From the NCBI GenBank assembly GCA_002773335.1, contig PFBH01000014.1, positions 8,023-72,022 on the forward strand: 64,000 nt of DNA. Reading direction: 5' to 3'. Shown here one piece after another: positions 1 through 64,000 of the stretch. The stretch comes from Candidatus Kaiserbacteria bacterium CG10_big_fil_rev_8_21_14_0_10_45_20. Its GTDB lineage: Bacteria; Patescibacteriota; Minisyncoccia; Phycocordibacterales; Phycocordibacteraceae. The translations under genes were made by a program, and so were the position numbers. The notes below the pieces were generated by a model. It was given only the letters and a program-made list of their open reading frames with translations, searched no databases and was not told where the DNA came from. Numbering within the stretch: the first letter of the stretch is position 1; each line of letters opens with the position of its first letter.

Positions 1-1203
1 GTTCAGAGACTTTTTCGGTTTCTTCTGTAGCTGGAACCTCTTCAATAGGAGCTACCGATACGGTGTTTCCGTCAGTTTCTGCCAACTCTTCACCTTGCGT
101 TGAGTGAATATCAATTGACCACCCCGTTAATTTTGCGGCGAGACGAACGTTCTGCCCCCCTCTTCCGATGGCGAGAGACTGCTGGTCGTCGGTAACTTCA
201 ACAATCGCACGACGTTCATCTTCTTCAAGTGTGACTGAAAGAATTTCTGCGGGAGAGAGTGCATCTTCTACAAACTCTGCCGGTGACTCAGACCACTCAA
301 TAATATCAATGCGCTCACCGCCAAGCTCTGACGTTACGGTAGAAACACGCACTCCCCGCTGACCAACAAGAGCGCCTACGGGATCAATACGGTCATCAAC
401 CGATTGCACGGCGATCTTTGACCGGCTACCCGGTTCACGAACGACACCTTTTATAACAATCGTTTCTGCTCCGAGTTCAGGCACCTCCATTTCAAACAAC
501 TTTTCCAAAAACTTAGGGTGCGCACGAGACAATCGAAGAAATACGCCACGTTGCCCTTCTTCTACCGAGAAGAGGTATGCACGAATACGCTCTCCGGGGC
601 GGAATCGCTCTCCGGGAATCTGCTCTTGGTACGGCATAATGCCTGTTGCACGCCCAAGGTCAACGTACAGGTTTCCTCTCTCCATTCGTTGCACCACCCC
701 TGATACGATGTCGCCCTCTTTTCCGCCAAACTCTTGAACAACAGACGCTCGTTCTGCTTCTCGTATTTTTTGCATAATGACCTGCTTCGCTGTTTGAGCG
801 GCGATACGGCCAAAGTCAGTCCTCTTTTCAAGAGGGAAGACAATTTCATCATCAACGGACACGTCTCGTTTAATACGTTTTGCATCCTCAAGAAACATAT
901 GTTGCTCTTCATTATAGAAGGGACGTTCATCGTCACTCTCTACAACAATGATTTCGCCGTTCTCGTCTGTTTCAGGAATGCGAACTGACTCAGGTGTGAC
1001 GACTACCTTTACCTGTGAAAACTCTACATTACCGCTGACCGGGTCAAACTCTGCGCGAACAATTTGTCCACGCTTTCCAAATTCTTTCTTGTATGCGGTT
1101 GCAAGAGCACCTTCTACCGCTTCGAGCATTTTTTCTTTTGGAATACCTCGCTCTTCGGCAAGTTGCTCTATCACTACATGAATACCTTTTAAATCAAATG
1201 TCA
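1..1203 (-). CDS. nusA: Transcription termination/antitermination factor NusA (3' end of the gene runs off the window)
   Basis: Reverse-strand translation from the ATG at 1203 gives MTFDLKGIHVVIEQLAEERGIP..., the typical NusA N-terminus. Downstream S1/KH-like stretches are present (GDIVSGVVQRMERGNLYVDLG, GSRSKIAVQS). The ORF has no stop before position 1, which is why it is missing from the ORF track. Confidence 0.8.
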
Positions 1204-1591
1204 TATATTGTATATTAATTCTTCTAAGAAAAATCCGATGCTTATGGCATCGGATTTTTACTATCTGTTCGATTATCTTTCTATACTATAGCGTCCTTCC
1301 TTCTACGTCAAGAGGGAGTACAAACTGATTTTTATCTTCAGGTTTCGGTAGCGGTAAGTGAGCCTGCGTAAGGTCTCTCTCACTATCTTCAGTGCGTTGA
1401 GGTGGTGTGTTAAGAGTTCTGCTAAAAAAAGAATCTGAGGATTCAATTGCCATATAATAGGAAATTATATATTTATAAATATATTCTTACAAGTTCATTA
1501 TACCCCTATTAATTTTTTCAAAAAGATTATTTTCACAGAAAACCAGCACGTTGTAGGCTGAACCGATAATTACGATGCTACTATTGAAGTA

Positions 1592-3331
1592 ATGCATGTT
1601 TCTGATGAACAATTAAAAAAATTTATTGTTGACTCTGGTCTCGTGTCTCGTAAAGACATTGAGGAGGCTCAAACGTTTAGCGAAACACATCCCGGCGGTT
1701 TAGCTGACGCGCTCGTCTCTCTTGGGTCTCTTTCAGAAGACGATATGCGTCGTATGCTTGCGCACATTTTAGGAATCCCCTTCGTTTCTCTGGAAGGAGA
1801 GAAAATAAATCCAGATATTTTGGCACTTATTCCAGAACCGGTAGCTCGACTTCACAATATCGTTGCTTATAAACAGAGCAAAGAGGGCCTTGAGGTTGCC
1901 ATGCTCGACACCAACGACCTTACGGCAATTGATTTTATAAAAAAGAAGGTAGGTGGAAAGATTTTGCCACGATTGACCGACACTTCGTCACTGAAAGACG
2001 TACTGCTCCAGTACCAAAAGTCACTCAAAGATGAATTTGGCGAGATTATTAAAGACGCGTCAAAGCAAATTAAGGTGGTAGATGACCAAGAAGAGGACGC
2101 TGACTTGAAAAAACTGGCAGAAGACGTTCCGGTTGTAAAGATTGTAGACACACTGCTCCGTCACGCCGTCATTCAAGATGCGTCTGACATTCACATTGAG
2201 CCGATGGAGAACTCTTTGTTAATTCGGTATCGCATCGATGGCATTTTGCATGACGCAATGGAGCTTCCCCGTAACGTTGCGTCGGGTATTACTGCGCGCA
2301 TTAAGGTTCTGTCGCGGTTAAAACTTGATGAGAAACGGTTACCGCAAGACGGTAGGTTTAAAATTGAAGCTGACGGAGAAAAGGTTTCGTTCCGTGTGTC
2401 GGTGCTCCCCACCTATTACGGAGAGAAAATTGTGATGCGTCTTTTGCGAGAGGGAGGTGGAGGGTTTACGCTAGAGAGTCTTGGCTTTCATGGTGCCGGT
2501 CTCGAACGTATCCATAATGCAACGCGACAAACGACAGGAATGATTTTAGTAACCGGACCAACCGGATCAGGAAAGACAACAAGCCTCTACACGGTGCTCG
2601 ATATTTTAAACACTCCAAAGGTGAACATTTCCACTATTGAAGATCCTATTGAGTACCAAATGCCACGAGTCAATCAAACGCAGGTTCGCCCTGATATTGG
2701 CTTTACGTTTGTAAATGGTCTTCGGTCTCTGGTTCGTCAAGACCCCGATATTATTATGGTTGGAGAAATTCGTGACACTGAAACCGCCTCGCTCGCCATC
2801 AATGCCGCACTTACCGGACACTTGGTGCTCTCAACACTCCACACCAACTCGGCGGCGGCAACCATACCGCGCTTTATTGATATGGGAGCAGAGCCATTTT
2901 TATTAGTGTCAACGCTCCGCGTTATTGTTGGACAGCGACTGGTACGTCGACTGTGCTCTGAAAAAGAAGAGTACACGCTTTCTGCAGAAGAAATAAAACA
3001 GCTTGAACGTCAGGTTGATATAGAAAAGGTGCTCAATGTCCTAAAAGAAGAAGATCGAATTGAGAAGAAGGCAACCATTGAAACCATTTCTTTTTACCGA
3101 CCAAAACAAACGGACGAGTGCCCCGATGGGTACACCAGTCGTGTGGGCATCCACGAAGTGCTCGCGGTCACGCCTGCAATCAGAGATTTAATTATTAAAG
3201 AGGCGACAGCAGACGAAATTGAAGCGGCGGCAAAGAAAGAAGGAATGCTCAGTATGGTTGAGGACGGTATATTTAAAGCAGCTGCAGGTGTTACCTCGAT
3301 TGAAGAAGTACTTCGCGTTATTAATGAATGA
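1592..3331 (+). CDS. pilB: Type IV pilus assembly ATPase PilB/GspE family
   Basis: N-terminal GspE_N-like region, Walker A GPTGSGKTT, a conserved tetracysteine-free C-terminal region, and the hexameric secretion-ATPase motifs (DIIMVGEIRD, HLVLSTLHTN). Confidence 0.85.
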   Translation: MHVSDEQLKKFIVDSGLVSRKDIEEAQTFSETHPGGLADALVSLGSLSEDDMRRMLAHILGIPFVSLEGEKINPDILALIPEPVARLHNIVAYKQSKEGLEVAMLDTNDLTAIDFIKKKVGGKILPRLTDTSSLKDVLLQYQKSLKDEFGEIIKDASKQIKVVDDQEEDADLKKLAEDVPVVKIVDTLLRHAVIQDASDIHIEPMENSLLIRYRIDGILHDAMELPRNVASGITARIKVLSRLKLDEKRLPQDGRFKIEADGEKVSFRVSVLPTYYGEKIVMRLLREGGGGFTLESLGFHGAGLERIHNATRQTTGMILVTGPTGSGKTTSLYTVLDILNTPKVNISTIEDPIEYQMPRVNQTQVRPDIGFTFVNGLRSLVRQDPDIIMVGEIRDTETASLAINAALTGHLVLSTLHTNSAAATIPRFIDMGAEPFLLVSTLRVIVGQRLVRRLCSEKEEYTLSAEEIKQLERQVDIEKVLNVLKEEDRIEKKATIETISFYRPKQTDECPDGYTSRVGIHEVLAVTPAIRDLIIKEATADEIEAAAKKEGMLSMVEDGIFKAAAGVTSIEEVLRVINE

Positions 3332-4557
3332 GTATGTCAAAATTTAAAGTTAAAGCAATTACGAAAGGAGAGGATTCGTACGAAGAAGTTATTGACGCTG
3401 AAGATAAATTTGCGGCGTACAGGGAAATTCGTGAGCGTGGAGATACGGTTATTTCTCTCAAAGAGACGCAAGGCAAAGGAGGGGGTGGGCTCTCCCTCTC
3501 TTCAATAGATATTTTTTTGAGCAACGTATCTGCAGACGAAAAGGTGATGCTTACACGAAACCTCGCAGCAATGCTTGAAGCGGGATTGACGGCGTCCAGA
3601 GCTCTCGAAGTTATCGAAAAACAAACTAAAAATAAAAAACTAAAGTCAGTACTGCAGTCTATTGTTTCTGATGTAAAAAAGGGGGATCCGTTGTCGTCTG
3701 CGTTTGCTCGGTTTGATACTATATTTTCTCCACTCCTTATCTCTATGGTTCGCGCGGGTGAAGAATCTGGGCAAATGGCAGAGTCTCTCCGTGTCGTGTC
3801 TTCGCAGATGGAGAGTTCGAACAACCTATCAAAGAGAATAAAGGGAGCAATGATGTACCCGTCGATTGTTCTTATTGCGATGGTGATCATCGGTATTTTG
3901 ATGTTGATGTACGTGGTCCCTACGTTAACGCAAACTTTCTCAGAGCTGGGGACGGAATTGCCAATAACAACGCAAATGATTATTGGCGCGTCAAATTTTC
4001 TTGCTTCTAATACCGTTATCGCGCTTCTGGGAATATTTTTGGTTGTTGTGGGCTTTATATATGCACTACGAACAAAGGTTGGAGCGCGTGTATCAAACTT
4101 TATCTTGCTTCGCGTGCCGGTTATCGGAGATTTAATAAAAGAAGTGAACTCTGCCCGAACAACTCGCACCATATCTTCTCTGCTTTCGGCGGGGGTAGAT
4201 ATGGTGCTCGCCATATCTATTACCAAAGATGTGGTGCAAAACTCTTTTTATCAGAAAGTACTTATTGAAGCAGAGGCGTCGGTTGTAAAGGGCGGAAGTT
4301 TGTCTGAAACATTTCGTAAATATCCAAAACTGTATCCGCCACTGGTTCCTGAAATGGCGGCAGTGGGAGAGGAGACAGGGAGGTTGTCAGAAATGCTCAA
4401 TGAGACAGCTCAGTTTTATGAATCATCGGTAGAACGACAGACAAAAGACCTCTCAACAATTATAGAGCCGATTTTGATGTTATTTATCGGTAGCGTTGTG
4501 GGATTCTTTGCGCTCTCTATGATCGCTCCGATTTACTCACTTTCAAGTGCGATCTAA
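3328..4557 (+). CDS. pilC: Type IV pilus inner-membrane platform protein PilC/GspF
   Basis: Two GspF repeats with three transmembrane segments. Translationally coupled to pilB: the ATGA overlap at 3328-3331 joins the pilB stop to the pilC start. Confidence 0.8.
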   Translation: MSMSKFKVKAITKGEDSYEEVIDAEDKFAAYREIRERGDTVISLKETQGKGGGGLSLSSIDIFLSNVSADEKVMLTRNLAAMLEAGLTASRALEVIEKQTKNKKLKSVLQSIVSDVKKGDPLSSAFARFDTIFSPLLISMVRAGEESGQMAESLRVVSSQMESSNNLSKRIKGAMMYPSIVLIAMVIIGILMLMYVVPTLTQTFSELGTELPITTQMIIGASNFLASNTVIALLGIFLVVVGFIYALRTKVGARVSNFILLRVPVIGDLIKEVNSARTTRTISSLLSAGVDMVLAISITKDVVQNSFYQKVLIEAEASVVKGGSLSETFRKYPKLYPPLVPEMAAVGEETGRLSEMLNETAQFYESSVERQTKDLSTIIEPILMLFIGSVVGFFALSMIAPIYSLSSAI

Positions 4558-6308
4558 TGGTAAAGCAAACGCATACATACAGCACGTCTCAGAGGGGAAT
4601 GACCTTGGTTGACGTCGTTGTTGGAACCGCAATTATGCTGATGGTTTTTTTGGGTTTGTTTGGCGCCTTTAAGCTCTCTATTGAGTTGGTTTTTTCTACA
4701 AAAGCGAAAACAGGGGCGGTGTTTTTAGTAGGTGAGAAGTTAGAGCACATTCGTCTCTTGGCATATGACTCGGTAGGAACCGTTGGCGGTATTCCTCAGG
4801 GGTCAATTCCACAAACTGAAGAGGTGGTGCTAAACGGCATTCCGTACACCATTCGTACACTCATTCAGTACGTAGATGATCCGGCAGACGGCTTAGGAGA
4901 GGAAGACGAAAACGGAATTGTTGCTGACTATAAACGGGTAAAGGTAGAAGCAACGTGGAGTATAAAAGAGTCTATTCGGTCGACGTCTGTACTGTCCGAT
5001 ATTGCTCCCGTAGGAGTTGAGAGTGTCTCCGGTGGAGGAACACTGAAAGTTAATGTTTTTAACGCGCAAGCAAGCGCGGTTGCGCAAGCAACTGTGCGAA
5101 TCGTCAATAACACTCTCAATCCAATTGTTGATGTCTCGGCGCAAACCAACGACAGCGGTTCAATTTCTTTCCCCGGCGCGCTTGAGGGGAGCGAGTATGA
5201 AATTACTGTTTCAAAAGCGGGGTACTCAACGGCACGTACGTATGCGACGGATGCTGGTAACCCAAATCCTTCTCCGGGGCACGTTGCGGTGATCTCGGGA
5301 CAAACATCAGCGATGAGCTTCGGCATCGATCAACTCAGCTCTCTATTAGTCTCTACGTTTGAACCGATTAGAGATAACTCGTTTTCTGACTCGTTTATCG
5401 ACACCTCAAAGATTGCCGAGTCTTCAAACACTACCGTCTCTGAAGGAGATCTGATGCTCGCATCAGACGAAGACGGTTTCATACCTTTTGGGTACGCATT
5501 CTCTAATTCTGTCGAGCCAGAGTACCTGCACGCTTGGGATGAAGTGAGGTTTTCTACCGATGCTCCGGAGGGGACTGTTGCATCAATACACCTCTACTAC
5601 TGGGATGGAGAAGCGTACTCTCTTGTTCCTGATAGTGACGTTTCCAACAACAGCACCGGTTTACTAAAAAGCCCTGTTGATATTTCATTTCTGTCGACTG
5701 AAACATACAGCGACCTTCAGCTGTATGCTGGTTTAGAAAGCGCCGACAGTTTGGTAACGGCGCGAGTGCTGGATTGGGAAATTACTTACGAAGAAGGACC
5801 TCTGCCTCTTGCAGATGTTGCTTTCGATATTCACGGAGAGAAAATTATCGGCTCTGACTCAGAGGAAGCGCCGATATATAAGTTTGATGAAAGTTTTGTT
5901 ACTGGTAGTGCAGGAGAAAGAAATATAAGTGACATTGAGTGGGACACCTACGTTATCGGGCTTCCGCCGTCTTCTCCGTATGCGTTGGTTGAGCGTTGCC
6001 CCAACACGTTAGTGGTTACGCCAAATAGCAACAGCTCTATTTCTCTTACCGTCGACACCAAAACGACACACTCTCTACGTGCGGTAGTTGCATTTGCCGG
6101 GGACCCTGTTTCGGGGGCAACAGTAACCCTTTCGGGTGCGGGCGGTGGAACACAAACAACGTCGACGTGCGGACAAGTTTATTTTTCGGGGCTCACGTCT
6201 GGAGACCGTACCATCACCATTAACAAGACGGGGTTTGAACCATACTCTGAAAATGTCACTGTATCTGGAGAGAGTAGCGTATCGGCAATTTTGATTCCTG
6301 TTGAATAA
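4557..6308 (+). CDS. Large prepilin-type (class III signal) pilin/pseudopilin with beta-sandwich (CarboxypepD_reg-like) C-terminal domains
   Basis: N-terminus ...QRGMTLVDVVVGTAIMLMVFLGLFGAF matches the prepilin peptidase motif G|xTLV[ED] followed by a hydrophobic helix. 583 aa. A C-terminal repeat reads GATVTLSG...TITINKTGFEPY. Confidence 0.6.
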   Translation: MVKQTHTYSTSQRGMTLVDVVVGTAIMLMVFLGLFGAFKLSIELVFSTKAKTGAVFLVGEKLEHIRLLAYDSVGTVGGIPQGSIPQTEEVVLNGIPYTIRTLIQYVDDPADGLGEEDENGIVADYKRVKVEATWSIKESIRSTSVLSDIAPVGVESVSGGGTLKVNVFNAQASAVAQATVRIVNNTLNPIVDVSAQTNDSGSISFPGALEGSEYEITVSKAGYSTARTYATDAGNPNPSPGHVAVISGQTSAMSFGIDQLSSLLVSTFEPIRDNSFSDSFIDTSKIAESSNTTVSEGDLMLASDEDGFIPFGYAFSNSVEPEYLHAWDEVRFSTDAPEGTVASIHLYYWDGEAYSLVPDSDVSNNSTGLLKSPVDISFLSTETYSDLQLYAGLESADSLVTARVLDWEITYEEGPLPLADVAFDIHGEKIIGSDSEEAPIYKFDESFVTGSAGERNISDIEWDTYVIGLPPSSPYALVERCPNTLVVTPNSNSSISLTVDTKTTHSLRAVVAFAGDPVSGATVTLSGAGGGTQTTSTCGQVYFSGLTSGDRTITINKTGFEPYSENVTVSGESSVSAILIPVE

Positions 6309-6919
6309 TGCATATGCGTATACACAAACAAAAAACAATTCGCGGACTGACACTCGTTGAAATGGTTATTACCATATCAATATTTTCGATCATTATGGTT
6401 GTGTTGGTGCAGTCAATAATCTTTTTTTATCGTTCAAACACATCATCATTAGAGCAGTCGTACCAGGTGAACTCGGCGCGGAAGGGGAGCGCTGTGTTGG
6501 TGAAAAATATCCGAGAGGCAACGTATGGAGACGATGGTTCGTACCCACTTTCAAACATCGGTTCAACGACCGTCGTTTTTTTTAGCGACACTGAAAACGA
6601 TGACAGTGTTGAAAAAATAACGTACTCACTTTCGGGCACCACGCTCATACGAAACGTGCTTGAGTCTTCCGGAACACCTCCTGTATATACGGGCGGAGGA
6701 GTTGATCACCTCGTCTCTACATACGTCAGAAATGAAGAAGAAGGAGTACCTCTCTTTAGATTTTACGATGTGAACGGAACAGAGATAACAGACTACGAGA
6801 ATGTGAGTGACGTTCGCTCTGTTACTATAAACTTAGTTGTAAACGTACAACCAATTAGGGCTCCACAAGAATTTACCCTTCGTTCAAGCGCAACGCTACG
6901 AAACTTAAAGAGTGAATAG
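6308..6919 (+). CDS. Type IV pilin/pseudopilin (prepilin N-terminus)
   Basis: N-terminus MHMRIHKQKTIRGLTLVEMVITISIFSIIMVVL is the canonical G|LTLVE prepilin motif followed by a hydrophobic helix. The ATGA overlap with the upstream pilin couples the two genes. Confidence 0.7.
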   Translation: MHMRIHKQKTIRGLTLVEMVITISIFSIIMVVLVQSIIFFYRSNTSSLEQSYQVNSARKGSAVLVKNIREATYGDDGSYPLSNIGSTTVVFFSDTENDDSVEKITYSLSGTTLIRNVLESSGTPPVYTGGGVDHLVSTYVRNEEEGVPLFRFYDVNGTEITDYENVSDVRSVTINLVVNVQPIRAPQEFTLRSSATLRNLKSE

Positions 6920-8378
6920 TATGCCTGTACACACAATGGTATTAAAAAAAATGAACAGTACTGCGCGCGGGTCTTTTGTACTTCTGACGTTGGTGTTTTC
7001 AGCAGTGTTTTTGACACTCATTACATCACTCTCAGGGTACATTTTTATCGAAAAACGAGCACAGCTTGCGAAGGAAAACCTAGAAAAGTCACTCCATATT
7101 GCCGAGGCGGGGCTCAATTACTATCGGTGGCGATTAGCACACTTTCCCGGAGATATCACTGATGGCACCGGAAACCCGGGGCCGTATGTGCACACGTTTT
7201 CTGACCCGGAAGAAGGGACGATCGGAAGCTTTTCTCTTGAAATTTCCGGTCAAACTTTCTGTGGTGTAACTTCGGGCATTTCAATTACATCTACCGGGTG
7301 GACAAACGCAGACCCTTCATTAAAACGTTCTGTGCGTGCAGTGTATACAAGGCCATCGGTTGCTGAATATTCACACATTGTAGATGCAAACGTTTGGGCG
7401 GGGAGCGACCGAATAATTTCCGGTCCGTACCACTCTAACGGAGGTGTGCGTATGGACGGTACTCACAACTCGACGGTTTCTTCTGGTGTTTCGTCGTGGT
7501 ACTGCAGTAGTTCGTTTGGCTGTAGCCCTCAACAAAACCAACCCGGAGTTTTTGGTTCAGGGTCAAACCCCGAGTTATGGAGCTACCCCACAACCCCCGT
7601 TGACTTTGGTGGTATTACGGTCGACCTTGCAGAGCTACGGCAGTATGCCATTGATGACGGCGTCTTTATTGAAAACTCTAACCGTTTTGGATGGAGGGTT
7701 GTTTTTAATGGTGATGGTACGTTTGATGTTCGTAAAGTGCAGTCTGCAACTAAAGTGTGGGAGTACTCTACGGAAGACGGGTGGCAACAAGAGCGACGTA
7801 TTGTAGGAAACCAACAGTCAGCGACAACGTACAGTATTCCAGCAGATTGCCCCGTGGTTTTTATTGAAGACGACATATGGGTGGAGGGTGTGGTGAGCGG
7901 AAAGGTTATTTTAGCTTCAGCTGATGTTACCAATCCGGGTGTAGACCATTCAGTGGTACTGAGTGGCAACATTACGTACGCAAACGAATCTGGAGACGGC
8001 ATCACCATTATTGGCGAAGAAAATGTTCTTATTGGTATAGATGTTCCAAACGAGATGACCATACAGGGTGTATTTATTGCGCAAAAAGGGCGGTTTGGCA
8101 GAAACCACTACTGCGATTACGATTGCTCTAGTACAAAAGGCAATCAATCCGTTCCCGGTAGTTTAGACGAATATGTGACGCGCAGTACACTCAACACAAT
8201 AGGTACGGTTGTTTCAAAAGAGAGAGTAGGCACCAAGTGGACATCGGGGGGGGCTTTTTTATCAGGGTTTAATCAAAGAAACGACTCATTCGATAAGGCT
8301 CTTGCTGACAGCCCTCCACCGTTTACCCCGTATGTGTCCGAAGACTACCTCTTCCGTTCGTGGCGTGAGGTGAATTAA
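6912..8378 (+). CDS. Putative minor pilin / pilus-associated protein (N-terminal hydrophobic anchor)
   Basis: N-terminus ...ARGSFVLLTLVFSAVFLTLITSLSGYIFIE is pilin-like (PilX-like). The gene overlaps the preceding pilin gene and lies in the pilB-pilC-pilin operon. Confidence 0.4.
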   Translation: MNSMPVHTMVLKKMNSTARGSFVLLTLVFSAVFLTLITSLSGYIFIEKRAQLAKENLEKSLHIAEAGLNYYRWRLAHFPGDITDGTGNPGPYVHTFSDPEEGTIGSFSLEISGQTFCGVTSGISITSTGWTNADPSLKRSVRAVYTRPSVAEYSHIVDANVWAGSDRIISGPYHSNGGVRMDGTHNSTVSSGVSSWYCSSSFGCSPQQNQPGVFGSGSNPELWSYPTTPVDFGGITVDLAELRQYAIDDGVFIENSNRFGWRVVFNGDGTFDVRKVQSATKVWEYSTEDGWQQERRIVGNQQSATTYSIPADCPVVFIEDDIWVEGVVSGKVILASADVTNPGVDHSVVLSGNITYANESGDGITIIGEENVLIGIDVPNEMTIQGVFIAQKGRFGRNHYCDYDCSSTKGNQSVPGSLDEYVTRSTLNTIGTVVSKERVGTKWTSGGAFLSGFNQRNDSFDKALADSPPPFTPYVSEDYLFRSWREVN

Positions 8379-8417
8379 TCTGTCCTGTAAGTGACGCACT
8401 GATGGTACTATTGTTTT

Positions 8418-9164
8418 ATGAAACCTATTATTGTAGGAAATTGGAAAACATACGTCAGTTCGCAAAAAGACGCAAAGAAACTTTTTAAGGCAATAGATAA
8501 AAATCTTCCTCGTACGGTCCGTTCAGAGGTTGTTGTCTGCCCCCCGGCTCCACTCATTCAACCGCTCCGTGCCTCGTACGTGGGAAAGAGAATTTCTTTT
8601 GGTGCGCAAGACGTCTCGTTTGAAGACGGCACTCCAACAGGTGACATTATGCCGACAGTACTAAAAGACGTGGGGGCACAGTACGTTATTATTGGACACG
8701 CGGACAAACGGCGTGACGGAGATTCAGATCTGATTGTAGGAGAAAAAATCAACGCAGCGCTCGATAAGGGGCTACGACCAATCGTCTCTTTTGGCGAACA
8801 GGTACGAGACAAAGAGGGGATATACCTTTCAGATTTAGAACAAAGTATTCGGGGGTCCCTGTTTAACCTTACTGAGAGCGCACTGAAAAAAGTAATTATC
8901 GCGTATGAACCTGTGTGGGCAATCGGAGCTACCGTGACACCGTCAGCGCGCGAAATACAAGAGACAAATATTTTTATACGAAAGACACTCGCAACAAAAT
9001 ATTCTCGCGGAGTCGCTCTGAAGGCACGCATTATATACGGCGGTTCAGTTGATGATACAAACGCAGATGAATTAATAGCTGATGCCGATATTTCCGGATT
9101 TCTATTGGGGCGAGCAAGTGTTGATGCTGAAGTGTTTACTACTATTGTAAAAGCATGGCAATAA
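8418..9164 (+). CDS. tpiA: Triosephosphate isomerase
   Basis: IVGNWK, IGHADKRR-like and YEPVWAIGA motifs of the TIM family. Confidence 0.8.
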   Translation: MKPIIVGNWKTYVSSQKDAKKLFKAIDKNLPRTVRSEVVVCPPAPLIQPLRASYVGKRISFGAQDVSFEDGTPTGDIMPTVLKDVGAQYVIIGHADKRRDGDSDLIVGEKINAALDKGLRPIVSFGEQVRDKEGIYLSDLEQSIRGSLFNLTESALKKVIIAYEPVWAIGATVTPSAREIQETNIFIRKTLATKYSRGVALKARIIYGGSVDDTNADELIADADISGFLLGRASVDAEVFTTIVKAWQ

Positions 9165-10282
9165 GAGTTTTGGATTGGTCGCAAAATTTTTCGGGAAAGA
9201 GCGTACTCGTACGAGCGTCTCTTAACGTTCCTATTGAAAACGGAAACGTTACGAACCCCTTTCGGTTTGAAAGAGCTTTACACACCATTGAGGCACTCGC
9301 TGTTCGTGGTGCGCGGGTGGTAGTTGTTGGGCATATTGGGCGGGCGAGTACCGACTCTTTGGAGGTGGTGCATAGAGAGCTGCAAAAAAGAACTACGGTA
9401 CCCATCCATTTTGTTAACGACGTTGTCGGCGCTCAGGCGCAAGAAGCTGTCGCTCGTCTATCGGGTGGCGAAGTATTACTGTTGGAAAATGTGCGACGTG
9501 ATGCACGAGAAATTGAAAATGATGATACGTTTGCTGCCCGCCTTGCGTCGTTCGGAGAGCTTTTTGTAAACGATGCGTTTGCAGACTCTCATCGCGCACA
9601 TGCATCTATTGTGGGAGTTCCTCATTATATAGAGAGCGTAGCCGGGCCTCGCTTTATGGAAGAATACAACGGTATCCTTCCGGCGCTTAATCCACCAAGT
9701 CCGTCGTTTGCCATTATGGGTGGTGCAAAATTTCTGACCAAAGTGCCACTTATAAAAACACTTTTAGAAAAGTATGACACGGTATTTATTGGTGGAGCAC
9801 TCGCAAACGATTTTTTCTCAGCCAAAGGACACGAAGTTGGAGTGTCACTTGTTTCATCGGTGTCTCACGCAGAAGCACTTCTCAAGAACAGTAAGCTTAT
9901 TACCCCTTCTGATGTAACGGTTTGGGATGGAGAAAAAAAGGATATTAAAAAACTTTCCGACATAGCCCCACGAGACGCTATTTACGATATCGGACCCCTT
10001 TCAGTGAAAGCTATTACTCCGTACATACAAAAGGCACGTTTCATTTTATGGAACGGGCCGTTGGGAAATTTTGAGAAAGGTTTTATTGACGGTACCGAGT
10101 CAGTGGCAAAGGTTATTGCGTCCGCCTCAGGGAAGTCTGTGTTGGGTGGAGGAGACACCGTTGCCTCTATTGAACATCTGCAACTCAAAGAAAAAATAAC
10201 TTTTATCTCAACAGCAGGAGGAGCAATGCTTCAATTTATTGCCGAAGGTACACTGCCGGGTATAGAGGTCCTCAGTGAATAG
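9155..10282 (+). CDS. pgk: Phosphoglycerate kinase
   Basis: VLVRASLNVP, the N-terminal substrate-binding basic patch, and a C-terminal nucleotide-binding region (GGGDT...). Confidence 0.8.
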   Translation: MAIRVLDWSQNFSGKSVLVRASLNVPIENGNVTNPFRFERALHTIEALAVRGARVVVVGHIGRASTDSLEVVHRELQKRTTVPIHFVNDVVGAQAQEAVARLSGGEVLLLENVRRDAREIENDDTFAARLASFGELFVNDAFADSHRAHASIVGVPHYIESVAGPRFMEEYNGILPALNPPSPSFAIMGGAKFLTKVPLIKTLLEKYDTVFIGGALANDFFSAKGHEVGVSLVSSVSHAEALLKNSKLITPSDVTVWDGEKKDIKKLSDIAPRDAIYDIGPLSVKAITPYIQKARFILWNGPLGNFEKGFIDGTESVAKVIASASGKSVLGGGDTVASIEHLQLKEKITFISTAGGAMLQFIAEGTLPGIEVLSE

Positions 10283-10679
10283 CAGCTTTTATTTTTTGCG
10301 CAAGCTCTGTTGCACGACCTTTTTCGTAGGATCCTTGTGGCCACAGTACCAGAGCATCGTCTCCAAAACGAGGAATTAAGTGTATGTGAAAGTGAAAAAC
10401 AGTTTGCCCTGCCTCCGGTTCACTGTTGCACTGTACATTCACACCCTTTGCACCCAGAGACGTTTGTAGGGAGCGTGCAATTTTTTGTGCCACCAGAAAG
10501 AGATGCTGGAGAGTTGCTTCGTCTGTATCAAAAAAATTACGAGACCATTTTTTTGGTATGACGAGTGTGTGACCTTCTGTTACTGGCGCAATATCTAAAA
10601 ACGCTAATGCGATGTCGTCTTCGTACACAATGTCTGCAGAAACTTCTCGCGAAATAATTTTTGAGAAAATAGTATCCAT
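10272..10679 (-). CDS. HIT-family (histidine triad) nucleotide hydrolase
   Basis: The triad motif HFHIHLIP is present. The likely start is the internal Met (MDTIFSKIISREV...) at 10677-10679. The longer ORF in the track (to 10844) adds an implausible N-terminal extension. Confidence 0.7.
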   Translation of the reverse strand: MDTIFSKIISREVSADIVYEDDIALAFLDIAPVTEGHTLVIPKKWSRNFFDTDEATLQHLFLVAQKIARSLQTSLGAKGVNVQCNSEPEAGQTVFHFHIHLIPRFGDDALVLWPQGSYEKGRATELAQKIKAAIH

Positions 10680-10704
10680 ACGTAAATATGATAGCATTTG
10701 GTAG

Positions 10705-12360
10705 ATGCACAATCTCCACCCCGTAGCGAAAAGTATTTTAGAGGCACGCAGTATTGAAGACGTAGAGGGCTTCATTAACCTCGAGTATGACAAGCGCCCA
10801 GATCCGTTTCTGCTTACCGATATGGATGTTGCTGTGTCGCGCATACTGCAGGCAATACACAGTAATGAAAAAATTTGTGCGTGGACAGACTACGACTGTG
10901 ATGGCATTCCCGCCGGAGCGCTCCTCTCGGATTTTTTTGAAATGATTCATTACCCCCTCCGTTCGTACATACCTGAACGGAGCGAAGGGTACGCACTCAA
11001 CGAGCAAGGTATACAGAAATTAAAAGACGAAGGCGTTTCACTCATTATCACTGCCGACGCCGGCATTACCAGTAATAAAGAAGTGGCGTTTGCGCAGTCA
11101 TTAGGAATTGACGTCATTGTGACTGATCACCACCTCCCGAGCGAGACGCTCCCGCCGGCAGTCGCGATCATTAACCCGCATCGTGCAGACGACACGTACC
11201 CATTCAAAGACCTCTGTGGAACAGGGGTTGCCTTTAAGCTCGTTGAAGCACTCCTCTCAAAAGGAAGCTTTGACGTTGTTGCCGGAAACGAGAAGTGGTT
11301 GCTCGATTTGGTTGCACTCGCAACGGTTGCCGATATGGTCTCTCTGACAGGCGAAAATAGAACACTCGTTTCTTACGGGTTGCTCGTTGCAAGAAAAGGA
11401 AGAAGAAAGGGAATGCGGGTACTGTTAGAAAAAATGCGCGTTCCATACCGTACTATCACTGAAGATGATTTTGCTTTTTCCATTGCTCCTAAAATAAACG
11501 CGTCATCAAGAATGGAGAGTCCGCTCTTGGGTCTTGAACTGTTAACCACGACGAGCACTGAACGCGCAAATGAGTTGGCAAAACATTTAGTTAATTTAAA
11601 TAATGCTCGAAAGCTTGAGGGTGCGAGAGTTTCAAAAGAAGTAAAGAAAAGGTTAGACGGGTCTCAGTTATCACGGGTCATTGTTATGGGTCGGTCTTCT
11701 TGGAACCCCGCGCTCCTTGGTATTGCAGCGACGGGTATTGTTGAGATGTACGAGCGACCTGTGTGCCTGTGGGGTAAGGACGGAAGTTTAATAAAGGGGT
11801 CGTGTCGTTCCGATGGAACGGTAAACATTGTTTCGTTAATGAAAGAGGCAGAAGATTTGTTTGAAGATTTTGGTGGGCACGAGCTGTCCGGTGGATTTTC
11901 TTTAAAAGAAGGGGCGATACACCAACTGCCGGAGGCACTGGAGAAAGCGTACGCGTCGGTAACATCAGGAGAAAAAAAAGATGAACCAATGCAGATTGAC
12001 GGAACGTTAACGCTCTCTGAAGTGGGAAAGTCTTTGTACACATCTCTGCGACATCTCGCTCCCTTTGGTGTGGAAAACCCAAAACCTATCTTTCAATTTT
12101 CTAACGTACGAGTAGAGAGGGTGCTCTATTTTGGAAAACATAAAGAACATACGCGCGTTACCATTAGTGACGATACCGGCAGGGCAATTGACGCAATTGT
12201 GTTTTTTAGCGACAGGTCGTCTTTTAAAAACGAGCTCGCGTTGCTGTCAAAAGGGGACAGGGTAAGCGTCTGTGCGTGCGTGGAAGAGTCTTCGTTTGGC
12301 AACAAAACCGAGCTCCGTTTGCGAATTGAAAATATAGAAATTAAAACTACGGTACAATAA
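10705..12360 (+). CDS. recJ: Single-stranded-DNA-specific exonuclease RecJ (DHH/DHHA1)
   Basis: DHH motifs DYDCDGI, ITADAGI and VTDHH, plus a DHHA1 region (GGHELSGGFS). Confidence 0.8.
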   Translation: MHNLHPVAKSILEARSIEDVEGFINLEYDKRPDPFLLTDMDVAVSRILQAIHSNEKICAWTDYDCDGIPAGALLSDFFEMIHYPLRSYIPERSEGYALNEQGIQKLKDEGVSLIITADAGITSNKEVAFAQSLGIDVIVTDHHLPSETLPPAVAIINPHRADDTYPFKDLCGTGVAFKLVEALLSKGSFDVVAGNEKWLLDLVALATVADMVSLTGENRTLVSYGLLVARKGRRKGMRVLLEKMRVPYRTITEDDFAFSIAPKINASSRMESPLLGLELLTTTSTERANELAKHLVNLNNARKLEGARVSKEVKKRLDGSQLSRVIVMGRSSWNPALLGIAATGIVEMYERPVCLWGKDGSLIKGSCRSDGTVNIVSLMKEAEDLFEDFGGHELSGGFSLKEGAIHQLPEALEKAYASVTSGEKKDEPMQIDGTLTLSEVGKSLYTSLRHLAPFGVENPKPIFQFSNVRVERVLYFGKHKEHTRVTISDDTGRAIDAIVFFSDRSSFKNELALLSKGDRVSVCACVEESSFGNKTELRLRIENIEIKTTVQ

Positions 12361-12365
12361 CCGCA

Positions 12366-12779
12366 ATGACAATTCGTGTTTTTACTGATGGAGGTGCGCG
12401 AGGCAACCCCGGACCTGCCGGCGCAGGAGCAATTATTTACAACAATGACACAGTGGTGGGGACTGTATCTGAGTATTTAGGACGACAAACAAACAATGTC
12501 GCCGAATACGAAGCGCTTATTTTGGCGCTTACAAAGGCACGAGAGCTACACAAGAATATTTCAGACGAAGAGGTACATGTTTTTATGGACTCTGAACTTA
12601 TTGTGAAGCAGATGAAAAAAGAGTACAAAGTGAAAGACGCAAAACTAAAACAGCAGTATGCGAAGGTAGAGAGCATTATTGCCGAATCGTTTCCTTCTAT
12701 TTCGTTTATGCATATACGGCGAGAGCAAAACGTTGAGGCCGATGCACTGGCAAACGACGCGATGGATAGGGGGGTGTAA
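12366..12779 (+). CDS. RNase HI-like protein (RNase H fold, RVT_3-type)
   Basis: DEDD catalytic residues lie in TDGGARGNPG, AEYEAL, MDSELI and EADALAN. Confidence 0.65.
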   Translation: MTIRVFTDGGARGNPGPAGAGAIIYNNDTVVGTVSEYLGRQTNNVAEYEALILALTKARELHKNISDEEVHVFMDSELIVKQMKKEYKVKDAKLKQQYAKVESIIAESFPSISFMHIRREQNVEADALANDAMDRGV

Positions 12780-12794
12780 CGTAATGTAAAGACA

Positions 12795-14174
12795 GTGAAG
12801 GAGAAACATTTCTTTGAGCAACTATTTGGAAAAGAAAATGTTCTTATAACGATTTGCATTGCAATTATTGCCGGAGTCGGCGTCTGGTCGTTGTTTATTG
12901 AAACGCCGTCACTCCCTTCGTTTGAAAGGTATGAAGGTTCGCGGGTGATTATAGGGGGAGTGGTTTCTCGGGACCCCGAACACAAAGAGCACTCTTTGCG
13001 TTTAGTGGTTACCGTGCACGAACTTAATAGCGAAACACTTCAAAACGAGAAAACAAACGTTACTGTATCAACAGATAGGTTTTTAGATATACACTACGGA
13101 GACAGGGTTCGTGTGACAGGTGTGTTGCGTTCTCCTGAAGCGTTTGAAACAGAATCAGGAAGAACGTTTAATTACCCACGCTACTTGCTGGCGCACCGTA
13201 TTACACATTCAATTTCTTTTGCCGAGACAGAAGTGTTCGAGTCCGGCAAAGGAAATGTTTTTGTCGCGTCACTGCTTTCGGTAAAGCACACATTGCTGAG
13301 AGGGATGCAAAAAGCGCTTCCTGAACCGGAAGGAGCGCTCCTTGCAGGGCTATTGTTAGGAGAAAAGCAGTCTCTCGGAGACACCATTACTGATGCGTTT
13401 AGAAACTCGGGGGTCGTACACATTATTGTTCTTTCGGGGTATAACGTCGCACTGGTAATTAACTCTGTTTTGTTTGTCGCAGTACGAATATTTCCGCGCC
13501 TTGTTGCGTACAGCTTTGCCGGAGTTTTTGTTTTGGGGTTTGCGGTAATGACAGGAGGGTCAGAAACTACCGTACGAGCAACCATTATGGCAATACTGAT
13601 GATGATAGCGACAGTACTGCACCGCCCCTCTGTTGCACTGCGCGCCTTAGCTGTAGCAGGAGCAAGTATGGCAGTGTGGAACCCCCTGCTTGTTTTGTAC
13701 GACCTCTCGTATCAGCTTTCAATGGTGGCAACGCTAGGTCTCATTATATTTTCACCATACATTCAATCTAAAATTCGGTTTGTGCCGGCATCGTTTGGGT
13801 TGAGAGAGATTGTTGCAACGACGCTCGCGACACAAATTACAGTACTCCCGATTCTTATCCTTTCAATAGGGGTGGTGTCGCTAGTTTTTTTGCCGGCCAA
13901 TGTTCTAGTTTTGCCACTGGTTCCCATAGCTATGTTTGTGGGGTTTGTTGCCTCGGTTGTGGCGTTAGCCTCTCCGCTCGTCGCCCTCCCTTTTTCAGCT
14001 TTGGCGTACGTGCTCCTCAAGGGCATTATCGCAACAGCATTATTTTTTGGATCTCTACCACTCTCAACTCTTGTTATTCCTCCGCAGTGGTTATGGGTAT
14101 CACTTGCCGTTCTGGTGGTTGCATACGTTTTTGTGTGGTGGTACGTAAGACGGTTTCTTACGAGCGGTGTTTAG
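12795..14174 (+). CDS. comEC: ComEC/Rec2-family DNA internalisation channel (OB/DUF4131 plus competence TM domain, no MBL domain)
   Basis: LLAGLLLGEKQSLGDTITDAFRNSGVVHIIVLSGYNV is the ComEC competence-domain signature. Multiple transmembrane helices follow. Confidence 0.7.
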   Translation: MKEKHFFEQLFGKENVLITICIAIIAGVGVWSLFIETPSLPSFERYEGSRVIIGGVVSRDPEHKEHSLRLVVTVHELNSETLQNEKTNVTVSTDRFLDIHYGDRVRVTGVLRSPEAFETESGRTFNYPRYLLAHRITHSISFAETEVFESGKGNVFVASLLSVKHTLLRGMQKALPEPEGALLAGLLLGEKQSLGDTITDAFRNSGVVHIIVLSGYNVALVINSVLFVAVRIFPRLVAYSFAGVFVLGFAVMTGGSETTVRATIMAILMMIATVLHRPSVALRALAVAGASMAVWNPLLVLYDLSYQLSMVATLGLIIFSPYIQSKIRFVPASFGLREIVATTLATQITVLPILILSIGVVSLVFLPANVLVLPLVPIAMFVGFVASVVALASPLVALPFSALAYVLLKGIIATALFFGSLPLSTLVIPPQWLWVSLAVLVVAYVFVWWYVRRFLTSGV

Positions 14175-14749
14175 GAAACGCGGTTTTCTATCACAGACCA
14201 ATTGAGGTTATTAAAAAAAGCTTCGACGTACTCGTTTTTCTTTGCGGGGCGATAGTCAACCATAAACGCATGCTCCCACATATCGAGCGCCAAAATTACT
14301 TTTGCTCCACCCAACTGCCCAAGCTCGTGATCTGAGACCCACACTGTTTGGAGCGAATCTGCTGTTTCGTCTAAAGAGACTACTACCCACCCAATACCCC
14401 GGCTTCCGGCAACCTCTTTTATATGCGCTATAAAGTTGTCCCACGAACCGTACTTTTTTTCTGCGTGCTTTTGTAAAAGTGAGTCTGCTGTCGGGTTTTG
14501 TGGACCCCCTTCAAATTGCGTAAAGTAGTATTCGTGCATTCGGGCTCCGTTCCACTCGAAAGAAAACCTCCGTCGAAGTTCGTTAATGACGTACTGGTTT
14601 GCTCCCTGCTCTTTTAATTTTTCTAATTCTTCGGATATAACATTCATATGTTTTACGTATCCTTCGTACAGAGCAAGGTGCACGGATACCTGCTCTTCTG
14701 ATAATCCTTCCAGTGTCGGAAGGGTAAATGTTTTTGCTGTATATGTCAT
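14171..14749 (-). CDS. Fe/Mn superoxide dismutase family protein (divergent)
   Basis: C-terminal LDMWEHAFMVDY...FNNLNW corresponds to the DxWEHAYY metal-binding motif. The N-terminal HxxxH region is degenerate. Confidence 0.55.
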   Translation of the reverse strand: MTYTAKTFTLPTLEGLSEEQVSVHLALYEGYVKHMNVISEELEKLKEQGANQYVINELRRRFSFEWNGARMHEYYFTQFEGGPQNPTADSLLQKHAEKKYGSWDNFIAHIKEVAGSRGIGWVVVSLDETADSLQTVWVSDHELGQLGGAKVILALDMWEHAFMVDYRPAKKNEYVEAFFNNLNWSVIENRVS

Positions 14750-14787
14750 TTCACTATAGTACCAAATGATGTGCGAAAATACTCTCA

Positions 14788-15615
14788 GTGATTCGGTTAG
14801 CCATACTCGGAGCCTTTCTTGTAAGCACCGCTATTGCCGGGGTGTTTGCGTTTCCTACAAGCCACCTTTCGGTGTCGTTTTTAGATGTCGGGCAGGGTGA
14901 TGCCATACTTATTCAAGGCCCAACGGGGGTGCAGGTATTAGTTGACGGAGGGGTGAATCAAGCGGTTTTGCGTCAGCTTGGTAGAGAATTACCGTTCTAC
15001 GATAGAAGTATTGATGCGGTTATTGCCACACACTCTGACCAAGATCACATTGGGGGACTGCGAGACGTCGTTGAAAGGTACTCGGTAGAGTATTTTTTTG
15101 AATCGGGGGCACAGAGCAACACATCTGCAGAAAGGGTGCTTCATACTGCTTTGGAAAAGAAAGGCGTTTCTCGTACTCTGGCTCGAAAGGGGATGCGAAT
15201 GCTTCTTGGCGGTGGTGCGTACATTGATATTCTGTTTCCTGACAGAGATGTGTCTGGATTAGAAACAAACACCGCCTCAATCGTTGCTCGGGTTGTATAT
15301 GGAGATGCAGAGTTTTTACTTACCGGAGACTCTCCGCAAAGTATTGAAAGGTTTTTAGTTGCCAGTGTTGGCGACACCCTAGAGAGTGATGTATTAAAGG
15401 CGGGGCACCATGGCTCTAAAACGTCGTCTTCTTTAGAATTTGTCCGTACGGTACGCCCTCAGTATGTGGTTATTTCTGCGGGAAAAGATAATTCGTACGG
15501 ACACCCCCACCAAGAGGTTATAGATACCATACGTTCTGTTGGCGCAACTATACTGGGGACGCACACACATGGAACCGTCAAATTTTTTTCTGATGGACGT
15601 CGTGTGTGGCGTTGA
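14788..15615 (+). CDS. Secreted or anchored MBL-fold metallo-hydrolase, ComEC C-terminal (beta-lactamase-like) domain type
   Basis: Signal/anchor MIRLAILGAFLVSTAIAG. FLDVGQGDAILIQ, ATHSDQDHIGG and AGHHGS are the ComEC-type MBL motifs. Confidence 0.65.
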   Translation: MIRLAILGAFLVSTAIAGVFAFPTSHLSVSFLDVGQGDAILIQGPTGVQVLVDGGVNQAVLRQLGRELPFYDRSIDAVIATHSDQDHIGGLRDVVERYSVEYFFESGAQSNTSAERVLHTALEKKGVSRTLARKGMRMLLGGGAYIDILFPDRDVSGLETNTASIVARVVYGDAEFLLTGDSPQSIERFLVASVGDTLESDVLKAGHHGSKTSSSLEFVRTVRPQYVVISAGKDNSYGHPHQEVIDTIRSVGATILGTHTHGTVKFFSDGRRVWR

Positions 15616-15830
15616 TAGACTGTGCGTATGTTTGGAATAAAAAAAGAAAGACCGTACGATGGAAAAATTAATTTTTGCTTTGTTCATCGTGAAGGGGGTC
15701 CTAAAGGTACACTTACCGCTACATGGTGGGACACCAGAGACTTAACGCGTAAGTGGGGTGGAAAAATAAGGACGACATCATCGCGTTCGGCTTATTTTAA
15801 TAATTAAACATCCCTCCATACTGAGGGATG

Positions 15831-16073
15831 TTACACAACACCTGCTTTTTTGAGTGTTTTGTACGCTCCGCGCTTTGCAATTGTCTTCATTGCTTTTGTA
15901 GAAACAGTAACGGTAACGTGCTTATCAAGTTCGGGGACGTACACCTTCTTTTTGTGGAGGTTTGCTTTCTTGCGAGAAGTACCACACGGATTAAACTGTG
16001 TCGCACGAGTACGGTTTGAGTACTTTCCTCCCATTTGAGAGGTCTTGCCTGTTACTGCGCATTGCTTTGCCAT
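15831..16073 (-). CDS. rpmB: 50S ribosomal protein L28
   Basis: MAKQCAVTGKTSQMGGKYS...VTVSTKAMKTI follows the L28 pattern. Confidence 0.75.
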   Translation of the reverse strand: MAKQCAVTGKTSQMGGKYSNRTRATQFNPCGTSRKKANLHKKKVYVPELDKHVTVTVSTKAMKTIAKRGAYKTLKKAGVV

Positions 16074-16148
16074 AGTGAACGTGAGTATAAATGATATTGC
16101 TTAAAGTATCAAGCCCAACAAAAAGACTTATTGGTATGTGAGTAGGTG

Positions 16149-16874
16149 TTATTTTGATTTTTCCAAATACAGGGTAATGGTTCGGCGCTTCCAAGCAGAG
16201 CCGTCTTTTTTAGTATGTTTGTGCGATTTTTCAACTTTATGTACGGCAAAGTGTGTTTCAAAAAAAGATACAGCCCCCTCTTCTGTCCATACATACTCTG
16301 GAATGCCGATTTCAGGGTGAATGTACATACCTTTTTCAGGTCCCGGATGCTCTTGGAGTAGGCGATGTGCGTTTTGGTCTTCTTCAAGGAGAAACGATTT
16401 AAAGAAGAGCCACCCGCCCGGCTTGAGTACCCGATACACCTCTTCTTTTAATTGTTCGCGCTCTGCCTTACGAAGGACGTGTGATGACATCATATCCAGC
16501 GCTATGGTTATTGAAGAGTCCGGAAGGGGGATGGTTTCGGCGAGTGAGTGTACAAAAAACTCTACGGGCAAATCACCCGAAGCCTTTTGCGCCTCTTGTA
16601 TGGCAACCTCTGAAGTGTCGTACCCAACCCCACGCATACCAAAGTCGGAGGCAAGAAACAGGAGGTTTCTTCCGTTACCACACCCAAGATCAACCGCCTT
16701 TGTGGTCACGTTCAGGTGAACCTTTCCATGGTGGCGCATTAAAAATCGAGTGAACTTTTTTAAATCTTCAGAAGGTTCTGTTGAAAGTGCAAGGTGAGCG
16801 TCTTGACCGCCAATGCCACCCCTTCTTTTAGCGTACTCTTTGTTCCAAAAGTCTTTGTGTTTCTTTTTTGCCAT
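16149..16874 (-). CDS. Class I SAM-dependent methyltransferase
   Basis: Motif I VDLGCGNGRN and a post-I acidic residue (GYDTSE). Confidence 0.6.
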   Translation of the reverse strand: MAKKKHKDFWNKEYAKRRGGIGGQDAHLALSTEPSEDLKKFTRFLMRHHGKVHLNVTTKAVDLGCGNGRNLLFLASDFGMRGVGYDTSEVAIQEAQKASGDLPVEFFVHSLAETIPLPDSSITIALDMMSSHVLRKAEREQLKEEVYRVLKPGGWLFFKSFLLEEDQNAHRLLQEHPGPEKGMYIHPEIGIPEYVWTEEGAVSFFETHFAVHKVEKSHKHTKKDGSAWKRRTITLYLEKSK

Positions 16875-16952
16875 ACTTTTAGCTGTTAGGAGGATTAGGG
16901 TATTAGGATGTTAGCCTTTTGGTCGTGTTTTTAAGCTAACCTCCTAATCATC

Positions 16953-17702
16953 CTAAGGCCTATTTTGCTTGTTATTTGTTTTGGCCCATTCATAAAATAC
17001 GATTGCCGCCGAGACAGAGGCATTGAGTGACTCAACATTTTCAGAAATAGGAACCTTAAGAAGTACGTCGCAGTTCTCTTCGGTCTTTTCTCGTATGCCT
17101 TTTCCTTCGTTGCCAATAACAAATACACTCGGCTCGTCAAACACTTCTTGATCCAGTATTTTTGTTGCTTCCCCGGCAAGTCCGTATGTCCAAAACCCGC
17201 TTGTCTTGAGGCGCTCAAGCGTTCTGTTTACGTTCCCGATCTCTACGAGTGGGATACGAAATGCCATACCTGCTGATGCTTTGATTACCGATCCGGTAAT
17301 GGGTACCTGTCGGTGTTCAGGAATAAGAACTCCGCTTATACCAAACGCTGTCGCAGAGCGAATAATCGCGCCAACATTGTGAGGGTCGTGCAGTTCTCCC
17401 AACAGTACCAACGCGGGCTTTTTTGAAAGATCAAGAGAAGAGAGAAAGTCTTCAAGGGGGGTGACGAGCTTGTTTATCTGTATAAACGCGGCGACTCGCT
17501 GATGCACAGCATCTTTTCCTATATATCGCGTAAGATCTTTCATTGAAAACTGCGTACGCGTTACCTTTTTCTTTTCTACCAAGGCGTACACCTCTGGGTT
17601 GGTGTCAGAGTCAACGAACACACGGTCTATGATGTGAGGTGCGTATCGTAAGGCTTCTTCTACGGGATGTTTTCCGTATATACAAACAATATCGTTTTTC
17701 AT
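16953..17702 (-). CDS. SpoU/TrmH-family RNA 2'-O-methyltransferase (RlmB-like)
   Basis: LHDPHNVGAIIRSA, VIGNEGKGI and ESLNASVSAAI are the SPOUT motifs. Confidence 0.7.
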   Translation of the reverse strand: MKNDIVCIYGKHPVEEALRYAPHIIDRVFVDSDTNPEVYALVEKKKVTRTQFSMKDLTRYIGKDAVHQRVAAFIQINKLVTPLEDFLSSLDLSKKPALVLLGELHDPHNVGAIIRSATAFGISGVLIPEHRQVPITGSVIKASAGMAFRIPLVEIGNVNRTLERLKTSGFWTYGLAGEATKILDQEVFDEPSVFVIGNEGKGIREKTEENCDVLLKVPISENVESLNASVSAAIVFYEWAKTNNKQNRP

Positions 17703-17747
17703 ACCCCTACTCTATACTTTATACTCAATACTGTATACTCTACTAAT

Positions 17748-18386
17748 ATGGAACCTACTATTTTTGTCCCCGTTATCGTTCTCGTTATATTTTCAATTAT
17801 CTTGCACGAAGTGGCACACGGATTTGTAGCACACCTTTTGGGTGACCCTACCGCGCGCCTTGCAGGGCGCCTTACCTTAAACCCAATTCCACACTTAGAC
17901 CCTATCGGATCAATTTTGTTGCCCGGAATCCTCGCGCTTTCACAAACACCGTTTCTTATTGGGTGGGCAAAACCGGTTCCGTATAACCCATACAATTTTA
18001 AAAACCAGCGATGGGGAGAAGCGCTGGTTTCGGCGGCCGGACCCGCCACAAACATTCTTATCGCTGTTGTTATCGCGATGGCAATGCGATTTGGTATGCT
18101 CACCAACCCTGAGCTGTTTCAGATTGGAGCCTTTGTTATTCTTGCAAATATTGTATTGGCAATCATTAACCTTATCCCTATACCGCCACTTGATGGGTCA
18201 AAGATTCTCCGGTCGCTTTTGCCGTATTCTATGAACAGTTTTTTTGTCCGTATAGAGACGCTCACGTACGCACTCGGCCCTTTTGGCCTTATTGCCGCCT
18301 TATTGCTGATTGTGTACGTATTTAACGATATTATCTTTGCTTTTGTGCGCGCGATCTTCTCTCTCCTTACGGGAATGGCACTGTAA
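17748..18386 (+). CDS. Site-2 protease family (peptidase M50) membrane metalloprotease
   Basis: HExxH in ILHEVAHG, LDG in NLIPIPPLDGSKIL, multiple transmembrane segments. The likely start is the internal Met at 17748. Confidence 0.65.
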   Translation: MEPTIFVPVIVLVIFSIILHEVAHGFVAHLLGDPTARLAGRLTLNPIPHLDPIGSILLPGILALSQTPFLIGWAKPVPYNPYNFKNQRWGEALVSAAGPATNILIAVVIAMAMRFGMLTNPELFQIGAFVILANIVLAIINLIPIPPLDGSKILRSLLPYSMNSFFVRIETLTYALGPFGLIAALLLIVYVFNDIIFAFVRAIFSLLTGMAL

Positions 18387-18576
18387 GAACTACAGTACGT
18401 TAGTAGTTAGTATATTGGTATATTGAGCTATGGAATATGATATTTGAGTATTGTTCTCAATACTGTATACAGAATACTAAATACCCTATACTGTTTTACC
18501 CTTCCGCTCGCAACCATTGCGTTTTTGAGAGCTTTTGTATATAGTAAGACCTGCCCTCTGTGGGCGTTTTTAATTC

Positions 18577-18984
18577 ATGGCAACAATCAACCAATTGCGA
18601 AGAAAACCACGCCGTCCCCTTCAAAAGAAGATTAAAACGGTGGCTCTTTCTCGTGGTTTTAATACCATTAAAAACAAACCCACATTTTACCCTTCTCCAT
18701 TTAAGCGAGGCGTGTGCGTTAAGGTGACAACTAAAACACCTCGTAAACCAAACTCGGCTATCCGAAAAATTGCCCGTATTCGTCTTTCAAACCAACAAGA
18801 AGTAACCGCCTACATTCCTGCTGAGGGGCACAACCTTCAAGAGCACTCGGTGGTGGTTATCCGTGGTGGGCGAGTGAAAGACGTTTCGCTCCGCTACCAA
18901 GTGGTTCGCGGGCGACTTGACGCTGCAGGTGTTGAAAAGAGACGCCGTGGACGATCAAAATATGGCGCAAAACGACCTAAATAA
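18577..18984 (+). CDS. rpsL: 30S ribosomal protein S12
   Basis: [15 protein letters not shown] and [20 protein letters not shown]. Confidence 0.9.
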
Positions 18985-19000
18985 TTTTTAATATCGCATT

Positions 19001-19471
19001 ATGAGACGACCAATTAAAAGCAAGCACGACATTCTCCCTGACGAAAAGTACGATTCAGAGCTTTTGTCGCGATTTATAAATGCCATCATGCTTGATGGTA
19101 AAAAATCTACCGCCCGAACGGTGGTATACGATGCCCTTGATGAAATAAAAAACCGAGATAACACCGCAGATCCAATTGCTGTGTTTGAAATGGCAATACA
19201 AAATATCTCTCCGTCTGTTGAGGTACGCTCTCGACGAGTGGGAGGGGCTAACTACCAAGTGCCTCGCGAAGTTCGTGCCGAGCGCCGTCGCTCTCTCTCG
19301 TTTCGATGGATTATCGCTGCCGCGCGCGGGGCAAAAGGAAAGGCAATGTCTAAAAAACTTGCTGACGAGCTTGTTCTTGCATCTAAAAACGAAGGCTCGG
19401 CAATAAAGAAGAAAGAAGATGTCCACCGTATGGCAGAGTCAAACCGAGCGTTTGCCCACCTTGCGTGGTAG
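19001..19471 (+). CDS. rpsG: 30S ribosomal protein S7
   Basis: Conserved S7 N-terminus and GKKSTAR region. Confidence 0.9.
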   Translation: MRRPIKSKHDILPDEKYDSELLSRFINAIMLDGKKSTARTVVYDALDEIKNRDNTADPIAVFEMAIQNISPSVEVRSRRVGGANYQVPREVRAERRRSLSFRWIIAAARGAKGKAMSKKLADELVLASKNEGSAIKKKEDVHRMAESNRAFAHLAW

Positions 19472-19554
19472 TTACAAAGCAATAGGCAGGTTCACGCTCG
19501 TTGTTTTTTTGTTTTATACTAATCATTAACCACTACTAATTAAGCACTATACCT

Positions 19555-21705
19555 ATGGCCCGAGCATACCCACTAGACAGAGTAAGAAACTTTGGAATCA
19601 TCGCGCACATTGATGCGGGGAAAACAACGACGTCAGAACGTGTTCTTTTTTACACGGGTATGAGTCACAAAATCGGAGAAGTGCACGACGGCGAGACTAC
19701 TACAGACTGGATGGAGCAAGAGCGAGAACGAGGTATTACCATTACCGCGGCCGCAGTTTCTTGTACGTGGGCTCCAACATACGAAGAGGATCAGGTAGAT
19801 AAAAAGAAACGATTTTCATTTAATATTATTGACACTCCGGGCCACATTGACTTTACCGTAGAGGTGAAGCGCTCGCTCCGTGTGCTTGACGGCGCGGTTG
19901 TTGTGTTTGACGGCGTTGCCGGTGTAGAGCCACAATCAGAAACAAACTGGCGTTACGCTGACGAAGGGAAGGTGCCCCGTATCTGTTTTATTAACAAGCT
20001 TGACCGAACCGGCGCTTCTTTTGAACGTTCGTTTCAATCAATCATTAACCGTCTTACCAAAGATGCGGTACGTGCAAACCTTCCTATAGGCGAAGAAGAG
20101 AATCACGAAGGAGTCGTAGACTTGTTAACACGAAAAGCTGTCTATTTTGAAGGAGTTCTTGGAAAAGACGTCCGTTTTTCAGACGAAATTCCTGAAGCTA
20201 TGAAAGCCGACGTTGAAAAATACCGTGGAGAATTAATTGAAAAAATCGTGCAGGAAGATGAAGCAATGATGAATGCATATCTTGAAGGAAACGAGCCATC
20301 AGTAGCCGAGTTAAAACAAGCGCTTCGCAAGGGTGTTATTAATAACACCATCGTTCCTGTTTTTGCCGGCTCGGCGCTTAAAAATAAAGGTGTTCAGCTT
20401 GTGCTCGATGCAGTTGTTGACTACCTTCCGTCTCCGCTCGATGTCCCCCCAGTTAAAGGCATTAACCCTAAGACAGAAGACGAGATTGAACGCCATGCGT
20501 CAGACGAAGAGCCTTTCTGTGCACTTGCCTTTAAGCTTCAAACAGATCCGTTTGTTGGTGCATTAACATTCTTCCGTGTCTACTCGGGAACCATTAAAGC
20601 CGGAAGCTACATTTACAACTCAACAACAGGGGAAAAGGAGCGCCTAGGTCGCATTGTGCGTCTCCAGGCAGATAAACGAGAAGAGATTGAAGAAGTGTAT
20701 GCAGGAGAAATTGCCGCTGCGGTAGGCTTGAAAGATGCGCGAACCTCACACACATTCTCAGACGAGCAAAACCCAATTATTCTTGAACAGATTGTCTTTC
20801 CTGAACCGGTGGTGTCGATGCGTATTGAACCTAAAACAAAAGCCGATCAAGAAAAGCTTGGTCTCGCCCTCCGAAAACTTGCTGATGAAGACCCAACCTT
20901 CCGCGTTTCGTCTGATGACGAGACAATGGAGACAATCATCGCCGGTATGGGAGAGCTCCACTTGGATATTTTAGTGGACAGAATGAAGCGCGAGTTTAAC
21001 GTTGAGGCAAACACCGGAAGGCCACAGGTTGCGTATCGAGAGACTATTCAAAAAGAAGCAGAGGCAAACCATAAATACGTGAAGCAGACAGGAGGGAAAG
21101 GTCAATACGGACACGTTGTGCTTAAAATTAAACCTCTCGAACCTGTTGACGCTGAAGCAAAAGTAAAAAATAATGTCACTCGCGAAGACCACTTTGAATT
21201 TATTAACAACATCAAAGGAGGAGCCATCCCCGGCGAATATATCCCCGCAGTTGAAAAGGGCGTGCGTGAGGCAATGGAGAGGGGTATCGTTGCCGGATAC
21301 AAAATGGAAGACATCTCTGTTGATTTGGTTGACGGTTCGTACCACGATGTCGACTCTTCAGAAATCGCCTTTAAACTTGCTGCTCTCAACGCGTTTAAAG
21401 AGGCTGCGCAACGAGCAAACCCCGTCCTCCTTGAGCCGGTAATGAAAGTAGAGGTGGTGATGCCAGAGCAATTTATGGGAGACATTACCGGATCGCTTAC
21501 TTCGAAACGGGGAACCATTGAAAGTATGGAGGACAGAGGAATGGCAAAAGCAGTTCACTCGATGGTTCCGTTGTCAGAAATGTTTGGGTATACAACACAG
21601 CTTCGATCAATGACGGAAGGCCGCGGATCAATGACGATGGAGTTTGATCACTACGCAGTGGTACCGCCAAACGTTGCCGAAGAAATTAAATCTTCTCGAA
21701 GTTAA
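19555..21705 (+). CDS. fusA: Elongation factor G
   Basis: [23 protein letters not shown]-domain motifs, 716 aa. Confidence 0.95.
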
Positions 21706-21726
21706 CCATTTTTATTGAAGAGCATT

Positions 21727-21753
21727 AAAAAAGCATCATAACGATGCTTTTTT
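21727..21753. terminator. Rho-independent terminator hairpin (GCATC-ATAAC-GATGC followed by a T run), bidirectional
   Basis: Seen in the sequence immediately after the fusA stop. Its other side abuts the stop of the antisense ORF. Confidence 0.6.
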
Positions 21754-22303
21754 AATTTGGTGAACGTAACCATTCAAGAAGTACCATTCTTGAAATTCGG
21801 CCTTCTTTTTTCTTAATTCCCTTTTTTCTACAGAGACGATCTGCAAGAGACACTAACCCATTCTTAGAAAAGCCTTTTTTTGATGAGAAGGCGGAAGTCA
21901 GTGCTTTCGTAGCGTCTCCAAAAGAGCCACCGTTTTCTAGTACTTCAATGACGATACGCCGGCAGTCTGGGTTATTGAGCAGTAACTTTCGTACACTCCG
22001 CCTCTTTCTCTTAGGTTTCTTTTCCTTTCTTTCTGGTTCCTTTGGTGGTTGTAATGATTGAAGGTGTAGCCCTTGTGGGCGCTGTTGCATTCTCTTTAAA
22101 ATCTCTCTCGCGCCGGGCGATATACTTAATGTGTCAATGGGGTTTTGGACAGGGCGTTCTTTAGACATAAAGACAATGTTATTTAATGTGAGTAAGCCAC
22201 CAGATAAAAAAAGCTTGTAAGCTTTCTTTCTGAGAAGGGTCGTGATTTGGCCTGAAGGTGTTGCTTCGTAAGAAGGAAACCCAAGCACGTAATTTTGGCT
22301 CAT
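21752..22303 (-). CDS. Hypothetical protein, paralog of the next gene (shared NPxCRxxI/VxxxLxNGGSxxDxxxAL core)
   Basis: The ORF is antisense to the str operon. It contains a basic KKPKRKRRSVRK stretch. The alternative internal start (Met at 22166-22168) would remove the overlap with the upstream paralog. Confidence 0.4.
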   Translation of the reverse strand: MSQNYVLGFPSYEATPSGQITTLLRKKAYKLFLSGGLLTLNNIVFMSKERPVQNPIDTLSISPGAREILKRMQQRPQGLHLQSLQPPKEPERKEKKPKRKRRSVRKLLLNNPDCRRIVIEVLENGGSFGDATKALTSAFSSKKGFSKNGLVSLADRLCRKKGIKKKEGRISRMVLLEWLRSPN

Positions 22304-22643
22304 CAGTATGAAAGTTGATGCCCTGGGGAGTCGCTTTATTAAGCGCCTCAGCTACGTCGTCCCAACTACCACCTGAATTAAATGTATTCAAAATAACTTC
22401 TCGACAACCTCTGTTACTTTTTAAAATAGGTTCCAATGGGGGGTTTTGCGGGCCACGGACTTTACATTTACGAGCGGGTTTTACTGATGCCTCAATTTTG
22501 CTAGTGCGCGGTTCCATACAGGCAATTTTAGTTCCGTTGGCTCGCATCCCTTCCAGTAAACCAAGCACTCCTGCAGAGACCTTTAAAGGCGGTACTTCTG
22601 GTGGGATTCCCGAGTCTCTCTTAGCTGATTCCTCTTTTGCCAT
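22179..22643 (-). CDS. Hypothetical protein, paralog of the previous gene
   Basis: Its core CREVILNTFNSGGSWDDVAEALNKA aligns with CRRIVIEVLENGGSFGDATKALTSA of the neighbour. No recognisable family. Confidence 0.4.
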   Translation of the reverse strand: MAKEESAKRDSGIPPEVPPLKVSAGVLGLLEGMRANGTKIACMEPRTSKIEASVKPARKCKVRGPQNPPLEPILKSNRGCREVILNTFNSGGSWDDVAEALNKATPQGINFHTDEPKLRAWVSFLRSNTFRPNHDPSQKESLQAFFIWWLTHIK

Positions 22644-22651
22644 AAATATAT

Positions 22652-23740
22652 CTACAGTAAATTATAGTTAACAATTTCGTTTCCCGTACCTTCTGGTGAT
22701 ATAAAGTACTTTTCATTGACTAGTATTTCTCTTGAAAGCCCCCTTCCTTTGCGCGCTGACTTTTTCTCATTCCAGTAGAGAGACATTTTCAGTGTCGTAT
22801 GACCCTTTCTAAATTGAGGAGTATCTAAAAAGATTTTAGAATTTTTTAACTGGCTCATAATATCTTTTAGTATGCTTCGGTAGTCTTCTAGAGGAATAGA
22901 ATCTTGAATATCACGAGTAGGATTTCTTTCTATATGAATCGCAATAGTGGGAACGAGATAATGTCCGCCCTCTGGTGCAGGCTCCGCTGTCTTTAAATGA
23001 CTAATGCGGGTGATTTGTGAAAGAAAGAAACCTGTATTTTCATGTGATGGGGCATCCGTATTTTTTAAGTTTTCAACTAATTGGGTTATGTAATTATGCA
23101 GTTTCTCGCCTTCATTTTTAAGAGGAGAGTTTTTGGGGAGTGCACCCGCCTCATTTATAAGCTTTAGCTCTTGTGCGTTCTCTTTTGCAATTCGCGCCTG
23201 TCGGATTCTGTGTGCTTGAGCATTACGGAGCCTTTCCTTTCTTGCTACTTTCTCTGAAACATCGGAGAGTCTTTGGGGGGTTACTATTTCATACTGTCGG
23301 ACACTTTGTGGTGGTCTAACAACAAGCTCTCTCTCGCTACCCTGTGTTTTTATTGTTTTTGAGCATGCTCTGGTGTGTCCTGTGTGTTGTGATTCGGCGC
23401 CACTAGACGACGTGGCTTTTACGTTCTCTTGGAATTGCAACTGATCTTTTCTGACGCGGAATGCTTCTTCTAAGGTTTTAAGAAATTCGGTATACGTAAG
23501 GTTCTGTAGAGACTCGTTTTGGTGGGTAATTGAAATAAGAAATGTTCCATTCGTGTCTCGTGCGTATCTAATTATGCACTCTCTCGGAACCAGTCTTCCT
23601 TTTTTCTTTTTTAAAACAACAAAACTTCGAGATGAAGATTGCCCTGGTTTTGTCGCAAAAATTATCTTTCGGAACTCCTTTAGGTCAAGAGGTCTTTCCA
23701 TTGATTCAGGGGCACCTTCTATTGTTTTACTTGAGTCCAT
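22652..23740 (-). CDS. Hypothetical protein (362 aa, coiled-coil-rich centre)
   Basis: A long ORF with no motif I recognise. The centre (KVARKERLRNAQAHRIRQARIAKENAQELKL) is predicted coiled coil. Confidence 0.4.
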   Translation of the reverse strand: MDSSKTIEGAPESMERPLDLKEFRKIIFATKPGQSSSRSFVVLKKKKGRLVPRECIIRYARDTNGTFLISITHQNESLQNLTYTEFLKTLEEAFRVRKDQLQFQENVKATSSSGAESQHTGHTRACSKTIKTQGSERELVVRPPQSVRQYEIVTPQRLSDVSEKVARKERLRNAQAHRIRQARIAKENAQELKLINEAGALPKNSPLKNEGEKLHNYITQLVENLKNTDAPSHENTGFFLSQITRISHLKTAEPAPEGGHYLVPTIAIHIERNPTRDIQDSIPLEDYRSILKDIMSQLKNSKIFLDTPQFRKGHTTLKMSLYWNEKKSARKGRGLSREILVNEKYFISPEGTGNEIVNYNLL

Positions 23741-23890
23741 ATACGGGAGTGCTTACCTAGAAAACCTCTGCAGTGTTTTGCACTATAAACTAAAAAGGGT
23801 AAATATACAAAAAGTATTTTTGTTGTATAATTTTTTGCTGTCATTACAGACGTCGAGATACAGCCTTCTATGTAATGAATATTGAAAAGC

Positions 23891-23919
23891 TTGACTCTTT
23901 TTTGTTTTCCGATAGTATA
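23891..23919 (+). promoter_or_regulatory. Candidate sigma70-like promoter upstream of tuf (TTGACT, 16-17 nt spacer, TAGTAT)
   Basis: Sequence match only. Lies about 120 bp upstream of the tuf ATG. Confidence 0.3.
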
Positions 23920-24038
23920 GGCGGTAACGCATCACGCGTGTTTTTCTTCTGTGAATCTTGTGATTTTCAGACGAATTGGGGCGGACGCCCTTTTACAACG
24001 TTAGAAATTTAACCGCTTAATTACTAAGTAATACGCAT

Positions 24039-25235
24039 ATGGCAGACTTTGATCGTTCTAAAGCTCACGTTAACGTCGGTACTATTGGCCACGTTGACCA
24101 TGGAAAAACAACATTAACCGCCGCTATTCTTTCTGTGCTTGGAAAGGCAGGAAATGGCTACAACGCTTCCTTAAAGGACGTTGGAGAAATTGACAAAGCC
24201 CCAGAAGAGAAGGCGCGTGGTATTACTATCTCTCTTTCTCACTCTGAGTATGAGACTCCTACTCGTCACTACGCTCACATCGACGCTCCGGGACACGCCG
24301 ACTACATCAAAAACATGATTACCGGTGCGGCTCAAATGGATGGCGCCGTATTGGTGGTAGCTGCGACAGACGGAGTGATGCCACAGACTCGTGAACACAT
24401 CTTGCTTGCTCGCCAAGTGGGTGTTCCAAAAATCATCGTATTCCTCAACAAGGTGGATATGGTTGATGATAAAGATCTCGTGGATCTCGTGGAAGAAGAA
24501 GTGCGTGAACTCCTTACAAAATACGAATTTGATGGTGCAAATGCTCCTATTATCAAAGGGTCAGGTTTGAAAGCTCTTGAAAACCCAGAACCAGGAAATG
24601 AGTGGTCTGACAAGGTTATGGAGCTTGCAAAGGCGCTGGATGAGTACATCCCAATGCCTGAGCGTGATACTGAGAAGCCCTTCCTTATGCCAATTGAAGA
24701 CATCTTCTCAATTGAAGGCCGAGGAACGGTGGTTACCGGAAAGATTGAACGTGGCGTTGTAAACGTTGGTGAAGAAATTGAGATTGTTGGAATCAAAGAC
24801 ACTACAAAGACGACCGTTACTGGTGTTGAAATGTTCAACAAGTCGTTGCAACAAGGTATGGCCGGCGACAACGCAGGTATCCTTTTGCGTGGCTTGAAGA
24901 AAGACGATGTGCACCGTGGTCAAGTGCTTTCAAAACCAGGTACCGTAACACCACACACAGAGTTTGACGCAGAAGTCTACATCCTTTCAAAGGAAGAAGG
25001 TGGACGACACACACCATTCTTTACTGGCTATAAACCTCAATTCTATATCCGTACGACGGATGTAACGGGAGACGTTGCTCTTCCAGAAGGTGTTGAGATG
25101 GTTATGCCAGGTGACACAGTAACCTTTAAGGTTAAGTTGGTGGCTCCCGTGGCACTTGAAGAGCAGCAACGCTTTGCTATCCGTGAAGGTGGTAAGACCG
25201 TTGGTGCCGGTGTGGTAACTAAAATTAACGCGTAA
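24039..25235 (+). CDS. tuf: Elongation factor Tu
   Basis: [22 protein letters not shown]. 398 aa. Confidence 0.95.
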
Positions 25236-25261
25236 GGAACATTCCGTTTCGGGAGACTTGT

Positions 25262-25624
25262 ATGGTTGAAAAAAAGAAAAAAACAGCGTCTCCCCGAGAG
25301 ACACCGACCCCGGAGGCAACGAGTAAGCTCCGTCTTCGTATTCGTGGCTATGACCACAAGCTGGTTGATAGTTCGGTAAAGCAGATCATTGACACTGCGC
25401 TTCGCTTTGAGGCGCAGGTTGTTGGTCCTGTTCCGCTTCCAACCGATATCAAAAAGTTTACTGTGAACAGATCGCCGTTCATCGACAAAGACTCTCGTGA
25501 ACAGTTTGAGATGCGAACCCACAAGAGAATTTTGGATATTGTAAATCCAAATCCAAAAATTGTGGACGCTCTGACTAACATTTCTCTTCCTTCAGGTGTT
25601 TCAGTTGACGTGAAAATGACATAA
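25262..25624 (+). CDS. rpsJ: 30S ribosomal protein S10 (with short N-terminal extension)
   Basis: LRIRGYDHKLVD...GPVPLPT...RTHKRILDI. Confidence 0.9.
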   Translation: MVEKKKKTASPRETPTPEATSKLRLRIRGYDHKLVDSSVKQIIDTALRFEAQVVGPVPLPTDIKKFTVNRSPFIDKDSREQFEMRTHKRILDIVNPNPKIVDALTNISLPSGVSVDVKMT

Positions 25625-25635
25625 GAGGTACGTGT

Positions 25636-26271
25636 ATGAAATTCATCATTGGAACAAAAAAAGGAATGACTCAGGTTTTTGACGCAGAAGGCCGCGTGCA
25701 CCCTGTGACTGTTTTGTCTGTGGGCAAAGTTGCGGTAACGCAGGTTAAAACTCCTGATGTTGATGGATACGCATCCGTACAGGTTGGCTTTGGCGAAAAA
25801 GCGGAAAAGAACATTGCAAAAGCGCAACGTCCAAAAGGAAACTTTGCTCGCTACAAAGAGTTTATTGTTTCCGAGATAGCATCTTTCTCTGTCGGAGACG
25901 TTATTGAACCTTCAGTTTTCTCAGAGGGCGATATGGTATCTGCTACAGCGCTCTCTAAAGGAAAGGGTTTTCAAGGCGTGGTAAAGCGTCACGGCTTTCA
26001 CGGAGGACGCAGGACTCATGGTCAAAAGCACTCTGAGCGAGAACCTGGATCAATTGGTGGTGGACCTGGTCGTGCGGGAGGGCGTGTGGTAAAAGGGATG
26101 CGTATGGGCGGACGTATGGGCGGAGATCGCGTATACGTTAAAAATCTTCCTATCGTTCGTGTTGATAGTGACGCAGGAGAGATATACGTTCGCGGAGCAG
26201 TTCCGGGTAGACGAGGGGCGTACGTTGAAGTGTGCGAAATTCCTCCAAACAAAGAGAAGAAAACAAAGTAA
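25636..26271 (+). CDS. rplC: 50S ribosomal protein L3
   Basis: GTKKGMTQVF and FQGVVKRHGF regions. Confidence 0.9.
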   Translation: MKFIIGTKKGMTQVFDAEGRVHPVTVLSVGKVAVTQVKTPDVDGYASVQVGFGEKAEKNIAKAQRPKGNFARYKEFIVSEIASFSVGDVIEPSVFSEGDMVSATALSKGKGFQGVVKRHGFHGGRRTHGQKHSEREPGSIGGGPGRAGGRVVKGMRMGGRMGGDRVYVKNLPIVRVDSDAGEIYVRGAVPGRRGAYVEVCEIPPNKEKKTK

Positions 26272-26274
26272 TAT

Positions 26275-27021
26275 ATGGCAACTGAAAAGAAAACAACGGT
26301 AAAAAAGAAAGCTCCTTCTCAGAAGGTGGCTCCGAAAACACCAAAAGCAACAAGGACACTTTCAGCAAAGGTGTATTCGGTTGCGGGGAAAGAGGTTTCA
26401 ACCATTACACTGCCAGAAAATATTTTTGGTTTGCCAAAAAACGACGCGCTTGTGCATCAGGTACTCGTCTCGACTGAGGCAAACGCACGAACAAATGTCG
26501 CGCACACAAAAGGACGAGGTGAGGTTCGGGGTGGTGGTAAAAAGCCATGGAAGCAAAAAGGAACGGGGCGTGCACGTCACGGATCAATCCGCTCTCCAAT
26601 CTGGAGAGGGGGAGGAACGACGTTTGGTCCTACAAACGAGAGAGACTTTTCGCAAAAGATAAATAAAAAAATGCGAGTAAAGGCTCTGACCACTGTTCTT
26701 TCTGGTAAGTTTTCTGACGAAGAAGTTGTGTTTGTTGACTCACTGTCATTCAGCGAACCAAAGACAAAAGATGCGAAGGCGTTACTTGGCGCCCTTGCGA
26801 AGGCAACAGGCGTTGAGGCACTCGCAACGCGCCGTAAGAACGCAGCGTTGGTGGTTATTCCATCCGCTGATGAAAACGCAAAGAAGAGCTTTAAGAATAT
26901 GGGCAACGTTGAGGTTATTGTTTCTCGCAATCTAAACATCTCTTCATTGCTGACGTATCGATATATAGTGATAGTAAATCCAGAGGTCTCTTTTGAGTCT
27001 CTCCCCGTTAACGTGAAGTAA
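26275..27021 (+). CDS. rplD: 50S ribosomal protein L4
   Basis: KPWKQKGTGRARHGSIRSP motif. Confidence 0.9.
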   Translation: MATEKKTTVKKKAPSQKVAPKTPKATRTLSAKVYSVAGKEVSTITLPENIFGLPKNDALVHQVLVSTEANARTNVAHTKGRGEVRGGGKKPWKQKGTGRARHGSIRSPIWRGGGTTFGPTNERDFSQKINKKMRVKALTTVLSGKFSDEEVVFVDSLSFSEPKTKDAKALLGALAKATGVEALATRRKNAALVVIPSADENAKKSFKNMGNVEVIVSRNLNISSLLTYRYIVIVNPEVSFESLPVNVK

Positions 27022-27024
27022 TAT

Positions 27025-27420
27025 ATGGCACTATTTGGATCAAAAAAAGACGAGGCACCTAAGAAAGCGGTAAAAAAATCGACACCGGCTCCTAAGAAGG
27101 TTTCTTCAAAAAAAGGAACAGTAAAATCAAGTTCGCTTTCAGTGAACGAGGTTTTGATAAGTCCGCGCATTACAGAGAAATCTGCTCACTTAACCGCGCA
27201 GCGAGTGTATACGTTTAATATTTCAGTGCGCGCCAATAAGGGAGACGTTGCGAAGGCGATCTATTCGGTGTACAAAGTAAGACCAACAAAGATTCGGGTG
27301 GTAAAGAATGTTGGCAAGAAAGTTCGTCTTCGAACACGTCGTGGAGAGGGAACTAAGCCAGCTTCAAAGAAAGCGTACGTGTACCTTAAAGAAGGGGACA
27401 GAATAGAATTTTCATCATAA
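27025..27420 (+). CDS. rplW: 50S ribosomal protein L23 (Lys/Ala-rich N-terminal extension)
   Basis: ISPRITEKS...YTFNISVRANKGDV. Confidence 0.85.
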   Translation: MALFGSKKDEAPKKAVKKSTPAPKKVSSKKGTVKSSSLSVNEVLISPRITEKSAHLTAQRVYTFNISVRANKGDVAKAIYSVYKVRPTKIRVVKNVGKKVRLRTRRGEGTKPASKKAYVYLKEGDRIEFSS

Positions 27421-27427
27421 GTAGTAT

Positions 27428-28285
27428 ATGGCATTAAAAAAACGAAAACCAAGGACACCTGGAACACGCGGCATGACCTCGATTATGTACCGTGGCGTGG
27501 TCACGACCAACAAGCCTCTCAAGTCGCTTACAAAAGGTAAGGCGGCTCGTGCCGGACGGAACTCGTTTGGACGAATTACAACTCGCCACCAAGGTGCGGG
27601 AAATAAAAAGAAGTTTCGTGATATAGACTTTTTGTTTAATAAAAAAGATGTACCCGGACGAGTTGAGCACATTGAATACGACCCATACCGATCAGGATTT
27701 ATCGCCCGTGTTGTATACCGTGACGGTGAGAGACGATACATTCTTGCTCCACAAAAACTTGGTGTTGATGACACAGTCGTCACATCGGTTGACGCTCCGT
27801 TAAAACCGGGAAATCGACGTCCTCTCAAAAATATTCCCGTAGGAACCTTTGTGTTCAATGTCGAGATTAAAGAGAATGGCGGTGCCAAAATTGCTCGTTC
27901 AGCAGGTAATTACGCCGAGCTCTCTGCTCTTGATGGTGGGTACGCACTTCTCAAGATGCCATCGGGTGAAATACGAAAGGTTGTCGATGGTGCATGGGCA
28001 TCTATTGGTGAAGTTTCAAATCCAGAGTACAGACTGGTAAACAGAGGAAAGGCTGGACGCTCTCGACACTTGGGTATTAGACCTACCGTTCGCGGTACTG
28101 CAATGAACCCGGTTGACCACCCACACGGAGGAGGTGAAGGAAGGCAAGGGAGAGGCACGAAACGAGCAAAGACTGCATGGGGTAAACCATCAGGAAAGGG
28201 TCAAAAGACACGCGCACCAAAGAAATACTCAAACGTCTTTATTGTCTCGAGACGAAAAGTCGGAAAGAGACGCAAGGGAAATTAA
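27428..28285 (+). CDS. rplB: 50S ribosomal protein L2
   Basis: GRNSFGRITTRHQGAG and the C-terminal GGGEGRQGRG. Confidence 0.95.
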   Translation: MALKKRKPRTPGTRGMTSIMYRGVVTTNKPLKSLTKGKAARAGRNSFGRITTRHQGAGNKKKFRDIDFLFNKKDVPGRVEHIEYDPYRSGFIARVVYRDGERRYILAPQKLGVDDTVVTSVDAPLKPGNRRPLKNIPVGTFVFNVEIKENGGAKIARSAGNYAELSALDGGYALLKMPSGEIRKVVDGAWASIGEVSNPEYRLVNRGKAGRSRHLGIRPTVRGTAMNPVDHPHGGGEGRQGRGTKRAKTAWGKPSGKGQKTRAPKKYSNVFIVSRRKVGKRRKGN

Positions 28286-28314
28286 CAAAAAAGACCCTCT
28301 CTTTAGGGTCTTTT

Positions 28315-29001
28315 TTAATATGGGTACTGTTCTGTGTCAGAAAGCTCTTCCTCTAATATTTTTGCTGTTGATGTATTTACAAAGTCTTTGTAGTTGCTAT
28401 TTGGAGTTGTTTCAAATTGTTCGGCGATAATATCTGACTCAAGAAGTCCTCCCCACCGGTTTGCTTCGGTAAGGTCTTGAAGAGAAGACCAAGGATATGA
28501 AAACTCTTTATTTTTCCAAGCAGACAGTTCACGGGGGTTTCTATGAATATATGCTGAAAGGTAGAGTAACTGTTTATTATCTTTTACGTGCACCGATTTA
28601 AAACGGCCTTGAAACACATGACCAGAAAGATGGTGACGTGTATTCATATACATCGTGTGAGCAACGAGGATTCGTTGCATATAGGCACTGATTCCTCCCG
28701 GGATCTTTTCGCGAACAAGGAGGTGGAAGTGGTTAGGCATAAGACAAAAAGAGGTAAGCTCAACAAAACGTGACTGCAAAACCTCAGAAAGCTTTTTTTC
28801 TGAAACGGGAAACCCAGTGAGCGCGTTGTAATTTTTTATATACCGCGTGACATTTTCAAACTGAATTGGTGACTGGAAGTAGAGGATGGAGAATAAAAAA
28901 CGCCGGCGATCAATATCATCTTTAAAAATATTTCCTCTACGCGAACCTCTATTGAAAATGTGGTAGTACTCGCCTTCAGCAATATTGCGTTTCTGAGTCA
29001 T
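28315..29001 (-). CDS. tnpA: HuH Y1 tyrosine transposase (IS200-like TnpA / REP-associated tyrosine transposase-like)
   Basis: HuH motif in CLMPNHFHLLV and catalytic Tyr region LSAYIHRNPRE. The N-terminus YYHIFNRGSRRGNIFKDDIDRRRFL is typical of this family. The start was chosen as Met17 of the track ORF, so the gene does not run into the palindrome. Confidence 0.65.
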   Translation of the reverse strand: MTQKRNIAEGEYYHIFNRGSRRGNIFKDDIDRRRFLFSILYFQSPIQFENVTRYIKNYNALTGFPVSEKKLSEVLQSRFVELTSFCLMPNHFHLLVREKIPGGISAYMQRILVAHTMYMNTRHHLSGHVFQGRFKSVHVKDNKQLLYLSAYIHRNPRELSAWKNKEFSYPWSSLQDLTEANRWGGLLESDIIAEQFETTPNSNYKDFVNTSTAKILEEELSDTEQYPY

Positions 29002-29016
29002 ATCTTTTTTGAGTGT

Positions 29017-29056
29017 AACACAAATGTTGGAGACCCGGGTCTCCAACATTTGTGTT
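29017..29056. repeat. Perfect 40 bp palindrome AACACAAATGTTGGAGACCC|GGGTCTCCAACATTTGTGTT (transposon end hairpin or REP-like)
   Basis: Seen directly in the sequence. No second copy in the window. Confidence 0.8.
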
Positions 29057-29153
29057 GACAGTGTTCATTCACTTGTGTATTCTGTGCATCAAGCTCGTGT
29101 GGGCTCGTGTATAGCGAGCTTTTTTCATTCGGGTACAAATTTATTGCACAATC

Positions 29154-29489
29154 ATGGCACGATCAGTCAAAAAAGGTCCATACATTTTTCACAAACTTAT
29201 TAAAAAAGTGAGTGGCAAAACACCAAAAGAAACTGGTCCTATTAAGACGTGGGCGCGTGCATCACAAATCAGTCCGGACATGGTTGGTTTTACCTTTTTG
29301 GTACACACCGGTAAAGATTTTGCAGAAGTATTTGTATCTGAAGAGATGGTAGGTCACCGACTGGGTGAATTTGCTCCTACAAAGAAATTCCTCCGACACG
29401 GCGGTAAGATGCAGAAGGAGCTTGAGCAGAAGAAGAAAGAGTCTGAAATTGCAGCAGCAAAAGCAGCAAAAGCACCAGCAACAAAATAG
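29154..29489 (+). CDS. rpsS: 30S ribosomal protein S19 (Lys/Ala-rich C-terminal tail)
   Basis: [11 protein letters not shown]...[13 protein letters not shown]. Confidence 0.9.
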
Positions 29490-29492
29490 TAT

Positions 29493-29870
29493 ATGAAAGC
29501 AACACTTAGCAACTATCGTCAGTCTCCCCGTAAAGTTCGCCTCATAACCGAACTTGTAAAGGGTAAGAGTATAGCAGATGCGTTCACAGCGCTTACGTTT
29601 AGCGATAAGCGAGCGTCAGCCCCTATTGAAAAACTCCTTCGTTCTGCGGTTGCAAATGCAGAGCAAGCAGGAGAGAGTCTTAACGAGCTGGTTGTAGAGA
29701 ATATTGCCGTTGATAAGGGTCGCGTGGCAAAGACATATATGCCTCGTGCGTTTGGTCGAGCATCAACCATTCGTAAGCGATCGAGCCACGTAACCGTTAC
29801 CCTCGGAAAGGCAAAGCCAAAGACAGCCCGACACACTAAAGCACCGTCTGCGGGCCAGAAGAAAGCATAA
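29493..29870 (+). CDS. rplV: 50S ribosomal protein L22
   Basis: Position in the operon and L22-like sequence (RQSPRKVRLI...). Confidence 0.85.
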   Translation: MKATLSNYRQSPRKVRLITELVKGKSIADAFTALTFSDKRASAPIEKLLRSAVANAEQAGESLNELVVENIAVDKGRVAKTYMPRAFGRASTIRKRSSHVTVTLGKAKPKTARHTKAPSAGQKKA

Positions 29871-29880
29871 ATTTTTATAT

Positions 29881-30558
29881 ATGACACACACAGTACACCC
29901 ATACTCACACAGATTAGGAATTCTCCGAGACTGGAAAAGTCGTTGGTTTACCGCTGATCCTAAAAAGTACCGACAGTATGTTCGGGCTGACGCAACCATC
30001 CGAGAGTTTCTTGCAAAGCGCCTCAAAGGGAACTACGTTTCTCATATTGAAATTGAACGATCACAGAAAGACTTGCGTATCTCTGTTCATACTGCTCGCC
30101 CCGGAATGGTTATTGGTCGCTCGGGAGAAAACGCGATAAAGATTAAGTCTGAACTTGCTAACCTGCTAAAGAAGGTGTCTCCGCTTGATACCGCACAACT
30201 TCATTTCGATATTATTGAAATTCGTTCTCCTGAATCAAACGCGGCGGTGGTGGCGGCAATGGTTATTGAAGGTTTGGAGAAACGTTTTCCTTTTAGACGA
30301 GTGATGAAGCAAACCATGGACAAAGTAATGGCGAACCGTGATGTGCAAGGAGTAAAAATAAGCCTCTCGGGTATGCTTGGCGGGGCTTCTATGTCTCGTA
30401 CAGAGTCTCTTAAAAAAGGACGTATTCCGCTTCAGACATTCCGTGCTGACATTGATTACGCTCACCAAGAGGCAAGGTTGCCACTTGGCCAAATTGGTGT
30501 AAAAGTATGGATCTACAAAGGAGACGTTTTTAAGGACGAAACTGGCGCACAGTCATAA
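29881..30558 (+). CDS. rpsC: 30S ribosomal protein S3
   Basis: KH domain [11 protein letters not shown] and the conserved S3 C-terminal domain. Confidence 0.9.
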
Positions 30559-30575
30559 TCAGTAAAAGAATTTTT

Positions 30576-30995
30576 ATGTTATTTCCTAAAAAAGTAAAAT
30601 ACAGAAAGTGGAGCTCGGCTCGCTCAAATCCTGAAAAAAAGACGGTAGCAACACGGGGTACGACTGTTGCGTTTGGATCCCACGGCCTTAAGGCGCTGAC
30701 TCCATACCGCATTACATCAAACCAGATTGAAGCGGCTCGCCGAGTTATCTCTCGTTCAATGGGAAAGACGGGACGTATTTGGATCCGTATCTTTCCTGAT
30801 CGTCCGTTTACCCGTAAGGGGGCAGAGACCCCGATGGGTTCCGGAAAGGGAGAACCACAAGGATTTGTGGTTGAGGTAAAGCCGGGGCGGGTAATGTTTG
30901 AAATTGACGGCGTATCTGACGCTGCTGCGCGTGAAGCGTTTCGTCGTGCCACTGCCAAGCTTCCGGTAAAGACGCTCGTCGTAACAAGAACATAA
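30576..30995 (+). CDS. rplP: 50S ribosomal protein L16
   Basis: [11 protein letters not shown]... and the L16 core. Confidence 0.9.
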
Positions 30996-30999
30996 TAAT

Positions 31000-31191
31000 T
31001 TGCATATGAAGACTAAGGATGTTAGGAAGAAGAGCGAAGAGGAACTAAAGAAGCAACTGGCAGAGCTTCAGGAAGAGCTTCGCACGATCAGATTTGGGAT
31101 GGCCGGATCTGTGAAGCAGAATGTGCGAAAGCCGTCGCACCTAAAGAGTGACATTGCCAGAATTAAAACCATCCTCGCGGAAAAACAATAA
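31000..31191 (+). CDS. rpmC: 50S ribosomal protein L29
   Basis: Coiled-coil L29-like 63 aa in the operon position. Confidence 0.8.
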   Translation: MHMKTKDVRKKSEEELKKQLAELQEELRTIRFGMAGSVKQNVRKPSHLKSDIARIKTILAEKQ

Positions 31192-31195
31192 ACGT

Positions 31196-31447
31196 ATGAC
31201 TGATCAAACACCAACAAAAACTTCTAAACCAAAAACGCTTCGCGGGGTGGTTACGTCTGCAAAAATGAAAGACACCGTAACGGTTTCTGTTACGCGGTTT
31301 GTAAAAGACCCAAAGTACAAAAAGTACGCAACTGTTTCGAAGAAGTACCTCGCGCACGATCCCGGAAACACAAAAGCGGAGGGCGACAAGGTAACGATAG
31401 AAGAGTGTCGACCGCTCTCTAAGAGAAAGTCATTTAAAGTTATATGA
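31196..31447 (+). CDS. rpsQ: 30S ribosomal protein S17
   Basis: LRGVVTSAKMKDTVTVSV...KKYLAHD. The start is set at the Met just after the L29 stop. Confidence 0.8.
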   Translation: MTDQTPTKTSKPKTLRGVVTSAKMKDTVTVSVTRFVKDPKYKKYATVSKKYLAHDPGNTKAEGDKVTIEECRPLSKRKSFKVI

Positions 31448-31824
31448 TACAACCACAATCAATTGTTACGATAACTGATAACAGCGGAGGAAAGATCGGA
31501 CGCGTCTTTAAGGTGCTTGGTGGATCAAAGCGCCGTTATGCTGAGCTGGGCGACAAAGTTGTTCTTTCGGTACAAATTGCCGAGCCCCGTAAGGGAGTAA
31601 AGAAAAAGGATGTCCTCCACGCAGTTGTAGTGCGCCAAAGAAAGGCATTTCGCAGACAAGACGGTTCGTACATTCGCTTTGATGATAACGCGGTCGTCAT
31701 TCTTGCTAAGAACGAAAAAGATCCGTTTGAGCCAAAAGCAAACCGAGTGTTTGGACCAATCCCCCGAGAAATTGTAGAGCGCGGATATCAAAAAATAGGT
31801 TCATTAGCCCCTGAGGTTGTATAA
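31444..31824 (+). CDS. rplN: 50S ribosomal protein L14
   Basis: MIQPQSIVTITDNSGGK. Confidence 0.95.
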   Translation: MIQPQSIVTITDNSGGKIGRVFKVLGGSKRRYAELGDKVVLSVQIAEPRKGVKKKDVLHAVVVRQRKAFRRQDGSYIRFDDNAVVILAKNEKDPFEPKANRVFGPIPREIVERGYQKIGSLAPEVV

Positions 31825-32132
31825 TGTATATGAAAATAAAAAAAGGAGACAAGGTAGTGGTTATTTCAGGAAAAGACAAGGGTAAAGCCGGCGTAGTTTC
31901 TCGCGCGCTTCCGTTAGATCAAAAAGTTATTGTGGGCGGAGTGAATGTCCGTAAAAAGCACAAGAAGCCACAGCGTGGCGTGAAGGGGACTATTATCAGC
32001 ATTGAGATGCCTATCGCTGTTTCAAATGTTATGCTTGTTGATCCAAAAAGCGGTAAGAGGACTCGCGTTGGCATTGTGCGAAAGGACGGGGTACGAACAC
32101 GCGTCACCAAGAAGGGGAATCAAGAAATATAA
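31824..32132 (+). CDS. rplX: 50S ribosomal protein L24
   Basis: KIKKGDKVVVISGKDKGK KOW motif. Confidence 0.9.
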   Translation: MYMKIKKGDKVVVISGKDKGKAGVVSRALPLDQKVIVGGVNVRKKHKKPQRGVKGTIISIEMPIAVSNVMLVDPKSGKRTRVGIVRKDGVRTRVTKKGNQEI

Positions 32133-32143
32133 TATAAAAATAT

Positions 32144-32680
32144 ATGAGCATTGTTCAAGAAAGACAAAAAGAAGGATTTAAGACACTCAAAGATACATTT
32201 GGATACTCTAATGTATTTCAGTCGCCACGCTTGATAAAGGTGGTTGTTTCAACAGGTATCGGCAAAATAAAAGACAAGAACAAAATTCAAACCATTCAAG
32301 ACAAACTTGCCCTCATTACGGGTCAAAAGGTTGCACCACGCGGAGCAAAGAAATCTATCGCTTCTTTTAAGGTTCGCGAGGGAGACATTGTGGGGTATCA
32401 GGTAACGCTCCGTGGAAAGAGAATGTACGACTTTCTCGACAAAGTTATTCATATCGCGCTTCCCCGAACTCGGGACTTCAGAGGCCTTAAGCCAACGGCT
32501 ATTGATGAAATGGGCAATATGACACTTGGAATCAAAGAGAATACCATCTTTCCTGAAACGACTGACGAAGACTTGAGAGATGTGTTCGGCATTGCGATTA
32601 CCGTTGTTTCAACGGCAAAAGACAAAAAAGAGGCAGAGGCATTTTACCGGCACCTCGGCTTTCCGCTCCAGAACGATTAA
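32144..32680 (+). CDS. rplE: 50S ribosomal protein L5
   Basis: Conserved L5 core (FGYSNVFQSPRL...). Confidence 0.9.
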   Translation: MSIVQERQKEGFKTLKDTFGYSNVFQSPRLIKVVVSTGIGKIKDKNKIQTIQDKLALITGQKVAPRGAKKSIASFKVREGDIVGYQVTLRGKRMYDFLDKVIHIALPRTRDFRGLKPTAIDEMGNMTLGIKENTIFPETTDEDLRDVFGIAITVVSTAKDKKEAEAFYRHLGFPLQND

Positions 32681-32701
32681 CTCTTATCGTCTCTATTTTT
32701 A

Positions 32702-32740
32702 AAAACCCCGCCAATCTATTTTTGATTGGCGGGGTTTTTG
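32702..32740 (+). terminator. Strong rho-independent terminator (15 bp GC-rich stem AAAACCCCGCCAATC / GATTGGCGGGGTTTT, then T run)
   Basis: Seen in the sequence directly after the rplE stop. Confidence 0.75.
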
Positions 32741-33203
32741 CGACTCTAGCGAGGTTTTATGGTAAGAAGTGGCTTAATAAAAAGCCCTCAATCGCCTAAA
32801 ATGCGTAGCGTTTTAGGCGATTAGGCATTAAAAAACCTGCCCTTTTTGCCCTTGTCCCCTTAAAACTCCCCGCATGCGGTGAGTTTTTTAATAATAAAGA
32901 AATAAATACAGAACCGAATTCCTCAACAGAATCTCGTCATTTTAGGTGCGACCGCATCTAAAATGACGAGATTGAGGATAGGTTTCAGTGAGGGCGTGTT
33001 TGAAAATCCACCCGAAAAATTTCAACTGTTTTATTTGTGCTCTGGTCCCTGTGCTTTGTGTTTTATTTGGTTTTTTGGACTTCTGTGTTTTGCGCTTTCT
33101 CTTTCTAAGCACTAATAACTAATTTTCTCATAACTCATACATCGTATTTCATTTCCCCCAGCTAATCCCTAATTCCCTAACAACCTAAAATCCTAGTTTT
33201 TCC

Positions 33204-33232
33204 TTGACTCTCTACCCCTTGGCTGTTACTAT
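33204..33232 (+). promoter_or_regulatory. Sigma70-like promoter: TTGACT, 17 nt spacer, TACTAT
   Basis: A near-consensus -35/-10 pair with a 17 nt spacer, about 170 nt upstream of rpsN. A structured, GC-richer 5' leader follows (33260-33400). Confidence 0.5.
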
Positions 33233-33402
33233 GCCCCCAGCTTTATAAGCGCCTCTTTTTTGCTCTCTATGGGCGGAAGAGCGCTCAAAGGCTGAAAACC
33301 CTCCTGATTCGTCGGGAAAGGTTCACCGAAAGTGAGTAAACCTTCTGGTTGTATGGGGCTTAAGCCTCACTGCTCACGTTTCGCTCGATACATTAATTTA
33401 CA

Positions 33403-33672
33403 ATGGCAAAAAAATCACAAATTGCACGAAATGCAAAACGCGTTCGCCTTTCGAAACGGTTTGCAGAAAAAAGAGAAACGCTAAAGAAAGCTGGAGACTA
33501 CGAAGGTCTGCAGAAGCTTCCACGTAACGCAAGTCCGGTGCGTATTAAAAACCGTTGCGCAATCACCGGTCGTTCTCGTGGGTATATGCGCCTCTTTGGC
33601 CTTTCACGAATCCAGTTCAGAGAGATGGCAAACCGTGGCGAGATTCCGGGCATTAAAAAAGCATCATGGTAA
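33403..33672 (+). CDS. rpsN: 30S ribosomal protein S14 (long, non-zinc form)
   Basis: 89 aa, [28 protein letters not shown]. Confidence 0.9.
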
Positions 33673-34061
33673 CAGATCCAATCGGAGATTTTATAACGCG
33701 TCTTAAAAACGCAGGAGCGGTGCGAAAAGCATCAGTCTCTATTCCGTACTCTAAATTAAAAGAGTCTGTGGCGCTCGCACTTAAAAAGTGTGGGTACGTC
33801 GGTGAGGTTTCAGACACAGGCAAGGGAGTTGAGAAACAGTTGGTGGTAACGCTTTTGTACCACAAAGACGGATCACCTAAAATTACTGATGTAAAACGCA
33901 TTTCAAAGCCGGGCCGTCGTCTGTACGCACAAGTAAAAGACGTTCACCCTGTTCGGTACGGTAAGGGGGTGATGATTCTCTCAACACCGCGAGGAATCCT
34001 TACTGATTCAGAGGCGCGCAAAGTGCGCGCCGGAGGCGAAACCCTCTTTACGATGTGGTAA
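33666..34061 (+). CDS. rpsH: 30S ribosomal protein S8
   Basis: [13 protein letters not shown]. Confidence 0.9.
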
Positions 34062-34071
34062 TAAAACGTAT

Positions 34072-34608
34072 ATGTCTAAAATAGGAAAAAACCCAATTGC
34101 TATCCCTGATAAAACCGACGTATCTGTTACTGACGGCGTTCTTTCGGTAAAGGGCCCATTGGGTGTTCTTGAAAAACAGCTTCCGGACGCAGTCACTGTT
34201 TCTGTAGAAAATAAAGAAGTGAAAGTTTCTCCTGCCAACCAATCAAAACTTTCTCGCTCTCTGTGGGGTACGTTTGGATCACACATTAAAAATATGATTG
34301 CCGGCGTAAACAAAAAGTACGAAAAGAAGCTTGAATTACAAGGTGTTGGCTATAAGGTTGAGTTGCAGGGCAAGGTACTCAAGCTCAATGTTGGGTTTTC
34401 ACACCCGGTTATGGTCGCTATCCCTGACGAGCTTGATGTCGCGGTAGAAAAAAACACCATCACCGTTTTGGGGATTAACAAAGACCTCGTCGGTCAATTT
34501 TCTGCTAACGTGCGCGCGGTAAAGAAGCCTGAGCCGTACAAAGGTAAAGGTATTCGTTACGAAGGTGAGTACGTGCGCCAAAAGCAAGGTAAGAAAGCAG
34601 CTGGATAA
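34072..34608 (+). CDS. rplF: 50S ribosomal protein L6
   Basis: MSKIGKNPIAIP and the two L6 repeats. Confidence 0.9.
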   Translation: MSKIGKNPIAIPDKTDVSVTDGVLSVKGPLGVLEKQLPDAVTVSVENKEVKVSPANQSKLSRSLWGTFGSHIKNMIAGVNKKYEKKLELQGVGYKVELQGKVLKLNVGFSHPVMVAIPDELDVAVEKNTITVLGINKDLVGQFSANVRAVKKPEPYKGKGIRYEGEYVRQKQGKKAAG

Positions 34609-34611
34609 TAT

Positions 34612-34968
34612 ATGTCTAAAACTACACCAACAACAAAGAAAGAGTTTCGTAAAAGACGGCACGCTCGTGTGCGGGCACGTGCCATTGGCACTGAAAGCCG
34701 TCCTCGACTCTCAGTGTTCCGTTCTTCAACGCATATTTACGCGCAAGTCATTAATGACGAGCTTGGGGCAACGCTTGCAAACGCAGACTCTCGATCTTTC
34801 GAAAAAAAGAAGCCAATGGACGCAGCTGTTGAAGTGGGCAAGATGATTGCAACAGAGGCAAAAAAGAAAGGTATCGAAAAGGTGGTGTTTGACCGTGGCG
34901 GTTTTGAGTACGCTGGAAGAGTAAAGGCGCTCGCGGACTCTGCGCGCGATAATGGACTTATTTTTTAA
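34612..34968 (+). CDS. rplR: 50S ribosomal protein L18
   Basis: [20 protein letters not shown]. Confidence 0.9.
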
Positions 34969-34978
34969 TTTATAGACT

Positions 34979-35578
34979 ATGACTGACGATCACAAAGAAG
35001 AAAAGAAAGCACCAGAAGGAGAGGGGGTAACTCCAAAGCCTGCTTCTGCAAGACCGCCTGCAAAACGAGGAGGCGGAAGAGACGCGCAATCCGGTGATCG
35101 TCGTCAACGAAGATCAAACAGACGAGGGCGCGAAGAGCGCGCACGTTCTGAGTTTGATCAAAAAATAATCAGCTTGCGACGGGTGGCCCGCGTGGTTGCA
35201 GGAGGACGCCGATTCAGTTTCAGTGCGGCCATTGTTGCCGGAGACAGAAAGGGGCGAGTTGGTATTGGGCTCGGAAAAGGTATTGATACCGCACTCGCTA
35301 TGGATAAAGCATTCCGTGATGCAAAGAAGAATATGATTCGGGTAAACCTTACTGACACAAAAAGCATCCCTCACGACATTGAAACAAAGTACTCGTCTTC
35401 GCACGTCGCAATTCGTCCCGCTCCTACTCGCGGTATTGTTGCTGGGTCTTCAATCCGCACCGTGCTTGAGCTTGCTGGCGTAACCGACGTTACTGCAAAA
35501 ATTCACTCGCGCTCTCGTAACAAATTGAACAACGCGCGTGCGGCGGTTCAGGCGCTTTCACAACTTCACGCAAAGTAA
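34979..35578 (+). CDS. rpsE: 30S ribosomal protein S5 (Arg/Gly-rich N-terminal extension)
   Basis: SLRRVARVVAGGRRFSFSAAIVAGDRKGRVGIG. Confidence 0.9.
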   Translation: MTDDHKEEKKAPEGEGVTPKPASARPPAKRGGGRDAQSGDRRQRRSNRRGREERARSEFDQKIISLRRVARVVAGGRRFSFSAAIVAGDRKGRVGIGLGKGIDTALAMDKAFRDAKKNMIRVNLTDTKSIPHDIETKYSSSHVAIRPAPTRGIVAGSSIRTVLELAGVTDVTAKIHSRSRNKLNNARAAVQALSQLHAK

Positions 35579-35584
35579 ACGTAT

Positions 35585-36037
35585 ATGCAAAAACACAACA
35601 TTTTACACTCATCAGGAAAAGCTTCACGTCCGGCTCGTAGAGTGGGTCGCGGAGGAAAACGCGGAAAGACATCAGGCAGAGGTATGAAGGGTGCCGGAGC
35701 TCGCGCGGGCAACAAGGGTCGACCAGAGTTGAGAGACATCATAAAAAAGATTCCAAAACGACGTGGGTACGGTAAAAACCGTGCTCGAACCGTCGTTCCG
35801 GGGCGAGACCGTTCAGTGGTCAACCTCAGTGCATTAGAAAAAGCGTTTAATGCGGGAGAAACAGTAACTCCTAAGGTGCTCATTGGCTTAAAACTTATTC
35901 GTCGTGTTGGTGGAAAAGCTCCTAAAACGAAGATTTTAGGACAGGGAACCCTTACAAAGAAACTCATTCTCTCTGGTCTCGAGGTATCTGAATCGGCTCG
36001 TACGGCAATACAAAACGCCGGAGGAGAGGTACAATAA
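35585..36037 (+). CDS. rplO: 50S ribosomal protein L15
   Basis: GRGGKRGKTSGRGMKG. It follows rpsE with only 6 bp between them, so there is no L30 gene. Confidence 0.9.
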   Translation: MQKHNILHSSGKASRPARRVGRGGKRGKTSGRGMKGAGARAGNKGRPELRDIIKKIPKRRGYGKNRARTVVPGRDRSVVNLSALEKAFNAGETVTPKVLIGLKLIRRVGGKAPKTKILGQGTLTKKLILSGLEVSESARTAIQNAGGEVQ

Positions 36038-36046
36038 ACGAGAACT

Positions 36047-37318
36047 ATGGCAGTATTTTTTAAAAAATTAGGACTTGTATTTACCGACGGTAAACTACTG
36101 CGACGCTTAGGGTTTGTCTTTCTCGCACTCTTGGCATTTCGTGTTTTAGCTTCAATCCCCATTCCGGGTGTTGACGCTGTTCAACTTGAACAGTTTTTCT
36201 CGAGCAACCAACTCTTTGGATTTCTCAACATCTTCTCTGGAGGAGGACTCTCAGCGCTCTCTATTGTAATGCTTGGTGTTGGTCCGTACATTACGGCGTC
36301 TATTATCTTGCAGGTGCTCACCATTGTGTTTCCTGCTCTGAAGTCTATGTACCAAGAGGAGGGAGAAATTGGTCGTAAAAAGTTTAACCAGTACGGCAGA
36401 CTCCTTACGGTACCGCTCGCATTTATACAAGGGTTCAGCTTCCTCTTTCTTCTTGAAAGCCAGGGTGTTGTAACATCGCTCTCTGTTTTTGATTTTGCAA
36501 TGAACTTGATCGTTATTGTTTCAGGTTCACTCCTCTTGATGTGGATAGGAGAGCTTATTACCGAGTTTGGTATCGGTAACGGTATTTCGCTCATCATCTT
36601 TGCAGGAATTATCTCTTCATTGCCATCTGTAGTGGCACAGTTGGTGCTATCGTTTGATCCGTCACAGATTCCACTGTACGTATCGTTTGCGGTTGCAGCG
36701 CTCCTTGTTATATACGGCGTGGTATTGATGACTGAGGCAGAGCGACCAGTTCCAGTTACGTACGCAAACCGTTCTCGCGGTGGTAGTAGCCAAAACAGCG
36801 TGGCAACGTACCTCCCGCTTCGACTCAACCAAGCAGGGGTTATTCCGATTATATTTGCACTCTCCATACTGCTCTTCCCGGGACTCATTTTAAACTTTAT
36901 TGCACAGGCAAATATTGCGGTAGTTTCAGGTGTCGCGCAAACACTCCTTACCATCCATGGCGGAGCGATTATCTACGGTATCTTTTACTTCCTCTTAGTG
37001 TTTGCGTTTACCTTTTTCTATACGGCCGTTACCTTTGACCCAAATCAAATGGCAAACAACCTCCAAAAAGGAGGAGCCTTTGTTCCCGGTGTTCGACCAG
37101 GCGGTCAAACATCAGAGTACTTAGGAAGAATTATCACCAGAATTACTTTTGTTGGAGCGATCTTTCTCGGTTCGGTTGCGGTATTGCCACTCATTATGCA
37201 ATCGCTCACCGGCATAACGACACTTGCTATTGGCGGAACAGCTCTCCTTATTGCAGTTTCTGTGATCCTTGATTTGGTGCGAAAAATTGATGCTCAAATC
37301 TCTCTCCGTGAATACTAA
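36047..37318 (+). CDS. secY: Preprotein translocase subunit SecY
   Basis: 423 aa, 10 transmembrane helices, conserved GIGNGISLIIFAGI. Confidence 0.95.
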   Translation: MAVFFKKLGLVFTDGKLLRRLGFVFLALLAFRVLASIPIPGVDAVQLEQFFSSNQLFGFLNIFSGGGLSALSIVMLGVGPYITASIILQVLTIVFPALKSMYQEEGEIGRKKFNQYGRLLTVPLAFIQGFSFLFLLESQGVVTSLSVFDFAMNLIVIVSGSLLLMWIGELITEFGIGNGISLIIFAGIISSLPSVVAQLVLSFDPSQIPLYVSFAVAALLVIYGVVLMTEAERPVPVTYANRSRGGSSQNSVATYLPLRLNQAGVIPIIFALSILLFPGLILNFIAQANIAVVSGVAQTLLTIHGGAIIYGIFYFLLVFAFTFFYTAVTFDPNQMANNLQKGGAFVPGVRPGGQTSEYLGRIITRITFVGAIFLGSVAVLPLIMQSLTGITTLAIGGTALLIAVSVILDLVRKIDAQISLREY

Positions 37319-37340
37319 TTTTTTGTTACACTAAAGATAT

Positions 37341-37907
37341 ATGAGGGGACGTTTTGTTATCGTTGTGGGGCCATCAGGCGCTGGTAAGGGGACGTTGGTT
37401 CGGTATGTGCTTGAGGCGGTCCCTGCCATTTCATACGCGCAGTCATTTGTTACGAGAGGTATGCGTCCCGGAGAGGTCAATGGCGAAATGTACCATTTCG
37501 TCTCTCAAGAAGAGTTTGATAAAAAAATACAGCAAGGAGATTTTTTAGAATGGGCGGAATTTGGTGGTAATTATTACGGAACAGCGCTTTCAAGCGTTAT
37601 GCCTGAGCTTGAAAAAGGCAACATCATTCTCAAAGAGGTTGAGGTGCAGGGGGCTCGTCAAATATTAGAAAAAATTCCACGCAAATCACTCTTTATTATA
37701 TTTATACACGCGGGATCTTGGGGTGCTCTTGAAAAGAGAATTAGGGGGAGAGCGCCTATTTCTGAAGAAGAGGTGGCGAAACGGAAGGGTCGATACGACG
37801 ACGAAATGAGTTTTATACAGAAAGCAGACGTTATTATTGAAAACAATGACGGGTCTATAGAGGTTGCAAAAAAGAAGATACAAGAGGCGGTAGAGTCACT
37901 GCTTTGA
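37341..37907 (+). CDS. gmk: Guanylate kinase
   Basis: GPSGAGKGT P-loop, SFVTRGMRPGEVNGEMYHFVS, FLEWAEF...YYGT. Confidence 0.75.
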   Translation: MRGRFVIVVGPSGAGKGTLVRYVLEAVPAISYAQSFVTRGMRPGEVNGEMYHFVSQEEFDKKIQQGDFLEWAEFGGNYYGTALSSVMPELEKGNIILKEVEVQGARQILEKIPRKSLFIIFIHAGSWGALEKRIRGRAPISEEEVAKRKGRYDDEMSFIQKADVIIENNDGSIEVAKKKIQEAVESLL

Positions 37908-37940
37908 TTTTCATACCGACTTCGGGTATTGTATTGATAT

Positions 37941-38522
37941 ATGAGTACGCCTAAAAGGCTTTTTTTGTTTGTCGGCAGAACCGCATCTGGTAAAGAAACG
38001 CAAAGCCGAAAACTTGCTGAAAAAATAAACGCACCTGTCTTTATGACAGGAGAGCGGTTTCGTGAAATTATCCGTTCCGGAAGCCCATTAGGAGAGAAAA
38101 TCAAAGACGACTACGAAAAGGGGCTTTTGATGCCATCGTGGGTTGCTGATTATATGTTTCAGGACTTCGTATTTAACTTGCGGTACGATAAGAGCGCCGT
38201 TTTTGAGGGGTCCGGTCGAGACAAAAAGCAAGCAGAAGTAGTCGAGGCGGTTACCGAGTGGCTTGGCAGAGAGTACGTTGTTTTTAACCTAGAGGTTTCT
38301 CCAGAGACAGTTATTGCCCGATCGCTCTCTCGACAGCGCGATGCTACTGACGAAGAAGAGGTGATAAAGACGCGCCTTGCAGAGTACGAACGCCTCACTG
38401 CCCCGGCTATTGAGCATTTTCGATCGCTCGGAAAGCTTGTTGATATTGACGGAGAGAATTCACCCGAAGAGGTTCACAGCGAGGTAATGAAGCACATTTC
38501 AGACGATGATTATTCAAACTGA
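37941..38522 (+). CDS. Adenylate-kinase-family nucleoside monophosphate kinase (divergent P-loop GRTASGKETQ)
   Basis: Sits in the adk position of the spc operon with an Adk-like layout. The P-loop is atypical. Confidence 0.5.
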   Translation: MSTPKRLFLFVGRTASGKETQSRKLAEKINAPVFMTGERFREIIRSGSPLGEKIKDDYEKGLLMPSWVADYMFQDFVFNLRYDKSAVFEGSGRDKKQAEVVEAVTEWLGREYVVFNLEVSPETVIARSLSRQRDATDEEEVIKTRLAEYERLTAPAIEHFRSLGKLVDIDGENSPEEVHSEVMKHISDDDYSN

Positions 38523-39276
38523 AGAAGAGAGAGCAATTTTAAGAGAGGGAGGTAAACACCTCGCCTCTATTTTAAAGACGCTCGAGAGTGAACTAAAGCC
38601 CGGTATGAACACGCGAGACATTAACCTCCGTGCCGAAGCGTTGATTGCTCAGTATGGAGACACTCCGGCGCTTAAGGGGTACCACCCACAATTTGCAGAG
38701 CGCGCGTACCCGTCTTCCATATGTGTTTCGGTAAACGATGAGGTGGTGCATGGCATTCCTTCTGAAAATAATATTGTGCTACAAGACGGTGATATTGTCA
38801 GTCTTGACTTGGTCATTATTCACAATGGGTTATTTGTAGACTCTGCCCTGACTGCTCCTGTTGGAGAAATCGACAGCGCCACAAAGCGATTGCTCTCAGC
38901 AACAGAAGAGGCGCTTTTGTTAGGTATACGCCAAGCTCGGACAGGGGCGCGTATGGGCGATATTTCAAGTGCTATTGAAAACAAGGGGTACGAGTGCGGG
39001 TATGGCGTTGTGTATGACTACGGTGGGCACGGTGTCGGGAACGCGGTTCACGAAGAGCCGTCTGTCCCCAACGTAGGCGATCCAGGAAGAGGAATAGTGC
39101 TCCGCGAAGGAATGGTGCTTGCCATAGAGCCAATGTTTAACGAAGGGTCTCCTGAGGTTGTACTGGAGCCTGATGGATACACAATAAAAACCGCTGACGG
39201 AAAAAGAAGCGCGCACTTTGAACACACAATTATTGTTGGAAAGGACGGAGCGGAAATTTTGACACTGCGCGATTAG
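38506..39276 (+). CDS. map: Methionine aminopeptidase type I
   Basis: Pita-bread fold metal ligands in DLVIIHNG, GHGVGNAVHEEP, LAIEPMF, FEHTIIV. Confidence 0.9.
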   Translation: MIIQTEEERAILREGGKHLASILKTLESELKPGMNTRDINLRAEALIAQYGDTPALKGYHPQFAERAYPSSICVSVNDEVVHGIPSENNIVLQDGDIVSLDLVIIHNGLFVDSALTAPVGEIDSATKRLLSATEEALLLGIRQARTGARMGDISSAIENKGYECGYGVVYDYGGHGVGNAVHEEPSVPNVGDPGRGIVLREGMVLAIEPMFNEGSPEVVLEPDGYTIKTADGKRSAHFEHTIIVGKDGAEILTLRD

Positions 39277-39443
39277 CGTTAACTATTAAAGTATTTTTTG
39301 CCCCTTCTTTGAAATACTCTTTGCCTAAATTACGAGGCATTTGATTACACGACAACACCTCTCAGCCTTCAAAACACTAAGCACTAACAGCTAAGTACTA
39401 ATGACTCATTTTCATACCTCGCATACTGTATACTTTAAGAAGT

Positions 39444-42311
39444 ATGAAATCGCCAGACGGAGGCAAGCAGTCGCCAGAACATCAACTTAATAAACTGCGA
39501 GAGCAGGCGCGTTCCGGAGGAGGGGGCGGTGGATACAGACCTCAAAAAGTAGGAGGGAGCGATTTTTCAATTACCCCACAGGCAGAGCCAAAACAGGAGA
39601 CCTCGCTTTCACCGGAAGGAGGCGAGGGTGTGGTGTTGGATTTGGTGCCTGATGCTAACGACAAGGATATGGAAGAGCTCCTCGATATCCTCAACACACA
39701 GGGATTCTCGGCGGTAATGAAAGAGCTGGACAGGATAGACAATCCCCATTTAGAGGACGACTTTCACCGACTGCTCGTGCAATACAAGTCCGAGGGGCAC
39801 CCCATCCCCGGATTGAACCCCAAAGACCCGCTTGCAAAAGCACTCGATTTTATATTGCTTGAGGTTTCTGTCCCCGTGATAGCAAAAGAGAAAGGAGGCT
39901 CACTGAAAGACATACTGCAACAAATGGAGCAGTTTTACTTGGCAGTCACCCCGTTTGTGTACCACCCCGACCCAATCTTTTTTAAAGATTTTGCAAAACG
40001 AAAGGTAAATCACCAAGACCACTTTACGGTTGAGGTTGCGGTAACACAGGGTGGAGAAGAGGCGGTTTTTTATATTGCGACCCACCGCGCTCGGAGAGAG
40101 AATGTTGAAAAGCAGTTGCTCTCGGTATTCCCTTCGGCGCGTATCGTAGAAGAGAAGAACGACAACAACATATTCAATCAGTTTGGCTCTGTTTCTTTTT
40201 CATATGGGACACTATTTCGTCCTCCGCCATACCCACTCAAAACAGAAGGGTTTGACTACGACCCAATGAACCTCATACTAGCAGCGCTTGCCAAGGTGTC
40301 AAAAGAAGGAGAGGGGGCTGCGATACAGATATCGGTTGCCGGGGCTGGTGAGTATCACCTCAAGCGTTTTCGAGAAATGTTGAACGAAATCAAAAAGGGA
40401 AAGGTGAAGGCAACCAAGCTGTTTCAAAAACATAAGTACCTCAAAAAGCACCCACTGTGGCGACGTCTCCTCCCTATGTTCAGAGATGATTTTCAGAATT
40501 TTTTAAAATCGGCAGAACAAAAGAAAAAAGAGGGTGAAAAAACTGAGGTGGATGCTGATACCGTGGCGCAGATACAAAAAAAGATGAAGTCGGTTATATT
40601 CGGCGTCAATATCCGACTGGTTACCTCGGCGCGAACAAAAGAACGTTCTGAAGCATTATTGAAAGACCTCGAGGCGTCGTTTGGTCAATTTGAGGATCCG
40701 GTTGGAAACGTTTTCAAGTTTAGACGCCCTAAAACAAAAAAAGCCGAGAGAGACTTTATCCGCTCGTTTATATTTCGTACTTTTGATAGGGCTTCCGACG
40801 AACGCTTTTGGCCACAAATGTGGCGCGAGTTTATTGAAGCTCCGTTGTTTGGAAAGATGCCGGTTGAGATGTCGTACGGCTCTCCCGTTAACCTGCTCAA
40901 CGCTCCAGAGTTGGCGACGGTGCTCCACTTGGCAATATCTGGCTCAACCTCTTCGCGTGAAGCAAAAACCACCAGTGCAAAGCTCGCCCCTGCGCCGGTT
41001 GGACTACCGCAAGAGGGGATACTTTTGGGGCGCAACAAATACGCAAACTCGGTCACCGACATCCACCTCTCTCCTGAGGACCGCTTGCGACACTTCTATA
41101 CCATCGGTCAAACCGGTACCGGTAAAACAAACTTCTTGAAGCAAATGATTATTCAAGACATTGAAAATGGTGACGGCGTCTGCTTCATTGACCCGCACGG
41201 CGTTGACGTACTTGATATTCTTTCGCGCATTCCAAAAGATCGCATTGACGATTTGATTTACTTTGACCCGGCGCATATGGACCGCCCTATGGGTCTCAAT
41301 ATGCTCGAGTACGACCCACGGTTTCCTGAACAGAAAACGTTTGTTGTGGACGAGATGTTTAAGATCTTTAAAAAGCTGTATGGCGATGTTCCCGAAGCGT
41401 TTGGGCCTATTTTTGAGCAGTATTTTAGAAACGCAACGCTCCTTGTTCTTGAAGACCCTGAGACAGGGTCCACCTTACTTGATATATCACGAGTCCTTTC
41501 TGATGAAGATTTCAGAGCGTTAAAGTTGTCTCGCTCTCGAAACCAGGTGGTCAATCACTTCTGGGAAGACATCGCAGAGAACGTGCGTGGAGAGGGTGAT
41601 ATAAGAAACGTGGTGCCATACATTACCTCTAAGTTTGATATCTTTTTGGCAAACGAAATTATGCGCCCTATTGTTGGGCAACAAAGAAGTGCCTTTAATT
41701 TCCAAGACATAATGGATAATAAAAAGATTCTTCTCGTAAACCTCTCAAAGGGGAGGCTCGGCGATTTGAACGCTAACCTCATCGGTTTGGTACTGGTAGG
41801 AAAGATAATGATGACCGCGCTTGCTCGTGCAAGTTACCTACACACAAACCCACCACCGTTTTATCTGTATATGGATGAGTTCCAAAACATTACCACCGAT
41901 ACCGTGTCAACCATTCTCTCTGAAGCGCGAAAGTACCGCCTCTCTCTTACCATGGCGCATCAATTTATTAAACAGTTGCAAGATGGTATATCAAACGCGG
42001 TGTTCGGTAACGTTGGCTCGATGGCGGTATTCCGTGTCGGACCTGATGACGCCGCGTTCTTAGAAAAAATGTATGTTCCAAAATTTGACTCTTCTGATAT
42101 GTTGAACGTTGATAACTATAATGCGTACATCAAAATGCTCGCGAACGGTAAACCAACATCACCATTTTCTATGGAAACAATCGCCTTTCGTTCCGGTGAT
42201 TTTGCACAGATAGATGCGTTAAAACAATTGTCATATCAACGGTATGGAAGGCCACGCAACGCCGTTGATGCTGAAATTGAAGAGAAATACAGAGGTATGC
42301 GGGGTAAGTAA
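39444..42311 (+). CDS. Soluble TraD/VirD4/TrwB-like (type IV coupling protein superfamily, FtsK/HerA clade) P-loop ATPase, 955 aa
   Basis: Walker A YTIGQTGTGKTNF. The Walker B plus arginine region (FYLYMDEFQN...RKYRLSLTMAHQ) matches the TraG/TraD C-terminal NTPase architecture. No transmembrane segments. The N-terminal 480 aa match no family I recognise. Confidence 0.55.
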   Translation: MKSPDGGKQSPEHQLNKLREQARSGGGGGGYRPQKVGGSDFSITPQAEPKQETSLSPEGGEGVVLDLVPDANDKDMEELLDILNTQGFSAVMKELDRIDNPHLEDDFHRLLVQYKSEGHPIPGLNPKDPLAKALDFILLEVSVPVIAKEKGGSLKDILQQMEQFYLAVTPFVYHPDPIFFKDFAKRKVNHQDHFTVEVAVTQGGEEAVFYIATHRARRENVEKQLLSVFPSARIVEEKNDNNIFNQFGSVSFSYGTLFRPPPYPLKTEGFDYDPMNLILAALAKVSKEGEGAAIQISVAGAGEYHLKRFREMLNEIKKGKVKATKLFQKHKYLKKHPLWRRLLPMFRDDFQNFLKSAEQKKKEGEKTEVDADTVAQIQKKMKSVIFGVNIRLVTSARTKERSEALLKDLEASFGQFEDPVGNVFKFRRPKTKKAERDFIRSFIFRTFDRASDERFWPQMWREFIEAPLFGKMPVEMSYGSPVNLLNAPELATVLHLAISGSTSSREAKTTSAKLAPAPVGLPQEGILLGRNKYANSVTDIHLSPEDRLRHFYTIGQTGTGKTNFLKQMIIQDIENGDGVCFIDPHGVDVLDILSRIPKDRIDDLIYFDPAHMDRPMGLNMLEYDPRFPEQKTFVVDEMFKIFKKLYGDVPEAFGPIFEQYFRNATLLVLEDPETGSTLLDISRVLSDEDFRALKLSRSRNQVVNHFWEDIAENVRGEGDIRNVVPYITSKFDIFLANEIMRPIVGQQRSAFNFQDIMDNKKILLVNLSKGRLGDLNANLIGLVLVGKIMMTALARASYLHTNPPPFYLYMDEFQNITTDTVSTILSEARKYRLSLTMAHQFIKQLQDGISNAVFGNVGSMAVFRVGPDDAAFLEKMYVPKFDSSDMLNVDNYNAYIKMLANGKPTSPFSMETIAFRSGDFAQIDALKQLSYQRYGRPRNAVDAEIEEKYRGMRGK

Positions 42312-42557
42312 AAACGTCTGCTCCTCCCATCTCCATAGCAGAGCTGTGAGGCGTTGGGCGAGCAGAACCGGGCGTTTTTGCTGGGATAGGTGCGTCCCGC
42401 CTGCGCTACGCCGTCGGCTTTGGCAGGGCGAGCCGGACGCACTCACCGAACCCGCATACCACTCTCAAGAGCGGTGCGGGATTCAGGGCGACAATTCACC
42501 CTCTTCGCCTTGCTTCGGGCGCTCTTGTCGTCCACCAGTAGATACGTGCTACACTAG

Positions 42558-43169
42558 ATGGCGATGGATATAAAAATAGAACAATCTCTGGTTATTATAA
42601 AGCCAGATGGAGTACAGCGATCGCTTATAGGTGAAATTATTAAACGGTATGAACGTGTTGGCTTAAAAATGGTCGCGCTCAAAATGGTTATTCCATCTGA
42701 AGAGCAGTCAAAAGCTCACTATATGGTGGGAGGAGAAGAGTGGCTTGTTGCGGTAGGAGAAAAGGCCGCCGCCGCGTACGCAAAAAAGGGAGAGAAGTCT
42801 CCATACGCGACCCCTCGTGAAAACGGGCTCGCTATTTTGGCCGCAAATACAAAATATTTAGCCTCTGGTCCGGTTATTGCAATGGTGTGGCAGGGGCATC
42901 AGGCGATAGGGCTCATTCGCAAGATAACAGGAAGCACAGAACCTCTTTCAAGCGACGTAGGGACTATTCGGGGAGACTTTACCCTCGACTCGTACCAACT
43001 TGCCGATACGGGAGACAGGTCTATCCGAAATCTTATTCACGCGTCAGGCGAAGTAGAAGAAGCAAAGAAAGAAATTGCTATCTGGTTTTCTCCGGAAGAA
43101 ATTTTAAGTTACCGCTTGATTGCAGAGCAAATTTTGTACGACGTGAACCTTGACGGCATCTTAGAGTAG
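42558..43169 (+). CDS. ndk: Nucleoside diphosphate kinase (with insertions)
   Basis: SLVIIKPDGV and HASG catalytic His region. Confidence 0.75.
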   Translation: MAMDIKIEQSLVIIKPDGVQRSLIGEIIKRYERVGLKMVALKMVIPSEEQSKAHYMVGGEEWLVAVGEKAAAAYAKKGEKSPYATPRENGLAILAANTKYLASGPVIAMVWQGHQAIGLIRKITGSTEPLSSDVGTIRGDFTLDSYQLADTGDRSIRNLIHASGEVEEAKKEIAIWFSPEEILSYRLIAEQILYDVNLDGILE

Positions 43170-43437
43170 TGTTCGGTTTTATCTTATACACAAAGAATGT
43201 GTATAGTCTGGCTGATGCAGGTGGTACTCTTTAAGTAGGGTTATTGGCATCATTAACTCTAATTAAAGTTCTTAAAAGGGAGTCTTACATCGTCTGCATT
43301 TGGGGAATTTCCGTTTACGGAATACCGATAGTGACAGATTGCGGACACCCACCTAAATATTTTTAGGTTAATGAGAACCCGGTAACCCTCCTAAAAAACC
43401 CCGCTCCGGCGGGATTTTTTAATGGTTAAATGTAGGT

Positions 43438-43818
43438 ATGAAAAGAGACCGAATAGTAAGTGGTGTGAGCATACTTGCCTTGGCAGTCGTTATGACAGCT
43501 CTGCACCTCGGTGCTTATCGTTACTCGCTTTACTTCACGGTTGAGTGGTTTGATATGATGATGCACTTCTTAGGAGGGTTTCTTGTTGGCTCAAGTATTG
43601 GCTGGCTTCTGCGCTTTGAAGTACCGATTGGTTTGCGTTCACTACTGCCAACATTTTGGATAATTATTATCGGGGTTTTAAGTGTGGCGCTTGCGTGGGA
43701 GGCGTTTGAACTTGTAGCAGGAATTGCGCCATCAATCGGGTATCAAAAAGACACTATTGAAGATATAATGTTAGGGCTTATAGGAGCTGTTGTTGCATAT
43801 GGGATATTCAAAAAATAA
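43438..43818 (+). CDS. Small integral membrane protein (about 4 TM), unknown function
   Basis: Hydrophobic profile only. Confidence 0.35.
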   Translation: MKRDRIVSGVSILALAVVMTALHLGAYRYSLYFTVEWFDMMMHFLGGFLVGSSIGWLLRFEVPIGLRSLLPTFWIIIIGVLSVALAWEAFELVAGIAPSIGYQKDTIEDIMLGLIGAVVAYGIFKK

Positions 43819-45196
43819 ATCAGCGTCAATTACGTTTGTGCGAGGAGCACGTCAGGTAACGGGCTCTAATTTTTTACTCACCGTGCAGGCTCAAAATGGA
43901 AAGAAGGTAAACGTTCTTGTTGATTGCGGACTGACGCAAGGTGCCCGTTTTTGTGAATCCAAAAACAGTGTACCGTTTCCGTACACTGCATCAGAGATTG
44001 ACGCAGTGTTTGTTACACACGCGCATGCCGACCATATAGGACTGCTTCCAAAGTTACTTAAAGAGGGATTTGACGGACCTATCTACACAACAGCACCCAC
44101 AAAAGACCTCATTCCGATAATGTTAGAAGACAGCGTAACCCTCATTAACAGAGAGGCGAAGTCGTGCAACGAAGATCCTCCGTACTCAAAAGAGGACGTG
44201 GTAAATGTAAGCAAAAAGCTTACTGAAGTTGCGTACAGGCAAACAGTAGATATCGCTCCAGAGTTTTCGTGTACCGTATACAATGCAGGGCACATTGTCG
44301 GCTCTGCCACGTTTCTTTTTGATATTTCAGGAACTCGTATACTTTTTACGGGTGATTTAGGTCGGCGTGACGCCATACTGGTGCCCGAGAGAGATATTCC
44401 ACCGCACCCGATTCATTACTTGGTCACCGAGAGTGTGTATGGAAACAGAGTGCACGAAGACGGCGAGGCGAGTGAAATTGATCTTCAGAACGCTATTTCG
44501 TGGGTTCATAAAAAAAACGGAGTGCTCCTCATTCCGGCATTCTCGCTTGAACGGACCCAAATTATTTTAAGCCTCCTTCAAAAACTGATAGAGACAAAAA
44601 AAGTTCCACCAATTCCGGTGTATATGGACTCTCCCTTGGCAGCTAAGGTGACCGAGGTGTATCGGTCTCACCCAGATTTTTTAATTGACGAAGTAAAGCA
44701 AGATATACAGAAAGGAGGTGATCCGTTCTCGTTCCCTTTACTTACCGTTACGCAAAGCAAAGAAGAGTCTGAAGAGGCCCTTCGTGCCTCTACCCCAAAG
44801 GTTATTATCGCCGGCGCCGGTATGAGCCATGGAGGAAGGATTCGAACCCATGAGGCCGAGTTTTTGCCTGATGACACCACATTACTGCTCTTGGTAGGGT
44901 ACCAAACCCCCGGATCTTTAGGGCGTCGACTGAAAGATGGTGCAAAGAAGGTAAAAATAAACTGGAAAGACGTCAAGGTGCGGGCAGTCGTGCGTTCAAC
45001 GGGAGGTTTTTCTGCCCACGCCGACAGAGATGACTTGGTAAGTTTCGCGGAGGCGGTTGCCCCTCAAAAAGCATTTGTTGTATTAGGAGAGATGGAATCT
45101 GCTTCATTTCTTGCGCAACGCATTTCTGGGTTTTTAGGTATTGAAGCCGACATACCGCAAGAGGGAGAGGTGGTAGATATTCCACTTATTGGATAA
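43790..45196 (+). CDS. MBL-fold beta-CASP family ribonuclease (RNase J/CPSF-like)
   Basis: VFVTHAHADHIG (HxHxDH) and beta-CASP motifs (LVTESVYG, GFSAHAD). Confidence 0.7.
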   Translation: MLHMGYSKNKSASITFVRGARQVTGSNFLLTVQAQNGKKVNVLVDCGLTQGARFCESKNSVPFPYTASEIDAVFVTHAHADHIGLLPKLLKEGFDGPIYTTAPTKDLIPIMLEDSVTLINREAKSCNEDPPYSKEDVVNVSKKLTEVAYRQTVDIAPEFSCTVYNAGHIVGSATFLFDISGTRILFTGDLGRRDAILVPERDIPPHPIHYLVTESVYGNRVHEDGEASEIDLQNAISWVHKKNGVLLIPAFSLERTQIILSLLQKLIETKKVPPIPVYMDSPLAAKVTEVYRSHPDFLIDEVKQDIQKGGDPFSFPLLTVTQSKEESEEALRASTPKVIIAGAGMSHGGRIRTHEAEFLPDDTTLLLLVGYQTPGSLGRRLKDGAKKVKINWKDVKVRAVVRSTGGFSAHADRDDLVSFAEAVAPQKAFVVLGEMESASFLAQRISGFLGIEADIPQEGEVVDIPLIG

Positions 45197-45238
45197 AATA
45201 AAAAAACCGAGCAGTACTCGGTTTTATTTACGGGTTTC

Positions 45239-45586
45239 TTAAGAGACTTTCTTTACAAGTCTTTCAAACGCGTCGGGGTTTTCTTTTGCAAGATCAGCAA
45301 GCACTTTTCTGTTAAGCGCAATACCTGCCTTTTTTAGTGTATCGATAAAGGTGCTGTAGTTTTTAAAACCAAGCGCGCGAACACCTGCATTAACCGAGAT
45401 AATCGCGTCAGAGCGCATAACACGCTTCTTTGCCTTTCGGTCACGAAACGCGTACTTACCTGCGTGCACAATTGCCTCTTTCGCAGCTTTCTTCTTTTTA
45501 GATCGTGCAAAACGGTACCCCTTTGTCATTGAAAGGATGTTCTTTCGTCGTTTGATTGCTTTTGGTCCTCCTTTTACGCGTGCCAT
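45239..45586 (-). CDS. rplT: 50S ribosomal protein L20
   Basis: [18 protein letters not shown]. Confidence 0.9.
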
Positions 45587-45626
45587 ATGTCAGTTATTAG
45601 TTGTTAGAAAAAAGTAGAATATATTA

Positions 45627-45818
45627 CTATGCTCCTGATCCGGCAAGAAATCGTGCTCGGTCTTTTGGTTTCATTTCGATTACTCGAGATCGTCGCTTTA
45701 CCGTTTTGGTTTTACGAGATTCTTTTGCGTTAAAGTGATTCTGCCCTGATTTTCGGGCAATAATCTTTCCCTTTCGAGTAACGCGTAATCGTTTTGTATA
45801 TGATTTATTTGTTTTCAT
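45627..45818 (-). CDS. rpmI: 50S ribosomal protein L35
   Basis: MKTNKSYTKRLRVTRKGKI. Confidence 0.85.
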   Translation of the reverse strand: MKTNKSYTKRLRVTRKGKIIARKSGQNHFNAKESRKTKTVKRRSRVIEMKPKDRARFLAGSGA

Positions 45819-45885
45819 ATGCTCAACATCAGGGGAGTGGTGTGCTCGAAACGAGCAAAAACCCTCTCTACTCCAGATTGGAGAT

Positions 45886-46452
45886 TTATACCATATCTGT
45901 AGGTTTTATGCCAGTTTTCTTCTCTTTTGGCGCCTTCTTTTTTCCTTCGCGCTCAAGAACGAGGTAAAAGCCTTTTGGACCCTTCTTTATATCTTCGGCA
46001 ATTTTGTATTCTTCAGGAACAAGGAGCACAAAGCGCATAAGCCGTTCTTTGAGGAAATTTTGGTCCATATACTTATATCGACCCTTCAAAAAGAGCTCTA
46101 CCTTTACTCGGTGCCCCTCACGAAGCCACTCTGCCGATTGACGAGCCTTACGGGTAAGGTCATGTTCGCCGGTCACTACCTCTACCTGTACCGCCTTTGT
46201 CTCTGTGTGGTGCGCTTTTGCTTTTACATCACGCTCTTTCTTTTTTTCTTGGTATTGAAATTTTCCATAGTCCATAATTTTGGCTATAGGAGGCTTCGCT
46301 TTAGGAGATATTTCTATAAGGTCGAGAGACGACTCTTTGGCACGACGAAGCGCCTCTTCAAGAGAGACAATGCCAATATTGTCTCCGGTGGGACCAATAA
46401 CACGAAGTTCTTGGGCTCGGATTTGTTCGTTTATTCTGGTTCTCTGTTTCAA
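45886..46452 (-). CDS. infC: Translation initiation factor IF-3
   Basis: INEQIRAQELRVIGPTGDNIGIVS and a C-terminal domain. The true start may be a non-AUG codon, as is usual for infC. Confidence 0.85.
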   Translation of the reverse strand: MKQRTRINEQIRAQELRVIGPTGDNIGIVSLEEALRRAKESSLDLIEISPKAKPPIAKIMDYGKFQYQEKKKERDVKAKAHHTETKAVQVEVVTGEHDLTRKARQSAEWLREGHRVKVELFLKGRYKYMDQNFLKERLMRFVLLVPEEYKIAEDIKKGPKGFYLVLEREGKKKAPKEKKTGIKPTDMV

Positions 46453-46495
46453 AGCGTTGTAGCGGTATTCTAACGCGTGATTGACTCTTTTACAA

Positions 46496-46549
46496 CCACC
46501 TCCACAATCACAAATACCCCTTGCGGGGTATTTGTGATTGTGGAGGTGG
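46496..46549. repeat. Perfect 25 bp-stem hairpin that also copies the last nucleotides of ssrA plus its terminator. It is a direct repeat of 46827-46879.
   Basis: CCACCTCCACAATCACAAATACCCC-TTGC-GGGGTATTTGTGATTGTGGAGGTGG. The right arm recurs exactly at 46855-46879. Confidence 0.8.
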
Positions 46550-46869
46550 AAGGTGGCGTCAGCTCACTCAGTATTTTGTTTCGCTCGATAGTTCGCTCAC
46601 AAAATACTGAGTGGCTCCTGCCCGGGCTCGTCCGTCGCAGGGCGGCATGACTCCGCCTTTCATTCCCCCACGAAAGCCAAGCAGTTGGCTTTCTCCACTG
46701 CGTTTGAAATCTGTTAAGCGCTCGCGACCCCGGCTCGGCTTTTCTCTTTCGCAGGAAAATACAACGAAAGAGAAATATACCTCCGCCCGGTTCATTCCCC
46801 ACGCACAGTGCGCAGGCACTGTGCTCCCACCACCCAATAAAAATACCCCTTGCGGGGTATTTGTGATTG

Positions 46870-47257
46870 TGGAGGTGGGGGGGAATGAACCCCCGTCCGA
46901 AAAGGGTCTTTGGGACGACTCTACAAAGCGTAGTTCTTTTTTTCACCGTGAAGTGAATTTAAGTATTAGTGTATAAAACGAACAAAAGAAGCTAATACCG
47001 AGCTCTCAATTTTCGAGAAGTTGTACGAGCAAAAAACTTCCTTATTCCGACTATATTACACCGGGTATCTCACTGTCAGAAAGAGTGAGATTCGATGCTG
47101 CTTAGGCTAAAGCGTAAGCAGGAGCACCTACGAACTGAGCGTAAGGGCTCTTAACAAGTGATTTTACACTTTGGGTTACTCGAGATTTTAGGTGTTCTCG
47201 AGCATTCACCGCTTTGCACGAAACAAAGGTGACCTTCCGTCAAAACTAGTCACCCCC
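46870..47257 (-). ncRNA. ssrA: tmRNA (ssrA), standard one-piece form
   Basis: The minus-strand 5' end GGGGGTGACTAGTTTTGACGG matches the tmRNA consensus GGGGnUGA...UUCGACGG. The 3' end GGACGGGGGTTCATTCCCCC-CACCTCC-A is a T-arm plus acceptor strand that pairs with the 5' end (one G.U pair). An internal tag reading frame ends ...GAPAYALA-TAA. A terminator hairpin follows immediately. Located just downstream of smpB. Confidence 0.8.
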
Positions 47258-47354
47258 CCACAGTATGTCCGCGTACGAACCTGTTCGTACAAGAGCTGGT
47301 ATGAAATATTCATAACAACTCTTGGCGGATATACTGTGGCCGAGCGACTAGTGC

Positions 47355-47798
47355 TTATTCTCCTTTCAATGTTCTGTCTATGTGGCGTTTCGTATCTTTT
47401 GCTTTCAATAGCGCACGTTTATCATACCTCTTTTTGTGTCGCGCTACAGCAAATTCCAACTTTACCTTCCTGTTACCATTATACCACTTTATCGGGATAA
47501 TTGTCAACCCTCTCTTCCCGTCTTGTTCTGCAAGTTCAAGAATCTCTTTTTTTGAAAGAAGCAGTCGGCGTGCCCGTTCAGGGTCGTATGATGCAGGCGT
47601 GTTCTTTTCTTGATATGGAGATATCGAAGCTCCAACCAGAAACACTTCACCTCCTCGCACTAATACACGAGCTCCAAGCAAAGAAGCTTTTCCTGCACGA
47701 ATGGCTTTTACTTCATACCCAAAAAGCTCTGCTCCTGCAGAGTACGTTTCAAGAAATTCATAGTCAAAATGCGCCTTTTTGTTTTCTACAAATGCCAT
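47355..47798 (-). CDS. smpB: SsrA-binding protein SmpB
   Basis: MAFVENKKAHFDYEFLETYSAGAELFGYEVKAIR is the conserved SmpB N-terminus. Confidence 0.9.
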   Translation of the reverse strand: MAFVENKKAHFDYEFLETYSAGAELFGYEVKAIRAGKASLLGARVLVRGGEVFLVGASISPYQEKNTPASYDPERARRLLLSKKEILELAEQDGKRGLTIIPIKWYNGNRKVKLEFAVARHKKRYDKRALLKAKDTKRHIDRTLKGE

Positions 47799-47873
47799 AC
47801 CAAACAGTGTACAACGTCATACCTGTTTACGCATTTGCCACACGCCACTGCAGTAGTTTTGGAGTTGCGCTAA

Positions 47874-49853
47874 ATGACAGGTATACTACGAAGAATGAAT
47901 AACGCATCGTCTGGGAAAGGCTCTAAAAAACCTACATCACCAAAAAAAACACCGCCTGGTTTTGGAAAACGAGGTCCTCGTATTAAACGTCCACAAAATA
48001 AATATGGAGGAAACTTTACACTTTCGTTAATCGCAGCGCTCATTGTGTTAACGATCTACTCGTTTATGACTAGTCAGTCGGGCGATGTTGAGGATATCTC
48101 ACTCTCTACACTCGCGTCAGATATTAAGTCTGAGCTGGTAGAAGAAATTACCGTGCAAGGAGATACACTGACCATCGTGTATACAGACGAGACAAAAAAG
48201 AAGGCAAAAAAAGAACCAGACAGCTCGCTTTCAACAACGCTCGTAAACTATGGACTCACCCCAGACGAGTTTGCGTCAGTCTCTATACTTGTTGAAAACG
48301 AAGGAGGGTTTCGTTTTTGGTTCTTCTCACTCGCTCCAATTCTCGTTCCGCTACTCTTGATTGTTGTGTTTATTTGGTACCTCTCGCGACAGGTAAAGGG
48401 GGCGGGAGTGCAAGCCTTCACGTTTGGGCAGTCAAAAGCGCGTCTCATTGATCCGAAAGATAAGGTGCAACGAGTAACGTTTGCTGATGTTGCTGGCGCA
48501 AAAGAGGCGAAAGAAGAGCTAACAGAGATTGTAGATTTTCTAAAGAACCCAAAAAAATTCTTAGATATTGGAGCCACCATTCCAAAGGGTGTGTTAATGA
48601 TGGGTGCGCCGGGTACCGGAAAGACTCTCTTAGGGCGAGCTGTTGCCGGAGAGGCGGGAGTGCCTTTCTTCTCTATATCGGGTTCAGAGTTTGTAGAAAT
48701 GTTTGTAGGAGTTGGGGCAAGCCGTGTTCGCGACCTCTTTAAAATGGCGAAAGCATCGGCACCTGCAATTATATTTGTTGACGAAATTGACGCGGTGGGG
48801 CGCGTACGTGGAACCGGCGTTGGCGGTGGAAACGATGAACGCGAGCAGACACTGAACCAAATCTTGGTTGAGATGGACGGGTTTGAGCCAACAGAAAAGG
48901 TGATTGTGATGGCTGCGACAAACAGACCAGACGTACTTGACCCTGCGCTGTTGCGACCGGGGCGTTTTGACAGAAGGGTCACCATTGACCTGCCTGACCG
49001 TGATGGTAGAGAAGAGATACTCAAGATCCACGCCCGCAAAAAGCCACTCGCCGAAGACGTAAACCTGCGCGTCATTGCCGAGAGAACTCCAGGATTTTCT
49101 GGGGCTGACTTGCAGTCACTAATGAACGAAGGGGCTATCCTTGCCGCGCGAGAAGACCGCAAAAAGGTGTCGCAGTTTGACTTGGTGCGTTCAATTGAAA
49201 AGGTTATGCTCGGGCCTGAACGTAAAACACACTTGCTGAACAAGAAAGAAAAAGAAGTGACGGCATACCACGAAGCAGGTCATGCGCTCATTGCCTCGGT
49301 GTTGCCGTACGCTGATCCGGTTCACAAGATATCTATTATTTCTCGCGGTCGGGCAGCGGGGTACACACTAAAACTTCCTCTCGAAGATAAGAAGATGCAA
49401 TCTAAAAAAGAGTTCTTGGACGACATTGCTGTTTCTCTTGGCGGATACGTGGCAGAGAGAATGGTATTTGGTGATCTCACCACCGGCCCTTCAAATGACC
49501 TGCAAGTACTTACGTCACTGGCGCGCGATATGGTAACAAAGTATGGTATGTCGGATAAAATGGGACCGGTTGCGCTTGAAGGAGAGGGAGGCAAGGCGCT
49601 GTTTGGAAGGGGAGTAAATGAAAAAGAGTACTCAGAGCGCGTGTCGGCAGAAATTGACGCTGAGGTAAAACAGATTGTTGACGAAGCCTACGCAAAAGCA
49701 ACCACCATTCTGACCGACCACCGAAAGGCACTTGATGCCATCTCTGCAAAACTTATGGAAGTAGAAACGCTTGAGCGCGATGAATTTGAGAAGCTTTTGG
49801 TGGTTCACGGTATTGAGCCAAAGAAAAAACAAGACATAGAGCACCAAACGTAG
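47874..49853 (+). CDS. ftsH: ATP-dependent zinc metalloprotease FtsH
   Basis: AAA Walker [12 protein letters not shown] region, HEAGHAL zinc site. Confidence 0.95.
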
Positions 49854-49893
49854 AGGGAAAGCGCTGAGTCGTTAGAGATCTATAATAAAAAAC

Positions 49894-49925
49894 ACCTTCC
49901 GTTGTGCTCGGAAGGTGTTTTTGGT
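49894..49925 (+). terminator. Rho-independent terminator after ftsH (ACACCTTCCG...CGGAAGGTGT, then a T run)
   Basis: Seen in the sequence. Confidence 0.6.
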
Positions 49926-50029
49926 GAAACATTCTTGCAAAAACTCACTGCTTTTGTTGGGTTGTATATCCACATGGTGTGTGGATAGTATTTGTACGTT
50001 TAAACTATAATATAAAAGAGATAGTTTAA

Positions 50030-50734
50030 ATGTTCGGTATTATGTCAAAGTTTTCAAAACGAGACCTAGCGATTCGGATGCGAGAAAAAGGAATGAGTTA
50101 TTCTCAAATAAAAGAGCATTTGCAAGTCAGTAAAAGCACCCTTAGTTTATGGCTTCGTCATATGCCCCTCTCGGAACAGAGAATACGAGAACTGCGAGAT
50201 CACTCTGAGCAACGAATAGAGAAAACAAGGGAAACAAAACGAAAGAAAAAGTTACAGCGTATACGCAGTGTTTACTCTGAGGCTGTAAAAGATATTGGTA
50301 AAGTTTCAAAAAGAGAACTGTATATAGCGGGGTTTTTTCTCTATTGGGGGGAGGGGGTAAAAGCTGATCCGTATACAACGATGTTTACGAATACTGACCC
50401 TGCTATGGTGAAGTGTTTCATTCAGTGGATCGCTCTTTTAGGAGTAAAAAAATCTGACTTGAAAGTATATCTACACGTTTATAGTGATATGGACATTCCC
50501 CAAATAATTACATTCTGGTCTAATGAATTAAATATCCCTCAATCGTCGTTTCGGAAACCATACGTTAAAAAAAGTGTTGCTGGTAAACAAAAAAATTATA
50601 AGGGTCGTTTTGGTTTTGGTACCTGTAATATATATGTGCGTAATAGAGACATACGTGAAAAAATAATTATGTCTATTGCCAGGATACGAGAAGTCTATGG
50701 GGGTATTGCTTTTGACCCTGAAAAAGAGATATAG
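50030..50734 (+). CDS. HTH-containing protein with a degenerate single LAGLIDADG-like motif (putative free-standing homing-endonuclease-like gene)
   Basis: N-terminal helix-turn-helix (MSYSQIKEHLQVSKSTLSLWL). YIAGFFLYWGEG sits at the LAGLIDADG position. Distal KGRFGFGTCNIYVRNRDI resembles the second conserved block of LAGLIDADG enzymes. The gene is bracketed by GAGATA(TA)GTTTAAAT direct repeats. Confidence 0.35.
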   Translation: MFGIMSKFSKRDLAIRMREKGMSYSQIKEHLQVSKSTLSLWLRHMPLSEQRIRELRDHSEQRIEKTRETKRKKKLQRIRSVYSEAVKDIGKVSKRELYIAGFFLYWGEGVKADPYTTMFTNTDPAMVKCFIQWIALLGVKKSDLKVYLHVYSDMDIPQIITFWSNELNIPQSSFRKPYVKKSVAGKQKNYKGRFGFGTCNIYVRNRDIREKIIMSIARIREVYGGIAFDPEKEI

Positions 50735-50741
50735 TTTAAAT

Positions 50742-50816
50742 CCGCCCTTAGCTCAATTGGTTAGAGCATCTAGCTTATACCTAGAAGGTTTCCTGGTTCG
50801 AGTCCAGGAGGGCGGA
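50742..50816 (+). tRNA. tRNA with anticodon UAU (Ile, reading AUA), no encoded CCA
   Basis: Acceptor stem CCGCCCT/AGGGCGG, D-arm GCTC-AATTGGTTA-GAGC, anticodon arm TCTAG-CTTATAC-CTAGA, T-arm CCTGG-TTCGAGT-CCAGG. The variable loop appears to be 6 nt, so the fold has one irregularity. Confidence 0.6.
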
Positions 50817-51282
50817 CATGATAGAGAAAAGCAAACTGCTTTGCTTTTCTCGATACATGTCCGAGCCGGAGCCATGTTTTTCCAGCAGGAAAAACAGGCG
50901 AGGCGGGGTCGCGGAATTTTGCGAGTGACTGACGAGCAAAATATCCGTGACGACCAGACAGAAATATCCCGCCTGCGCGGGATTTTCTGCGTCAGTCCGA
51001 GGCACAGGGTTGTGTGAGTTTGAGCGAAGCGAAAGGCGAACACCCCGAGCCGGGGTCACCACAAGAGTACTTCTATTTCTCTAATTCGATGACTCATAAG
51101 AGAAATTGGTCGCGCGAAAAATTTCCGTTAGGAAATTTATTTGTGACGACCAGATACAAATATCCCGCCTGCGCACTGTTTTTGTTTACATGTCCGAGCC
51201 GTACCACACGGGCACTTCACAAACGTGTGCAAAAAATCATTGTAGTGGCAATAACACATAACATCCTATATCATAGCTGTAT

Positions 51283-51675
51283 ATGGCAAAGGTAATACAA
51301 TTTCCCGGTAGCCCAGAGAAGCGAAGACGAATGGCTCAGGAAAGAAAATTAAGGGAAGATAGGGATTATTTTGATAAAAACAGAGCAAAGGTGCGCGTTG
51401 CCCTTGATCGACAAAAGGCATTTTCTCAACAAGTTTTTACAGAAGATATGCAAGGTAAAAAGAAAACACTCTTTGCTCACGAAAAAGACGCCTTTTCTCA
51501 AATGTCACTTGAAGACTTAATTCACGAAGCGTGGAATATTGACGAGACGGTATGGAGCGGTACACCAGCGCGAGCAAAGGCTTTCCTTTCTGCTCTGGGT
51601 GCTCGAATTGTTCGATGTGGTGGCTTTAGTGATGTTATTTCTGACCCTTCAGAGTATCCAGATGATATTGGATAA
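51283..51675 (+). CDS. Hypothetical protein (130 aa)
   Basis: ORF only. Follows a repeat-rich spacer downstream of the tRNA. Confidence 0.3.
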   Translation: MAKVIQFPGSPEKRRRMAQERKLREDRDYFDKNRAKVRVALDRQKAFSQQVFTEDMQGKKKTLFAHEKDAFSQMSLEDLIHEAWNIDETVWSGTPARAKAFLSALGARIVRCGGFSDVISDPSEYPDDIG

Positions 51676-51682
51676 GCTGACA

Positions 51683-53851
51683 CTATTCAAAGTGGAGGCT
51701 CCGAGCTTTCTTTTGAGACATCTCGCCAAGCGCGGGATGTTTTTTTAATATCGGATCTTTGGCAACCAATGCAAACGCTTCAGTGCGTGCCGCTTCAACC
51801 AGCTTAAGGTTTTTGAGTGCCTCCATTCCAATATCGGAGAGGCCGGATTGGTGCCTTCCGTATAATTCTCCAGCCCCCCTGATAGATAAATCTTTTTCGG
51901 CAAGCTCAAACCCATTCTTTGCTGTTTGTATTGCTTTTAATCGGGACGATTCGCTTTTGGCAGACGATTCAACCATTAAAAAACAGTATGGCTGGTGACT
52001 TGAGCGCATTACGCGCCCACGAAGTTGGTGGAGTTGTGCCAACCCAAACCTGTCAGCTCCCTCTATCATAATCACGGTAGCGTTTGGAACGTTTACACCA
52101 ACCTCAACGACAGAGGTTGCTACTAAAATATCTATCTCTCCGTTAGCGAACGAGTTCATCACGTCTTCTTTTTCTTTCGGAGTCATTTTGCTGTGCAATT
52201 TTTCAATACGCCACTCTGGAAACACGCTCTCTTTGAGGCGTTTTGTCTCTGACGCAACACTCCTCGTTTGAAGAGCCATATACTTTGTTGGATCAGGCTC
52301 ATCAATGCGCGGGCAAATAACGTATGCTTGATGACCCTCTTTCAGAAGTTCTAACACTTTTTTATACGCGGTGTCTCTTTTTGGAGGTGTAATGATATCG
52401 GTAACAATGGCCTTTCTTCCAAGAGGCATCTGCTCAAGTACCGTTAAATCAAGGTCTCCGTAGAGTGTGAGCGCAAGCGTGCGGGGTATTGGTGTTGCGG
52501 TCATTGAAAGGAGGTGGGGCGACGCACCGTCTTTTTTTGCAATTTCTTTTCTTTGCGCGGTACCAAATCGATGCTGTTCGTCGATAATAACGTAGGCGAG
52601 GTGTTTAAAATTAACTGTCTTCTGTATAAGAGAGTGCGTTCCAATAAGAATTGGAATTTCTCCATTTGCCACCCACTTTAGTAGTTGAGTGCGAGAAATA
52701 GGCGTCGCGTCTTTTTTATTTACCTTTGATGGAAACTTGTAACAACCGCTTGATGTTATAAGCCCGATATTGATAGGGTGATCGATAAAAAAATCGGTAA
52801 ATGTTTTAAAGTGTTGCTTTGCCAAAATCTCAGTCGGTACCATATAGGCAACCTGAAGGTTGCCAAAATCCTGCCCGTGGGGGCGCGAAGTCACTACACT
52901 GTAGGCGGTTGCAGCAGCGACAGCCGTCTTTCCGCTTCCTACGTCTCCTTCAAGGAGGCGGTGCATAGGGTAACTATTTTCAAAATCTTTCAAAATGTCA
53001 CTGATAGAGTCCACCTGCCCTTTTGTGGGGGTAAACGGAAACGAGTCAATAAACGTCTGAAGCTTTTTTTTGTCTGTGTCTATAACGTACGACTTCTCGT
53101 TTTTATTTCGCTCTCGTTCTTTTGCACGGTCAACTTGAATAAGAAACACCTCTTCAAATGCAAACCGTTTTCGCGCTGTTTCTGCGTCTTTTTCTTTTTT
53201 GGGTTGGTGCGCAAAGACAAACGAGTCTCTGAGTGATGGCAGGTTATATTTTTTTAAAATGGTAGGAGGTATAACGTCTTCAATAAAATCAAGCACATCA
53301 CTGCGCAGTACTTTTTGGATGGTGTGGTACAGCCACAGAGACGAGACGCCGGCTGACTCTGGGTACACCGGAAAGAGCCCTTCGTATCCCTCAAGAATGG
53401 GAATGCATGTTGCTTTCTCAACAACGGGGTTGGCGACATACTTCTTTCCGTTTCGTTCGGTTACTTTTCCACGAATACGAACGAGCTCTCCTTCTTGAAT
53501 CATTTTTGCCAGATACGGTTGATGAAACCACACAACACGGAGGGTATGAGATCCGTCAGAAAACGAACCTTCTGCCATCGGTACTTTTGTGCGGAATGAT
53601 TTTTTTATTTCTAATTTAGAAAACTGACCATATATAACCACTGTTTCATTTGGCTCTGCGGTTGCAATGCGCCTAATATCGGCAGAAGACTCGTACCGAG
53701 AGGGGATGTGGTACAAAAGGTCCAGCACCGTTTCTATACCAAGCTTTGTGAGGGCAACAGCTTGCTGTTTCTGTATCCTAAAATGAGAAGAGAGCGTATC
53801 GTGTGGCTTCATGCTAAATTGTTTCAAGTATACCTCTCTTATATATGACAC
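51683..53851 (-). CDS. recG: ATP-dependent DNA helicase RecG
   Basis: Wedge domain, helicase motifs GDVGSGKT, IIDEQHRFG, and the TRG-like C-terminus. Confidence 0.85.
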   Translation of the reverse strand: MSYIREVYLKQFSMKPHDTLSSHFRIQKQQAVALTKLGIETVLDLLYHIPSRYESSADIRRIATAEPNETVVIYGQFSKLEIKKSFRTKVPMAEGSFSDGSHTLRVVWFHQPYLAKMIQEGELVRIRGKVTERNGKKYVANPVVEKATCIPILEGYEGLFPVYPESAGVSSLWLYHTIQKVLRSDVLDFIEDVIPPTILKKYNLPSLRDSFVFAHQPKKEKDAETARKRFAFEEVFLIQVDRAKERERNKNEKSYVIDTDKKKLQTFIDSFPFTPTKGQVDSISDILKDFENSYPMHRLLEGDVGSGKTAVAAATAYSVVTSRPHGQDFGNLQVAYMVPTEILAKQHFKTFTDFFIDHPINIGLITSSGCYKFPSKVNKKDATPISRTQLLKWVANGEIPILIGTHSLIQKTVNFKHLAYVIIDEQHRFGTAQRKEIAKKDGASPHLLSMTATPIPRTLALTLYGDLDLTVLEQMPLGRKAIVTDIITPPKRDTAYKKVLELLKEGHQAYVICPRIDEPDPTKYMALQTRSVASETKRLKESVFPEWRIEKLHSKMTPKEKEDVMNSFANGEIDILVATSVVEVGVNVPNATVIMIEGADRFGLAQLHQLRGRVMRSSHQPYCFLMVESSAKSESSRLKAIQTAKNGFELAEKDLSIRGAGELYGRHQSGLSDIGMEALKNLKLVEAARTEAFALVAKDPILKKHPALGEMSQKKARSLHFE

Positions 53852-55005
53852 GAAAGAAAAAGTATATCGGCGCCCACTCCCTCTCTGAGCACAAGAAATT
53901 AAAAGGGAAGATCGAGGTTGTAGGAAAAGTGCACCTTAAAACACTTGAAGACTGGTCAACTTTTTACACGCCGGGGGTAGGGGCCGTTTCAACGCACCTT
54001 GGCAAAACTCCGGAAGATGCTCGTGTCTACACCATTAAACGAAACACGGTGGCAGTTGTCTCGGACGGCTCTGCTGTACTCGGCTTAGGAAACATCGGCC
54101 CTTATGGAGCACTGCCGGTGATGGAAGGTAAAGCACTTATCTTTAAAGATAGGGCGAACATTGATGCGTTTCCGATTGTGCTTGATACGCAAGACCCCGA
54201 CGAGATTATTGAGACGGTAGTGCGTATTGCCCCTGCCTTTGGAGGCATCAACCTTGAGGATATTGCCGCTCCACAGTGTTTTTATATTGAAGAAGAGTTA
54301 AAGAAACGACTACCAATACCGGTAATGCATGACGACCAACACGGCACCGCGATTGTCGTTTTAGCAGGGTTAATAAACGCACTAACGGTGGTAAAGAAAA
54401 AGTTGTCAGCAGTCTCTATTACTGTCGTTGGAGCAGGGGCCGCCGGTTTTGCCATCGCTCAATTATTAAAAAAAGCGGGAGCGTCTGACATTCGCGTCAC
54501 TGATCGAGTGGGGGTTATTGGAAAACATCGCGCAGGTCTTGCACCCCACAAAACCGTTTTGGCAAACCTCCCTACAAAACGTCCAAGAGCGGTAACACTA
54601 CTAGACGCGACGACTGACTCTGACGTCTTAATTGCGGTATCGGGCCCCGGTACGGTAACTGCTGAGCACATTATCGCGATGAATAGTAATGCCATTGTGT
54701 TTGCGCTCGCAAACCCGACTCCGGAAATTATGCCAAACATTGCAACGCAGGCGGGGGCAACAGTGGTCGCAACGGGGCGGTCCGATTTTCCGAACCAGAT
54801 AAACAACGCACTCGTCTTCCCGGGTATTTTTAGAGGGGCGCTTGATAGCGGTGTTTCCGATATTACTGAGGATATGAAACTAAAGGCCGCGTACGCGCTG
54901 GCACGGTTAGTGAAGGCTCCTCACAAAGATAATATTGTGCCGTCTGTCCTTGACGGTAAGGTGGCAAAGGCGGTGGCACGAGCGGTGAGCGGTTTTAAAA
55001 AATAA
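53845..55005 (+). CDS. NAD(P)-dependent malic enzyme (short bacterial form)
   Basis: Malic enzyme N-terminal and NAD-binding domains (VVGAGAAG). Confidence 0.8.
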   Translation: MTRKKKYIGAHSLSEHKKLKGKIEVVGKVHLKTLEDWSTFYTPGVGAVSTHLGKTPEDARVYTIKRNTVAVVSDGSAVLGLGNIGPYGALPVMEGKALIFKDRANIDAFPIVLDTQDPDEIIETVVRIAPAFGGINLEDIAAPQCFYIEEELKKRLPIPVMHDDQHGTAIVVLAGLINALTVVKKKLSAVSITVVGAGAAGFAIAQLLKKAGASDIRVTDRVGVIGKHRAGLAPHKTVLANLPTKRPRAVTLLDATTDSDVLIAVSGPGTVTAEHIIAMNSNAIVFALANPTPEIMPNIATQAGATVVATGRSDFPNQINNALVFPGIFRGALDSGVSDITEDMKLKAAYALARLVKAPHKDNIVPSVLDGKVAKAVARAVSGFKK

Positions 55006-55006
55006 T

Positions 55007-55663
55007 ATGTCGGCAGAGTCATTTAAGAGAGCAAGAGATCGTTGGCAAATTGAAAGAGAGGCTAAGATTTTTCTTTCAAAAAAAGGTATTGCAAAGTGGA
55101 AAGAGAGGTTAGAGCAAGAAGGGCTCCGTAAATTTCATGACGCGATTATTGATACTCGGTGGGTACGGGTTCCTGATATACGCGGTCGATTTGTGAGCGC
55201 TCGCCTCCGTACCGCGACAGAGAAAAAAGACCCGAAGCAGTTTTTATGGGCAATTAAGGTTCGTACATCAGCGCACTCTGAGGCAAAGCACATTAAAGAG
55301 TGTTACGAACTCGAAGGAAGTGGAGATTCAATGAAATCAGTACGAAAAGAACTCAAGAAACACTTAAGGGCGGTGCTCGGCAAAGAAACTCCAGACAAGT
55401 TGATAGAAGATAGGCGTCTTATAAAACGACGAGTGTCGTACGAAACGCAAGATCTTAACCACTCACTTTTTGGCGTACGGTTTGATATAGATACACTTGA
55501 GACTGTGAACGGTAAAAAAATAGACCCTCCCATCCACATTCTCGAACTAGAGGGGCTTTCGGAAACGTTGATACTCTCAGCGACTAAACACTTGGGGATA
55601 GATCCGCAAAAACTTTCTTCTATATCAGGCAAGGTATTGCTGAAAGAGACGGGGTATTTGTAG
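55007..55663 (+). CDS. Hypothetical protein (218 aa, Lys/Arg/Glu-rich)
   Basis: ORF lies 1 bp after the malic-enzyme stop. No recognisable motif. Confidence 0.4.
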   Translation: MSAESFKRARDRWQIEREAKIFLSKKGIAKWKERLEQEGLRKFHDAIIDTRWVRVPDIRGRFVSARLRTATEKKDPKQFLWAIKVRTSAHSEAKHIKECYELEGSGDSMKSVRKELKKHLRAVLGKETPDKLIEDRRLIKRRVSYETQDLNHSLFGVRFDIDTLETVNGKKIDPPIHILELEGLSETLILSATKHLGIDPQKLSSISGKVLLKETGYL

Positions 55664-56246
55664 AGAGTGCGGGATGTGTCTTCGCTACGCTCGCACGCAT
55701 CGGTCACAGATATTTTGTTCGCCGTCGCTCACAAAATTCCGCGCGACCAATTTCTCTTACGAGTCTGCGAGTTAGAGAAATGGAAGTACTCTTGTGGTGA
55801 CCCTGTCTCGCGACCCATTCTGCTGAATGGGTACCCTGCTCCGGCTTTCGCGACTTTGTTTTGTTACGAACGAAGTGAGTTAGAAAACAAGAAGTGCCCG
55901 TGTGGTACGACTTTGTTTTGTTACGAACGAAGTGAGTTAGAAAACAAGAAGTGCCCGTGTGGTGAATCCCGACGTAAAGCACGCAGGTGCTTTACTCACT
56001 CTCCGCAGTATACTCACTGCGCTCGAATCTGCGGAGAGTGCGGGATGTGTCTTCGCTACGCTCGCACGCATCGGTCAGGAATAATTTGCTCGTCAGTCAC
56101 TCGCAAATTTTCACGACCCTGGCTCGTCTGTTTTTTCTGCTGAAAAAACATGACTGCGCCTTTCGAATCCCGACGTAAAGCACGCAGGTGCTTTACTCAC
56201 TCTCCGCAGTATACTCACTGCGCTCGAATCTGCGGAGAGTGCGGGA
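55664..56246. repeat. Array of long direct repeats seeded from the 3' end of tRNA-Ser: an 82 bp direct repeat (55965-56046 and 56165-56246), a 44 bp direct repeat (55664-55707 and 56034-56077) and a 57 bp tandem duplication (55851-55907 and 55908-55964)
   Basis: Exact string matches seen in the sequence. The last copy runs into the tRNA-Ser 3' end. Confidence 0.8.
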
Positions 56247-56319
56247 TTCGAACCCGCGAGGGCGGTTAAGCCCTACCTCGTTAGCAGTGAGGCGCTTTCG
56301 ACCACTCAGCCAACTCTCC
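56233..56319 (-). tRNA. tRNA-Ser (anticodon GCU), long variable arm
   Basis: The reverse complement gives GGAGAGT acceptor, anticodon loop CTGCTAA, a 19 nt variable arm, T-arm GCGGG-TTCGAAT-CCCGC, and 3' ACTCTCC-G. Confidence 0.8.
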
Positions 56320-56445
56320 GTGTTATACACAATGAAGCGATGACTTCTATCTATCTTTCGACAGATGTTCCCGTCATATTGGGACAGGCAGCCAACTCTC
56401 CGTAAGGTGAACTATATTGCATTTTCTTGTTAGTTGCAAAAACTA

Positions 56446-57102
56446 TTAGTGCGCTAGCGCTATTCCGATAACTTCTTTTGCGCCTGCCTCAAGGAGGGCA
56501 CGACGCGCGTCTTTTAGTGTCGCGCCGGTTTCTGACACGTCGTCTACCACAATACAGCACTCACCCGAGACGAGCTGTCTTTGCGCTTCATCGTTCGTGA
56601 CAAAAAATGCACGAGACACATTCTCGACACGTTTTTTCTTTTCGGTGCGAAGTTGGCTTGGTCTCTCTTTTCTCTTTAATACATTGGGCGTGTATCGTAC
56701 CGACGTTTCTATAAAGGGAAGTGCGTACTCAACTATTCTTTCAACTTGATTATACCCGCGCTTTCTCTTGCGTTTTGCTGAAGAAGGGATAGGAACGAGA
56801 AGCGGTCGTCGCCACTCAAGGTCAAGCGCGCGTTCTTCAAGGGCGTTCAGCACCATATCGGACATACACAGACCAAGAATCTGAGACGCTTTCTTTGTTC
56901 CATAAAATTTGTTTGCACGGATGAGCGATTGAATATCTTGGTCGCGGTATGAAAATCCGACAAAAATCCACGGGAGAGGCTTGGCACGCACAATCAGTTT
57001 TTCTCGTACCGTATCGATGGTAATGGCGCGAATACGTACCACATCTTTTGGTGGAGGAAAAAAGAAGTCTATAATGGAAGAGACGAGTGTAGGTGCGTGC
57101 AT
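56446..57102 (-). CDS. comF: ComF-family protein (phosphoribosyltransferase-type, competence)
   Basis: C-terminal PRTase motif CIVVDDVSETGATL. Sits next to the type IV pilus genes. Confidence 0.6.
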   Translation of the reverse strand: MHAPTLVSSIIDFFFPPPKDVVRIRAITIDTVREKLIVRAKPLPWIFVGFSYRDQDIQSLIRANKFYGTKKASQILGLCMSDMVLNALEERALDLEWRRPLLVPIPSSAKRKRKRGYNQVERIVEYALPFIETSVRYTPNVLKRKERPSQLRTEKKKRVENVSRAFFVTNDEAQRQLVSGECCIVVDDVSETGATLKDARRALLEAGAKEVIGIALAH

Positions 57103-57127
57103 GGTATACTCGTCTTATTCTACGCCC

Positions 57128-58237
57128 ATGGCATCCTTTCTTTCAGGTTTTTCACAATCACTTAGTAATCTTGCCGGTGCATTTGCAAAAAAAGACGGCG
57201 AGAGCGTTTTTGGTATTGATATAGGAACATCATCTATAAAAGTAGTGCAGTTGGTTGAAAAGAAGGGGGTGGCGGTACTAGAGACCTATGGCGAAATCTC
57301 GCTTGGTCCGTACGCAGAGGCAGAAGTGGGGCAGTCAGTAAACCCACCACTTGAAAAGGCGTCTGAAGCGTTGGTTGACCTGCTTCGCGAAGCAAACGTA
57401 ACGGCAAAAACCGGCGGTGTCTCTATCCCACTTTCATCAAGTCTTATTAGTGTTATCAGTCTTCCTACAAGAAACGAAGAAGATTTGGCGACAATGATCC
57501 CCATAGAGGCACGAAAGTACATCCCCGTCCCCGTGTCTGAGGTAACGCTTGACTGGTTTGTTATCCCCGAAGCAGAAGCAGAGTTTTTGAGCGCCGCGGG
57601 TAGTGAACGCGCAAAAAATGCCACCGACGTGTTGCTTGTTGCTATCCACAACGCCGCGTTAGAGCGGTACCAGTCTATTGTTTCAGGAGCAAAACTGTCG
57701 CCTCGGTTTTTTGAAATTGAACCGTTTAGTATTTCACGGTCTGCCTACGAACACAGCACCGCTCCGGTGATGATTGTTGACTTGGGAGCGTCAAGTACCC
57801 GTGTGTACATTATAGAGTTTGGCATTGTCGATGTTTCGCACACCATTAGTCGCGGTTCACAAGACATTACCCGTTCTCTGGCGCAGTCAAAAAATTTGAC
57901 GTTTCTTGAAGCAGAAAAACAAAAAAGACGGACCGGTGTTTCTGAAACTGAAGCGGGGCTCTCTACACTCGAGTATGTGTTTTCAGAAGCAAAGCGAATC
58001 TTTTTAACGTACCAAAGAAAAGAGGGGAAGGCGGTCTCTGAGATGGTGCTCGTTGGAGGAGGAGCGTCTCTGAAAGGAATTGAAGACATCGCTAAGAAAT
58101 ATTTTGACGCGCCGGTTTCAATATCAAACCCATTTGATAAAACGTCAGCCCCAGCGTTTGTTATTGATGTACTGAAAGACGCAGGACCTTCGTTTGCTCC
58201 GGCGGTGGGGCTCGCGCTTCGCGCGTTGAAGCAATAA
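57128..58237 (+). CDS. pilM: Type IV pilus assembly protein PilM (actin-like)
   Basis: VFGIDIGTSSIKVVQL and an actin/FtsA-like fold. The start is set at the Met that avoids overlapping comF. Confidence 0.75.
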   Translation: MASFLSGFSQSLSNLAGAFAKKDGESVFGIDIGTSSIKVVQLVEKKGVAVLETYGEISLGPYAEAEVGQSVNPPLEKASEALVDLLREANVTAKTGGVSIPLSSSLISVISLPTRNEEDLATMIPIEARKYIPVPVSEVTLDWFVIPEAEAEFLSAAGSERAKNATDVLLVAIHNAALERYQSIVSGAKLSPRFFEIEPFSISRSAYEHSTAPVMIVDLGASSTRVYIIEFGIVDVSHTISRGSQDITRSLAQSKNLTFLEAEKQKRRTGVSETEAGLSTLEYVFSEAKRIFLTYQRKEGKAVSEMVLVGGGASLKGIEDIAKKYFDAPVSISNPFDKTSAPAFVIDVLKDAGPSFAPAVGLALRALKQ

Positions 58238-58314
58238 TAAAAACTATTAAGTCTTTTCCACTGCCACCGTGGCACAACAGGAAACAGAGTTTTCTATAGT
58301 GATACACTTACCAT

Positions 58315-59028
58315 ATGCAAGAACGTGTTAAAACGTCGTTCATTCCCAAAGCGTCTCTTAAAAGTGAGCGCGCGAGGACACCAAGTAAATCCCCGATGGG
58401 GCTCTTAAACTTGATCTCAGTCATTCTTTTAATTCTCGCCATTGTCGGAGGGGTTGGAGCATTTCTGTTTCAGCAGTTTGTGACACAAAGTATCGTGAGC
58501 AAAAAAGCATCTCTTGAAAAAGCACGAGCAGCGTTTGAGCCCGCAACAATAAAAGAGCTTTCTCGTCTCAATGCGCGGTTGCTTATCGGCCAAAATTTAC
58601 TCGACGGGCATGTAAGTTTTTCAAACTTATTTAATGAGATTGAAGTACTCACGCTCGAAAATGTTCGTTTCAGAGAGTTTACCCTTGAAGAAACATCACC
58701 GGGGAATATGAAGGTATCAATGGACGGAACTGCAAGTAGCTTTAACGCACTTGCGGGACAAGCAGATGCGTTTGGGAAGAGTAGGATTTTGCAAGAATCA
58801 GTCTTTGCCGACTTTAACGTAGACGCGTTTGGCGCGGTAGTATTTACGTACACTGCGACGGTTAACCTTGACGAGTTGAAGTATACGCCATCGTCTTCTT
58901 CTGCCCCTGCTCCAGAGCCGATTGAAACAACACCTCCTGCCGAGCAGGGTGGAGAGGCATCCTCAGTAGATACTCAACCTGAACCAACTCAACCTGAACC
59001 AACTCAACCTGAAGAAACAACACCATGA
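58315..59028 (+). CDS. pilN: PilN-like bitopic membrane protein (Pro/Glu/Thr-rich C-terminal repeats)
   Basis: Single N-terminal transmembrane segment, then a periplasmic domain. Position follows pilM. Tail QPEPTQPEPTQPEETTP. Confidence 0.55.
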   Translation: MQERVKTSFIPKASLKSERARTPSKSPMGLLNLISVILLILAIVGGVGAFLFQQFVTQSIVSKKASLEKARAAFEPATIKELSRLNARLLIGQNLLDGHVSFSNLFNEIEVLTLENVRFREFTLEETSPGNMKVSMDGTASSFNALAGQADAFGKSRILQESVFADFNVDAFGAVVFTYTATVNLDELKYTPSSSSAPAPEPIETTPPAEQGGEASSVDTQPEPTQPEPTQPEETTP

Positions 59029-59567
59029 AAACACTCTTTCCAATTCTCTTTATTCTTGTTGCCGGAGGTATTCTCTTTGGCTTTATAAACCCGACATGGA
59101 GCGAGATTAAAGTGCTCCGCGAAGAAGAAGAGAAGTATAACTCTGCCCTTGATAGGTCGCGCTTGTTACAAGAAACGCGAGACCAACTGCTTTCGCGGTA
59201 CAACACATTCTCTCCTGCAGAGTTGGCACGTCTCGAAAAGTTTTTGCCAGATAACGTTGACAATGTGCGGCTTATCTTAGACATAGACTCTATCGCAGGG
59301 AGGTACGGTATGCGCATCCGAGACGTGATCCTCAGCTCTGACACATCGCGAACGGACCTCGGTCAGCTTGGACCTGACGAAAACAGGTTTGACTCACGCA
59401 TACTCTCTTTCTCGGTGACAGGTTCGTACACCGAGTTTAGAGCATTCCTTGAAGATCTTGAGCAGAGCCTCCGTTTGGTTGATGTAATGAAAATTACATT
59501 TAGCTCGACGGACTCGGGCGTGTATGATTATTCGCTTTCTATAAAAACGTATTGGCTAAAACCATGA
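59025..59567 (+). CDS. pilO: PilO-like bitopic membrane protein
   Basis: N-terminal transmembrane segment, a coiled coil, operon position. Confidence 0.5.
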   Translation: MKTLFPILFILVAGGILFGFINPTWSEIKVLREEEEKYNSALDRSRLLQETRDQLLSRYNTFSPAELARLEKFLPDNVDNVRLILDIDSIAGRYGMRIRDVILSSDTSRTDLGQLGPDENRFDSRILSFSVTGSYTEFRAFLEDLEQSLRLVDVMKITFSSTDSGVYDYSLSIKTYWLKP

Positions 59568-59869
59568 ATAAACTATTCCAACAGTATAAAAATGTCATCA
59601 TCGTCTTTGTCGTTGTGATAGGGCTCTTTGTCGCATACTCGATATTTTTTGGCGAAGAGGACACTGACACACTATCAGTAACAAATGTTGCCACCGAGCA
59701 AACCGTGGTAGAGCAAGAGCTTCTGTCTCTCTTGCTAGAGTTGCGCTCCATTACTCTTGATACGTCGCTCTTTGACGACCCACGTTTTAAATCTCTGAAA
59801 GATTTTAGCCAAGAGTTAACGTCTGAACCTGTTGGTCGCCCCAACCCATTCTCTCCTCTTGGTGAATAG
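59552..59869 (+). CDS. Small bitopic membrane protein (possible PilP-like component)
   Basis: Transmembrane segment plus acidic tail. Position only. Confidence 0.3.
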   Translation: MAKTMNKLFQQYKNVIIVFVVVIGLFVAYSIFFGEEDTDTLSVTNVATEQTVVEQELLSLLLELRSITLDTSLFDDPRFKSLKDFSQELTSEPVGRPNPFSPLGE

Positions 59870-59932
59870 GGGTCGTGCGAGGTGGATGAAATACCTCACG
59901 CAATCTTCATTAGTCTAGTATTATAAAAACAA

Positions 59933-61690
59933 ATGGATACGCTATCACTACTTGAAGAAAAAGGACTCATCGACAAGAGCGCCGTTGCCTCTATTAGAGA
60001 AGAGGTTGATGTGCAGGGTAAAAATCTCGAGCAAGCACTTCTTTCTCGAGGTGTCTCTCAATCAGATATTCTCTCTGCGTTAGGCAACTACTACCAAGTG
60101 CCAACAAAAATATTGGATAAAGGCTCTGCGATTCCGGAAGCAATCCTGAAATATATCCCCGAAGAGTCTGCGCGACACTACGGCTTTGTTCCTATTGGTA
60201 TTGAAGACGATATTCTTGAGATAGGAACCATTGACCCCGATAACCTCGAGGCAACTGAGGCGCTCAATTTTATTACCGCTCGCACCAACATTCCGTATAA
60301 GATATTCCTTATCTCAAACGAAGATTTTGAATCGGTGCTCAATATGTATAAAGGACTCAGCGGAGAGGTGGGGAAGGCGTTAACCGAGTTGCAGTCAACC
60401 ATTTCTGAAGACGACATTTCTGCTGCCGTTTCGTCGGGTGGAGAAGGTGAAACAACACCATCTTCAGAGAATAATAAAGCAATAAAAGAAGATGCTCCGG
60501 TTACCAAGATCGTCGCTTCAATTTTGCGTCACGCTGTTGATGGTCGTGCATCCGACATTCATATAGAGCCGACTCGTGAAGAGCTTCGTGTTCGGTTTCG
60601 TGTTGATGGTGTCCTCCATACGTCGCTCCGTTTACCAAAAAATGTTGAACGCGCGGTGTCTGCCCGTATTAAAGTACTCGCGTCATTGAAACTTGACGAA
60701 AGAAGAAAACCACAAGACGGACGCTTTTCAGCGACAATTGATAATCGGCGTATAGATTTTCGTGTTTCAACGTTTCCTACATACCATGGTGAAAAGGTGG
60801 TTATGCGTATCTTAGATCGCTCAAGTACACTTTTGACGCTTCAAGATATCGGACTCACCGCTGGCAATATTGAAAAAGTGCGAGAAGCAATTCGTCGACC
60901 ATACGGAATTATTATTATTTCCGGACCAACAGGCTCAGGTAAATCAACGACGCTGTATACGATGTTGCAAGAGTTGGAACGTACCGAACTTAACGTTGTT
61001 TCACTTGAAGACCCTGTTGAGTACGATGTTGAGGGTGTTTCGCAGTCGCAAGTTAGACCAGAGATTGGCTATACCTTCGCAGCCGGACTCCGTTCAATTT
61101 TGCGACAAGACCCCGACATTATTATGGTGGGAGAGATTCGTGACAAAGAGACCGCACAACTTGCGATTCAAGCCGCTCTTACCGGACACCTCGTTCTCTC
61201 TACGCTCCACACTAATAACGCCATTGGCGTAGTGCCTCGGCTCATTGATATGGGCATTGACCCATACTTGATCGCGCCAACACTTGTTCTTTCTATGGCG
61301 CAACGATTGGTGCGTAAGCGTTGCGAGGGGGCTGGAAAGCCAATGCCGGTTGAGGGTGCAGTGCAGTCGTTTATTAATAAAGAGTTCCAAGGAGTTCCTG
61401 AAGAGGTAATGAAAACAATTCCTCAGCCGAAAGAGGTATTTGGTATTGCTCCAAGCGATGGGTGTCCAAACGGTACGCGCGGACGAGTCGGTGTTTTTGA
61501 ATTTCTTCCTACTTCAAAAGAATTGGAGCGAGTTATTTTAGAGAACCCTGTCGAAGAAGAGATTTTCAAGATAGCCCGTGCGCAAGGTATGTTGACGATG
61601 AAAGAGGATGCTATTATTAAAATGTTAGAAGGAACGATTCCATTTGAAGAAGTGACGACACTTGGTGGAGACGTTGCCCTTGAATCTTAA
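59933..61690 (+). CDS. pilB: Second PilB/GspE-family type IV pilus ATPase
   Basis: GspE_N, Walker A GPTGSGKSTT, DIIMVGEIRD, HLVLSTLHTN. Paralog of the gene at 1592. Confidence 0.85.
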   Translation: MDTLSLLEEKGLIDKSAVASIREEVDVQGKNLEQALLSRGVSQSDILSALGNYYQVPTKILDKGSAIPEAILKYIPEESARHYGFVPIGIEDDILEIGTIDPDNLEATEALNFITARTNIPYKIFLISNEDFESVLNMYKGLSGEVGKALTELQSTISEDDISAAVSSGGEGETTPSSENNKAIKEDAPVTKIVASILRHAVDGRASDIHIEPTREELRVRFRVDGVLHTSLRLPKNVERAVSARIKVLASLKLDERRKPQDGRFSATIDNRRIDFRVSTFPTYHGEKVVMRILDRSSTLLTLQDIGLTAGNIEKVREAIRRPYGIIIISGPTGSGKSTTLYTMLQELERTELNVVSLEDPVEYDVEGVSQSQVRPEIGYTFAAGLRSILRQDPDIIMVGEIRDKETAQLAIQAALTGHLVLSTLHTNNAIGVVPRLIDMGIDPYLIAPTLVLSMAQRLVRKRCEGAGKPMPVEGAVQSFINKEFQGVPEEVMKTIPQPKEVFGIAPSDGCPNGTRGRVGVFEFLPTSKELERVILENPVEEEIFKIARAQGMLTMKEDAIIKMLEGTIPFEEVTTLGGDVALES

Positions 61691-61696
61691 AACTGT

Positions 61697-62104
61697 ATGG
61701 ATACACAAAAAAACACAAAAGACATCTCCATTATGCTCGTTGACGATGATAGGTTTCTTCTTGATATGTATGCGCTCAAATTTAAAGAGCATGGGTGCGC
61801 AGTAGAGGCGATTGCTGATTCAGAAAAAGCACTCGAGCGTATCCGTGGGGGAGCACACCCCGATATTATTCTCCTTGATATTATTATGCCGGGTATTGAC
61901 GGGTTCCAGTTTCTTGAAGCCCTTAAAAAAGAAGGACTTACGGGAAACACAATTGTTATCGTACTTTCAAATCAGGGAGTAAAAGAAGACATTGATAAAG
62001 CGCTCTCTCTTGGAGCGGAAGGGTTTATCGTAAAGGCAAGTGCTATTCCTTCTGAAGTGCTTCAGAAGACATTAGAGTTTGCAGAAAAAGCACATAAAGC
62101 ATAA
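61697..62104 (+). CDS. Stand-alone response-regulator receiver (CheY-like) domain protein
   Basis: LVDDD...ILLDIIMPGIDGF...KASAIP. The phospho-acceptor Asp is present. Confidence 0.75.
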   Translation: MDTQKNTKDISIMLVDDDRFLLDMYALKFKEHGCAVEAIADSEKALERIRGGAHPDIILLDIIMPGIDGFQFLEALKKEGLTGNTIVIVLSNQGVKEDIDKALSLGAEGFIVKASAIPSEVLQKTLEFAEKAHKA

Positions 62105-62110
62105 GTACCT

Positions 62111-63178
62111 ATGGCAATAGATTATAAAACAGAAATAGATTCTCTTTTTGAAACGGTAATCGCCGAAGGCGCCTCAGATTTACACCTTTCATCAGATATG
62201 AATCCGATTATCCGCGTATCGGGTTCATTGATTCCGTTAGTAAAAAGACAAAAATTTACTTCAAACGATATCTCTGCGTTTTTGGATGTAATGACAACGC
62301 CAGAGAAAAAGAAGCTGTTTTTAGAAACACAAGAACTTGATTTTTCTGTACAGTATAAAGACCTCGCCCGCTTTCGGGGCAACGCATTTTTTGAACGAGG
62401 GACCATCTCAATTGCCCTCAGAATGATTCCCCGTGAGATAAAGACACTTGACCAACTTCAACTACCGCCAATTTTAGAAACGTTTACGCAACTGCAACAG
62501 GGATTCTTTTTGGTGGTCGGTCCCGTGGGACAAGGTAAATCAACAACACTCGCCGCAATGATTGAGATGATAAATCAGACACGCACCGAGCACATTATTA
62601 CCATTGAGAATCCTATAGAATATTTGTTTGAATCAAAGCGTTCAATTGTCGCGCAACGCGAAGTAAAAGTTGATACCCAAAGTTTTCGTAACGCACTTAC
62701 CTCTGCCTTTCGAGAAGACGTAGACGTTATTATGGTCGGAGAGATGCGAGGCCCAGACACGATGGCTGCCGCGGTAACCGCAGCCGAAACAGGGCACTTA
62801 GTGCTCTCAACACTGCACACAAACAATGCCGCGCAGACAATTGACCGTATTATTGATACGTTTCCACCGGGGCAACAAGATCAAATTCGTATCCAGCTTG
62901 CCGCATCACTCGCCGGTATCTTTTCACAGAGACTGATTCCTCGTATTTCGGGAGGACTTATCCCTGCGTACGAGCTTCTGATAAACAACGAAGCAATCGC
63001 AAATCTTATTCGCGATAAGCGCACGCACGAAATTAACTCTGTTATAGAGACGGGTATGGAGTCTGGCATGATTGATATGAACCGATCTCTTGCAGAGTTG
63101 GTGCGACGAGGTGAAATTACACCAGAGAATGCACTCTCTCGTTCATTAAATCCAAAGGCGTTCAGTAAGATACTATAA
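62111..63178 (+). CDS. pilT: Type IV pilus retraction ATPase PilT
   Basis: 355 aa, Walker A GPVGQGKSTT, HLVLSTLHTN, no GspE_N domain. Confidence 0.85.
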   Translation: MAIDYKTEIDSLFETVIAEGASDLHLSSDMNPIIRVSGSLIPLVKRQKFTSNDISAFLDVMTTPEKKKLFLETQELDFSVQYKDLARFRGNAFFERGTISIALRMIPREIKTLDQLQLPPILETFTQLQQGFFLVVGPVGQGKSTTLAAMIEMINQTRTEHIITIENPIEYLFESKRSIVAQREVKVDTQSFRNALTSAFREDVDVIMVGEMRGPDTMAAAVTAAETGHLVLSTLHTNNAAQTIDRIIDTFPPGQQDQIRIQLAASLAGIFSQRLIPRISGGLIPAYELLINNEAIANLIRDKRTHEINSVIETGMESGMIDMNRSLAELVRRGEITPENALSRSLNPKAFSKIL

Positions 63179-63187
63179 AGATACTCT

Positions 63188-64000
63188 ATGTTATTTAAAT
63201 ACAAAGCAGTTGATAAAAATGGTACAGCACAAGAAAGCACGATTGATGCTGTCTCTCGTGATATTGCCATTAACTCACTCCAGTCACGAGGCTTCATTGT
63301 CTCTTCTGTTGAGCCGGTAGACGAAGGAGGCGACGGTTTATTTAAAAACATTGTCTTGTTTGAAAGTGTTTCAAACAAAGACATCGTGCTGTTGTCGCGA
63401 CAAATCTCTACGCTCTTTGAAGCACAGGTTTCGGCACTTCGAATTTTCCGATTACTTGCCTCTGAGGCAGATACTCCTTTGATGCAAAGAATACTGACGG
63501 CTGTTGCCGATGATTTGCAGGCAGGTAGTCCAATATCAAAAGCACTTTCTAAACACCCAAAGGCGTTCAGTGACTTTTACGTCAATATGATTAAGGCAGG
63601 TGAGGAGGCGGGAAAGCTCGACGAAACCTTCTTGTACCTTGCAGACTATATGGATAGATCGTACGCGGTTTCATCTAAAGCACGAAACGCACTTATTTAT
63701 CCGGCCTTTGTTATCTCGACATTCTTTATCGTGATGATTCTGATGATGACAATGGTTATTCCACGAATTTCTCAAATTTTGATTGACTCGGGGCAAGAAA
63801 TACCGGTCTACACGCAAGTTGTTATTGCAATTAGTAACTTTTTTGTTGATTTTGGCCTCTTCTTATTGGTGTTGGTAGTTGTTGGTGGCTTTTTCTTCTT
63901 CCGGTATGTAACAACCGGTGCGGGGAAGGGCGCACTTGATCGGCTCCAGCTTGGTTTGCCGTACGTGGGCGACCTGTTTAGAAAATTGTACCTTTCTCGT
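63188..64000 (+). CDS. pilC: Second PilC/GspF platform protein (5' part, runs off the window)
   Basis: The translation from the ATG at 63188 has GspF-domain features and stays open to the window end. Confidence 0.7.
   Translation, partial: MLFKYKAVDKNGTAQESTIDAVSRDIAINSLQSRGFIVSSVEPVDEGGDGLFKNIVLFESVSNKDIVLLSRQISTLFEAQVSALRIFRLLASEADTPLMQRILTAVADDLQAGSPISKALSKHPKAFSDFYVNMIKAGEEAGKLDETFLYLADYMDRSYAVSSKARNALIYPAFVISTFFIVMILMMTMVIPRISQILIDSGQEIPVYTQVVIAISNFFVDFGLFLLVLVVVGGFFFFRYVTTGAGKGALDRLQLGLPYVGDLFRKLYLSR

Follow-up and report, generated by a model that had tools for sequence, protein, structure and literature searches.

RAYTs, TIRYTs and IS200/IS605 transposases

RAYT genes are flanked by cognate palindromes, with which they form REPtrons, and the E. 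coli RAYT YafM, whose structure includes a REP hairpin (4ER8; Messing 2012 PMC3479197), has an HUH/Y1 fold and a class-2 Y---NP tyrosine motif. In the account given in Bertels 2017 (PMC5581495), RAYTs evolve as single-copy, vertically inherited, housekeeping-like genes, and Corneloup 2021 (PMC8266576) describes some REP groups as perfect palindromes. TIRYTs and their TIRtrons (Di Nocera 2013 PMC3733652) correspond to TnpA_Y1 subclass 2.1 (Quentin 2018 PMC6006769) and to Bertels group 1. Members of subclass 2.1 carry the motifs NH[YF]H, FQ and Y[IV]HxNP plus an SS tail and have a median length of 238 aa (PMC6006769 Table 1), and no REP-like structures are reported for it (Quentin 2018 PMC6006769). 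TIRtrons are of low copy number, have no associated dispersed REP family and are flanked by inverted repeats, some of which are 'partly or wholly self-complementary' (PMC3733652). IS200/IS605 transposases (subclass 1.1) have a Y---Q motif and consist of a core of ~150 aa (PMC6006769 Table 1). Our search for literature linking Y1, RAYT or IS200 with Patescibacteria/CPR or with r-protein operons returned nothing relevant.

An HUH/Y1 gene separates rplB from rpsS

In the window (the whole 64-kb stretch of DNA that was analysed), the S10-spc cluster is split by a spacer of 868 bp (28286-29153, from ORF calls), matching the original prediction that an insert of ~870 bp parts rplB from rpsS. The rplB (uL2) gene (27428-28285, plus strand; ORF and translation) closes the upstream transcription unit, and rpsS (uS19; 29154-29489, plus strand; ORF) opens the downstream unit, rpsS-rplV-rpsC-rplP-rpmC-rpsQ-rplN-rplX-rplE, the order of which is kept in related loci. 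Within the spacer lie a minus-strand HUH/Y1 gene, a bidirectional terminator-like hairpin, a 40-bp palindrome, a predicted rpsS promoter and a leader with a hairpin and T-run. All of the features listed in the original prediction were found where it had placed them.

The Y1 protein belongs to class 2

The minus-strand ORF spans 28315-29049 (244 aa) and bears both NHFHLL and YIHRNP, confirming the HUH/Y1 protein that had been proposed from these motifs. Its first codon lies inside the palindrome, and this start was rejected because homologues begin at MTQKRN (MT..R). The gene is therefore 28315-29001 on the minus strand and encodes 228 aa, assigned to class 2 (RAYT/TIRYT-like) from the Pfam Y1_Tnp match, orthologue alignment and AF2/Foldseek. 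The Pfam comparison suggested along with the original prediction placed PF01797 (Y1_Tnp) above its gathering threshold (41.9 bits versus 23; E 1.3e-10). The HUH motif is H91-F-H93 (within NHFH; codons 28731-28723) and the catalytic tyrosine falls in Y151-IHRNP (Y codon 28551-28549), with H91, H93 and Y151 invariant among 21 aligned orthologues. The protein also carries a VFQGRF (FQ) motif, and the tyrosine motif is followed by 'YPWSS' and then a conserved C-terminal tail.

A sequence-profile search of the PDB gave one weak match, to ISDra2 around the HUH motif (E 0.017), so a comparison of folds was needed. The AF2 model (pLDDT 79, pTM 0.81) was confident over the catalytic core, with the C-terminal helices modelled at low confidence. 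Foldseek matched it to 4ER8, 2XMA, 2A6O and 2VJV, each with a probability of 1.00, indicating a TnpA-type fold. The top match was 4ER8, the E. coli RAYT with its REP hairpin (E 7.7e-7, TM 0.69 on target), ranked ahead of ISDra2 and IS608 TnpA. The HUH/Y1 catalytic fold is thus common to the protein, to RAYTs and to the IS200/IS605 enzymes (IS608, ISDra2, IS200), and the Y---NP motif is shared with RAYTs. Among NCBIfam models the sole match was the RAYT equivalog NF047646, at 37 bits and so below its cut-off of 80; no IS200-type model matched at E<=1. With Y---NP rather than Y---Q and 228 aa rather than ~150, the protein belongs with the class-2 Y1 enzymes (RAYT/TIRYT-like) and not with the IS200 transposases. 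The original label of an IS200/IS605-like element therefore has to be withdrawn, the gene also being present in one copy in 64 kb, and the accompanying remark that the protein is longer than IS200 TnpA and nearer to RAYTs is borne out by its length, its Y---NP motif and its best structural match.

The protein differs from RAYTs in its extra length of ~60 residues, in a conserved C-terminal tail that is distinct from theirs and in its sub-threshold equivalog score. NHFH, VFQGRF, YIHRNP, YPWSS and the length of 228 aa all match subclass 2.1, so that these motifs, on which the placement is made, fit a TnpA_Y1 subclass 2.1-like assignment. In contrast to that subclass, a distal C-terminal HTH (Bac_DnaA_C, HTH_23 or HTH_28-like) was not detected: Pfam at E<=1 returned no family besides Y1_Tnp.

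The cassette is shared by one clade

The Y1 gene adjoins rpsS in 22/22 members of one Patescibacteria clade, with rplB (uL2) on the opposite side in 18/22. The original prediction had an insertion in this genome, a claim that fails because all 22 clade members have the gene at the same site. A conserved, non-mobile gene shared by all relatives at this position was the very outcome that the original prediction had named as its refutation. Orthologue identity is 50-74% for Y1, compared with 63-75% for uL2 and 70-89% for uS19. In an NJ tree of the Y1 family (~230 columns, 30 bootstraps), the syntenic clade formed a single bipartition in 29/30 bootstraps. Pairs of Y1 orthologues gave dN/dS values of 0.02-0.07, demonstrating strong purifying selection on the gene. 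In agreement with the description of RAYTs in Bertels 2017 (PMC5581495), the evolution seen here is single-copy, vertical and housekeeping-like. The protein clusters are nearly all singletons. The genomes that carry the cassette are streamlined, at ~0.7 Mb.

We considered whether an IS of the IS200/IS605 family, active now or until recently, had inserted itself at the rplB|rpsS junction of this genome. Such an element would account for the Pfam Y1_Tnp match, for the hairpin or palindrome at each end of the spacer (most Y1 family members have hairpins near both gene ends, as IS200/IS605 elements do) and for the occurrence of the family at differing loci in differing lineages, with several divergent paralogues in a few genomes. 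This last observation indicates that the family moved at some time. However, an IS in this genome is largely refuted and, in our judgement, very improbable: the site is occupied throughout a monophyletic clade by proteins that have diverged to 50-74% identity, under strong purifying selection and with synteny kept across long evolutionary distances, and the tyrosine motif, protein length and NCBIfam result all point away from subclass 1.1. Furthermore, there is no second Y1 copy in the 64-kb window, tnpB is absent and the 3′ hairpin is an ordinary terminator. The LE/RE hairpins of IS200/IS605 elements are imperfect and on the same strand, unlike the perfect symmetric hairpins of the Y1 family, which occur in direct or inverted relative orientation.

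It is scarcely credible that the ORF is instead a decaying relic, kept since its deletion would remove the rpsS promoter. This promoter does abut the palindrome, and a second palindrome has been lost in the window, but the 228-aa ORF is intact, its length is conserved, its catalytic residues are invariant, its dN/dS is far below 1 and its catalytic core is modelled confidently by AF2.

Relative to rpsS, the Y1 gene is divergent in 14 of the 22 loci, including the window, and co-oriented in 8, and these orientations are interleaved on the tree. Interleaving requires at least four orientation changes, so that the gene has flipped in place at least four times within the clade. Orientation appears fixed rather than polymorphic within lineages.

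A palindrome accompanies Y1 genes

The original prediction of a perfect 40-bp palindrome was reproduced by an inverted-repeat scan, at 29017-29056 (AACACAAATGTTGGAGACCC followed by GGGTCTCCAACATTTGTGTT). This candidate cognate element of the Y1 gene has arms of 20 nt and no loop and sits between the divergent Y1 and rpsS promoters. It is the sole perfect palindrome with arms of at least 10 nt in the window, where its arm was found nowhere else (0 versus 0.01 expected by chance) and further copies were absent at <=3 mismatches, or 1 mismatch on the inner arm. One solo copy was present across ~0.7 Mb of related loci, in L016, where TTGACA-17-TATAGT and then a gene come after it. When metagenomes were scanned for the core of the palindrome, a single unrelated contig (L084) was returned, which is dissimilar to the window.

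At the same position in the clade, a species-specific palindrome is perfect in 18/22 loci and degenerate in 4/22. Identical species-specific copies flank Y1 on both sides in nine loci (L002, L003, L005, L008-L010, L014, L046 and the non-syntenic L043). The window locus keeps the 5′ palindrome only, its 3′ hairpin being unrelated; as there is a single palindrome in the window, we infer the two-sided arrangement from relatives. In the co-oriented loci the palindrome is repeated upstream of Y1 in 8/8, with the copy in L086 cut by the contig start. When the two 150-nt flanks of each locus were compared for exact matches, 52/82 family loci shared at least 17 nt, compared with 3/410 in a mismatched-locus control. 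The family hairpins are of one type, TGTnnAACAC[CGA]GTGTTnnACA, and related hairpins adjoin Y1 homologues elsewhere too, at the unrelated fusA|tuf, gyrA, pth and secD loci. The 24-nt palindrome core is identical between genomes with Y1 dS up to 1.2, and the palindrome sequence differs by species, in step with the Y1 lineage. Judging by these associations, the palindrome is the cognate, REP-like partner element of the Y1 gene, and the suggestion of a REP-like palindrome made in the original prediction is upheld.

In relatives, cognate palindromes flank the gene on both sides as in REPtrons; the window has the 5′ copy only. The arrangement differs from REPtrons in that no dispersed REP population was detected (0 extra copies in 64 kb), the palindromes have zero loop and are tied to promoters, and their position is fixed inside the S10-spc cluster. 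The GTAG (or CGTC) tag of RAYT systems is absent beside the hairpins, the conserved TGT...ACA being part of the stem. As in TIRtrons, inverted repeats flank the Y1 gene in this family, copy number is low and no dispersed REP family was detected in the 64 kb, but the GGGGWSAS motif of TIRtrons is absent from the palindromes and hairpins. In contrast to subclass 2.1 as reported, the Y1 family here almost always has REP-like structures.

The distance from the palindrome centre to the start of the -35 is ~17-20 nt in most loci, regardless of arm length. This near-fixed spacing would also be expected if the palindrome were an operator or UP-type site for an unrelated host transcription factor at the rpsS promoter, with Y1 as a passenger, and both the symmetry running through the palindrome centre and the L016 solo copy, again in front of a promoter-like TTGACA-17-TATAGT and a gene, are compatible with such a site. 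We consider this unlikely, because all eight co-oriented loci have the palindrome upstream of Y1, where there is no r-protein promoter, because homologous hairpins accompany Y1 homologues at fusA|tuf, gyrA, pth and secD, and because the palindrome varies by species together with the Y1 lineage. The symmetry through the centre (CCGG or CTAG) exceeds what a hairpin needs and suits a dimeric binder of duplex DNA no less well than a nuclease that binds hairpins.

Predicted promoters and terminators are arranged around the cassette

At the other end of the spacer, the scan for inverted repeats and terminators found a hairpin resembling a bidirectional intrinsic terminator at 28287-28298/28305-28316 (AAAAAAGACCCT / AGGGTCTTTTTT, 6-nt loop), in agreement with the bidirectional terminator originally predicted at one end. 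It lies between an A-run and a T-run and would end both rplB and the convergent Y1 gene, the stop codon of which (28315-28317) it overlaps. In relatives with divergent orientation, this position is taken by unrelated terminator hairpins. We also considered that the 3′ terminator was a degenerate second palindrome, as it has AGACCC/GGGTCT in common with the palindrome centre; this was rejected since the terminators of other divergent loci are unrelated, and the 6-nt match was judged to be due to chance.

The palindrome is bordered by a putative promoter element on each side. By comparison with the consensus, a putative extended -10 of the Y1 promoter, TGtTACACT (29012-29020, minus strand), lies at the palindrome edge and starts on its last base, and the predicted Y1 mRNA is near-leaderless (ATG at 29001). 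Relatives have TATAAT or TGnTAnnnT after the upstream hairpin, 10-13 nt before the Y1 ATG. On the plus strand, a promoter scan predicted an rpsS promoter, TTGACA-17-TATTCT (29055-29083, 10/12 matches), with its -35 TTGACA (29055-29060) sharing the final 2 nt of the palindrome and its -10 TATTCT at 29078-29083. The consensus TTGAC[AG]/TTGC-17/18-TAnnnT is found at the same position in 22/22 loci.

In E. coli, the S10 leader is an r-protein leader attenuator controlled by L4. The rpsS leader in the window (29090-29153, plus strand) is a candidate attenuator, proposed from a terminator scan and from elements common to nine related leaders. A small hairpin, AGCUC-GUGU-GGGCU (29092-29105), would compete with a terminator-like hairpin, GGGCUCG/CGAGCUU (29101-29121), followed by a U-run at 29120-29125 and then by UUCGGGU (29128-29134), which is conserved; the hairpin and T run originally noted before rpsS are thus present. 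RNAalifold over the nine leaders gave a consensus hairpin of 13 pairs, 2 with compensatory changes, a level of covariation too low to establish the structure. The order of promoter, hairpin and U-run before the first r-protein gene is that of E. coli S10-type leaders, and the small alternative hairpin shares the 5′ arm, as in r-protein leader attenuators. In contrast to these, the leader had no Rfam match and occurs in only part of the clade, the remaining members having a near-leaderless rpsS. Rfam searches of 28200-33500, at gathering thresholds and at E<=5, gave generic hairpin noise and no leader family. The promoters, terminator and attenuator described here are predictions from consensus matches, and their backing is conservation. 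The original prediction saw an unusual insertion that left the operon apparently functional; we do not put this down to good fortune, as a conserved terminator, promoter and leader are built around the cassette.

A probable fixed cassette within the S10-spc promoter architecture

Together, these results are probably best explained by an ancient, fixed and immobilised single-copy cassette of REPtron/TIRtron-like type, which would have broken up the S10-spc cluster and since become a component of the promoter architecture there. The ancestor of a Patescibacteria clade of Kaiserbacteria/Paceibacteria type would have gained 'hairpin - Y1 - hairpin' in a single event between rplB and rpsS, and the cassette would since have been inherited vertically under strong purifying selection. 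The S10-spc cluster would have been rewired, with rplB now predicted to terminate at the bidirectional terminator and rpsS and the eight genes that follow it to be expressed from a conserved sigma-70-type promoter whose -35 abuts the palindrome. In the sub-lineage of the window this promoter would be followed by the leader with its attenuator-like hairpin, and a separate -10 element, at the opposite palindrome edge, would belong to the Y1 gene. Being palindromic, any two flanking elements also form an inverted repeat, and the gene would have flipped in place several times as the clade evolved. Palindrome copies would be kept only beside a promoter, either that of Y1 or that of rpsS, and in the divergent arrangement of the window a single palindrome would serve both.

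The Y1 protein presumably binds or cleaves the palindrome, recognising it either as an ssDNA hairpin, the form used by RAYT and IS608 TnpA, or in the duplex. Y1 would then be able to repress the promoter of its own gene and might also modulate that of the neighbouring rpsS. A further step would be a co-opted regulator, in which palindrome-bound Y1 controls the distal r-protein genes or Y1-catalysed inversion acts as an on/off switch; we regard this as doubtful. The position of the palindrome between two promoters (at about -55 of the rpsS promoter and overlapping that of Y1) is suggestive, as are the palindromes bounding the inversions, the strong conservation of protein and palindrome core in ~0.7-Mb streamlined genomes and the apparent portability of a palindrome+promoter module (L016). 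However, the rpsS promoter and palindrome keep one orientation with respect to rpsS whichever way Y1 points, so that inversion of Y1 does not disconnect the rpsS promoter, and the orientation seems fixed within lineages. In addition, family members elsewhere have no obvious promoter after the downstream hairpin. We are similarly hesitant to propose that the domesticated Y1 and palindrome are a co-opted cis/trans module that tunes or insulates the distal nine r-protein genes and is no longer a mobile-element remnant. If such a control module were real, a RAYT-type protein would have been given a concrete role in the cell, and other genes would be open to acquiring palindrome+promoter modules, as in L016.

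For the fixed cassette itself, the locus offers an unusually clean case of a RAYT/TIRYT-type gene: a single copy in ~0.7-Mb genomes, strong purifying selection, and non-dispersed palindromes placed exactly at predicted promoters, in the gene cluster that bacteria conserve most strongly. Binding or cutting, and effects on transcription, are directly testable with a single protein and a 40-bp DNA. In annotation, the Y1 gene here should not count as a sign of a mobile element, and the interrupted S10-spc block bears on CPR phylogenomics and on operon-based gene calling. In some relatives the interruption includes cargo of several kilobases. The palindrome also breaks assemblies, as in L086, where the contig stops within it.

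A RAYT-like Y1 gene lies between rplB and rpsS

In the canonical S10 operon, rplB (uL2) and rpsS (uS19) are adjacent. In the window, 868 bp lie between the end of rplB (28285) and the start of rpsS (29154). This spacer opens with a hairpin (28287-28316) whose score is that of an intrinsic terminator; it is preceded by an A-run, followed by a T-run and usable on both strands. After it come the Y1 gene on the minus strand (28315-29001), a perfect 40-bp palindrome (29017-29056), a plus-strand promoter-like TTGACA-17-TATTCT (29055-29083) and a plus-strand hairpin with a T-run (29101-29126) placed 28 nt ahead of the rpsS start codon. The gap, the minus-strand ORF, the terminator hairpin, the palindrome and the hairpin before rpsS had all been described in the original prediction, and each was recovered here. 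The mechanically called Y1 ORF covers 244 aa (28315-29049, minus strand); this start was dropped and a 228-aa product adopted because the second methionine (MTQKRN) is where more than 100 close homologues start.

The Y1 protein is already public, deposited with the Candidatus Kaiserbacteria MAG from which the window derives as 'hypothetical protein' (PIR85161.1) and carrying a Pfam-level label in UniRef ('Transposase IS200-like domain-containing protein'). It matched the Pfam Y1_Tnp profile (PF01797), the check proposed with the original prediction, at 41.9 bits against a cut-off of 23. Across an alignment of 21 orthologues there was no or almost no variation at H91 and H93 (HUH), Y151 of YIHRNP, YPWSS and a long stretch of the C-terminus. 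The closest structure to its AlphaFold2 model (pLDDT 79, pTM 0.81) was that of the E. coli RAYT in complex with a REP hairpin (4ER8; E 7.7e-7, TM 0.69 on target), with ISDra2, IS608 and IS200 transposases ranking next, and a PDB sequence-profile search returned a weak ISDra2 match and nothing else.

Motifs were compared against the classification of Quentin et al. 2018 (PMC6006769). By its NHFH, FQ, Y-IHR-NP, SS tail and length, the protein falls in class 2, on the RAYT side, and within that class its motifs and length most resemble subclass 2.1, the counterpart of group 1 of Bertels and of the TIRYTs described by Di Nocera in 2013 (PMC6006769; PMC3733652). An HTH domain has been described for part of subclass 2.1 (PMC6006769), and a Pfam search did not find it in the Y1 protein. 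The protein shares class-2 motifs and its nearest fold with RAYTs and falls under the cut-off of the NCBIfam RAYT model, its sole match there (37 vs 80 bits). True IS200 transposases (class 1.1) have Y---Q and about 150 aa (PMC6006769), which rules out this identity for a 228-aa protein with Y-IHR-NP. Thus, the original prediction of an IS200/IS605-like transposase with RAYT affinities holds for a RAYT-like HUH/Y1 protein but not for a true IS200 enzyme.

The Y1 gene is a conserved resident of the rplB/rpsS junction

Relatives of Y1 number in the thousands in Patescibacteria, nearly all about 225 aa long and in singleton clusters. We compared the contexts of 3 + 4 close homologues plus the best 80 genome matches, placing uL23, uL2, uS19 and uL22 at each locus by tblastn (L numbers denote these loci). 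Among the loci fetched, Y1 directly adjoins rpsS throughout the closest clade (22/22 members, window included). On its other side Y1 is flanked by rplB in 18/22, and in the remaining 4 rplB lies beyond the fetched DNA. Across the clade, identities are 50-74% for Y1, 63-75% for uL2 and 70-89% for uS19. The 22 syntenic genes formed one bipartition in 29/30 bootstraps of a neighbour-joining tree of 88 family members, and dN/dS for Y1 was 0.02-0.07 in the three orthologue pairs free of saturation. No second Y1 copy or fragment was found in the 64-kb window. The Y1 gene of this clade therefore has a fixed position, a single origin and a history of purifying selection. The original prediction had it as an inserted element; with the same, diverged gene beside rpsS throughout the clade, a recent insertion is excluded and Y1 is a conserved, non-mobile resident. 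The original prediction had itself given such a result as one that would refute it.

A species-specific palindrome accompanies Y1

In every syntenic locus a palindrome stands immediately upstream of the rpsS promoter, and it is perfect in 18/22. Arms are 12-22 nt long around a CCCGGG, CCGG or CCTAGG centre, and the sequence varies by species with self-complementarity kept. All eight loci with Y1 co-oriented with the r-protein genes have a second copy of the palindrome, which precedes the Y1 start codon by 12-29 nt; this copy is truncated in L086, whose contig begins within it (1-25). Second copies also occur in the divergent L003 and the non-syntenic L043. The general layout in the wider family, irrespective of locus, is one hairpin 0-30 nt ahead of the start codon and a second one at the stop or shortly past it, mostly of one type (TGTnnAACAC[CGA]GTGTTnnACA). 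In 52/82 loci the two 150-nt flanks had an identical stretch of 17 nt or more in common, compared with 3/410 when flanks were taken from different loci. This co-occurrence of the gene with species-specific palindromes shows that the palindrome belongs to Y1. A 24-nt core is identical in L008, L009, L010 and L046, and since it is unchanged at Y1 dS values of up to 1.2, the core is itself under constraint.

As in REPtrons and TIRtrons, a RAYT-like gene is flanked in this family by cognate palindromes, and PMC8266576 gives perfect-palindrome REPs as known substrates of one RAYT group. Unlike REPs, the Y1 palindromes are not dispersed in the window or related loci. A search for REP-like extra copies, suggested by the original prediction, found none across the 64 kb (0.01 chance matches expected), where the 40-bp element is also the sole perfect palindrome with arms of at least 10 nt. 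Only one solo copy was seen among all related loci (L016, 1384-1419 and 1330-1380). This copy of that genome's own palindrome directly follows rplE and precedes TTGACA-17-TATAGT and a secreted-protein gene, so the combination of palindrome and promoter is not confined to rpsS and occurs away from Y1.

Several further hairpins were noted. Ten non-syntenic loci (L012, L017, L019, L021, L023, L025, L033, L035, L037 and L039) have a third copy of their flanking hairpin inside the Y1 coding sequence, its position conserved at about nt 155-190 of the ORF (codons about 52-63); this copy is absent in the window's clade. The sole hit of a metagenome scan, the unrelated contig L084, has a 34-bp perfect palindrome (1183-1222) whose 22-nt core, GTTGGAGACCCGGGTCTCCAAC, is that of the window palindrome; contig and window are otherwise not similar, and the sharing is probably a coincidence. 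The rpsS-proximal palindrome of L086 lacks 7 nt of one arm, and palindromes probably break short-read assemblies.

Y1 has inverted in place

Relative to rpsS, Y1 is divergent in 14 clade members, including the window, and co-oriented in 8. On the tree the two orientations are mixed among the branches, so that at least four changes must have taken place, demonstrating that Y1 has inverted repeatedly. Any two copies of a palindrome also form an inverted repeat, and recombination between them would therefore flip Y1 and leave both intact. Consistent with such a flip, the rpsS-proximal palindrome and promoter are alike in both states. The palindrome copies kept are always promoter-adjacent, before Y1 and before rpsS, and in the divergent state these are one element. 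All divergent loci except L003 have an ordinary bidirectional terminator in place of the rplB-proximal palindrome. For this reason, a resemblance (AGACCC/GGGTCT) that might have made the window's terminator a palindrome relic was judged to be chance.

The palindrome adjoins the putative Y1 and rpsS promoters

Between palindrome and rpsS, 22/22 loci carry TTGAC[AG] (TTGC in 2), a 17-18-nt spacer and TAnnnT, and in most of them about 17-20 nt separate the palindrome centre from the start of the -35 box, independent of arm length. The spacer is G-rich in nearly all 21 relatives (e.g. GGGTGGGGAGGGCGCGC) and AT-rich in the window (29061-29077). A putative Y1 -10 element, TGtTACACT (29020-29012, minus strand), lies on the palindrome's edge 10 nt ahead of the Y1 start codon, and relatives have TATAAT or TGnTAnnnT at the same spot. 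The palindrome therefore overlaps the putative Y1 core promoter, and it sits just upstream of the putative rpsS promoter. Read from its sequence, the r-protein operon has been rewired around the Y1 cassette, and its promoter-like and terminator-like elements are conserved.

Some members of the clade have only 5-12 nt between the -10 box and the ATG, leaving rpsS near-leaderless. The window and 8 relatives have a leader of 60-100 nt and hold these parts of it in common: a small hairpin, AGCUC-(GNRA)-GGGCU (loop GUGU in the window), a longer hairpin whose 5' arm re-uses GGGCUCG of the small one, a U-run and a conserved UUCGGGU. RNAalifold found the longer hairpin with little covariation (compensatory pairs 2/13), and an Rfam search of the leader region gave no family match. 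We infer that this leader is a candidate attenuator.

By analogy with RAYT and IS608 TnpA acting on hairpins, the Y1 protein would bind, and perhaps nick and rejoin, the palindrome; binding would repress Y1's own promoter, and the protein may influence the rpsS promoter. The palindrome is symmetric through its exact centre, and CCGG and CTAG centres differ by a symmetric pair of changes. A hairpin does not need symmetry through its exact centre, and this excess symmetry and the paired change could equally reflect the site of a dimer that binds duplex DNA or two arms evolving in concert.

The wider family and the rest of the r-protein cluster

RAYTs, TIRYTs and their flanking repeats are already described (PMC6006769, PMC3733652 and PMC8266576). 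Our literature search found nothing on a Patescibacteria-wide Y1 family with self-contained perfect hairpins, on Y1 fixation within the S10-spc cluster or on fusion of a palindrome with Y1 and rpsS promoters. The protein family itself is known; these details make the cassette more interesting than a plain IS insertion would be.

Elsewhere in the family, subclades hold equally stable positions at other housekeeping junctions: fusA/tuf (L022, 4825-5892), beside gyrA (L026, L069), after pth (L026) and before secD (L043). Each subclade keeps its synteny, with occasional in-place inversions. Paired homologues share a 7-11-kb locus in L054 (37-672 and 5001-5645) and L075 (5001-5642 and 10154-10633), and three assemblies hold 2-3 divergent paralogues each (L039/L043/L058, L047/L056 and L040/L063); some lineages thus keep several distinct cassettes.

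On the rplB side of the cassette, several lineages have gained extra DNA: stretches of 250-700 bp that are non-coding or hold small ORFs, a 317-aa ORF in L002, and a 1047-aa surface-repeat protein in L008 (1759-4902), L009, L010 and L046. With the operon split, this junction evidently turned permissive. Between rplB and the Y1 cassette, Ser/Thr-rich surface or secreted repeat proteins of very large size (497-1164 aa) have amassed. Such proteins also stand next to distant Y1 homologues located 2-2.4 kb upstream of rpsS in L065 and L082, where the at least 7.5 kb fetched upstream of rpsS contained no rplB.

Further along the window's cluster, rplE and rpsN are separated by a 722-bp non-coding gap (32681-33402; 140-300 bp in relatives). 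It holds four strong hairpins (32696-32743, a bidirectional terminator; 32783-32826; 32863-32890; 32925-32975), the promoter-like sequence TTGACT-17-TACTAT (33205-33233) and a leader, about 170 nt long, that contains a further hairpin (33248-33287); the gap had no match in Rfam. Judged by these sequence features, the r-protein cluster of the window seems to be divided among three or more transcription units.

Follow-up and report, generated by a model that had tools for sequence, protein, structure and literature searches.

The 722-nt gap between rplE (L5) and rpsN (S14) in the window (the whole 64-kb stretch of DNA that was analysed, from an uncultured CPR bacterium) ends in a structured leader, which is best read as an S8 autoregulatory leader for rpsN, rpsH (S8) and the genes downstream; we consider this reading probable. 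Within the leader lies a mimic of the S8 site, the core of which is likely to be an S8 operator. The gap as a whole very probably consists of a terminator, a spacer, a promoter and a leader, and there is good reason to regard it as the place where two transcription units of the ribosomal-protein cluster meet.

The rplE-rpsN junction

32144..32680, + strand: rplE (L5), an ORF of 178 aa and the terminal gene of the upstream transcription unit
32701..32739, + strand: H1, predicted intrinsic terminator of rplE; perfect inverted repeat of 16 bp around a loop of 7 nt, followed by TTTTT
32862..32887, + strand: H3, terminator-like hairpin CUCCCCGCA/UGCGGUGAG, then U6; -10 kcal/mol, z -3.6
33204..33232, + strand: predicted promoter of the rpsN-rpsH... 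unit, with -35 TTGACT, a 17-nt spacer and the extended -10 TGtTACTAT
33239..33402, + strand: rpsN 5' leader, about 164 nt, opening with a conserved AGCUUU and aligning over its full length with the leader of relative L169
33403..33672, + strand: rpsN (S14), PF00253, long form without the zinc cysteines, opening the downstream unit
33666..34061, + strand: rpsH (S8), PF00410, encoding the proposed repressor

The first-pass annotation had described a non-coding gap of about 720 bp, and the 722 nt between the end of rplE at 32680 and the start of rpsN at 33403 indeed hold no convincing ORF. L5 of the window is 100% identical to L5 of Candidatus Kaiserbacteria bacterium CG10_big_fil_rev_8_21_14_0_10_45. 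Seven independent metagenome contigs of the same Kaiserbacteria-like species carry the gap with 99.8% identity or more, so it is real and not an assembly artefact. Samples with this species include ERZ27293412/13, JGI 3300004196/4208/4210 and SRR6240784. Its description as an insert splitting an operon is misleading. The premise that the L5 and S14 genes are normally adjacent is true for E. coli, where 14 nt separate them, but not in this lineage: gap lengths across 110 relatives vary between 1 and 2659 nt (median 631 nt), and a break with its own promoter between rplE and rpsN is the rule in the class. Relatives' gaps hold unrelated cargo genes, and in the class Paceibacteria/Parcubacteria the junction would routinely accommodate variable DNA. 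The closest relatives have only the promoter and leader, within 102-273 nt, preceded in L169, L168, L008 and L088 by a terminator-like hairpin.

Database searches returned little for the gap. Rfam gave only terminator look-alikes at H1, both in a scan of the whole window at the gathering score and in a scan of the gap at E up to 10, and between 32600 and 33500 Rfam 15 had no family match beyond these sub-threshold look-alikes. ARAGORN detected no tRNA or tmRNA in the gap, and no gap segment has a copy elsewhere in the 64-kb window.

Intrinsic (Rho-independent) terminators consist of a GC-rich stem-loop and a U-run after a stop codon. H1 has this form: it starts 20 nt past the rplE stop, its core stem is CCCCGCCAAUC/GAUUGGCGGGG, and UUUUU follows, so it is predicted to be a terminator, as had been proposed for this position (16 perfect pairs, -28.6 kcal/mol, z -8.2). 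The element is possibly bidirectional because it is symmetric (A-tract, stem, U-tract), and a simple terminator scanner missed it because the U-run itself pairs with the A-tract. At the same place, L169, L168 and L008 have a different hairpin with a T-run, L172 has a hairpin without a clear T-run, and L171 has none. H3, a fourth hairpin that was missing from the earlier description, also combines a stem-loop with a U-run and is predicted to be a second terminator. The upstream unit (rpsS...rplE) would thus end at H1, backed by H3.

The promoter had been identified correctly as TTGACT-17-TACTAT at 33204-33232, and it also carries a TG one base 5' of the -10 TACTAT. These elements and the conserved position in relatives identify it as a predicted sigma-70 promoter with an extended -10. 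L169 aligns the same promoter (CTTGACTCTC...TGGTAGTAT), and similar promoters occur in L171, L088, L091, L092, L090, L008, L168, L011 and L012. A TTGACN-(15-18)-TANNNT arrangement lies within 300 nt upstream of rpsN in 75 of the 110 relatives, compared to 4.2% of background 300-nt windows. This conserved promoter would drive rpsN-rpsH-rplF... through the structured leader. From the 7-nt overlap of the rpsN stop with the rpsH start (AUGGUAA), the two genes are expected to be translationally coupled.

The rpsN leader and its S8-site mimic

Promoter and leader form a conserved block (33196-33402), and homology to L169 resumes at 33196. Besides the S8-like operator, the leader contains a hairpin at 33248-33285 and another two to three hairpins; its fold has -55.5 kcal/mol and z -2.85. 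AGCTTT follows the -10 in 16 loci. The leader is GC-richer, as had been noted (0.485 versus 0.35-0.42). Comparative alignment, suggested in the first-pass annotation as a check, found the promoter and leader conserved and revealed a covarying core. That annotation had also held that lack of conservation in close relatives, combined with the lack of a transcript, would count against its proposal; the block at 33196-33402 is conserved, while the 5' portion of about 460 nt has no counterpart in the closest relatives. Searched as a single sequence against the relatives' gaps, the whole gap gave only a weak match to the L008 leader.

Two further impressions of the leader did not hold up. A motif said to recur in the ssrA region, TTCATTTCCCCC, has one exact copy in the window, and the ssrA-region copies carry one to two mismatches; the 11 matches in total were reached by 3 of 100 shuffles, which is chance level. 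The stretch described as resembling tRNA-Ser has no match elsewhere at up to three mismatches and has only an 11-mer in common with tRNA-Ser, again at chance level (E 8.8). It is the leader hairpin GGGGC-UUAA-GCCUC.

The leader family was spotted by eye and then modelled as a covariance model. The first model, built from three sequences, was too narrow and missed the window; two rounds of re-alignment gave model R3. R3 matches 33285-33328 with 46.7 bits (E 2e-10), its sole significant match in the window. In the covariance-model register the site reads as follows.

33290..33327, + strand: S8-site mimic (putative operator)
33290-91 with 33326-27, + strand: lower stem, GG/CC; C33292 bulged
33293 with 33325, + strand: lower stem, U33293-A33325
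33294-96 with 33322-24, + strand: lower stem, GAA/UUC
33297-33298, + strand: bulge A33297-A33298, equivalent to 641-642; opposite, A33319 is equivalent to A595
33299-300 with 33320-21, + strand: CC/GG, equivalent to 643-644/597-596
33301 with 33318, + strand: C33301/A33318 mismatch
33302-33317, + strand: capping hairpin

The R3 motif occurs once per taxon, directly upstream of rpsN, in eight taxa (E 2e-10 to 3e-12), with L011 as a weak ninth; elsewhere in about 877 kb, on both strands, there was no match below E 0.07. Across the eight taxa 100% of cells are paired, five of five cap-hairpin pairs are compensatory, and none of 500 shuffles equalled this, a statistic that overstates independence because the taxa are phylogenetically related. 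The cap hairpin covaries while five core pairs plus the bulged A, A/U-A stay constant in the eight taxa.

S8 recognizes its rRNA site through an invariant A642, a (G597-C643)-N641 triple, a U598-A640 pair and a purine at 595 on a Watson-Crick 596-644 pair, the latter pair being A-U in E. coli, where 595 is A, and C-G in Thermus, where it is G (PMC4176348). With the S8 core defined from PMC4176348 and PMC3616713, the window core maps to the spc operator GGCGA[AA]CUG...C[A]AGUCCC and to E. coli 16S 595-598/640-644. All eight taxa have the internal loop GAA[A/U A]CC ... [A]GGUUC, in which two unpaired nucleotides face one purine. The A642 equivalent, an A before CC (A33298 in the window), is found in 8 of 8 leaders with this circularly permuted order and in 13 of 13 leaders with native order (column 30). 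In permuted leaders the CG (597-643) and AU (598-640) pairs are invariant with the bulge 641-642 between them, and the 596-644 pair with the 595 purine is G-C plus A in window-type leaders.

Folding the core alone with ViennaRNA recovered the GG/CC, bulged C, U-A and CC/GG elements. The two-A bulge was placed one position 5' (UGA/UCA, AA, ACC/GGU), with the register ACC/GGU preferred; a similar ambiguity would be expected in genuine helix 21 (GAUACU/AAGUC), as read from its letters rather than from a fold. The core alone is not unusually stable (z -1.2). Minimum free energy folds pair GGC with the 5' AGCUUU, in competition with the operator lower stem, and the hairpins between operator and AUG differ in structure from those of L169.

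Two other leader structures were rejected. Helix P1 (AGCUUU/AAAGGCU, from the minimum free energy fold) could not be taken as conserved: it competes with the operator lower stem, shows no covariation, and its partners differ in L091, L092 and L090. AGGU-UCAC...GUGA-GU-AAACC, a possible native-order site further downstream, would require a bulge of 2 nt and is missing from L169.

The same core also precedes rpsN in more distant relatives, where its strands are ordered as in rRNA (AAGUC-hairpin-GAUACU) and covariation is strong. In 13 distinct sequences of this native-order type (type N), A595, G597-C643 (13/13 GC), U598-A640 (13/13 UA) and A642 are invariant, while 596-644 covaries (AU, CG, GC) with A595; 10 of 13 pairs are compensatory. 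L084, L062, L051, L030, L033 and L042, which deviate at 596-644, were left out of these counts. In L036 the sequence AAGUCAG...CUGAUACU is identical to E. coli 595-601/637-644.

S8 descriptors alone are nonspecific (170-180 matches per 1.75 Mb), and the operator argument therefore rests on positional enrichment together with the conservation pattern: the permuted-order descriptor had 13 matches upstream of rpsN against about 1.7 expected, and the native-order descriptor had 17 against 2.15 expected. That many chance occurrences could also mean that the conserved core has some other regulatory or structural role without S8 binding and resembles helix 21 by coincidence. It might be a site for another protein of the operon (S14, L6, L18, S5 or L15), sense a small molecule, be processed by an RNase or stabilise the mRNA through its fold. 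Further points in this direction are the distance of the operator from the AUG in the window, the derivation of S8 binding from sequence, and the conservation of the 5' AGCUUU and the upstream hairpin, for which S8 binding does not account. However, an identical seven-nucleotide core occurs amid covarying surroundings in two leader architectures at the same position, the native-order type is identical to E. coli helix 21 at every position of AAGUCAG/CUGAUACU, and S8 is the sole spc-operon protein with an established operator of such shape. We therefore regard a non-S8 RNA as unlikely.

Under S8 autoregulation, S8 in excess over free 16S rRNA would bind the operator and reduce rpsN translation, and the overlapping stop and start would pass repression to rpsH, second gene of the unit and coupled to the first, and on to coupled downstream genes. 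The S8 protein of the window retains the RNA-contact residues aligned with E. coli Y85, S105 and T106 (Y87, S106 and T107), while the last Ser of the S-T-S motif is replaced by Pro. Direct ribosome occlusion is plausible in L171, L091 and L092, since only 5-8 nt separate the end of the operator from the AUG in these three relatives. The distance is 33-78 nt in the window, L169, L008, L088 and L090, and because the window has the operator 78 nt upstream, repression there would have to act through stabilisation of the leader fold, entrapment of the ribosome or decay of the mRNA. An autoregulatory leader was one of the options raised in the first-pass annotation, and for the 3' portion of about 200 nt (33196-33402) the conserved promoter and leader, the covarying core and the S8-site match support it well.

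The species-specific spacer

32740..33195, + strand: spacer, about 456 nt, without counterpart in the closest relatives
32790..32822, + strand: H2, 15-bp hairpin without a U-run; -23.7 kcal/mol, z -6.8
32930..32973, + strand: H4, 21-bp hairpin extended by CCUCAA/UUGAGG, no U-run
33000..33195, + strand: tract rich in pyrimidines that precedes the promoter; four (C)CCTA(A)-like repeats, spaced 8-9 nt apart, lie at its end
28315-29049: Y1_Tnp gene

H2 and H4 had both been seen before. H4 lies essentially where it was placed (32932-32971; -36 kcal/mol, z -10.4), and H2 is real with coordinates about 4-7 nt away from those given (32798-32825). Apart from the 8-mer CTAAAATG they share little, and the estimated chance probability of that 8-mer is about 0.04. 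The pyrimidine-rich tract has a GC skew of -0.34 to -0.42 and an AT skew of -0.15 to -0.29, and it is absent from L169 in the alignment. The hairpin spacer of about 460 nt itself looks ordinary.

In relatives at 78% L5 identity the gap measures just 102-205 nt, and neither blastn nor nhmmer matched the spacer to the gaps of 59 relatives. Scans of genome contigs and metagenome contigs and a protein search found no relatives between 78% and 100% L5 identity, so spacer conservation is judged only within the species and at 78% L5 identity or below. Because the closest relatives do not have the spacer, it was either gained here or lost in all of them. The roughly 456 nt between terminator and promoter would be lineage-specific filler, rich in long hairpins and with no detectable conserved function.

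A small RNA or a decayed mobile insertion had also been considered for the gap; for its 5' portion of about 460 nt, there is no Rfam match, strong promoter of its own, repeat in the 64 kb or close-relative counterpart. The spacer could be the remnant of a mobile or repeated element (a non-autonomous hairpin element of REP or IS200/IS605 type, moved by a Y1 transposase) or a decayed cargo gene, which we regard as possible but doubtful. Its absence from the closest relatives fits such an origin, as do GTTTTT borders at 32734-32739 and 33197-33202, although a 6-nt T-rich direct repeat is weak evidence. Long hairpins are dense here, with four packed into 270 nt, when the entire 64 kb has only nine perfect hairpins of 11 bp or more; the Y1_Tnp gene is 3.7 kb upstream inside the same ribosomal-protein cluster, and the cargo genes of relatives occupy this very junction. 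However, no part of the spacer has a second copy in the 64-kb window, its ends lack notable terminal inverted repeats, and viral contigs held no exact match to H4. Gap ORFs have no protein homology to the gap ORFs of relatives, cargo ORFs included, and the two largest spacer ORFs have no Pfam match. H2 and H4 resemble REP/RAYT and IS200/IS605-derived hairpin elements as long near-perfect extragenic palindromes with a Y1 (IS200-like) transposase gene nearby; they differ in being single-copy in 64 kb, in having no common ends and in lacking a link to the transposase, and the palindrome flanking Y1_Tnp (29017-29056) is unrelated to either in sequence. This origin concerns the spacer alone and is compatible with an S8 operator in the leader.

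An independent small RNA or small membrane protein encoded in the spacer (ORF 32963-33115, 50 aa) is very improbable. The spacer fold is very stable (overall z -8.5), a weak promoter-like site lies at 32774-32802 (9/12 matches), and the ORF has a hydrophobic C-terminus. Against this, Rfam matched nothing but terminator look-alikes even at E 10, neither strand of the spacer has a strong promoter, the spacer is not conserved outside the species, its ORFs lack Pfam matches, and the start of ORF 32963-33115 sits within the H4 stem.

Significance and comparison with known S8 sites

S8 autoregulation through rRNA mimicry is established in E. coli (PMC3616713, PMC10931766). Experimental evidence for S8 feedback on spc comes from E. 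coli and Vibrio cholerae only. A 2024 review states that spc regulation is unknown in B. subtilis and other species and that phylogenetic study has not advanced (PMC10931766), and the title of Fu et al. 2013 (PMC3616713) describes the E. coli-type S8-interacting RNA as confined to Gammaproteobacteria. A covarying S8-site mimic before rpsN-rpsH is a concrete candidate operator in a second, very distant lineage (CPR). We are evenly divided on the broader proposal that the rpsN leaders in a large part of the class Paceibacteria would form an undescribed S8-operator family in two circularly permuted architectures, one in rRNA-like order in lineages with the short S14 and one E. coli-operator-like in the Kaiserbacteria-like clade of the window. 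If true, this would extend S8 feedback control beyond Gammaproteobacteria for the first time and provide a natural case of a protein-binding RNA core re-housed in another helix topology, and the insulated terminator/promoter junction between rplE and rpsN would be a tolerated insertion hotspot inside an otherwise rigid ribosomal-protein cluster. In these reduced genomes the cluster is split into units with predicted promoters of their own, and this junction is a variable hotspot where genes are inserted.

Ribosomal protein leaders in Rfam (L10, L13, L19, L20, L21, S15) work on the same principle: each protein recognizes a structure resembling rRNA in the leader of the mRNA that encodes it. Eckert and Weinberg 2020 (PMC7247131) give 20 candidates of this kind, and no S8, rpsN or rpsH leader candidate appears in the text of that article. 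The first-pass annotation had expected that a clean Rfam match to a known leader would explain the region; this could not occur, as Rfam 15 gives no match even to the E. coli S8 operator sequence. The leader had no family match at E up to 10, nor did nine relatives' loci at E up to 0.01. The permuted and native-order motifs, neither of which an Rfam family matches, are new for annotation.

In yeast, a uS8-family protein controls its own gene through a two-bulge stem in the RPS22B intron that resembles the rRNA site; this system is eukaryotic, inhibits splicing and is unrelated in sequence (PMC13232506). Compared to 16S helix 21 (E. coli 588-603/635-651), the leaders have A595, G597-C643, U598-A640, N641, A642 and a Watson-Crick 596-644 pair in common, and type N leaders also keep the strand order with lower and upper stems. 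The window core differs in being circularly permuted and on an mRNA leader, and in position 641, which is A in the window and in the E. coli mRNA site but U in rRNA.

The E. coli spc operator is the closest analogue. Both sites are helices with two bulge loops in the same strand order (5' strand GGC-GA[AA]C-N, 3' strand N-[A]-R-GU-C-CC), with the loop capping the 645/594 side and an AA bulge and a bulged C below the core, and both lie on an S8-encoding mRNA with translationally coupled downstream genes. They differ in setting: the E. coli operator overlaps the rplE start and coding sequence inside a polycistronic mRNA, whereas the window site lies 78 nt from the AUG in the rpsN 5' UTR behind its own promoter. 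The leader type of the window has G-C rather than A-U at 596-644 and one extra A-U pair, joined in the window itself by a U-A pair, and a hairpin of 16-19 nt forms the cap where E. coli has a 66-nt coding stem. Since the window site is downstream of rplE with its own promoter, it is not a member of the gammaproteobacterial family and would only work like it. The likeness is one of analogy or convergence in which homology is not demonstrable, and it suggests that the same protein-RNA recognition may have been co-opted independently, at another gene boundary and with two strand topologies.

The rplE-rpsN junction

The window derives from a CPR/Patescibacteria genome, and its L5 protein matches the L5 of 'Candidatus Kaiserbacteria bacterium CG10_big_fil_rev_8_21_14_0_10_45' at 100% identity. 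Gene order is rpsC-rplP-rpmC-rpsQ-rplN-rplX-rplE, a 722-nt gap, then rpsN-rpsH-rplF-rplR-rpsE-rplO. The gap was found, at least 99.8% identical, in seven independently assembled contigs (ENA, JGI, and Logan samples), so it is not an assembly artefact. The first-pass annotation described a strong terminator and two long hairpins here; four strong hairpins are present, all within the first 300 nt of the gap. Across the whole 64 kb there are only nine perfect hairpins of 11 bp or more.

Hairpins in the 5' part of the gap
32701-32739, H1, 16 perfect pairs, -28.6 kcal/mol, followed by U5
32790-32822, H2, -23.7 kcal/mol
32862-32887, H3, -10 kcal/mol, followed by U6
32930-32973, H4, -36 kcal/mol

H1 and H3 probably insulate two transcription units. 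An Rfam scan of the gap returned only sub-threshold terminator look-alikes, on H1, and ARAGORN found no match in the gap. Three same-species contigs (L002, L003, and L005) carry C to T at about 32709, on the 5' side of the H1 stem, where G-U then replaces a G-C pair; this could be real polymorphism or an assembly error.

Relatives were retrieved by L5 similarity (80 species representatives and 80 metagenome loci). In the 110 that have both genes, rplE and rpsN are separated by 1 to 2659 nt (median 631 nt), and by less than 100 nt in only 17. A promoter-like TTGACN-(15-18)-TANNNT lies within 300 nt upstream of rpsN in 75 of the 110, compared to 4.2% of background 300-nt windows, and in short-gap taxa the -35 element even falls within the end of rplE. 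The two genes are 14 nt apart in E. coli, whereas gap lengths and promoter frequency indicate that a promoter-bearing break is the norm in this class. The gap is real, but its earlier description as an insert splitting the operon is misleading. Long gaps carry unrelated genes and many proteins of unknown family, and the junction is a hotspot for such cargo (L010, L011, L020, L021, L023, L062, L072, L075, L083, and other loci).

Cargo in rplE-rpsN gaps of relatives
L023, OMP decarboxylase and C39 peptidase
L072 and L083, methyltransferase
L075, SPFH/Band-7 protein (pair)
L020, NADAR protein
Others, a 675-aa unknown protein; duplicated 170-aa unknowns in L062

The spacer of about 456 nt between H1 and 33196 has an overall fold z of -8.5 and includes a pyrimidine-rich tract. 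It has no counterpart in the nearest relatives (global alignment with locus L169 and inspection of relatives' gaps), no similarity to any relative's gap searched, and no repeat elsewhere in the window; it contains no ORF homologous to relatives' gap ORFs, and its ORFs have no Pfam match. In our reading the spacer is filler specific to this lineage, at a site where insertions are tolerated. Origin as a mobile element or decayed cargo is possible, given GTTTTT on each flank and a Y1 transposase gene 3.7 kb away. The spacer, which led to the leader described below, itself looks ordinary. At 33165-33196, just ahead of the -35 element, a (C)CCTA(A)-like repeat occurs four times at a spacing of 8-9 nt (AATCCCTAATTCCCTAACAACCTAAAATCCTAG); the repeats are not present in L169 and might be a factor-binding array.

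The transposase gene (Y1_Tnp, IS200-like, PF01797, E 1.3e-10) occupies 28315-29049 on the minus strand, where it separates rplB from rpsS within the S10 cluster, and locus L171 has one at the same place upstream of rpsS. A 19-bp perfect palindrome (29017-29056) covers its start, and TTGACA...TATTCT at about 29056-29084 resembles a promoter. Just past rplB, at 28287-28316, lies a terminator-like hairpin. Together with the rplE-rpsN break, this interruption means that the ribosomal-protein cluster has been cut at least twice in this lineage.

Elsewhere in the window, ARAGORN identified a tRNA-Ile gene with anticodon UAU (50742-50817); most bacteria instead read the AUA codon with a lysidine-modified CAU tRNA. 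The tmRNA gene occupies 46867-47257 on the minus strand, and about 320 nt past its 3' end is a 25-bp perfect hairpin (46496-46549). Three TTCATTCCCC-type 12-mers occur at 46659-46670, 46791-46802, and 46878-46889; one falls within the 3' end of the tmRNA, the other two close by on the opposite strand. These may be duplicated fragments of the ssrA end, such as old integration scars.

A conserved promoter and an S8-site-like leader core

The promoter-like TTGACT-17-TACTAT proposed at 33204-33232 is present, with an upstream TG as well, and GC content is raised in the leader, as had been noted. Comparison with relatives showed both elements to be conserved. The nearest relatives found have 78% L5 identity (L168, L169/L170, and L171), followed by L008 and L088-L092. 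Their gaps of 102-340 nt consist of promoter plus leader, in several cases preceded by a terminator-like hairpin; the L172 contig stops 149 nt past rplE, short of rpsN, and gives no gap length. Global alignment with L169 showed homology from 33196 (GTTTTTCCTTGACTCTC...) through the promoter and entire leader up to the AUG. Two suggested resemblances were not upheld: the leader motif TTCATTTCCCCC is unique in the window, its look-alikes in the ssrA region carrying 1-2 mismatches (within chance), and the "tRNA-Ser-like" 20-mer has no relative at ≤3 mismatches.

All close relatives share the consensus (A/G)GGC-GAA(U/A)ACC-N-[5-6-bp hairpin]-N-A-GGUUC(C/A). A covariance model built in three rounds (the final being R3) matches exactly once per taxon, every time directly upstream of rpsN: in the window at 33285-33328 (46.7 bits, E 2e-10), and in L169, L171, L008, L088, L090, L091, and L092 at E 3e-12 to 2.5e-10. 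Locus L011 is a weak variant, and no other match fell below E ~0.07 in ~877 kb searched on both strands. In the 8-taxon alignment all cells are paired and all five cap-hairpin pairs show compensatory changes, while five core pairs (GAA/UUC and CC/GG), the unpaired A/U-A, and an unpaired A are invariant. The covariation score of 0.63 (0.19 in shuffles; 0/500 shuffles as good) collapses once partners are slid; because the taxa are related and their alignment was itself fitted to the covariance model, the figures are supportive rather than proof. An invariant internal loop between freely covarying helices is characteristic of a protein-binding site.

Within 16S helix 21, the S8 site is defined by an invariant A642, a (G597-C643)-N641 triple, a U598-A640 pair, and a purine at 595 that stacks on the Watson-Crick pair 596-644; E. 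coli has A595 on an A-U pair and Thermus has G595 on a C-G pair (PMC4176348). The E. coli 16S sequence reads A595 A596 G597 U598 C599 and G639 A640 U641 A642 C643 U644, and the E. coli spc operator G3 G4 C5 G6 A7 [A8 A9] C10 U11 G12 ... C79 [A80] A81 G82 U83 C84 C85 C86. In the operator A8, A9, and C5 are bulged and G12-C79 is paired (PMC3616713).

Predicted structure of the window's leader core
G33290 G33291, pair with C33326 C33327
C33292, bulged
U33293, pairs with A33325
G33294 A33295 A33296, pair with U33322 U33323 C33324
A33297 A33298, bulge, equivalent to 641-642
C33299 C33300, pair with G33320 G33321, equivalent to 643-644 / 597-596
33302-33317, capping hairpin
A33319, equivalent to A595

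Judged from these predicted pairings, the core holds every S8-site determinant in the strand order of the E. coli operator (permuted relative to rRNA), bulged C included. The window's S8 retains residues aligned with E. coli Y85, S105, and T106 and has Pro at the third residue of the S-T-S motif. A same-species 528-nt contig (L007, position 151) has C33299A inside the predicted operator, GAAAAACC for GAAAACCC, with the CC moved by one position; this could likewise be polymorphism or misassembly.

Transcription would start near 33239, and S8 in excess over 16S rRNA would bind 33290-33327, lowering translation of rpsN and the genes coupled to it. The start of rpsH overlaps the rpsN stop codon (AUGGUAA), implying that these two are translationally coupled. 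Only 5-8 nt separate the end of the operator's 3' strand from the AUG in L171, L091, and L092, which makes steric occlusion straightforward, as in E. coli. The window, L169, L008, L088, and L090 have 33-78 nt of extra, poorly conserved hairpins between operator and AUG; here the effect of binding might be passed on through a compact, stabilised leader, through ribosome entrapment, or through mRNA decay.

Other leaders upstream of rpsN

All loci were also scanned with a descriptor of the literature core in rRNA-like order (type N: R-N-G-U, tight hairpin, A-N-A-C-N', N/N' paired). It gave 170 matches in 1.75 Mb, 17 of them within 200 nt upstream of rpsN (2.15 expected); the permuted-order descriptor gave 13 upstream of rpsN (~1.7 expected). 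The 17 come from more distant relatives; in nine of them the S14 match covers just the C-terminal half of the protein (short form), the rest being untyped. Type N loci (L036, L038, L044, L045, L047, L056, L059, L073, L075, L103, L106, L107, L112, L116, and L117) have the core 21-128 nt upstream of rpsN starts that were script-assigned and in some cases possibly mis-set.

The type N pattern GGAUUAU-N-A-GGGAG-N-AAGUC-hairpin-GAUACU-GCUCC copies 16S helix 21 almost literally and keeps the native strand order (for example GGGAGU-AAGUCAUUA-CAUCU-AGAUGAUACU-GCUCC), and L036 (AAGUCAG...CUGAUACU) is identical to E. coli 595-601/637-644. Across 13 distinct sequences A595, G597-C643, U598-A640, and A642 never change; position 641 has either U or A, and 596-644 covaries (9 AU, 3 CG, 1 GC). 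Compensatory changes occur in 10 of 13 pairs, 91.7% of cells are paired, and 0/500 shuffles reach the covariation score. The hairpin loop has an invariant UCU (CAUCU or AUUCU). The same seven-nucleotide core thus precedes rpsN in two different helix contexts, which would be difficult to account for if the functional element were anything other than the core itself. Its reader is probably S8, the protein known to read such a core.

A third, very short leader occupies the last ~60 nt before rpsN in nine loci (L014, L015, L024, L063, L065, L071, L096, L099, and L104): a TTGAC...TGATAC(A/T)(T/C)T promoter, its -35 often within the end of rplE, then ACGCUCCUCGGAGCU, a U-run, and AUG. No S8-like core was seen in these nine; the element looks like a 5' stabilising hairpin or attenuator. 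The L168 leader retains two features of the window's type, the initial AGCUUU and the upstream hairpin, but has no S8-like core. L012 and L168 share an identical GGCGCGAAAGUAUGGC across the rpsN start codon at the leader end, though they are otherwise dissimilar.

Comparison with known S8 operators

A 2024 review describes the control of spc as unknown in species other than E. coli and Vibrio (PMC10931766). Text search of a 2020 catalogue of 20 new r-leader candidates (PMC7247131) gave no rpsN, rpsH, S14, uS8, or "protein S8" leader candidate. The literature searched yielded no account of the rplE-rpsN break or of a CPR rpsN leader, which means not found rather than never published. Rfam has no family matched by the permuted or type N leaders (nine related loci); the E. 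coli S8 operator itself is unmatched, so the lack of a match carries no information. By analogy, the window leader would work like the E. coli spc operator, presenting an rRNA-like S8 core on the mRNA that encodes S8. Three differences set it apart from the gammaproteobacterial operators: its position away from the rplE start, a promoter of its own, and its occurrence in a different phylum. For these reasons we do not count it in that S8 operator family.

What the first reader, a model, noticed from the sequence alone, without database searches (positions are those of the whole stretch)
39444..42311. Soluble 955 aa TraD/VirD4-like ATPase where infA-rpmJ-rpsM-rpsK-rpsD-rpoA-rplQ are expected
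After map the ribosomal superoperon normally continues with infA, rpmJ, rpsM, rpsK, rpsD, rpoA and rplQ. Here a large gene follows instead. It encodes a FtsK/HerA-superfamily P-loop NTPase whose C-terminal half resembles the NTPase domain of conjugative coupling proteins (TraD/TrwB/VirD4): Walker A GQTGTGKT, Walker B LYMDEFQN, and the arginine block RKYRLSLTMAHQ. It has no transmembrane anchor and no relaxase or T4SS partners nearby. The N-terminal 480 aa match no family I recognise. This genome has two type IV pilus/competence loci and a split ComEC, so this ATPase may be a DNA translocation motor recruited to the pilus-based DNA-uptake pathway. That link is an inference only.
Basis: partly seen in the sequence, partly recalled or inferred. 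Interest (0 to 1): 0.6.

Follow-up and report, generated by a model that had tools for sequence, protein, structure and literature searches.

The report
Orphan VirB4-like/coupling-protein ATPase of Paceibacteria
The large gene after map is a real, very strongly conserved core gene of one big group of ultra-small (CPR) bacteria: an ATP-driven ring motor of the conjugation "coupling protein" type, and its previously unexplained front half is predicted to fold like the docking domain of VirB4, the other type IV secretion ATPase.

Summary
ORF 39444-42311 (+) encodes 955 aa with all three quoted motifs. It has no transmembrane helix and follows secY-gmk-adk-map directly.

The interpretation needs revision in four ways.
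2. It is not a local insertion. At least 437 species-representative Paceibacteria/Parcubacteria genomes carry it. In 45 of 57 loci with enough flank it sits right after map. Its ATPase half is more conserved (70% mean identity) than SecY (62.5%) or IF3 (66%).
3. Shorter relatives (~800 aa) carry one N-terminal membrane helix. They usually have a small upstream ORF that appears homologous to the N-terminal helical module fused in this protein.
4. Linkage to type IV pili or competence genes is weak: 2 of 7 short-form loci, and none of the 80 scanned long-form loci within 8 kb.

Best reading: a membrane-proximal hexameric translocation ATPase that docks through a VirB4-like domain, probably on the patescibacterial T4SS. 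An FtsK-like or DNA-uptake role is not excluded. I rate it a new variant of a known kind, of moderate to high interest.

The parts
39444..42311 (+). Complete gene: 955-aa long-form DUF8128 + T4CP-type ATPase
   Evidence: ORF listing and translation. The exact protein occurs on public contigs with the annotation PF26449 DUF8128 + PF02534. More than 1,000 homologues were found.
39444..39653 (+). N-terminal tail, aa 1-70: Gly/Pro/Ser-rich and predicted disordered, apart from a short helix at aa 11-22 that holds the semi-conserved 'SPE..L..LRE' stretch
   Evidence: pLDDT is 32-57 over this stretch. Conservation is low except for R19.
39660..39791 (+). Three-helix module, aa 73-116, with the near-invariant motif NPHLEDDFHRLL (aa 100-111). 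In short-form relatives it is encoded as a separate small upstream ORF.
   Evidence: pLDDT is 81-92 with helices at 73-86, 88-98 and 101-116. H102, D106 and H108 are invariant. hhalign of five small upstream ORFs (A3) against the N-terminal alignment (A1) gives E 9.3e-5 and 59% probability, mapping to aa 74-115. BLAST gives E 4e-5.
39828..40943 (+). DUF8128 core, aa ~129-500: alpha/beta domain with a predicted VirB4 N-terminal-domain-like fold
41019..42188 (+). T4CP-type (TrwB/VirD4/TraD-like) ATPase domain, aa ~526-915: Walker A at 41106-41129, Walker B at 41865-41888, Arg/sensor block at 41928-41963, and an all-alpha insertion at aa ~629-760 (41328-41723)
   Evidence: Pfam hits above cut-off. 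NCBIfam TraD/VirD4 hits are partial and far below their cut-offs. Foldseek matches TrwB at E 2e-11 with TM 0.62-0.66 normalised to TrwB, plus Cag-beta, DotL and HerA. Motif columns are invariant.
42204..42308 (+). C-terminal two-helix tail, aa 921-955, with the conserved 'LKQLSYQRYGR' stretch
   Evidence: Helices at 921-934 and 938-953. S930 and G935 are invariant; K927, Y931 and R938 are nearly so. Its function was not tested.
36047..39276 (+). Conserved upstream context: secY, gmk, adk, map (3' end of the spc ribosomal operon)
   Evidence: Pfam. The same order is seen in relatives. Map lies just upstream on the same strand in 45 of 57 loci with enough flank.
42558..46452 (.). Conserved downstream context: ndk (+), DUF2238 (+), beta-CASP RNase J-like (+), rplT (-), rpmI (-), infC (-)
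   Evidence: Pfam and called genes on identical contigs. ndk lies downstream on the same strand in 36 of 53 loci with enough flank.

Best explanation
What it is. This part is well supported; I put it at about 0.85. The gene is a chromosomal, vertically inherited core gene of the CPR class Paceibacteria (Parcubacteria, Minisyncoccia). It encodes a two-domain ATPase. The N-terminal domain (Pfam DUF8128) is predicted to fold like the N-terminal domain of VirB4. The C-terminal domain is a ring-forming P-loop motor of the T4SS coupling-protein type (TrwB/VirD4/TraD), with an all-alpha insertion and intact catalytic motifs. The window protein is the 'long' form. In it, the single N-terminal membrane helix seen in shorter relatives is replaced by a disordered tail plus a three-helix module. 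In those shorter relatives the module is a separate small protein encoded just upstream.

How it most likely works. This part is inference and sets the confidence given below. The protein assembles into a hexameric ring at the cytoplasmic face of the membrane. The VirB4-like domain docks it onto VirB3/VirB8-type membrane subunits, or onto the N-domains of the genuine VirB4, of the chromosomal relaxase-less T4SS that most Patescibacteria carry elsewhere in the genome. The docking domain would do the job that two transmembrane helices do in classical coupling proteins. ATP hydrolysis in the T4CP-type ring then feeds or energises transfer of a substrate (DNA or protein) through that envelope machine. 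The fused three-helix module acts as a built-in adaptor or regulator.
For: Shown here:
- T4CP Pfam models pass their cut-offs on aa 538-871.
- The full-length model aligns over both domains with R388 TrwK/VirB4 (E 1e-15, about 940 columns). Its C-half aligns with TrwB (TM 0.62-0.66 normalised to TrwB).
- Catalytic residues are invariant in 66 sequences.
- At least 437 species-representative genomes carry the long form, all Patescibacteria and, where named to clade, Parcubacteria/Paceibacteria lineages. DUF8128 occurs in 1,953 clusters at 50% identity.
- Synteny after map holds in 45 of 57 loci.
- The ATPase half averages 70% identity, against SecY 62.5%, IF3 66%, L20 58% and Map 50% in the same loci.
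- No copy was found on viral contigs.
- All 10 independent short-form clusters have an N-terminal transmembrane helix, against 0 of 113 long forms. This argues for action at the membrane.
- A small upstream ORF is present in 5 of 7 short-form loci and is homologous to aa 74-115.
- One short form is followed by a VirB2-like pilin protein with two hydrophobic helices (Pfam T4SS_pilin, faint).
- The closest non-CPR relatives of the C-half are T4CP-like ATPases of monoderm and archaeal plasmids: Streptomyces, Bacillus, Staphylococcus, haloarchaea, Sulfolobus pNOB8.

From the literature:
- 2,417 of 3,035 Patescibacteria genomes have a VirB4-based, MPF-FATA-related T4SS without a relaxase.
- 5,713 VirD4-like T4CP homologues occur in 2,918 genomes. 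Only 148 lie near virB4, and exaptation was suggested (PMC12102498).
- VirB4-N-domain-like TrsD proteins are common parts of that system (PMC12102498).

From general knowledge of the R388 structures (7o42, 8rtd): the VirB4 N-domain contacts VirB3 and the VirB8 tails and mediates VirB4 dimerisation.
Against: - No T4SS gene lies next to the gene in the window. None was found among the relatives' neighbourhoods that carry Pfam annotation, nor among the large neighbouring ORFs of relocated long forms that were scanned.
- Whether this genome has a T4SS could not be checked.
- In the one genetically tested patescibacterium, the saccharibacterium Southlakia, the T4SS is essential. Its cluster lacks a recognisable coupling protein (PMC10633639), and the unlinked T4CP homologue was reported as non-essential (PMC12102498). 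It is unknown whether that homologue belongs to this family.
- Conservation exceeding that of SecY is unusual for coupling proteins and fits a housekeeping role at least as well.
- The VirB4 resemblance rests on AlphaFold models (pLDDT 76-79) and one solved VirB4 family. No sequence similarity to VirB4 or TrsD N-domains was detectable.
Confidence: 0.4

Rival explanations
1. FtsK-like housekeeping translocase. The ring motor pumps chromosomal DNA or resolves trapped DNA at cell division or segregation. It would stand in for, or complement, FtsK in these reduced genomes. The VirB4-like domain or the membrane helix would tether it to the division or envelope machinery.
For: - It has core-gene behaviour: class-wide vertical inheritance, fixed position in the ribosomal superoperon, and an ATPase half more conserved than SecY or IF3.
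- Short forms have the FtsK-like layout of an N-terminal membrane anchor followed by a motor.
- Short-form loci lie beside division or envelope genes. An FtsQ-like POTRA_1 gene is in L088 and L095, mraZ-rsmH-PBP in L096, and MreC in L094.
- RmuC, a DNA recombination gene, is adjacent in 2 of 7 short-form loci.
Against: - The FtsK_SpoIIIE Pfam score is 13.2 bits against a cut-off of 24.
- The best sequence and structure matches are T4CPs and VirB4, not FtsK.
- No FtsK gamma or winged-helix domain was detected.
- L088 and L095 may represent one lineage, so the division-gene linkage rests on very few independent cases.
- Whether Paceibacteria lack FtsK was not testable here. Saccharibacteria do have FtsK (PMC10768705 mentions it for TM7x).
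Confidence: 0.2
2. The ATPase is a DNA-translocation motor recruited to the type IV pilus / ComEC DNA-uptake pathway. It pulls incoming DNA into the cell, possibly to feed nucleotide salvage.
For: - The Wolfebacteria short form lies 1.3 kb from comFC and a pilM-pilO-pilB-pilT-pilC-pilin-pilD cluster.
- Another short form is followed by rmuC, with a pilin/PilC/PilB locus 2.3 kb away.
- The window itself holds two T4P loci, ComEC and a ComFC-like gene.
- The gene is flanked by nucleotide-salvage enzymes: gmk, adk, ndk and an RNase J-like nuclease.
Against: - No T4P, comFC or comEC homologue lies within 8 kb in any of the 80 scanned long-form loci. Only 2 of 7 short-form loci have one.
- In the window the distances are 14 kb (ComFC/PilM) and 25 kb (ComEC). 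With several such loci in a genome of under 1 Mb, chance gives this easily.
- adk and map are universal members of the spc operon.
- To my knowledge, known competence machines use ComFA or PilT-type motors, not T4CPs.
- ComEC is dispensable for growth in Southlakia (PMC12102498, PMC12857230).
Confidence: 0.12
3. Defence-system or other orphan ATPase. It would belong to the scattered soluble T4CP-like ATPases that act in anti-phage or conflict systems, such as MADS mad8 or HerA-type partners.
For: - PADLOC mad8 matches at E 8e-10 over aa 549-851.
- The closest non-CPR relative of the C-half with an N-terminal extension is a 708-aa protein (33% identity, E 9e-66). It has an unrelated N-terminus and lies on a non-mobilizable Bradyrhizobium plasmid beside CHAT and TPR proteins.
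- 281 of 410 plasmid hits are on non-mobilizable plasmids.
Against: - Defence genes are patchy, fast-evolving and island-borne. This gene is class-wide, syntenic with ribosomal genes and slower-evolving than SecY.
- No defence partners are adjacent.
Confidence: 0.05
4. Remnant of an integrated conjugative element or plasmid that happened to land after map in this genome.
For: It has T4CP-type sequence signatures, and it interrupts the usual continuation of the ribosomal superoperon.
Against: - The same junction is conserved down to 33% N-domain identity in dozens of species.
- GC content matches the surroundings.
- There is no relaxase, integrase or repeat context.
- The gene is absent from viral contigs.
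- Purifying selection is very strong.
Confidence: 0.02

Closest known systems
Type IV coupling proteins (TrwB of R388, VirD4, TraD/TraG, PcfC, TrsK)
   Same: - Walker A and B motifs and the Arg/sensor block.
- A RecA-like core with an all-alpha insertion.
- Pfam T4SS-DNA_transf, TrwB_AAD_bind and TraG-D_C all score above their cut-offs.
- Foldseek TM of 0.62-0.66 normalised to TrwB.
- Short-form relatives are anchored to the membrane at the N-terminus.
   Different: - A roughly 400-aa VirB4-like domain lies between the N-terminus and the motor.
- This protein has no transmembrane segment. Short forms have one helix rather than the usual two.
- There is no relaxase or T4SS linkage.
- It is vertically inherited, class-wide and far more conserved than plasmid T4CPs.
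- NCBIfam TraD/VirD4 equivalog scores are far below their cut-offs (44 against 366; 27 against 250).
VirB4 ATPases (TrwK of R388; PDB 7o42, 7o43, 8rtd)
   Same: - An overall two-domain layout of about 800-950 aa, soluble, with an N-domain followed by the ATPase.
- The best full-length Foldseek hits are VirB4 chains, E 1e-15.
   Different: - No VirB4 Pfam model (for example CagE_TrbE_VirB or AAA_10) appears even at E up to 1.
- N-domain sequence identity is about 7-9%.
- The C-half scores as a T4CP, not as VirB4.
- It is not in a virB3/virB6/virB8 cluster. Published patescibacterial virB4 genes sit near dnaA/dnaN (PMC12102498), whereas this gene sits after map.
Orphan T4CP-like ATPases of plasmids and chromosomes in Alphaproteobacteria, Actinobacteria, Bacillota, haloarchaea and Sulfolobus (for example WP_247904195 of Bradyrhizobium p131_1)
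   Same: The C-half shares up to 33% identity over 86-98% of its length (E 4e-62 to 9e-66). This is much closer than the match to TrwB.
   Different: Their N-terminal regions are unrelated to DUF8128 (hhalign probability below 1%). They occur patchily on accessory replicons.
FtsK/SpoIIIE and HerA (other branches of the same P-loop superfamily)
   Same: They share the ring-translocase fold. HerA matches in Foldseek at E 6e-11. Short forms share the FtsK layout of a membrane anchor followed by a motor.
   Different: Scores are below the Pfam cut-offs for both families. No HerA HAS-barrel or FtsK gamma domain was detected.
EccE of mycobacterial ESX (type VII) systems
   Different: The similarity is much weaker. 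EccE is not fused to an ATPase. This was not examined further.

Membership tests
Pfam DUF8128 (PF26449) | Match to the family HMM | tested here: met
   The precomputed Pfam hit on this exact protein is listed without a 'weak' or 'faint' mark, meaning E is at most 1e-5. The same hit is present on nearly all of the 120 listed homologues. The model is missing from the local Pfam copy, so the bit score could not be compared with the cut-off directly.
Type IV coupling protein (VirD4/TraD/TrwB) | P-loop nucleotide-binding domain matching T4CP HMMs above curated cut-offs | tested here: met
   T4SS-DNA_transf scores 31.7 bits (cut-off 20.1), TrwB_AAD_bind 24.5 (20.5) and TraG-D_C 24.6 (22). The Walker A, Walker B and Arg block columns are invariant.
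Type IV coupling protein (VirD4/TraD/TrwB) | All-alpha domain inserted in the nucleotide-binding domain | tested here: inconclusive
   The model shows a roughly 130-residue all-helical insertion at aa 629-760, between Walker A and Walker B. TM normalised to TrwB is 0.62-0.66. This rests on a prediction only. The TrwB_AAD_bind HMM aligns only aa 538-586.
Type IV coupling protein (VirD4/TraD/TrwB) | N-terminal transmembrane anchor | tested here: not met
   No segment reaches a Kyte-Doolittle mean of 1.8, and the maximum of 1.65 lies inside the ATPase core. None of 113 long forms has an N-terminal transmembrane helix, whereas all 10 short-form clusters have one.
Type IV coupling protein (VirD4/TraD/TrwB) | Genetic association with a relaxase and/or mating-pair-formation genes | tested here: not met
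   None was found in the window ORFs scanned. None appears in the Pfam-annotated neighbourhoods of relatives or among the large neighbouring ORFs of relocated long forms that were scanned. The only hint is a VirB2-like pilin neighbour in one short-form locus.
Type IV coupling protein (NCBIfam equivalogs TraD, VirD4-CD1115, TrbC) | Score above the equivalog cut-off | tested here: not met
   SXT_TraD scores 44 against 366, conj_TOL_TraD 28 against 648, and conju_CD1115 27 against 250.
VirB4 | N-terminal VirB4-type domain followed by a C-terminal ATPase domain, in a soluble protein | tested here: met
VirB4 | Match to VirB4 sequence models (CagE_TrbE_VirB, AAA_10, TraC_F_IV) | tested here: not met
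   No such family is listed at E up to 1. The only NCBIfam VirB4 hit is VirB4_plasma at 18.8 bits against a cut-off of 590. hhalign against pSK41 TrsE aligns only the Walker A region.
VirB4 | Located in a cluster with virB3, virB6 and virB8-like genes | tested here: not met
   The context is ribosomal and nucleotide-kinase genes.
FtsK/SpoIIIE | FtsK_SpoIIIE motor HMM above cut-off; gamma domain | tested here: not met
   The score is 13.2 bits against a cut-off of 24, covering aa 537-570 only.
HerA | HerA central domain (DUF87) above cut-off, with an N-terminal HAS barrel | tested here: not met
   DUF87 scores 21.3 against 23.2. NCBIfam helicase_HerA scores 11 against 970. The N-domain is VirB4-like, not a barrel.

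The most novel reading that the evidence does not exclude
The family is a surviving 'hybrid' of the two T4SS ATPase lineages: a membrane anchor or adaptor, then a VirB4-type N-domain, then a coupling-protein-type motor. It has been fixed as an essential housekeeping gene of a whole bacterial class and works outside conjugation. It might be the motor that brings host-derived nucleic acid or protein through the patescibacterial envelope machine to feed salvage, given that it is flanked by gmk, adk, ndk and an RNase J-like nuclease. Alternatively it might be a functional replacement for FtsK. On this reading it would also show what the common ancestor of VirB4 and T4CPs looked like.
Probability: 0.2. 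Interest if true: 0.85.

Novelty: new variant of a known kind. Interest (0 to 1): 0.6.

Why it matters
Patescibacteria make up a large share of bacterial diversity, and how they live on their hosts is largely unknown. Their T4SS is the only one shown to be essential for growth, yet it has no recognised coupling protein in its cluster. A published survey noted thousands of unlinked 'T4CP homologues' without explaining them.

This analysis shows four things about one such family. It is a class-wide core gene, and its motor half is more conserved than SecY. It carries a VirB4-like docking domain. It exists in membrane-anchored and soluble, fused versions. It has a small dedicated partner module. 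These features give concrete, testable handles: which membrane proteins the DUF8128 domain binds, and what the ring translocates. They also bear on how the VirB4 and T4CP families diverged.

Tried and rejected
- Mobile-element origin. Rejected on synteny, GC content, absence of a relaxase or integrase, and no hit in IMG/VR.
- FtsK proper or HerA. Both score below their Pfam cut-offs.
- Sequence-level link of DUF8128 to VirB4 or TrsD. hhalign against pSK41 TrsD found nothing, and against TrsE only the Walker A region aligned. A profile search of PDB sequences returned only a weak uL5 C-terminal hit (E 0.028). That hit is echoed by Pfam (E 0.049) and NCBIfam (E 0.075). I treat it as a chance beta-alpha motif.
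- Small upstream ORFs as a split-off N-terminal module. Single-sequence hhalign tests for L086 and L088 failed. L092 alone gave E 0.004. The five-sequence profile gave E 9.3e-5. I therefore keep the idea as moderately supported.
- A conserved neighbour for relocated long forms or for short forms. All-against-all clustering found none. Pfam on large neighbours found only housekeeping genes.
- orf109 (42244-42573), which overlaps the 3' end of the gene. It is not conserved outside identical contigs, so I treat it as spurious.
- The promoter and terminator scan around the gene was uninformative. Rfam found no RNA element next to it.
- The supplementary tables of PMC12102498 did not contain the contig names I searched. 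I could not confirm that the authors counted this family among their T4CP hits.
- The AFDB fold libraries were unavailable.
- Literature searches for DUF8128 and PF26449 returned nothing.
- Whether Paceibacteria lack FtsK could not be settled from the literature.


Full report
OBSERVATION

The ORF at 39444-42311 (+) is real. It encodes 955 aa. The three quoted motifs are present at aa 555-562 (GQTGTGKT), 808-815 (LYMDEFQN) and 829-840 (RKYRLSLTMAHQ). They occupy columns that are invariant in a 66-sequence family alignment.

The gene follows SecY, guanylate kinase, adenylate kinase and Map on the same strand. It is followed by NDK, a DUF2238 protein and a beta-CASP RNase J-like protein, then by rplT, rpmI and infC on the opposite strand. 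rpsD and rplQ were not queried. The protein has no transmembrane segment.

The window does hold two type IV pilus loci. One is PilB/PilC/pilins at 1592-8378. The other is PilM/PilO/PilB/response regulator/PilT at 56981-63178. It also holds a split ComEC (12795-14174 plus an MBL ORF at 14788-15615) and a ComFC-like gene at 56446-57102 (-). No relaxase or T4SS gene was found among the window ORFs scanned.

WHAT THE TWO HALVES ARE

C-half (aa ~526-915). Three T4CP Pfam models pass their curated cut-offs: T4SS-DNA_transf, TrwB_AAD_bind and TraG-D_C. FtsK_SpoIIIE and DUF87 do not. NCBIfam TraD/VirD4 equivalogs match only partially and far below their cut-offs.

In the full-length AlphaFold model (pLDDT 78.9) this half superposes on TrwB with TM 0.62-0.66 normalised to TrwB. 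It also matches Cag-beta, DotL and HerA. An all-helical insertion lies between Walker A and Walker B.

By tblastn, the closest relatives outside the CPR are T4CP-like ATPases on plasmids of Alphaproteobacteria, Streptomyces, Bacillus, Staphylococcus, haloarchaea and Sulfolobus. The best share 33% identity at E 4e-62. These are far closer than TrwB itself, and 281 of 410 hits lie on non-mobilizable plasmids. A 708-aa Bradyrhizobium example shares only the motor; its N-terminus is unrelated.

N-half. Public annotation of this exact protein and of its homologues gives Pfam DUF8128 (PF26449). That model is missing from the local Pfam copy, which is why one search showed nothing there. No paper in the searchable library mentions DUF8128 or PF26449.

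The full-length model's best PDB matches are full-length TrwK/VirB4 chains of R388 (E 1e-15), aligned over about 940 columns and so across both domains.

A separate model of aa 71-530 (pLDDT 76, pTM 0.79) gave these results:
- In Foldseek, the ten best hits were all TrwK/VirB4 chains. Every other hit was at E 0.03 or worse.

Neither list contains a RecA-type ATPase, so the match must be to the VirB4 N-terminal domain. At the sequence level nothing links DUF8128 to VirB4 or TrsD.

The protein therefore combines VirB4 architecture with a coupling-protein-type motor.

DISTRIBUTION, SYNTENY AND SELECTION

- More than 1,000 homologues were found. The best 120 are full-length at 46-84% identity and come from Patescibacteria.
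- A scan of one genome per species found at least 437 species carrying the long form. Where the organisms are named to clade, they belong to Parcubacteria/Paceibacteria lineages: Kaiser-, Nomura-, Campbell-, Taylor- and Zambryskibacteria. Many MAGs are labelled only 'Saccharibacteria' but share this synteny, so I regard those labels as unreliable. That scan used motifs specific to the long form, so it under-samples other forms.
- A profile search found DUF8128 in 1,953 clusters at 50% identity.
- The order secY-(gmk)-adk-map-[gene]-ndk-DUF2238-RNase J is conserved down to 33% N-domain identity. Map lies directly upstream in 45 of 57 loci with enough flank. ndk lies downstream in 36 of 53.
- Across 45 loci the ATPase half averages 70% identity to the window protein. 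That compares with 62.5% for SecY, 66% for IF3, 58% for L20 and 50% for Map. The N-half averages 44%.
- No relative occurs on IMG/VR viral contigs.
- Where the long form has moved away from map, its large scanned neighbours are ordinary housekeeping genes and no partner is conserved.

This is a vertically inherited core gene, not a mobile-element remnant.

TWO ARCHITECTURES AND A SPLIT-OFF MODULE

Full-length family members fall into two classes.
- Long forms (~900-990 aa, including the window protein) have a disordered tail and a three-helix module with the motif NPHxEDDFHRLL. None of 113 has a membrane helix.
- Short forms (~790-860 aa; 10 independent clusters, including Wolfebacteria) begin with a single strong transmembrane helix directly before DUF8128.

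In 5 of 7 short-form loci a 129-162-aa ORF lies immediately upstream on the same strand. In one case it overlaps the ATPase start by 4 nt. The C-terminal ~40 residues of these ORFs ('KG..A......NP..ID..HD.L') align with aa 74-115 of the window protein. The evidence is profile-profile E 9.3e-5 at 59% probability, BLAST E 4e-5, and single-sequence tests that were weak or negative.

The simplest reading is a fusion or fission. The long form is the small partner fused to the ATPase, with the membrane helix lost. That implies the family acts at the membrane, and that the three-helix module is a dedicated adaptor or regulator.

CONTEXT CLUES TO FUNCTION

The seven short-form loci are heterogeneous.
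- comFC plus a full T4P cluster lies 1.3 kb away in Wolfebacteria.
- rmuC is adjacent and a T4P locus lies 2.3 kb away in L092.
- rmuC appears again in L096, together with mraZ-rsmH-PBP.
- FtsQ-like POTRA_1 genes are nearby in L088 and L095.
- MreC and RecJ are nearby in L094.
- A 673-aa protein with a VirB2-like two-helix pilin segment lies directly downstream in L093.

No virB4 is adjacent anywhere. None of the 80 scanned long-form loci has a T4P or competence gene within 8 kb. Each of these associations rests on one to three independent cases, so none is decisive.

LITERATURE

- Quinonero-Coronel et al. 2025 (PMC12102498) found VirB4 in 2,417 of 3,035 Patescibacteria genomes. The system is a relaxase-less, MPF-FATA-related T4SS, often near dnaA/dnaN.
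- The same study found VirB4-N-domain-like TrsD proteins to be the most abundant component.
- It also found 5,713 VirD4-like T4CP homologues in 2,918 genomes, of which only 148 lie near virB4. The authors raised possible exaptation. This family is very probably among those hits, though I could not confirm that from their tables.
- Wang et al. 2023 (PMC10633639) showed that the Southlakia T4SS is essential but has no recognisable coupling protein in its cluster.

MECHANISM

Shown:
- an intact T4CP-type motor;
- a VirB4-like N-domain, by prediction;
- core-gene status across the class;
- membrane-anchored relatives;
- a fused partner module.

Inferred: the protein forms a hexameric ring at the inner face of the membrane. 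It docks through the VirB4-like domain to VirB3/VirB8-type subunits, or to VirB4 itself, of the patescibacterial T4SS. In this way it supplies the 'missing' coupling or energising ATPase. I give this reading a probability of 0.4.

Rivals:
- an FtsK-like housekeeping DNA translocase (0.2);
- a defence-type orphan ATPase (0.05);
- a mobile-element remnant (0.02).

VERDICT

The protein family is catalogued only as a DUF and, implicitly, as a 'T4CP homologue'. Four features appear undescribed: the VirB4-like N-domain, conservation above SecY, the anchored-versus-fused dichotomy, and the small partner module.

Novelty: new variant of a known kind. Interest: 0.6.

Noticed in passing
L086:9602-9997, L088:9479-9967, L092:9615-10004, L095:9574-9999, L096:6137-6529 (related loci): Small ORFs of 129-162 aa lie directly upstream of the membrane-anchored short-form ATPases. 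Their C-terminal ~40 residues are homologous to aa 74-115 of the window protein, which suggests a gene fusion or fission (hhalign E 9.3e-5).
   Followed up: partly
window 40563-40682 (aa ~374-413 of the ATPase): A beta-strand/helix stretch ('IFGVNIRLVTSARTKERSEALLKDLEASF') gives three weak, independent hits to the C-terminus of ribosomal protein uL5: Pfam E 0.049, NCBIfam E 0.075 and PDB 9i5t E 0.028. It is probably a chance structural motif, but it is curious for a gene that sits in the ribosomal operon.
   Followed up: no
window 21752-23740: A low-GC stretch (0.41 against about 0.455) with strongly negative AT skew lies between fusA and tuf. It carries two minus-strand ORFs (183 and 362 aa) with no Pfam match, interrupting the str operon.
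   Followed up: no
window 12795-15615: ComEC is split. The DUF4131 and Competence domains are at 12795-14174. The metallo-beta-lactamase domain is a separate ORF at 14788-15615. A minus-strand Fe/Mn superoxide dismutase gene (14171-14749) lies between them.
   Followed up: partly
window 37341-37907 and 42558-45196: Nucleotide-salvage genes surround the ATPase. gmk is inserted between secY and adk, ndk follows directly after the ATPase, and a beta-CASP RNase J-like nuclease lies further downstream. This arrangement is conserved in relatives.
   Followed up: partly
window 46867-47257 (-): A tmRNA gene (Rfam 94 bits) lies next to an unscanned ORF (47355-47798, -) at the position where the syntenic locus L001 has SmpB. 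The mechanical ORF at 46470-46946 (-) overlaps the tmRNA and is spurious.
   Followed up: yes
window 50742-50817 (+): A tRNA-Ile gene has a UAU anticodon. The only other tRNA in the 64 kb is tRNA-Ser(GCU) at 56232-56319 (-).
   Followed up: no
window 61697-62104: A stand-alone response-regulator receiver gene lies between pilB (59933-61690) and pilT (62111-63178) in the second pilus locus.
   Followed up: no
L005:6519-9607: In one relative (GCA_013565675.1) an HTH transposase-like gene, an unknown ORF and a reverse transcriptase (RVT_1) are inserted between map and the ATPase gene. The junction therefore tolerates insertions while the gene itself is kept.
   Followed up: no
L091:7044-9170 (Bradyrhizobium sp. 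131 plasmid p131_1): A 708-aa protein shares the motor domain at 33% identity (E 9e-66). It has an unrelated ~320-aa N-terminus and sits among CHAT-domain and TPR proteins. It is a possible conflict-system relative of the motor.
   Followed up: partly
L093:12558-14579: Directly downstream of a short-form ATPase lies a 673-aa secreted or membrane protein. It has a VirB2/TrbC-like pair of hydrophobic helices (Pfam T4SS_pilin, faint) and a large extracellular C-terminal region.
   Followed up: partly
window 42244-42573: A 109-aa ORF overlaps the 3' end of the ATPase gene and the start of ndk. It has no family match and no conservation outside identical contigs, so it is probably not a gene.
   Followed up: yes
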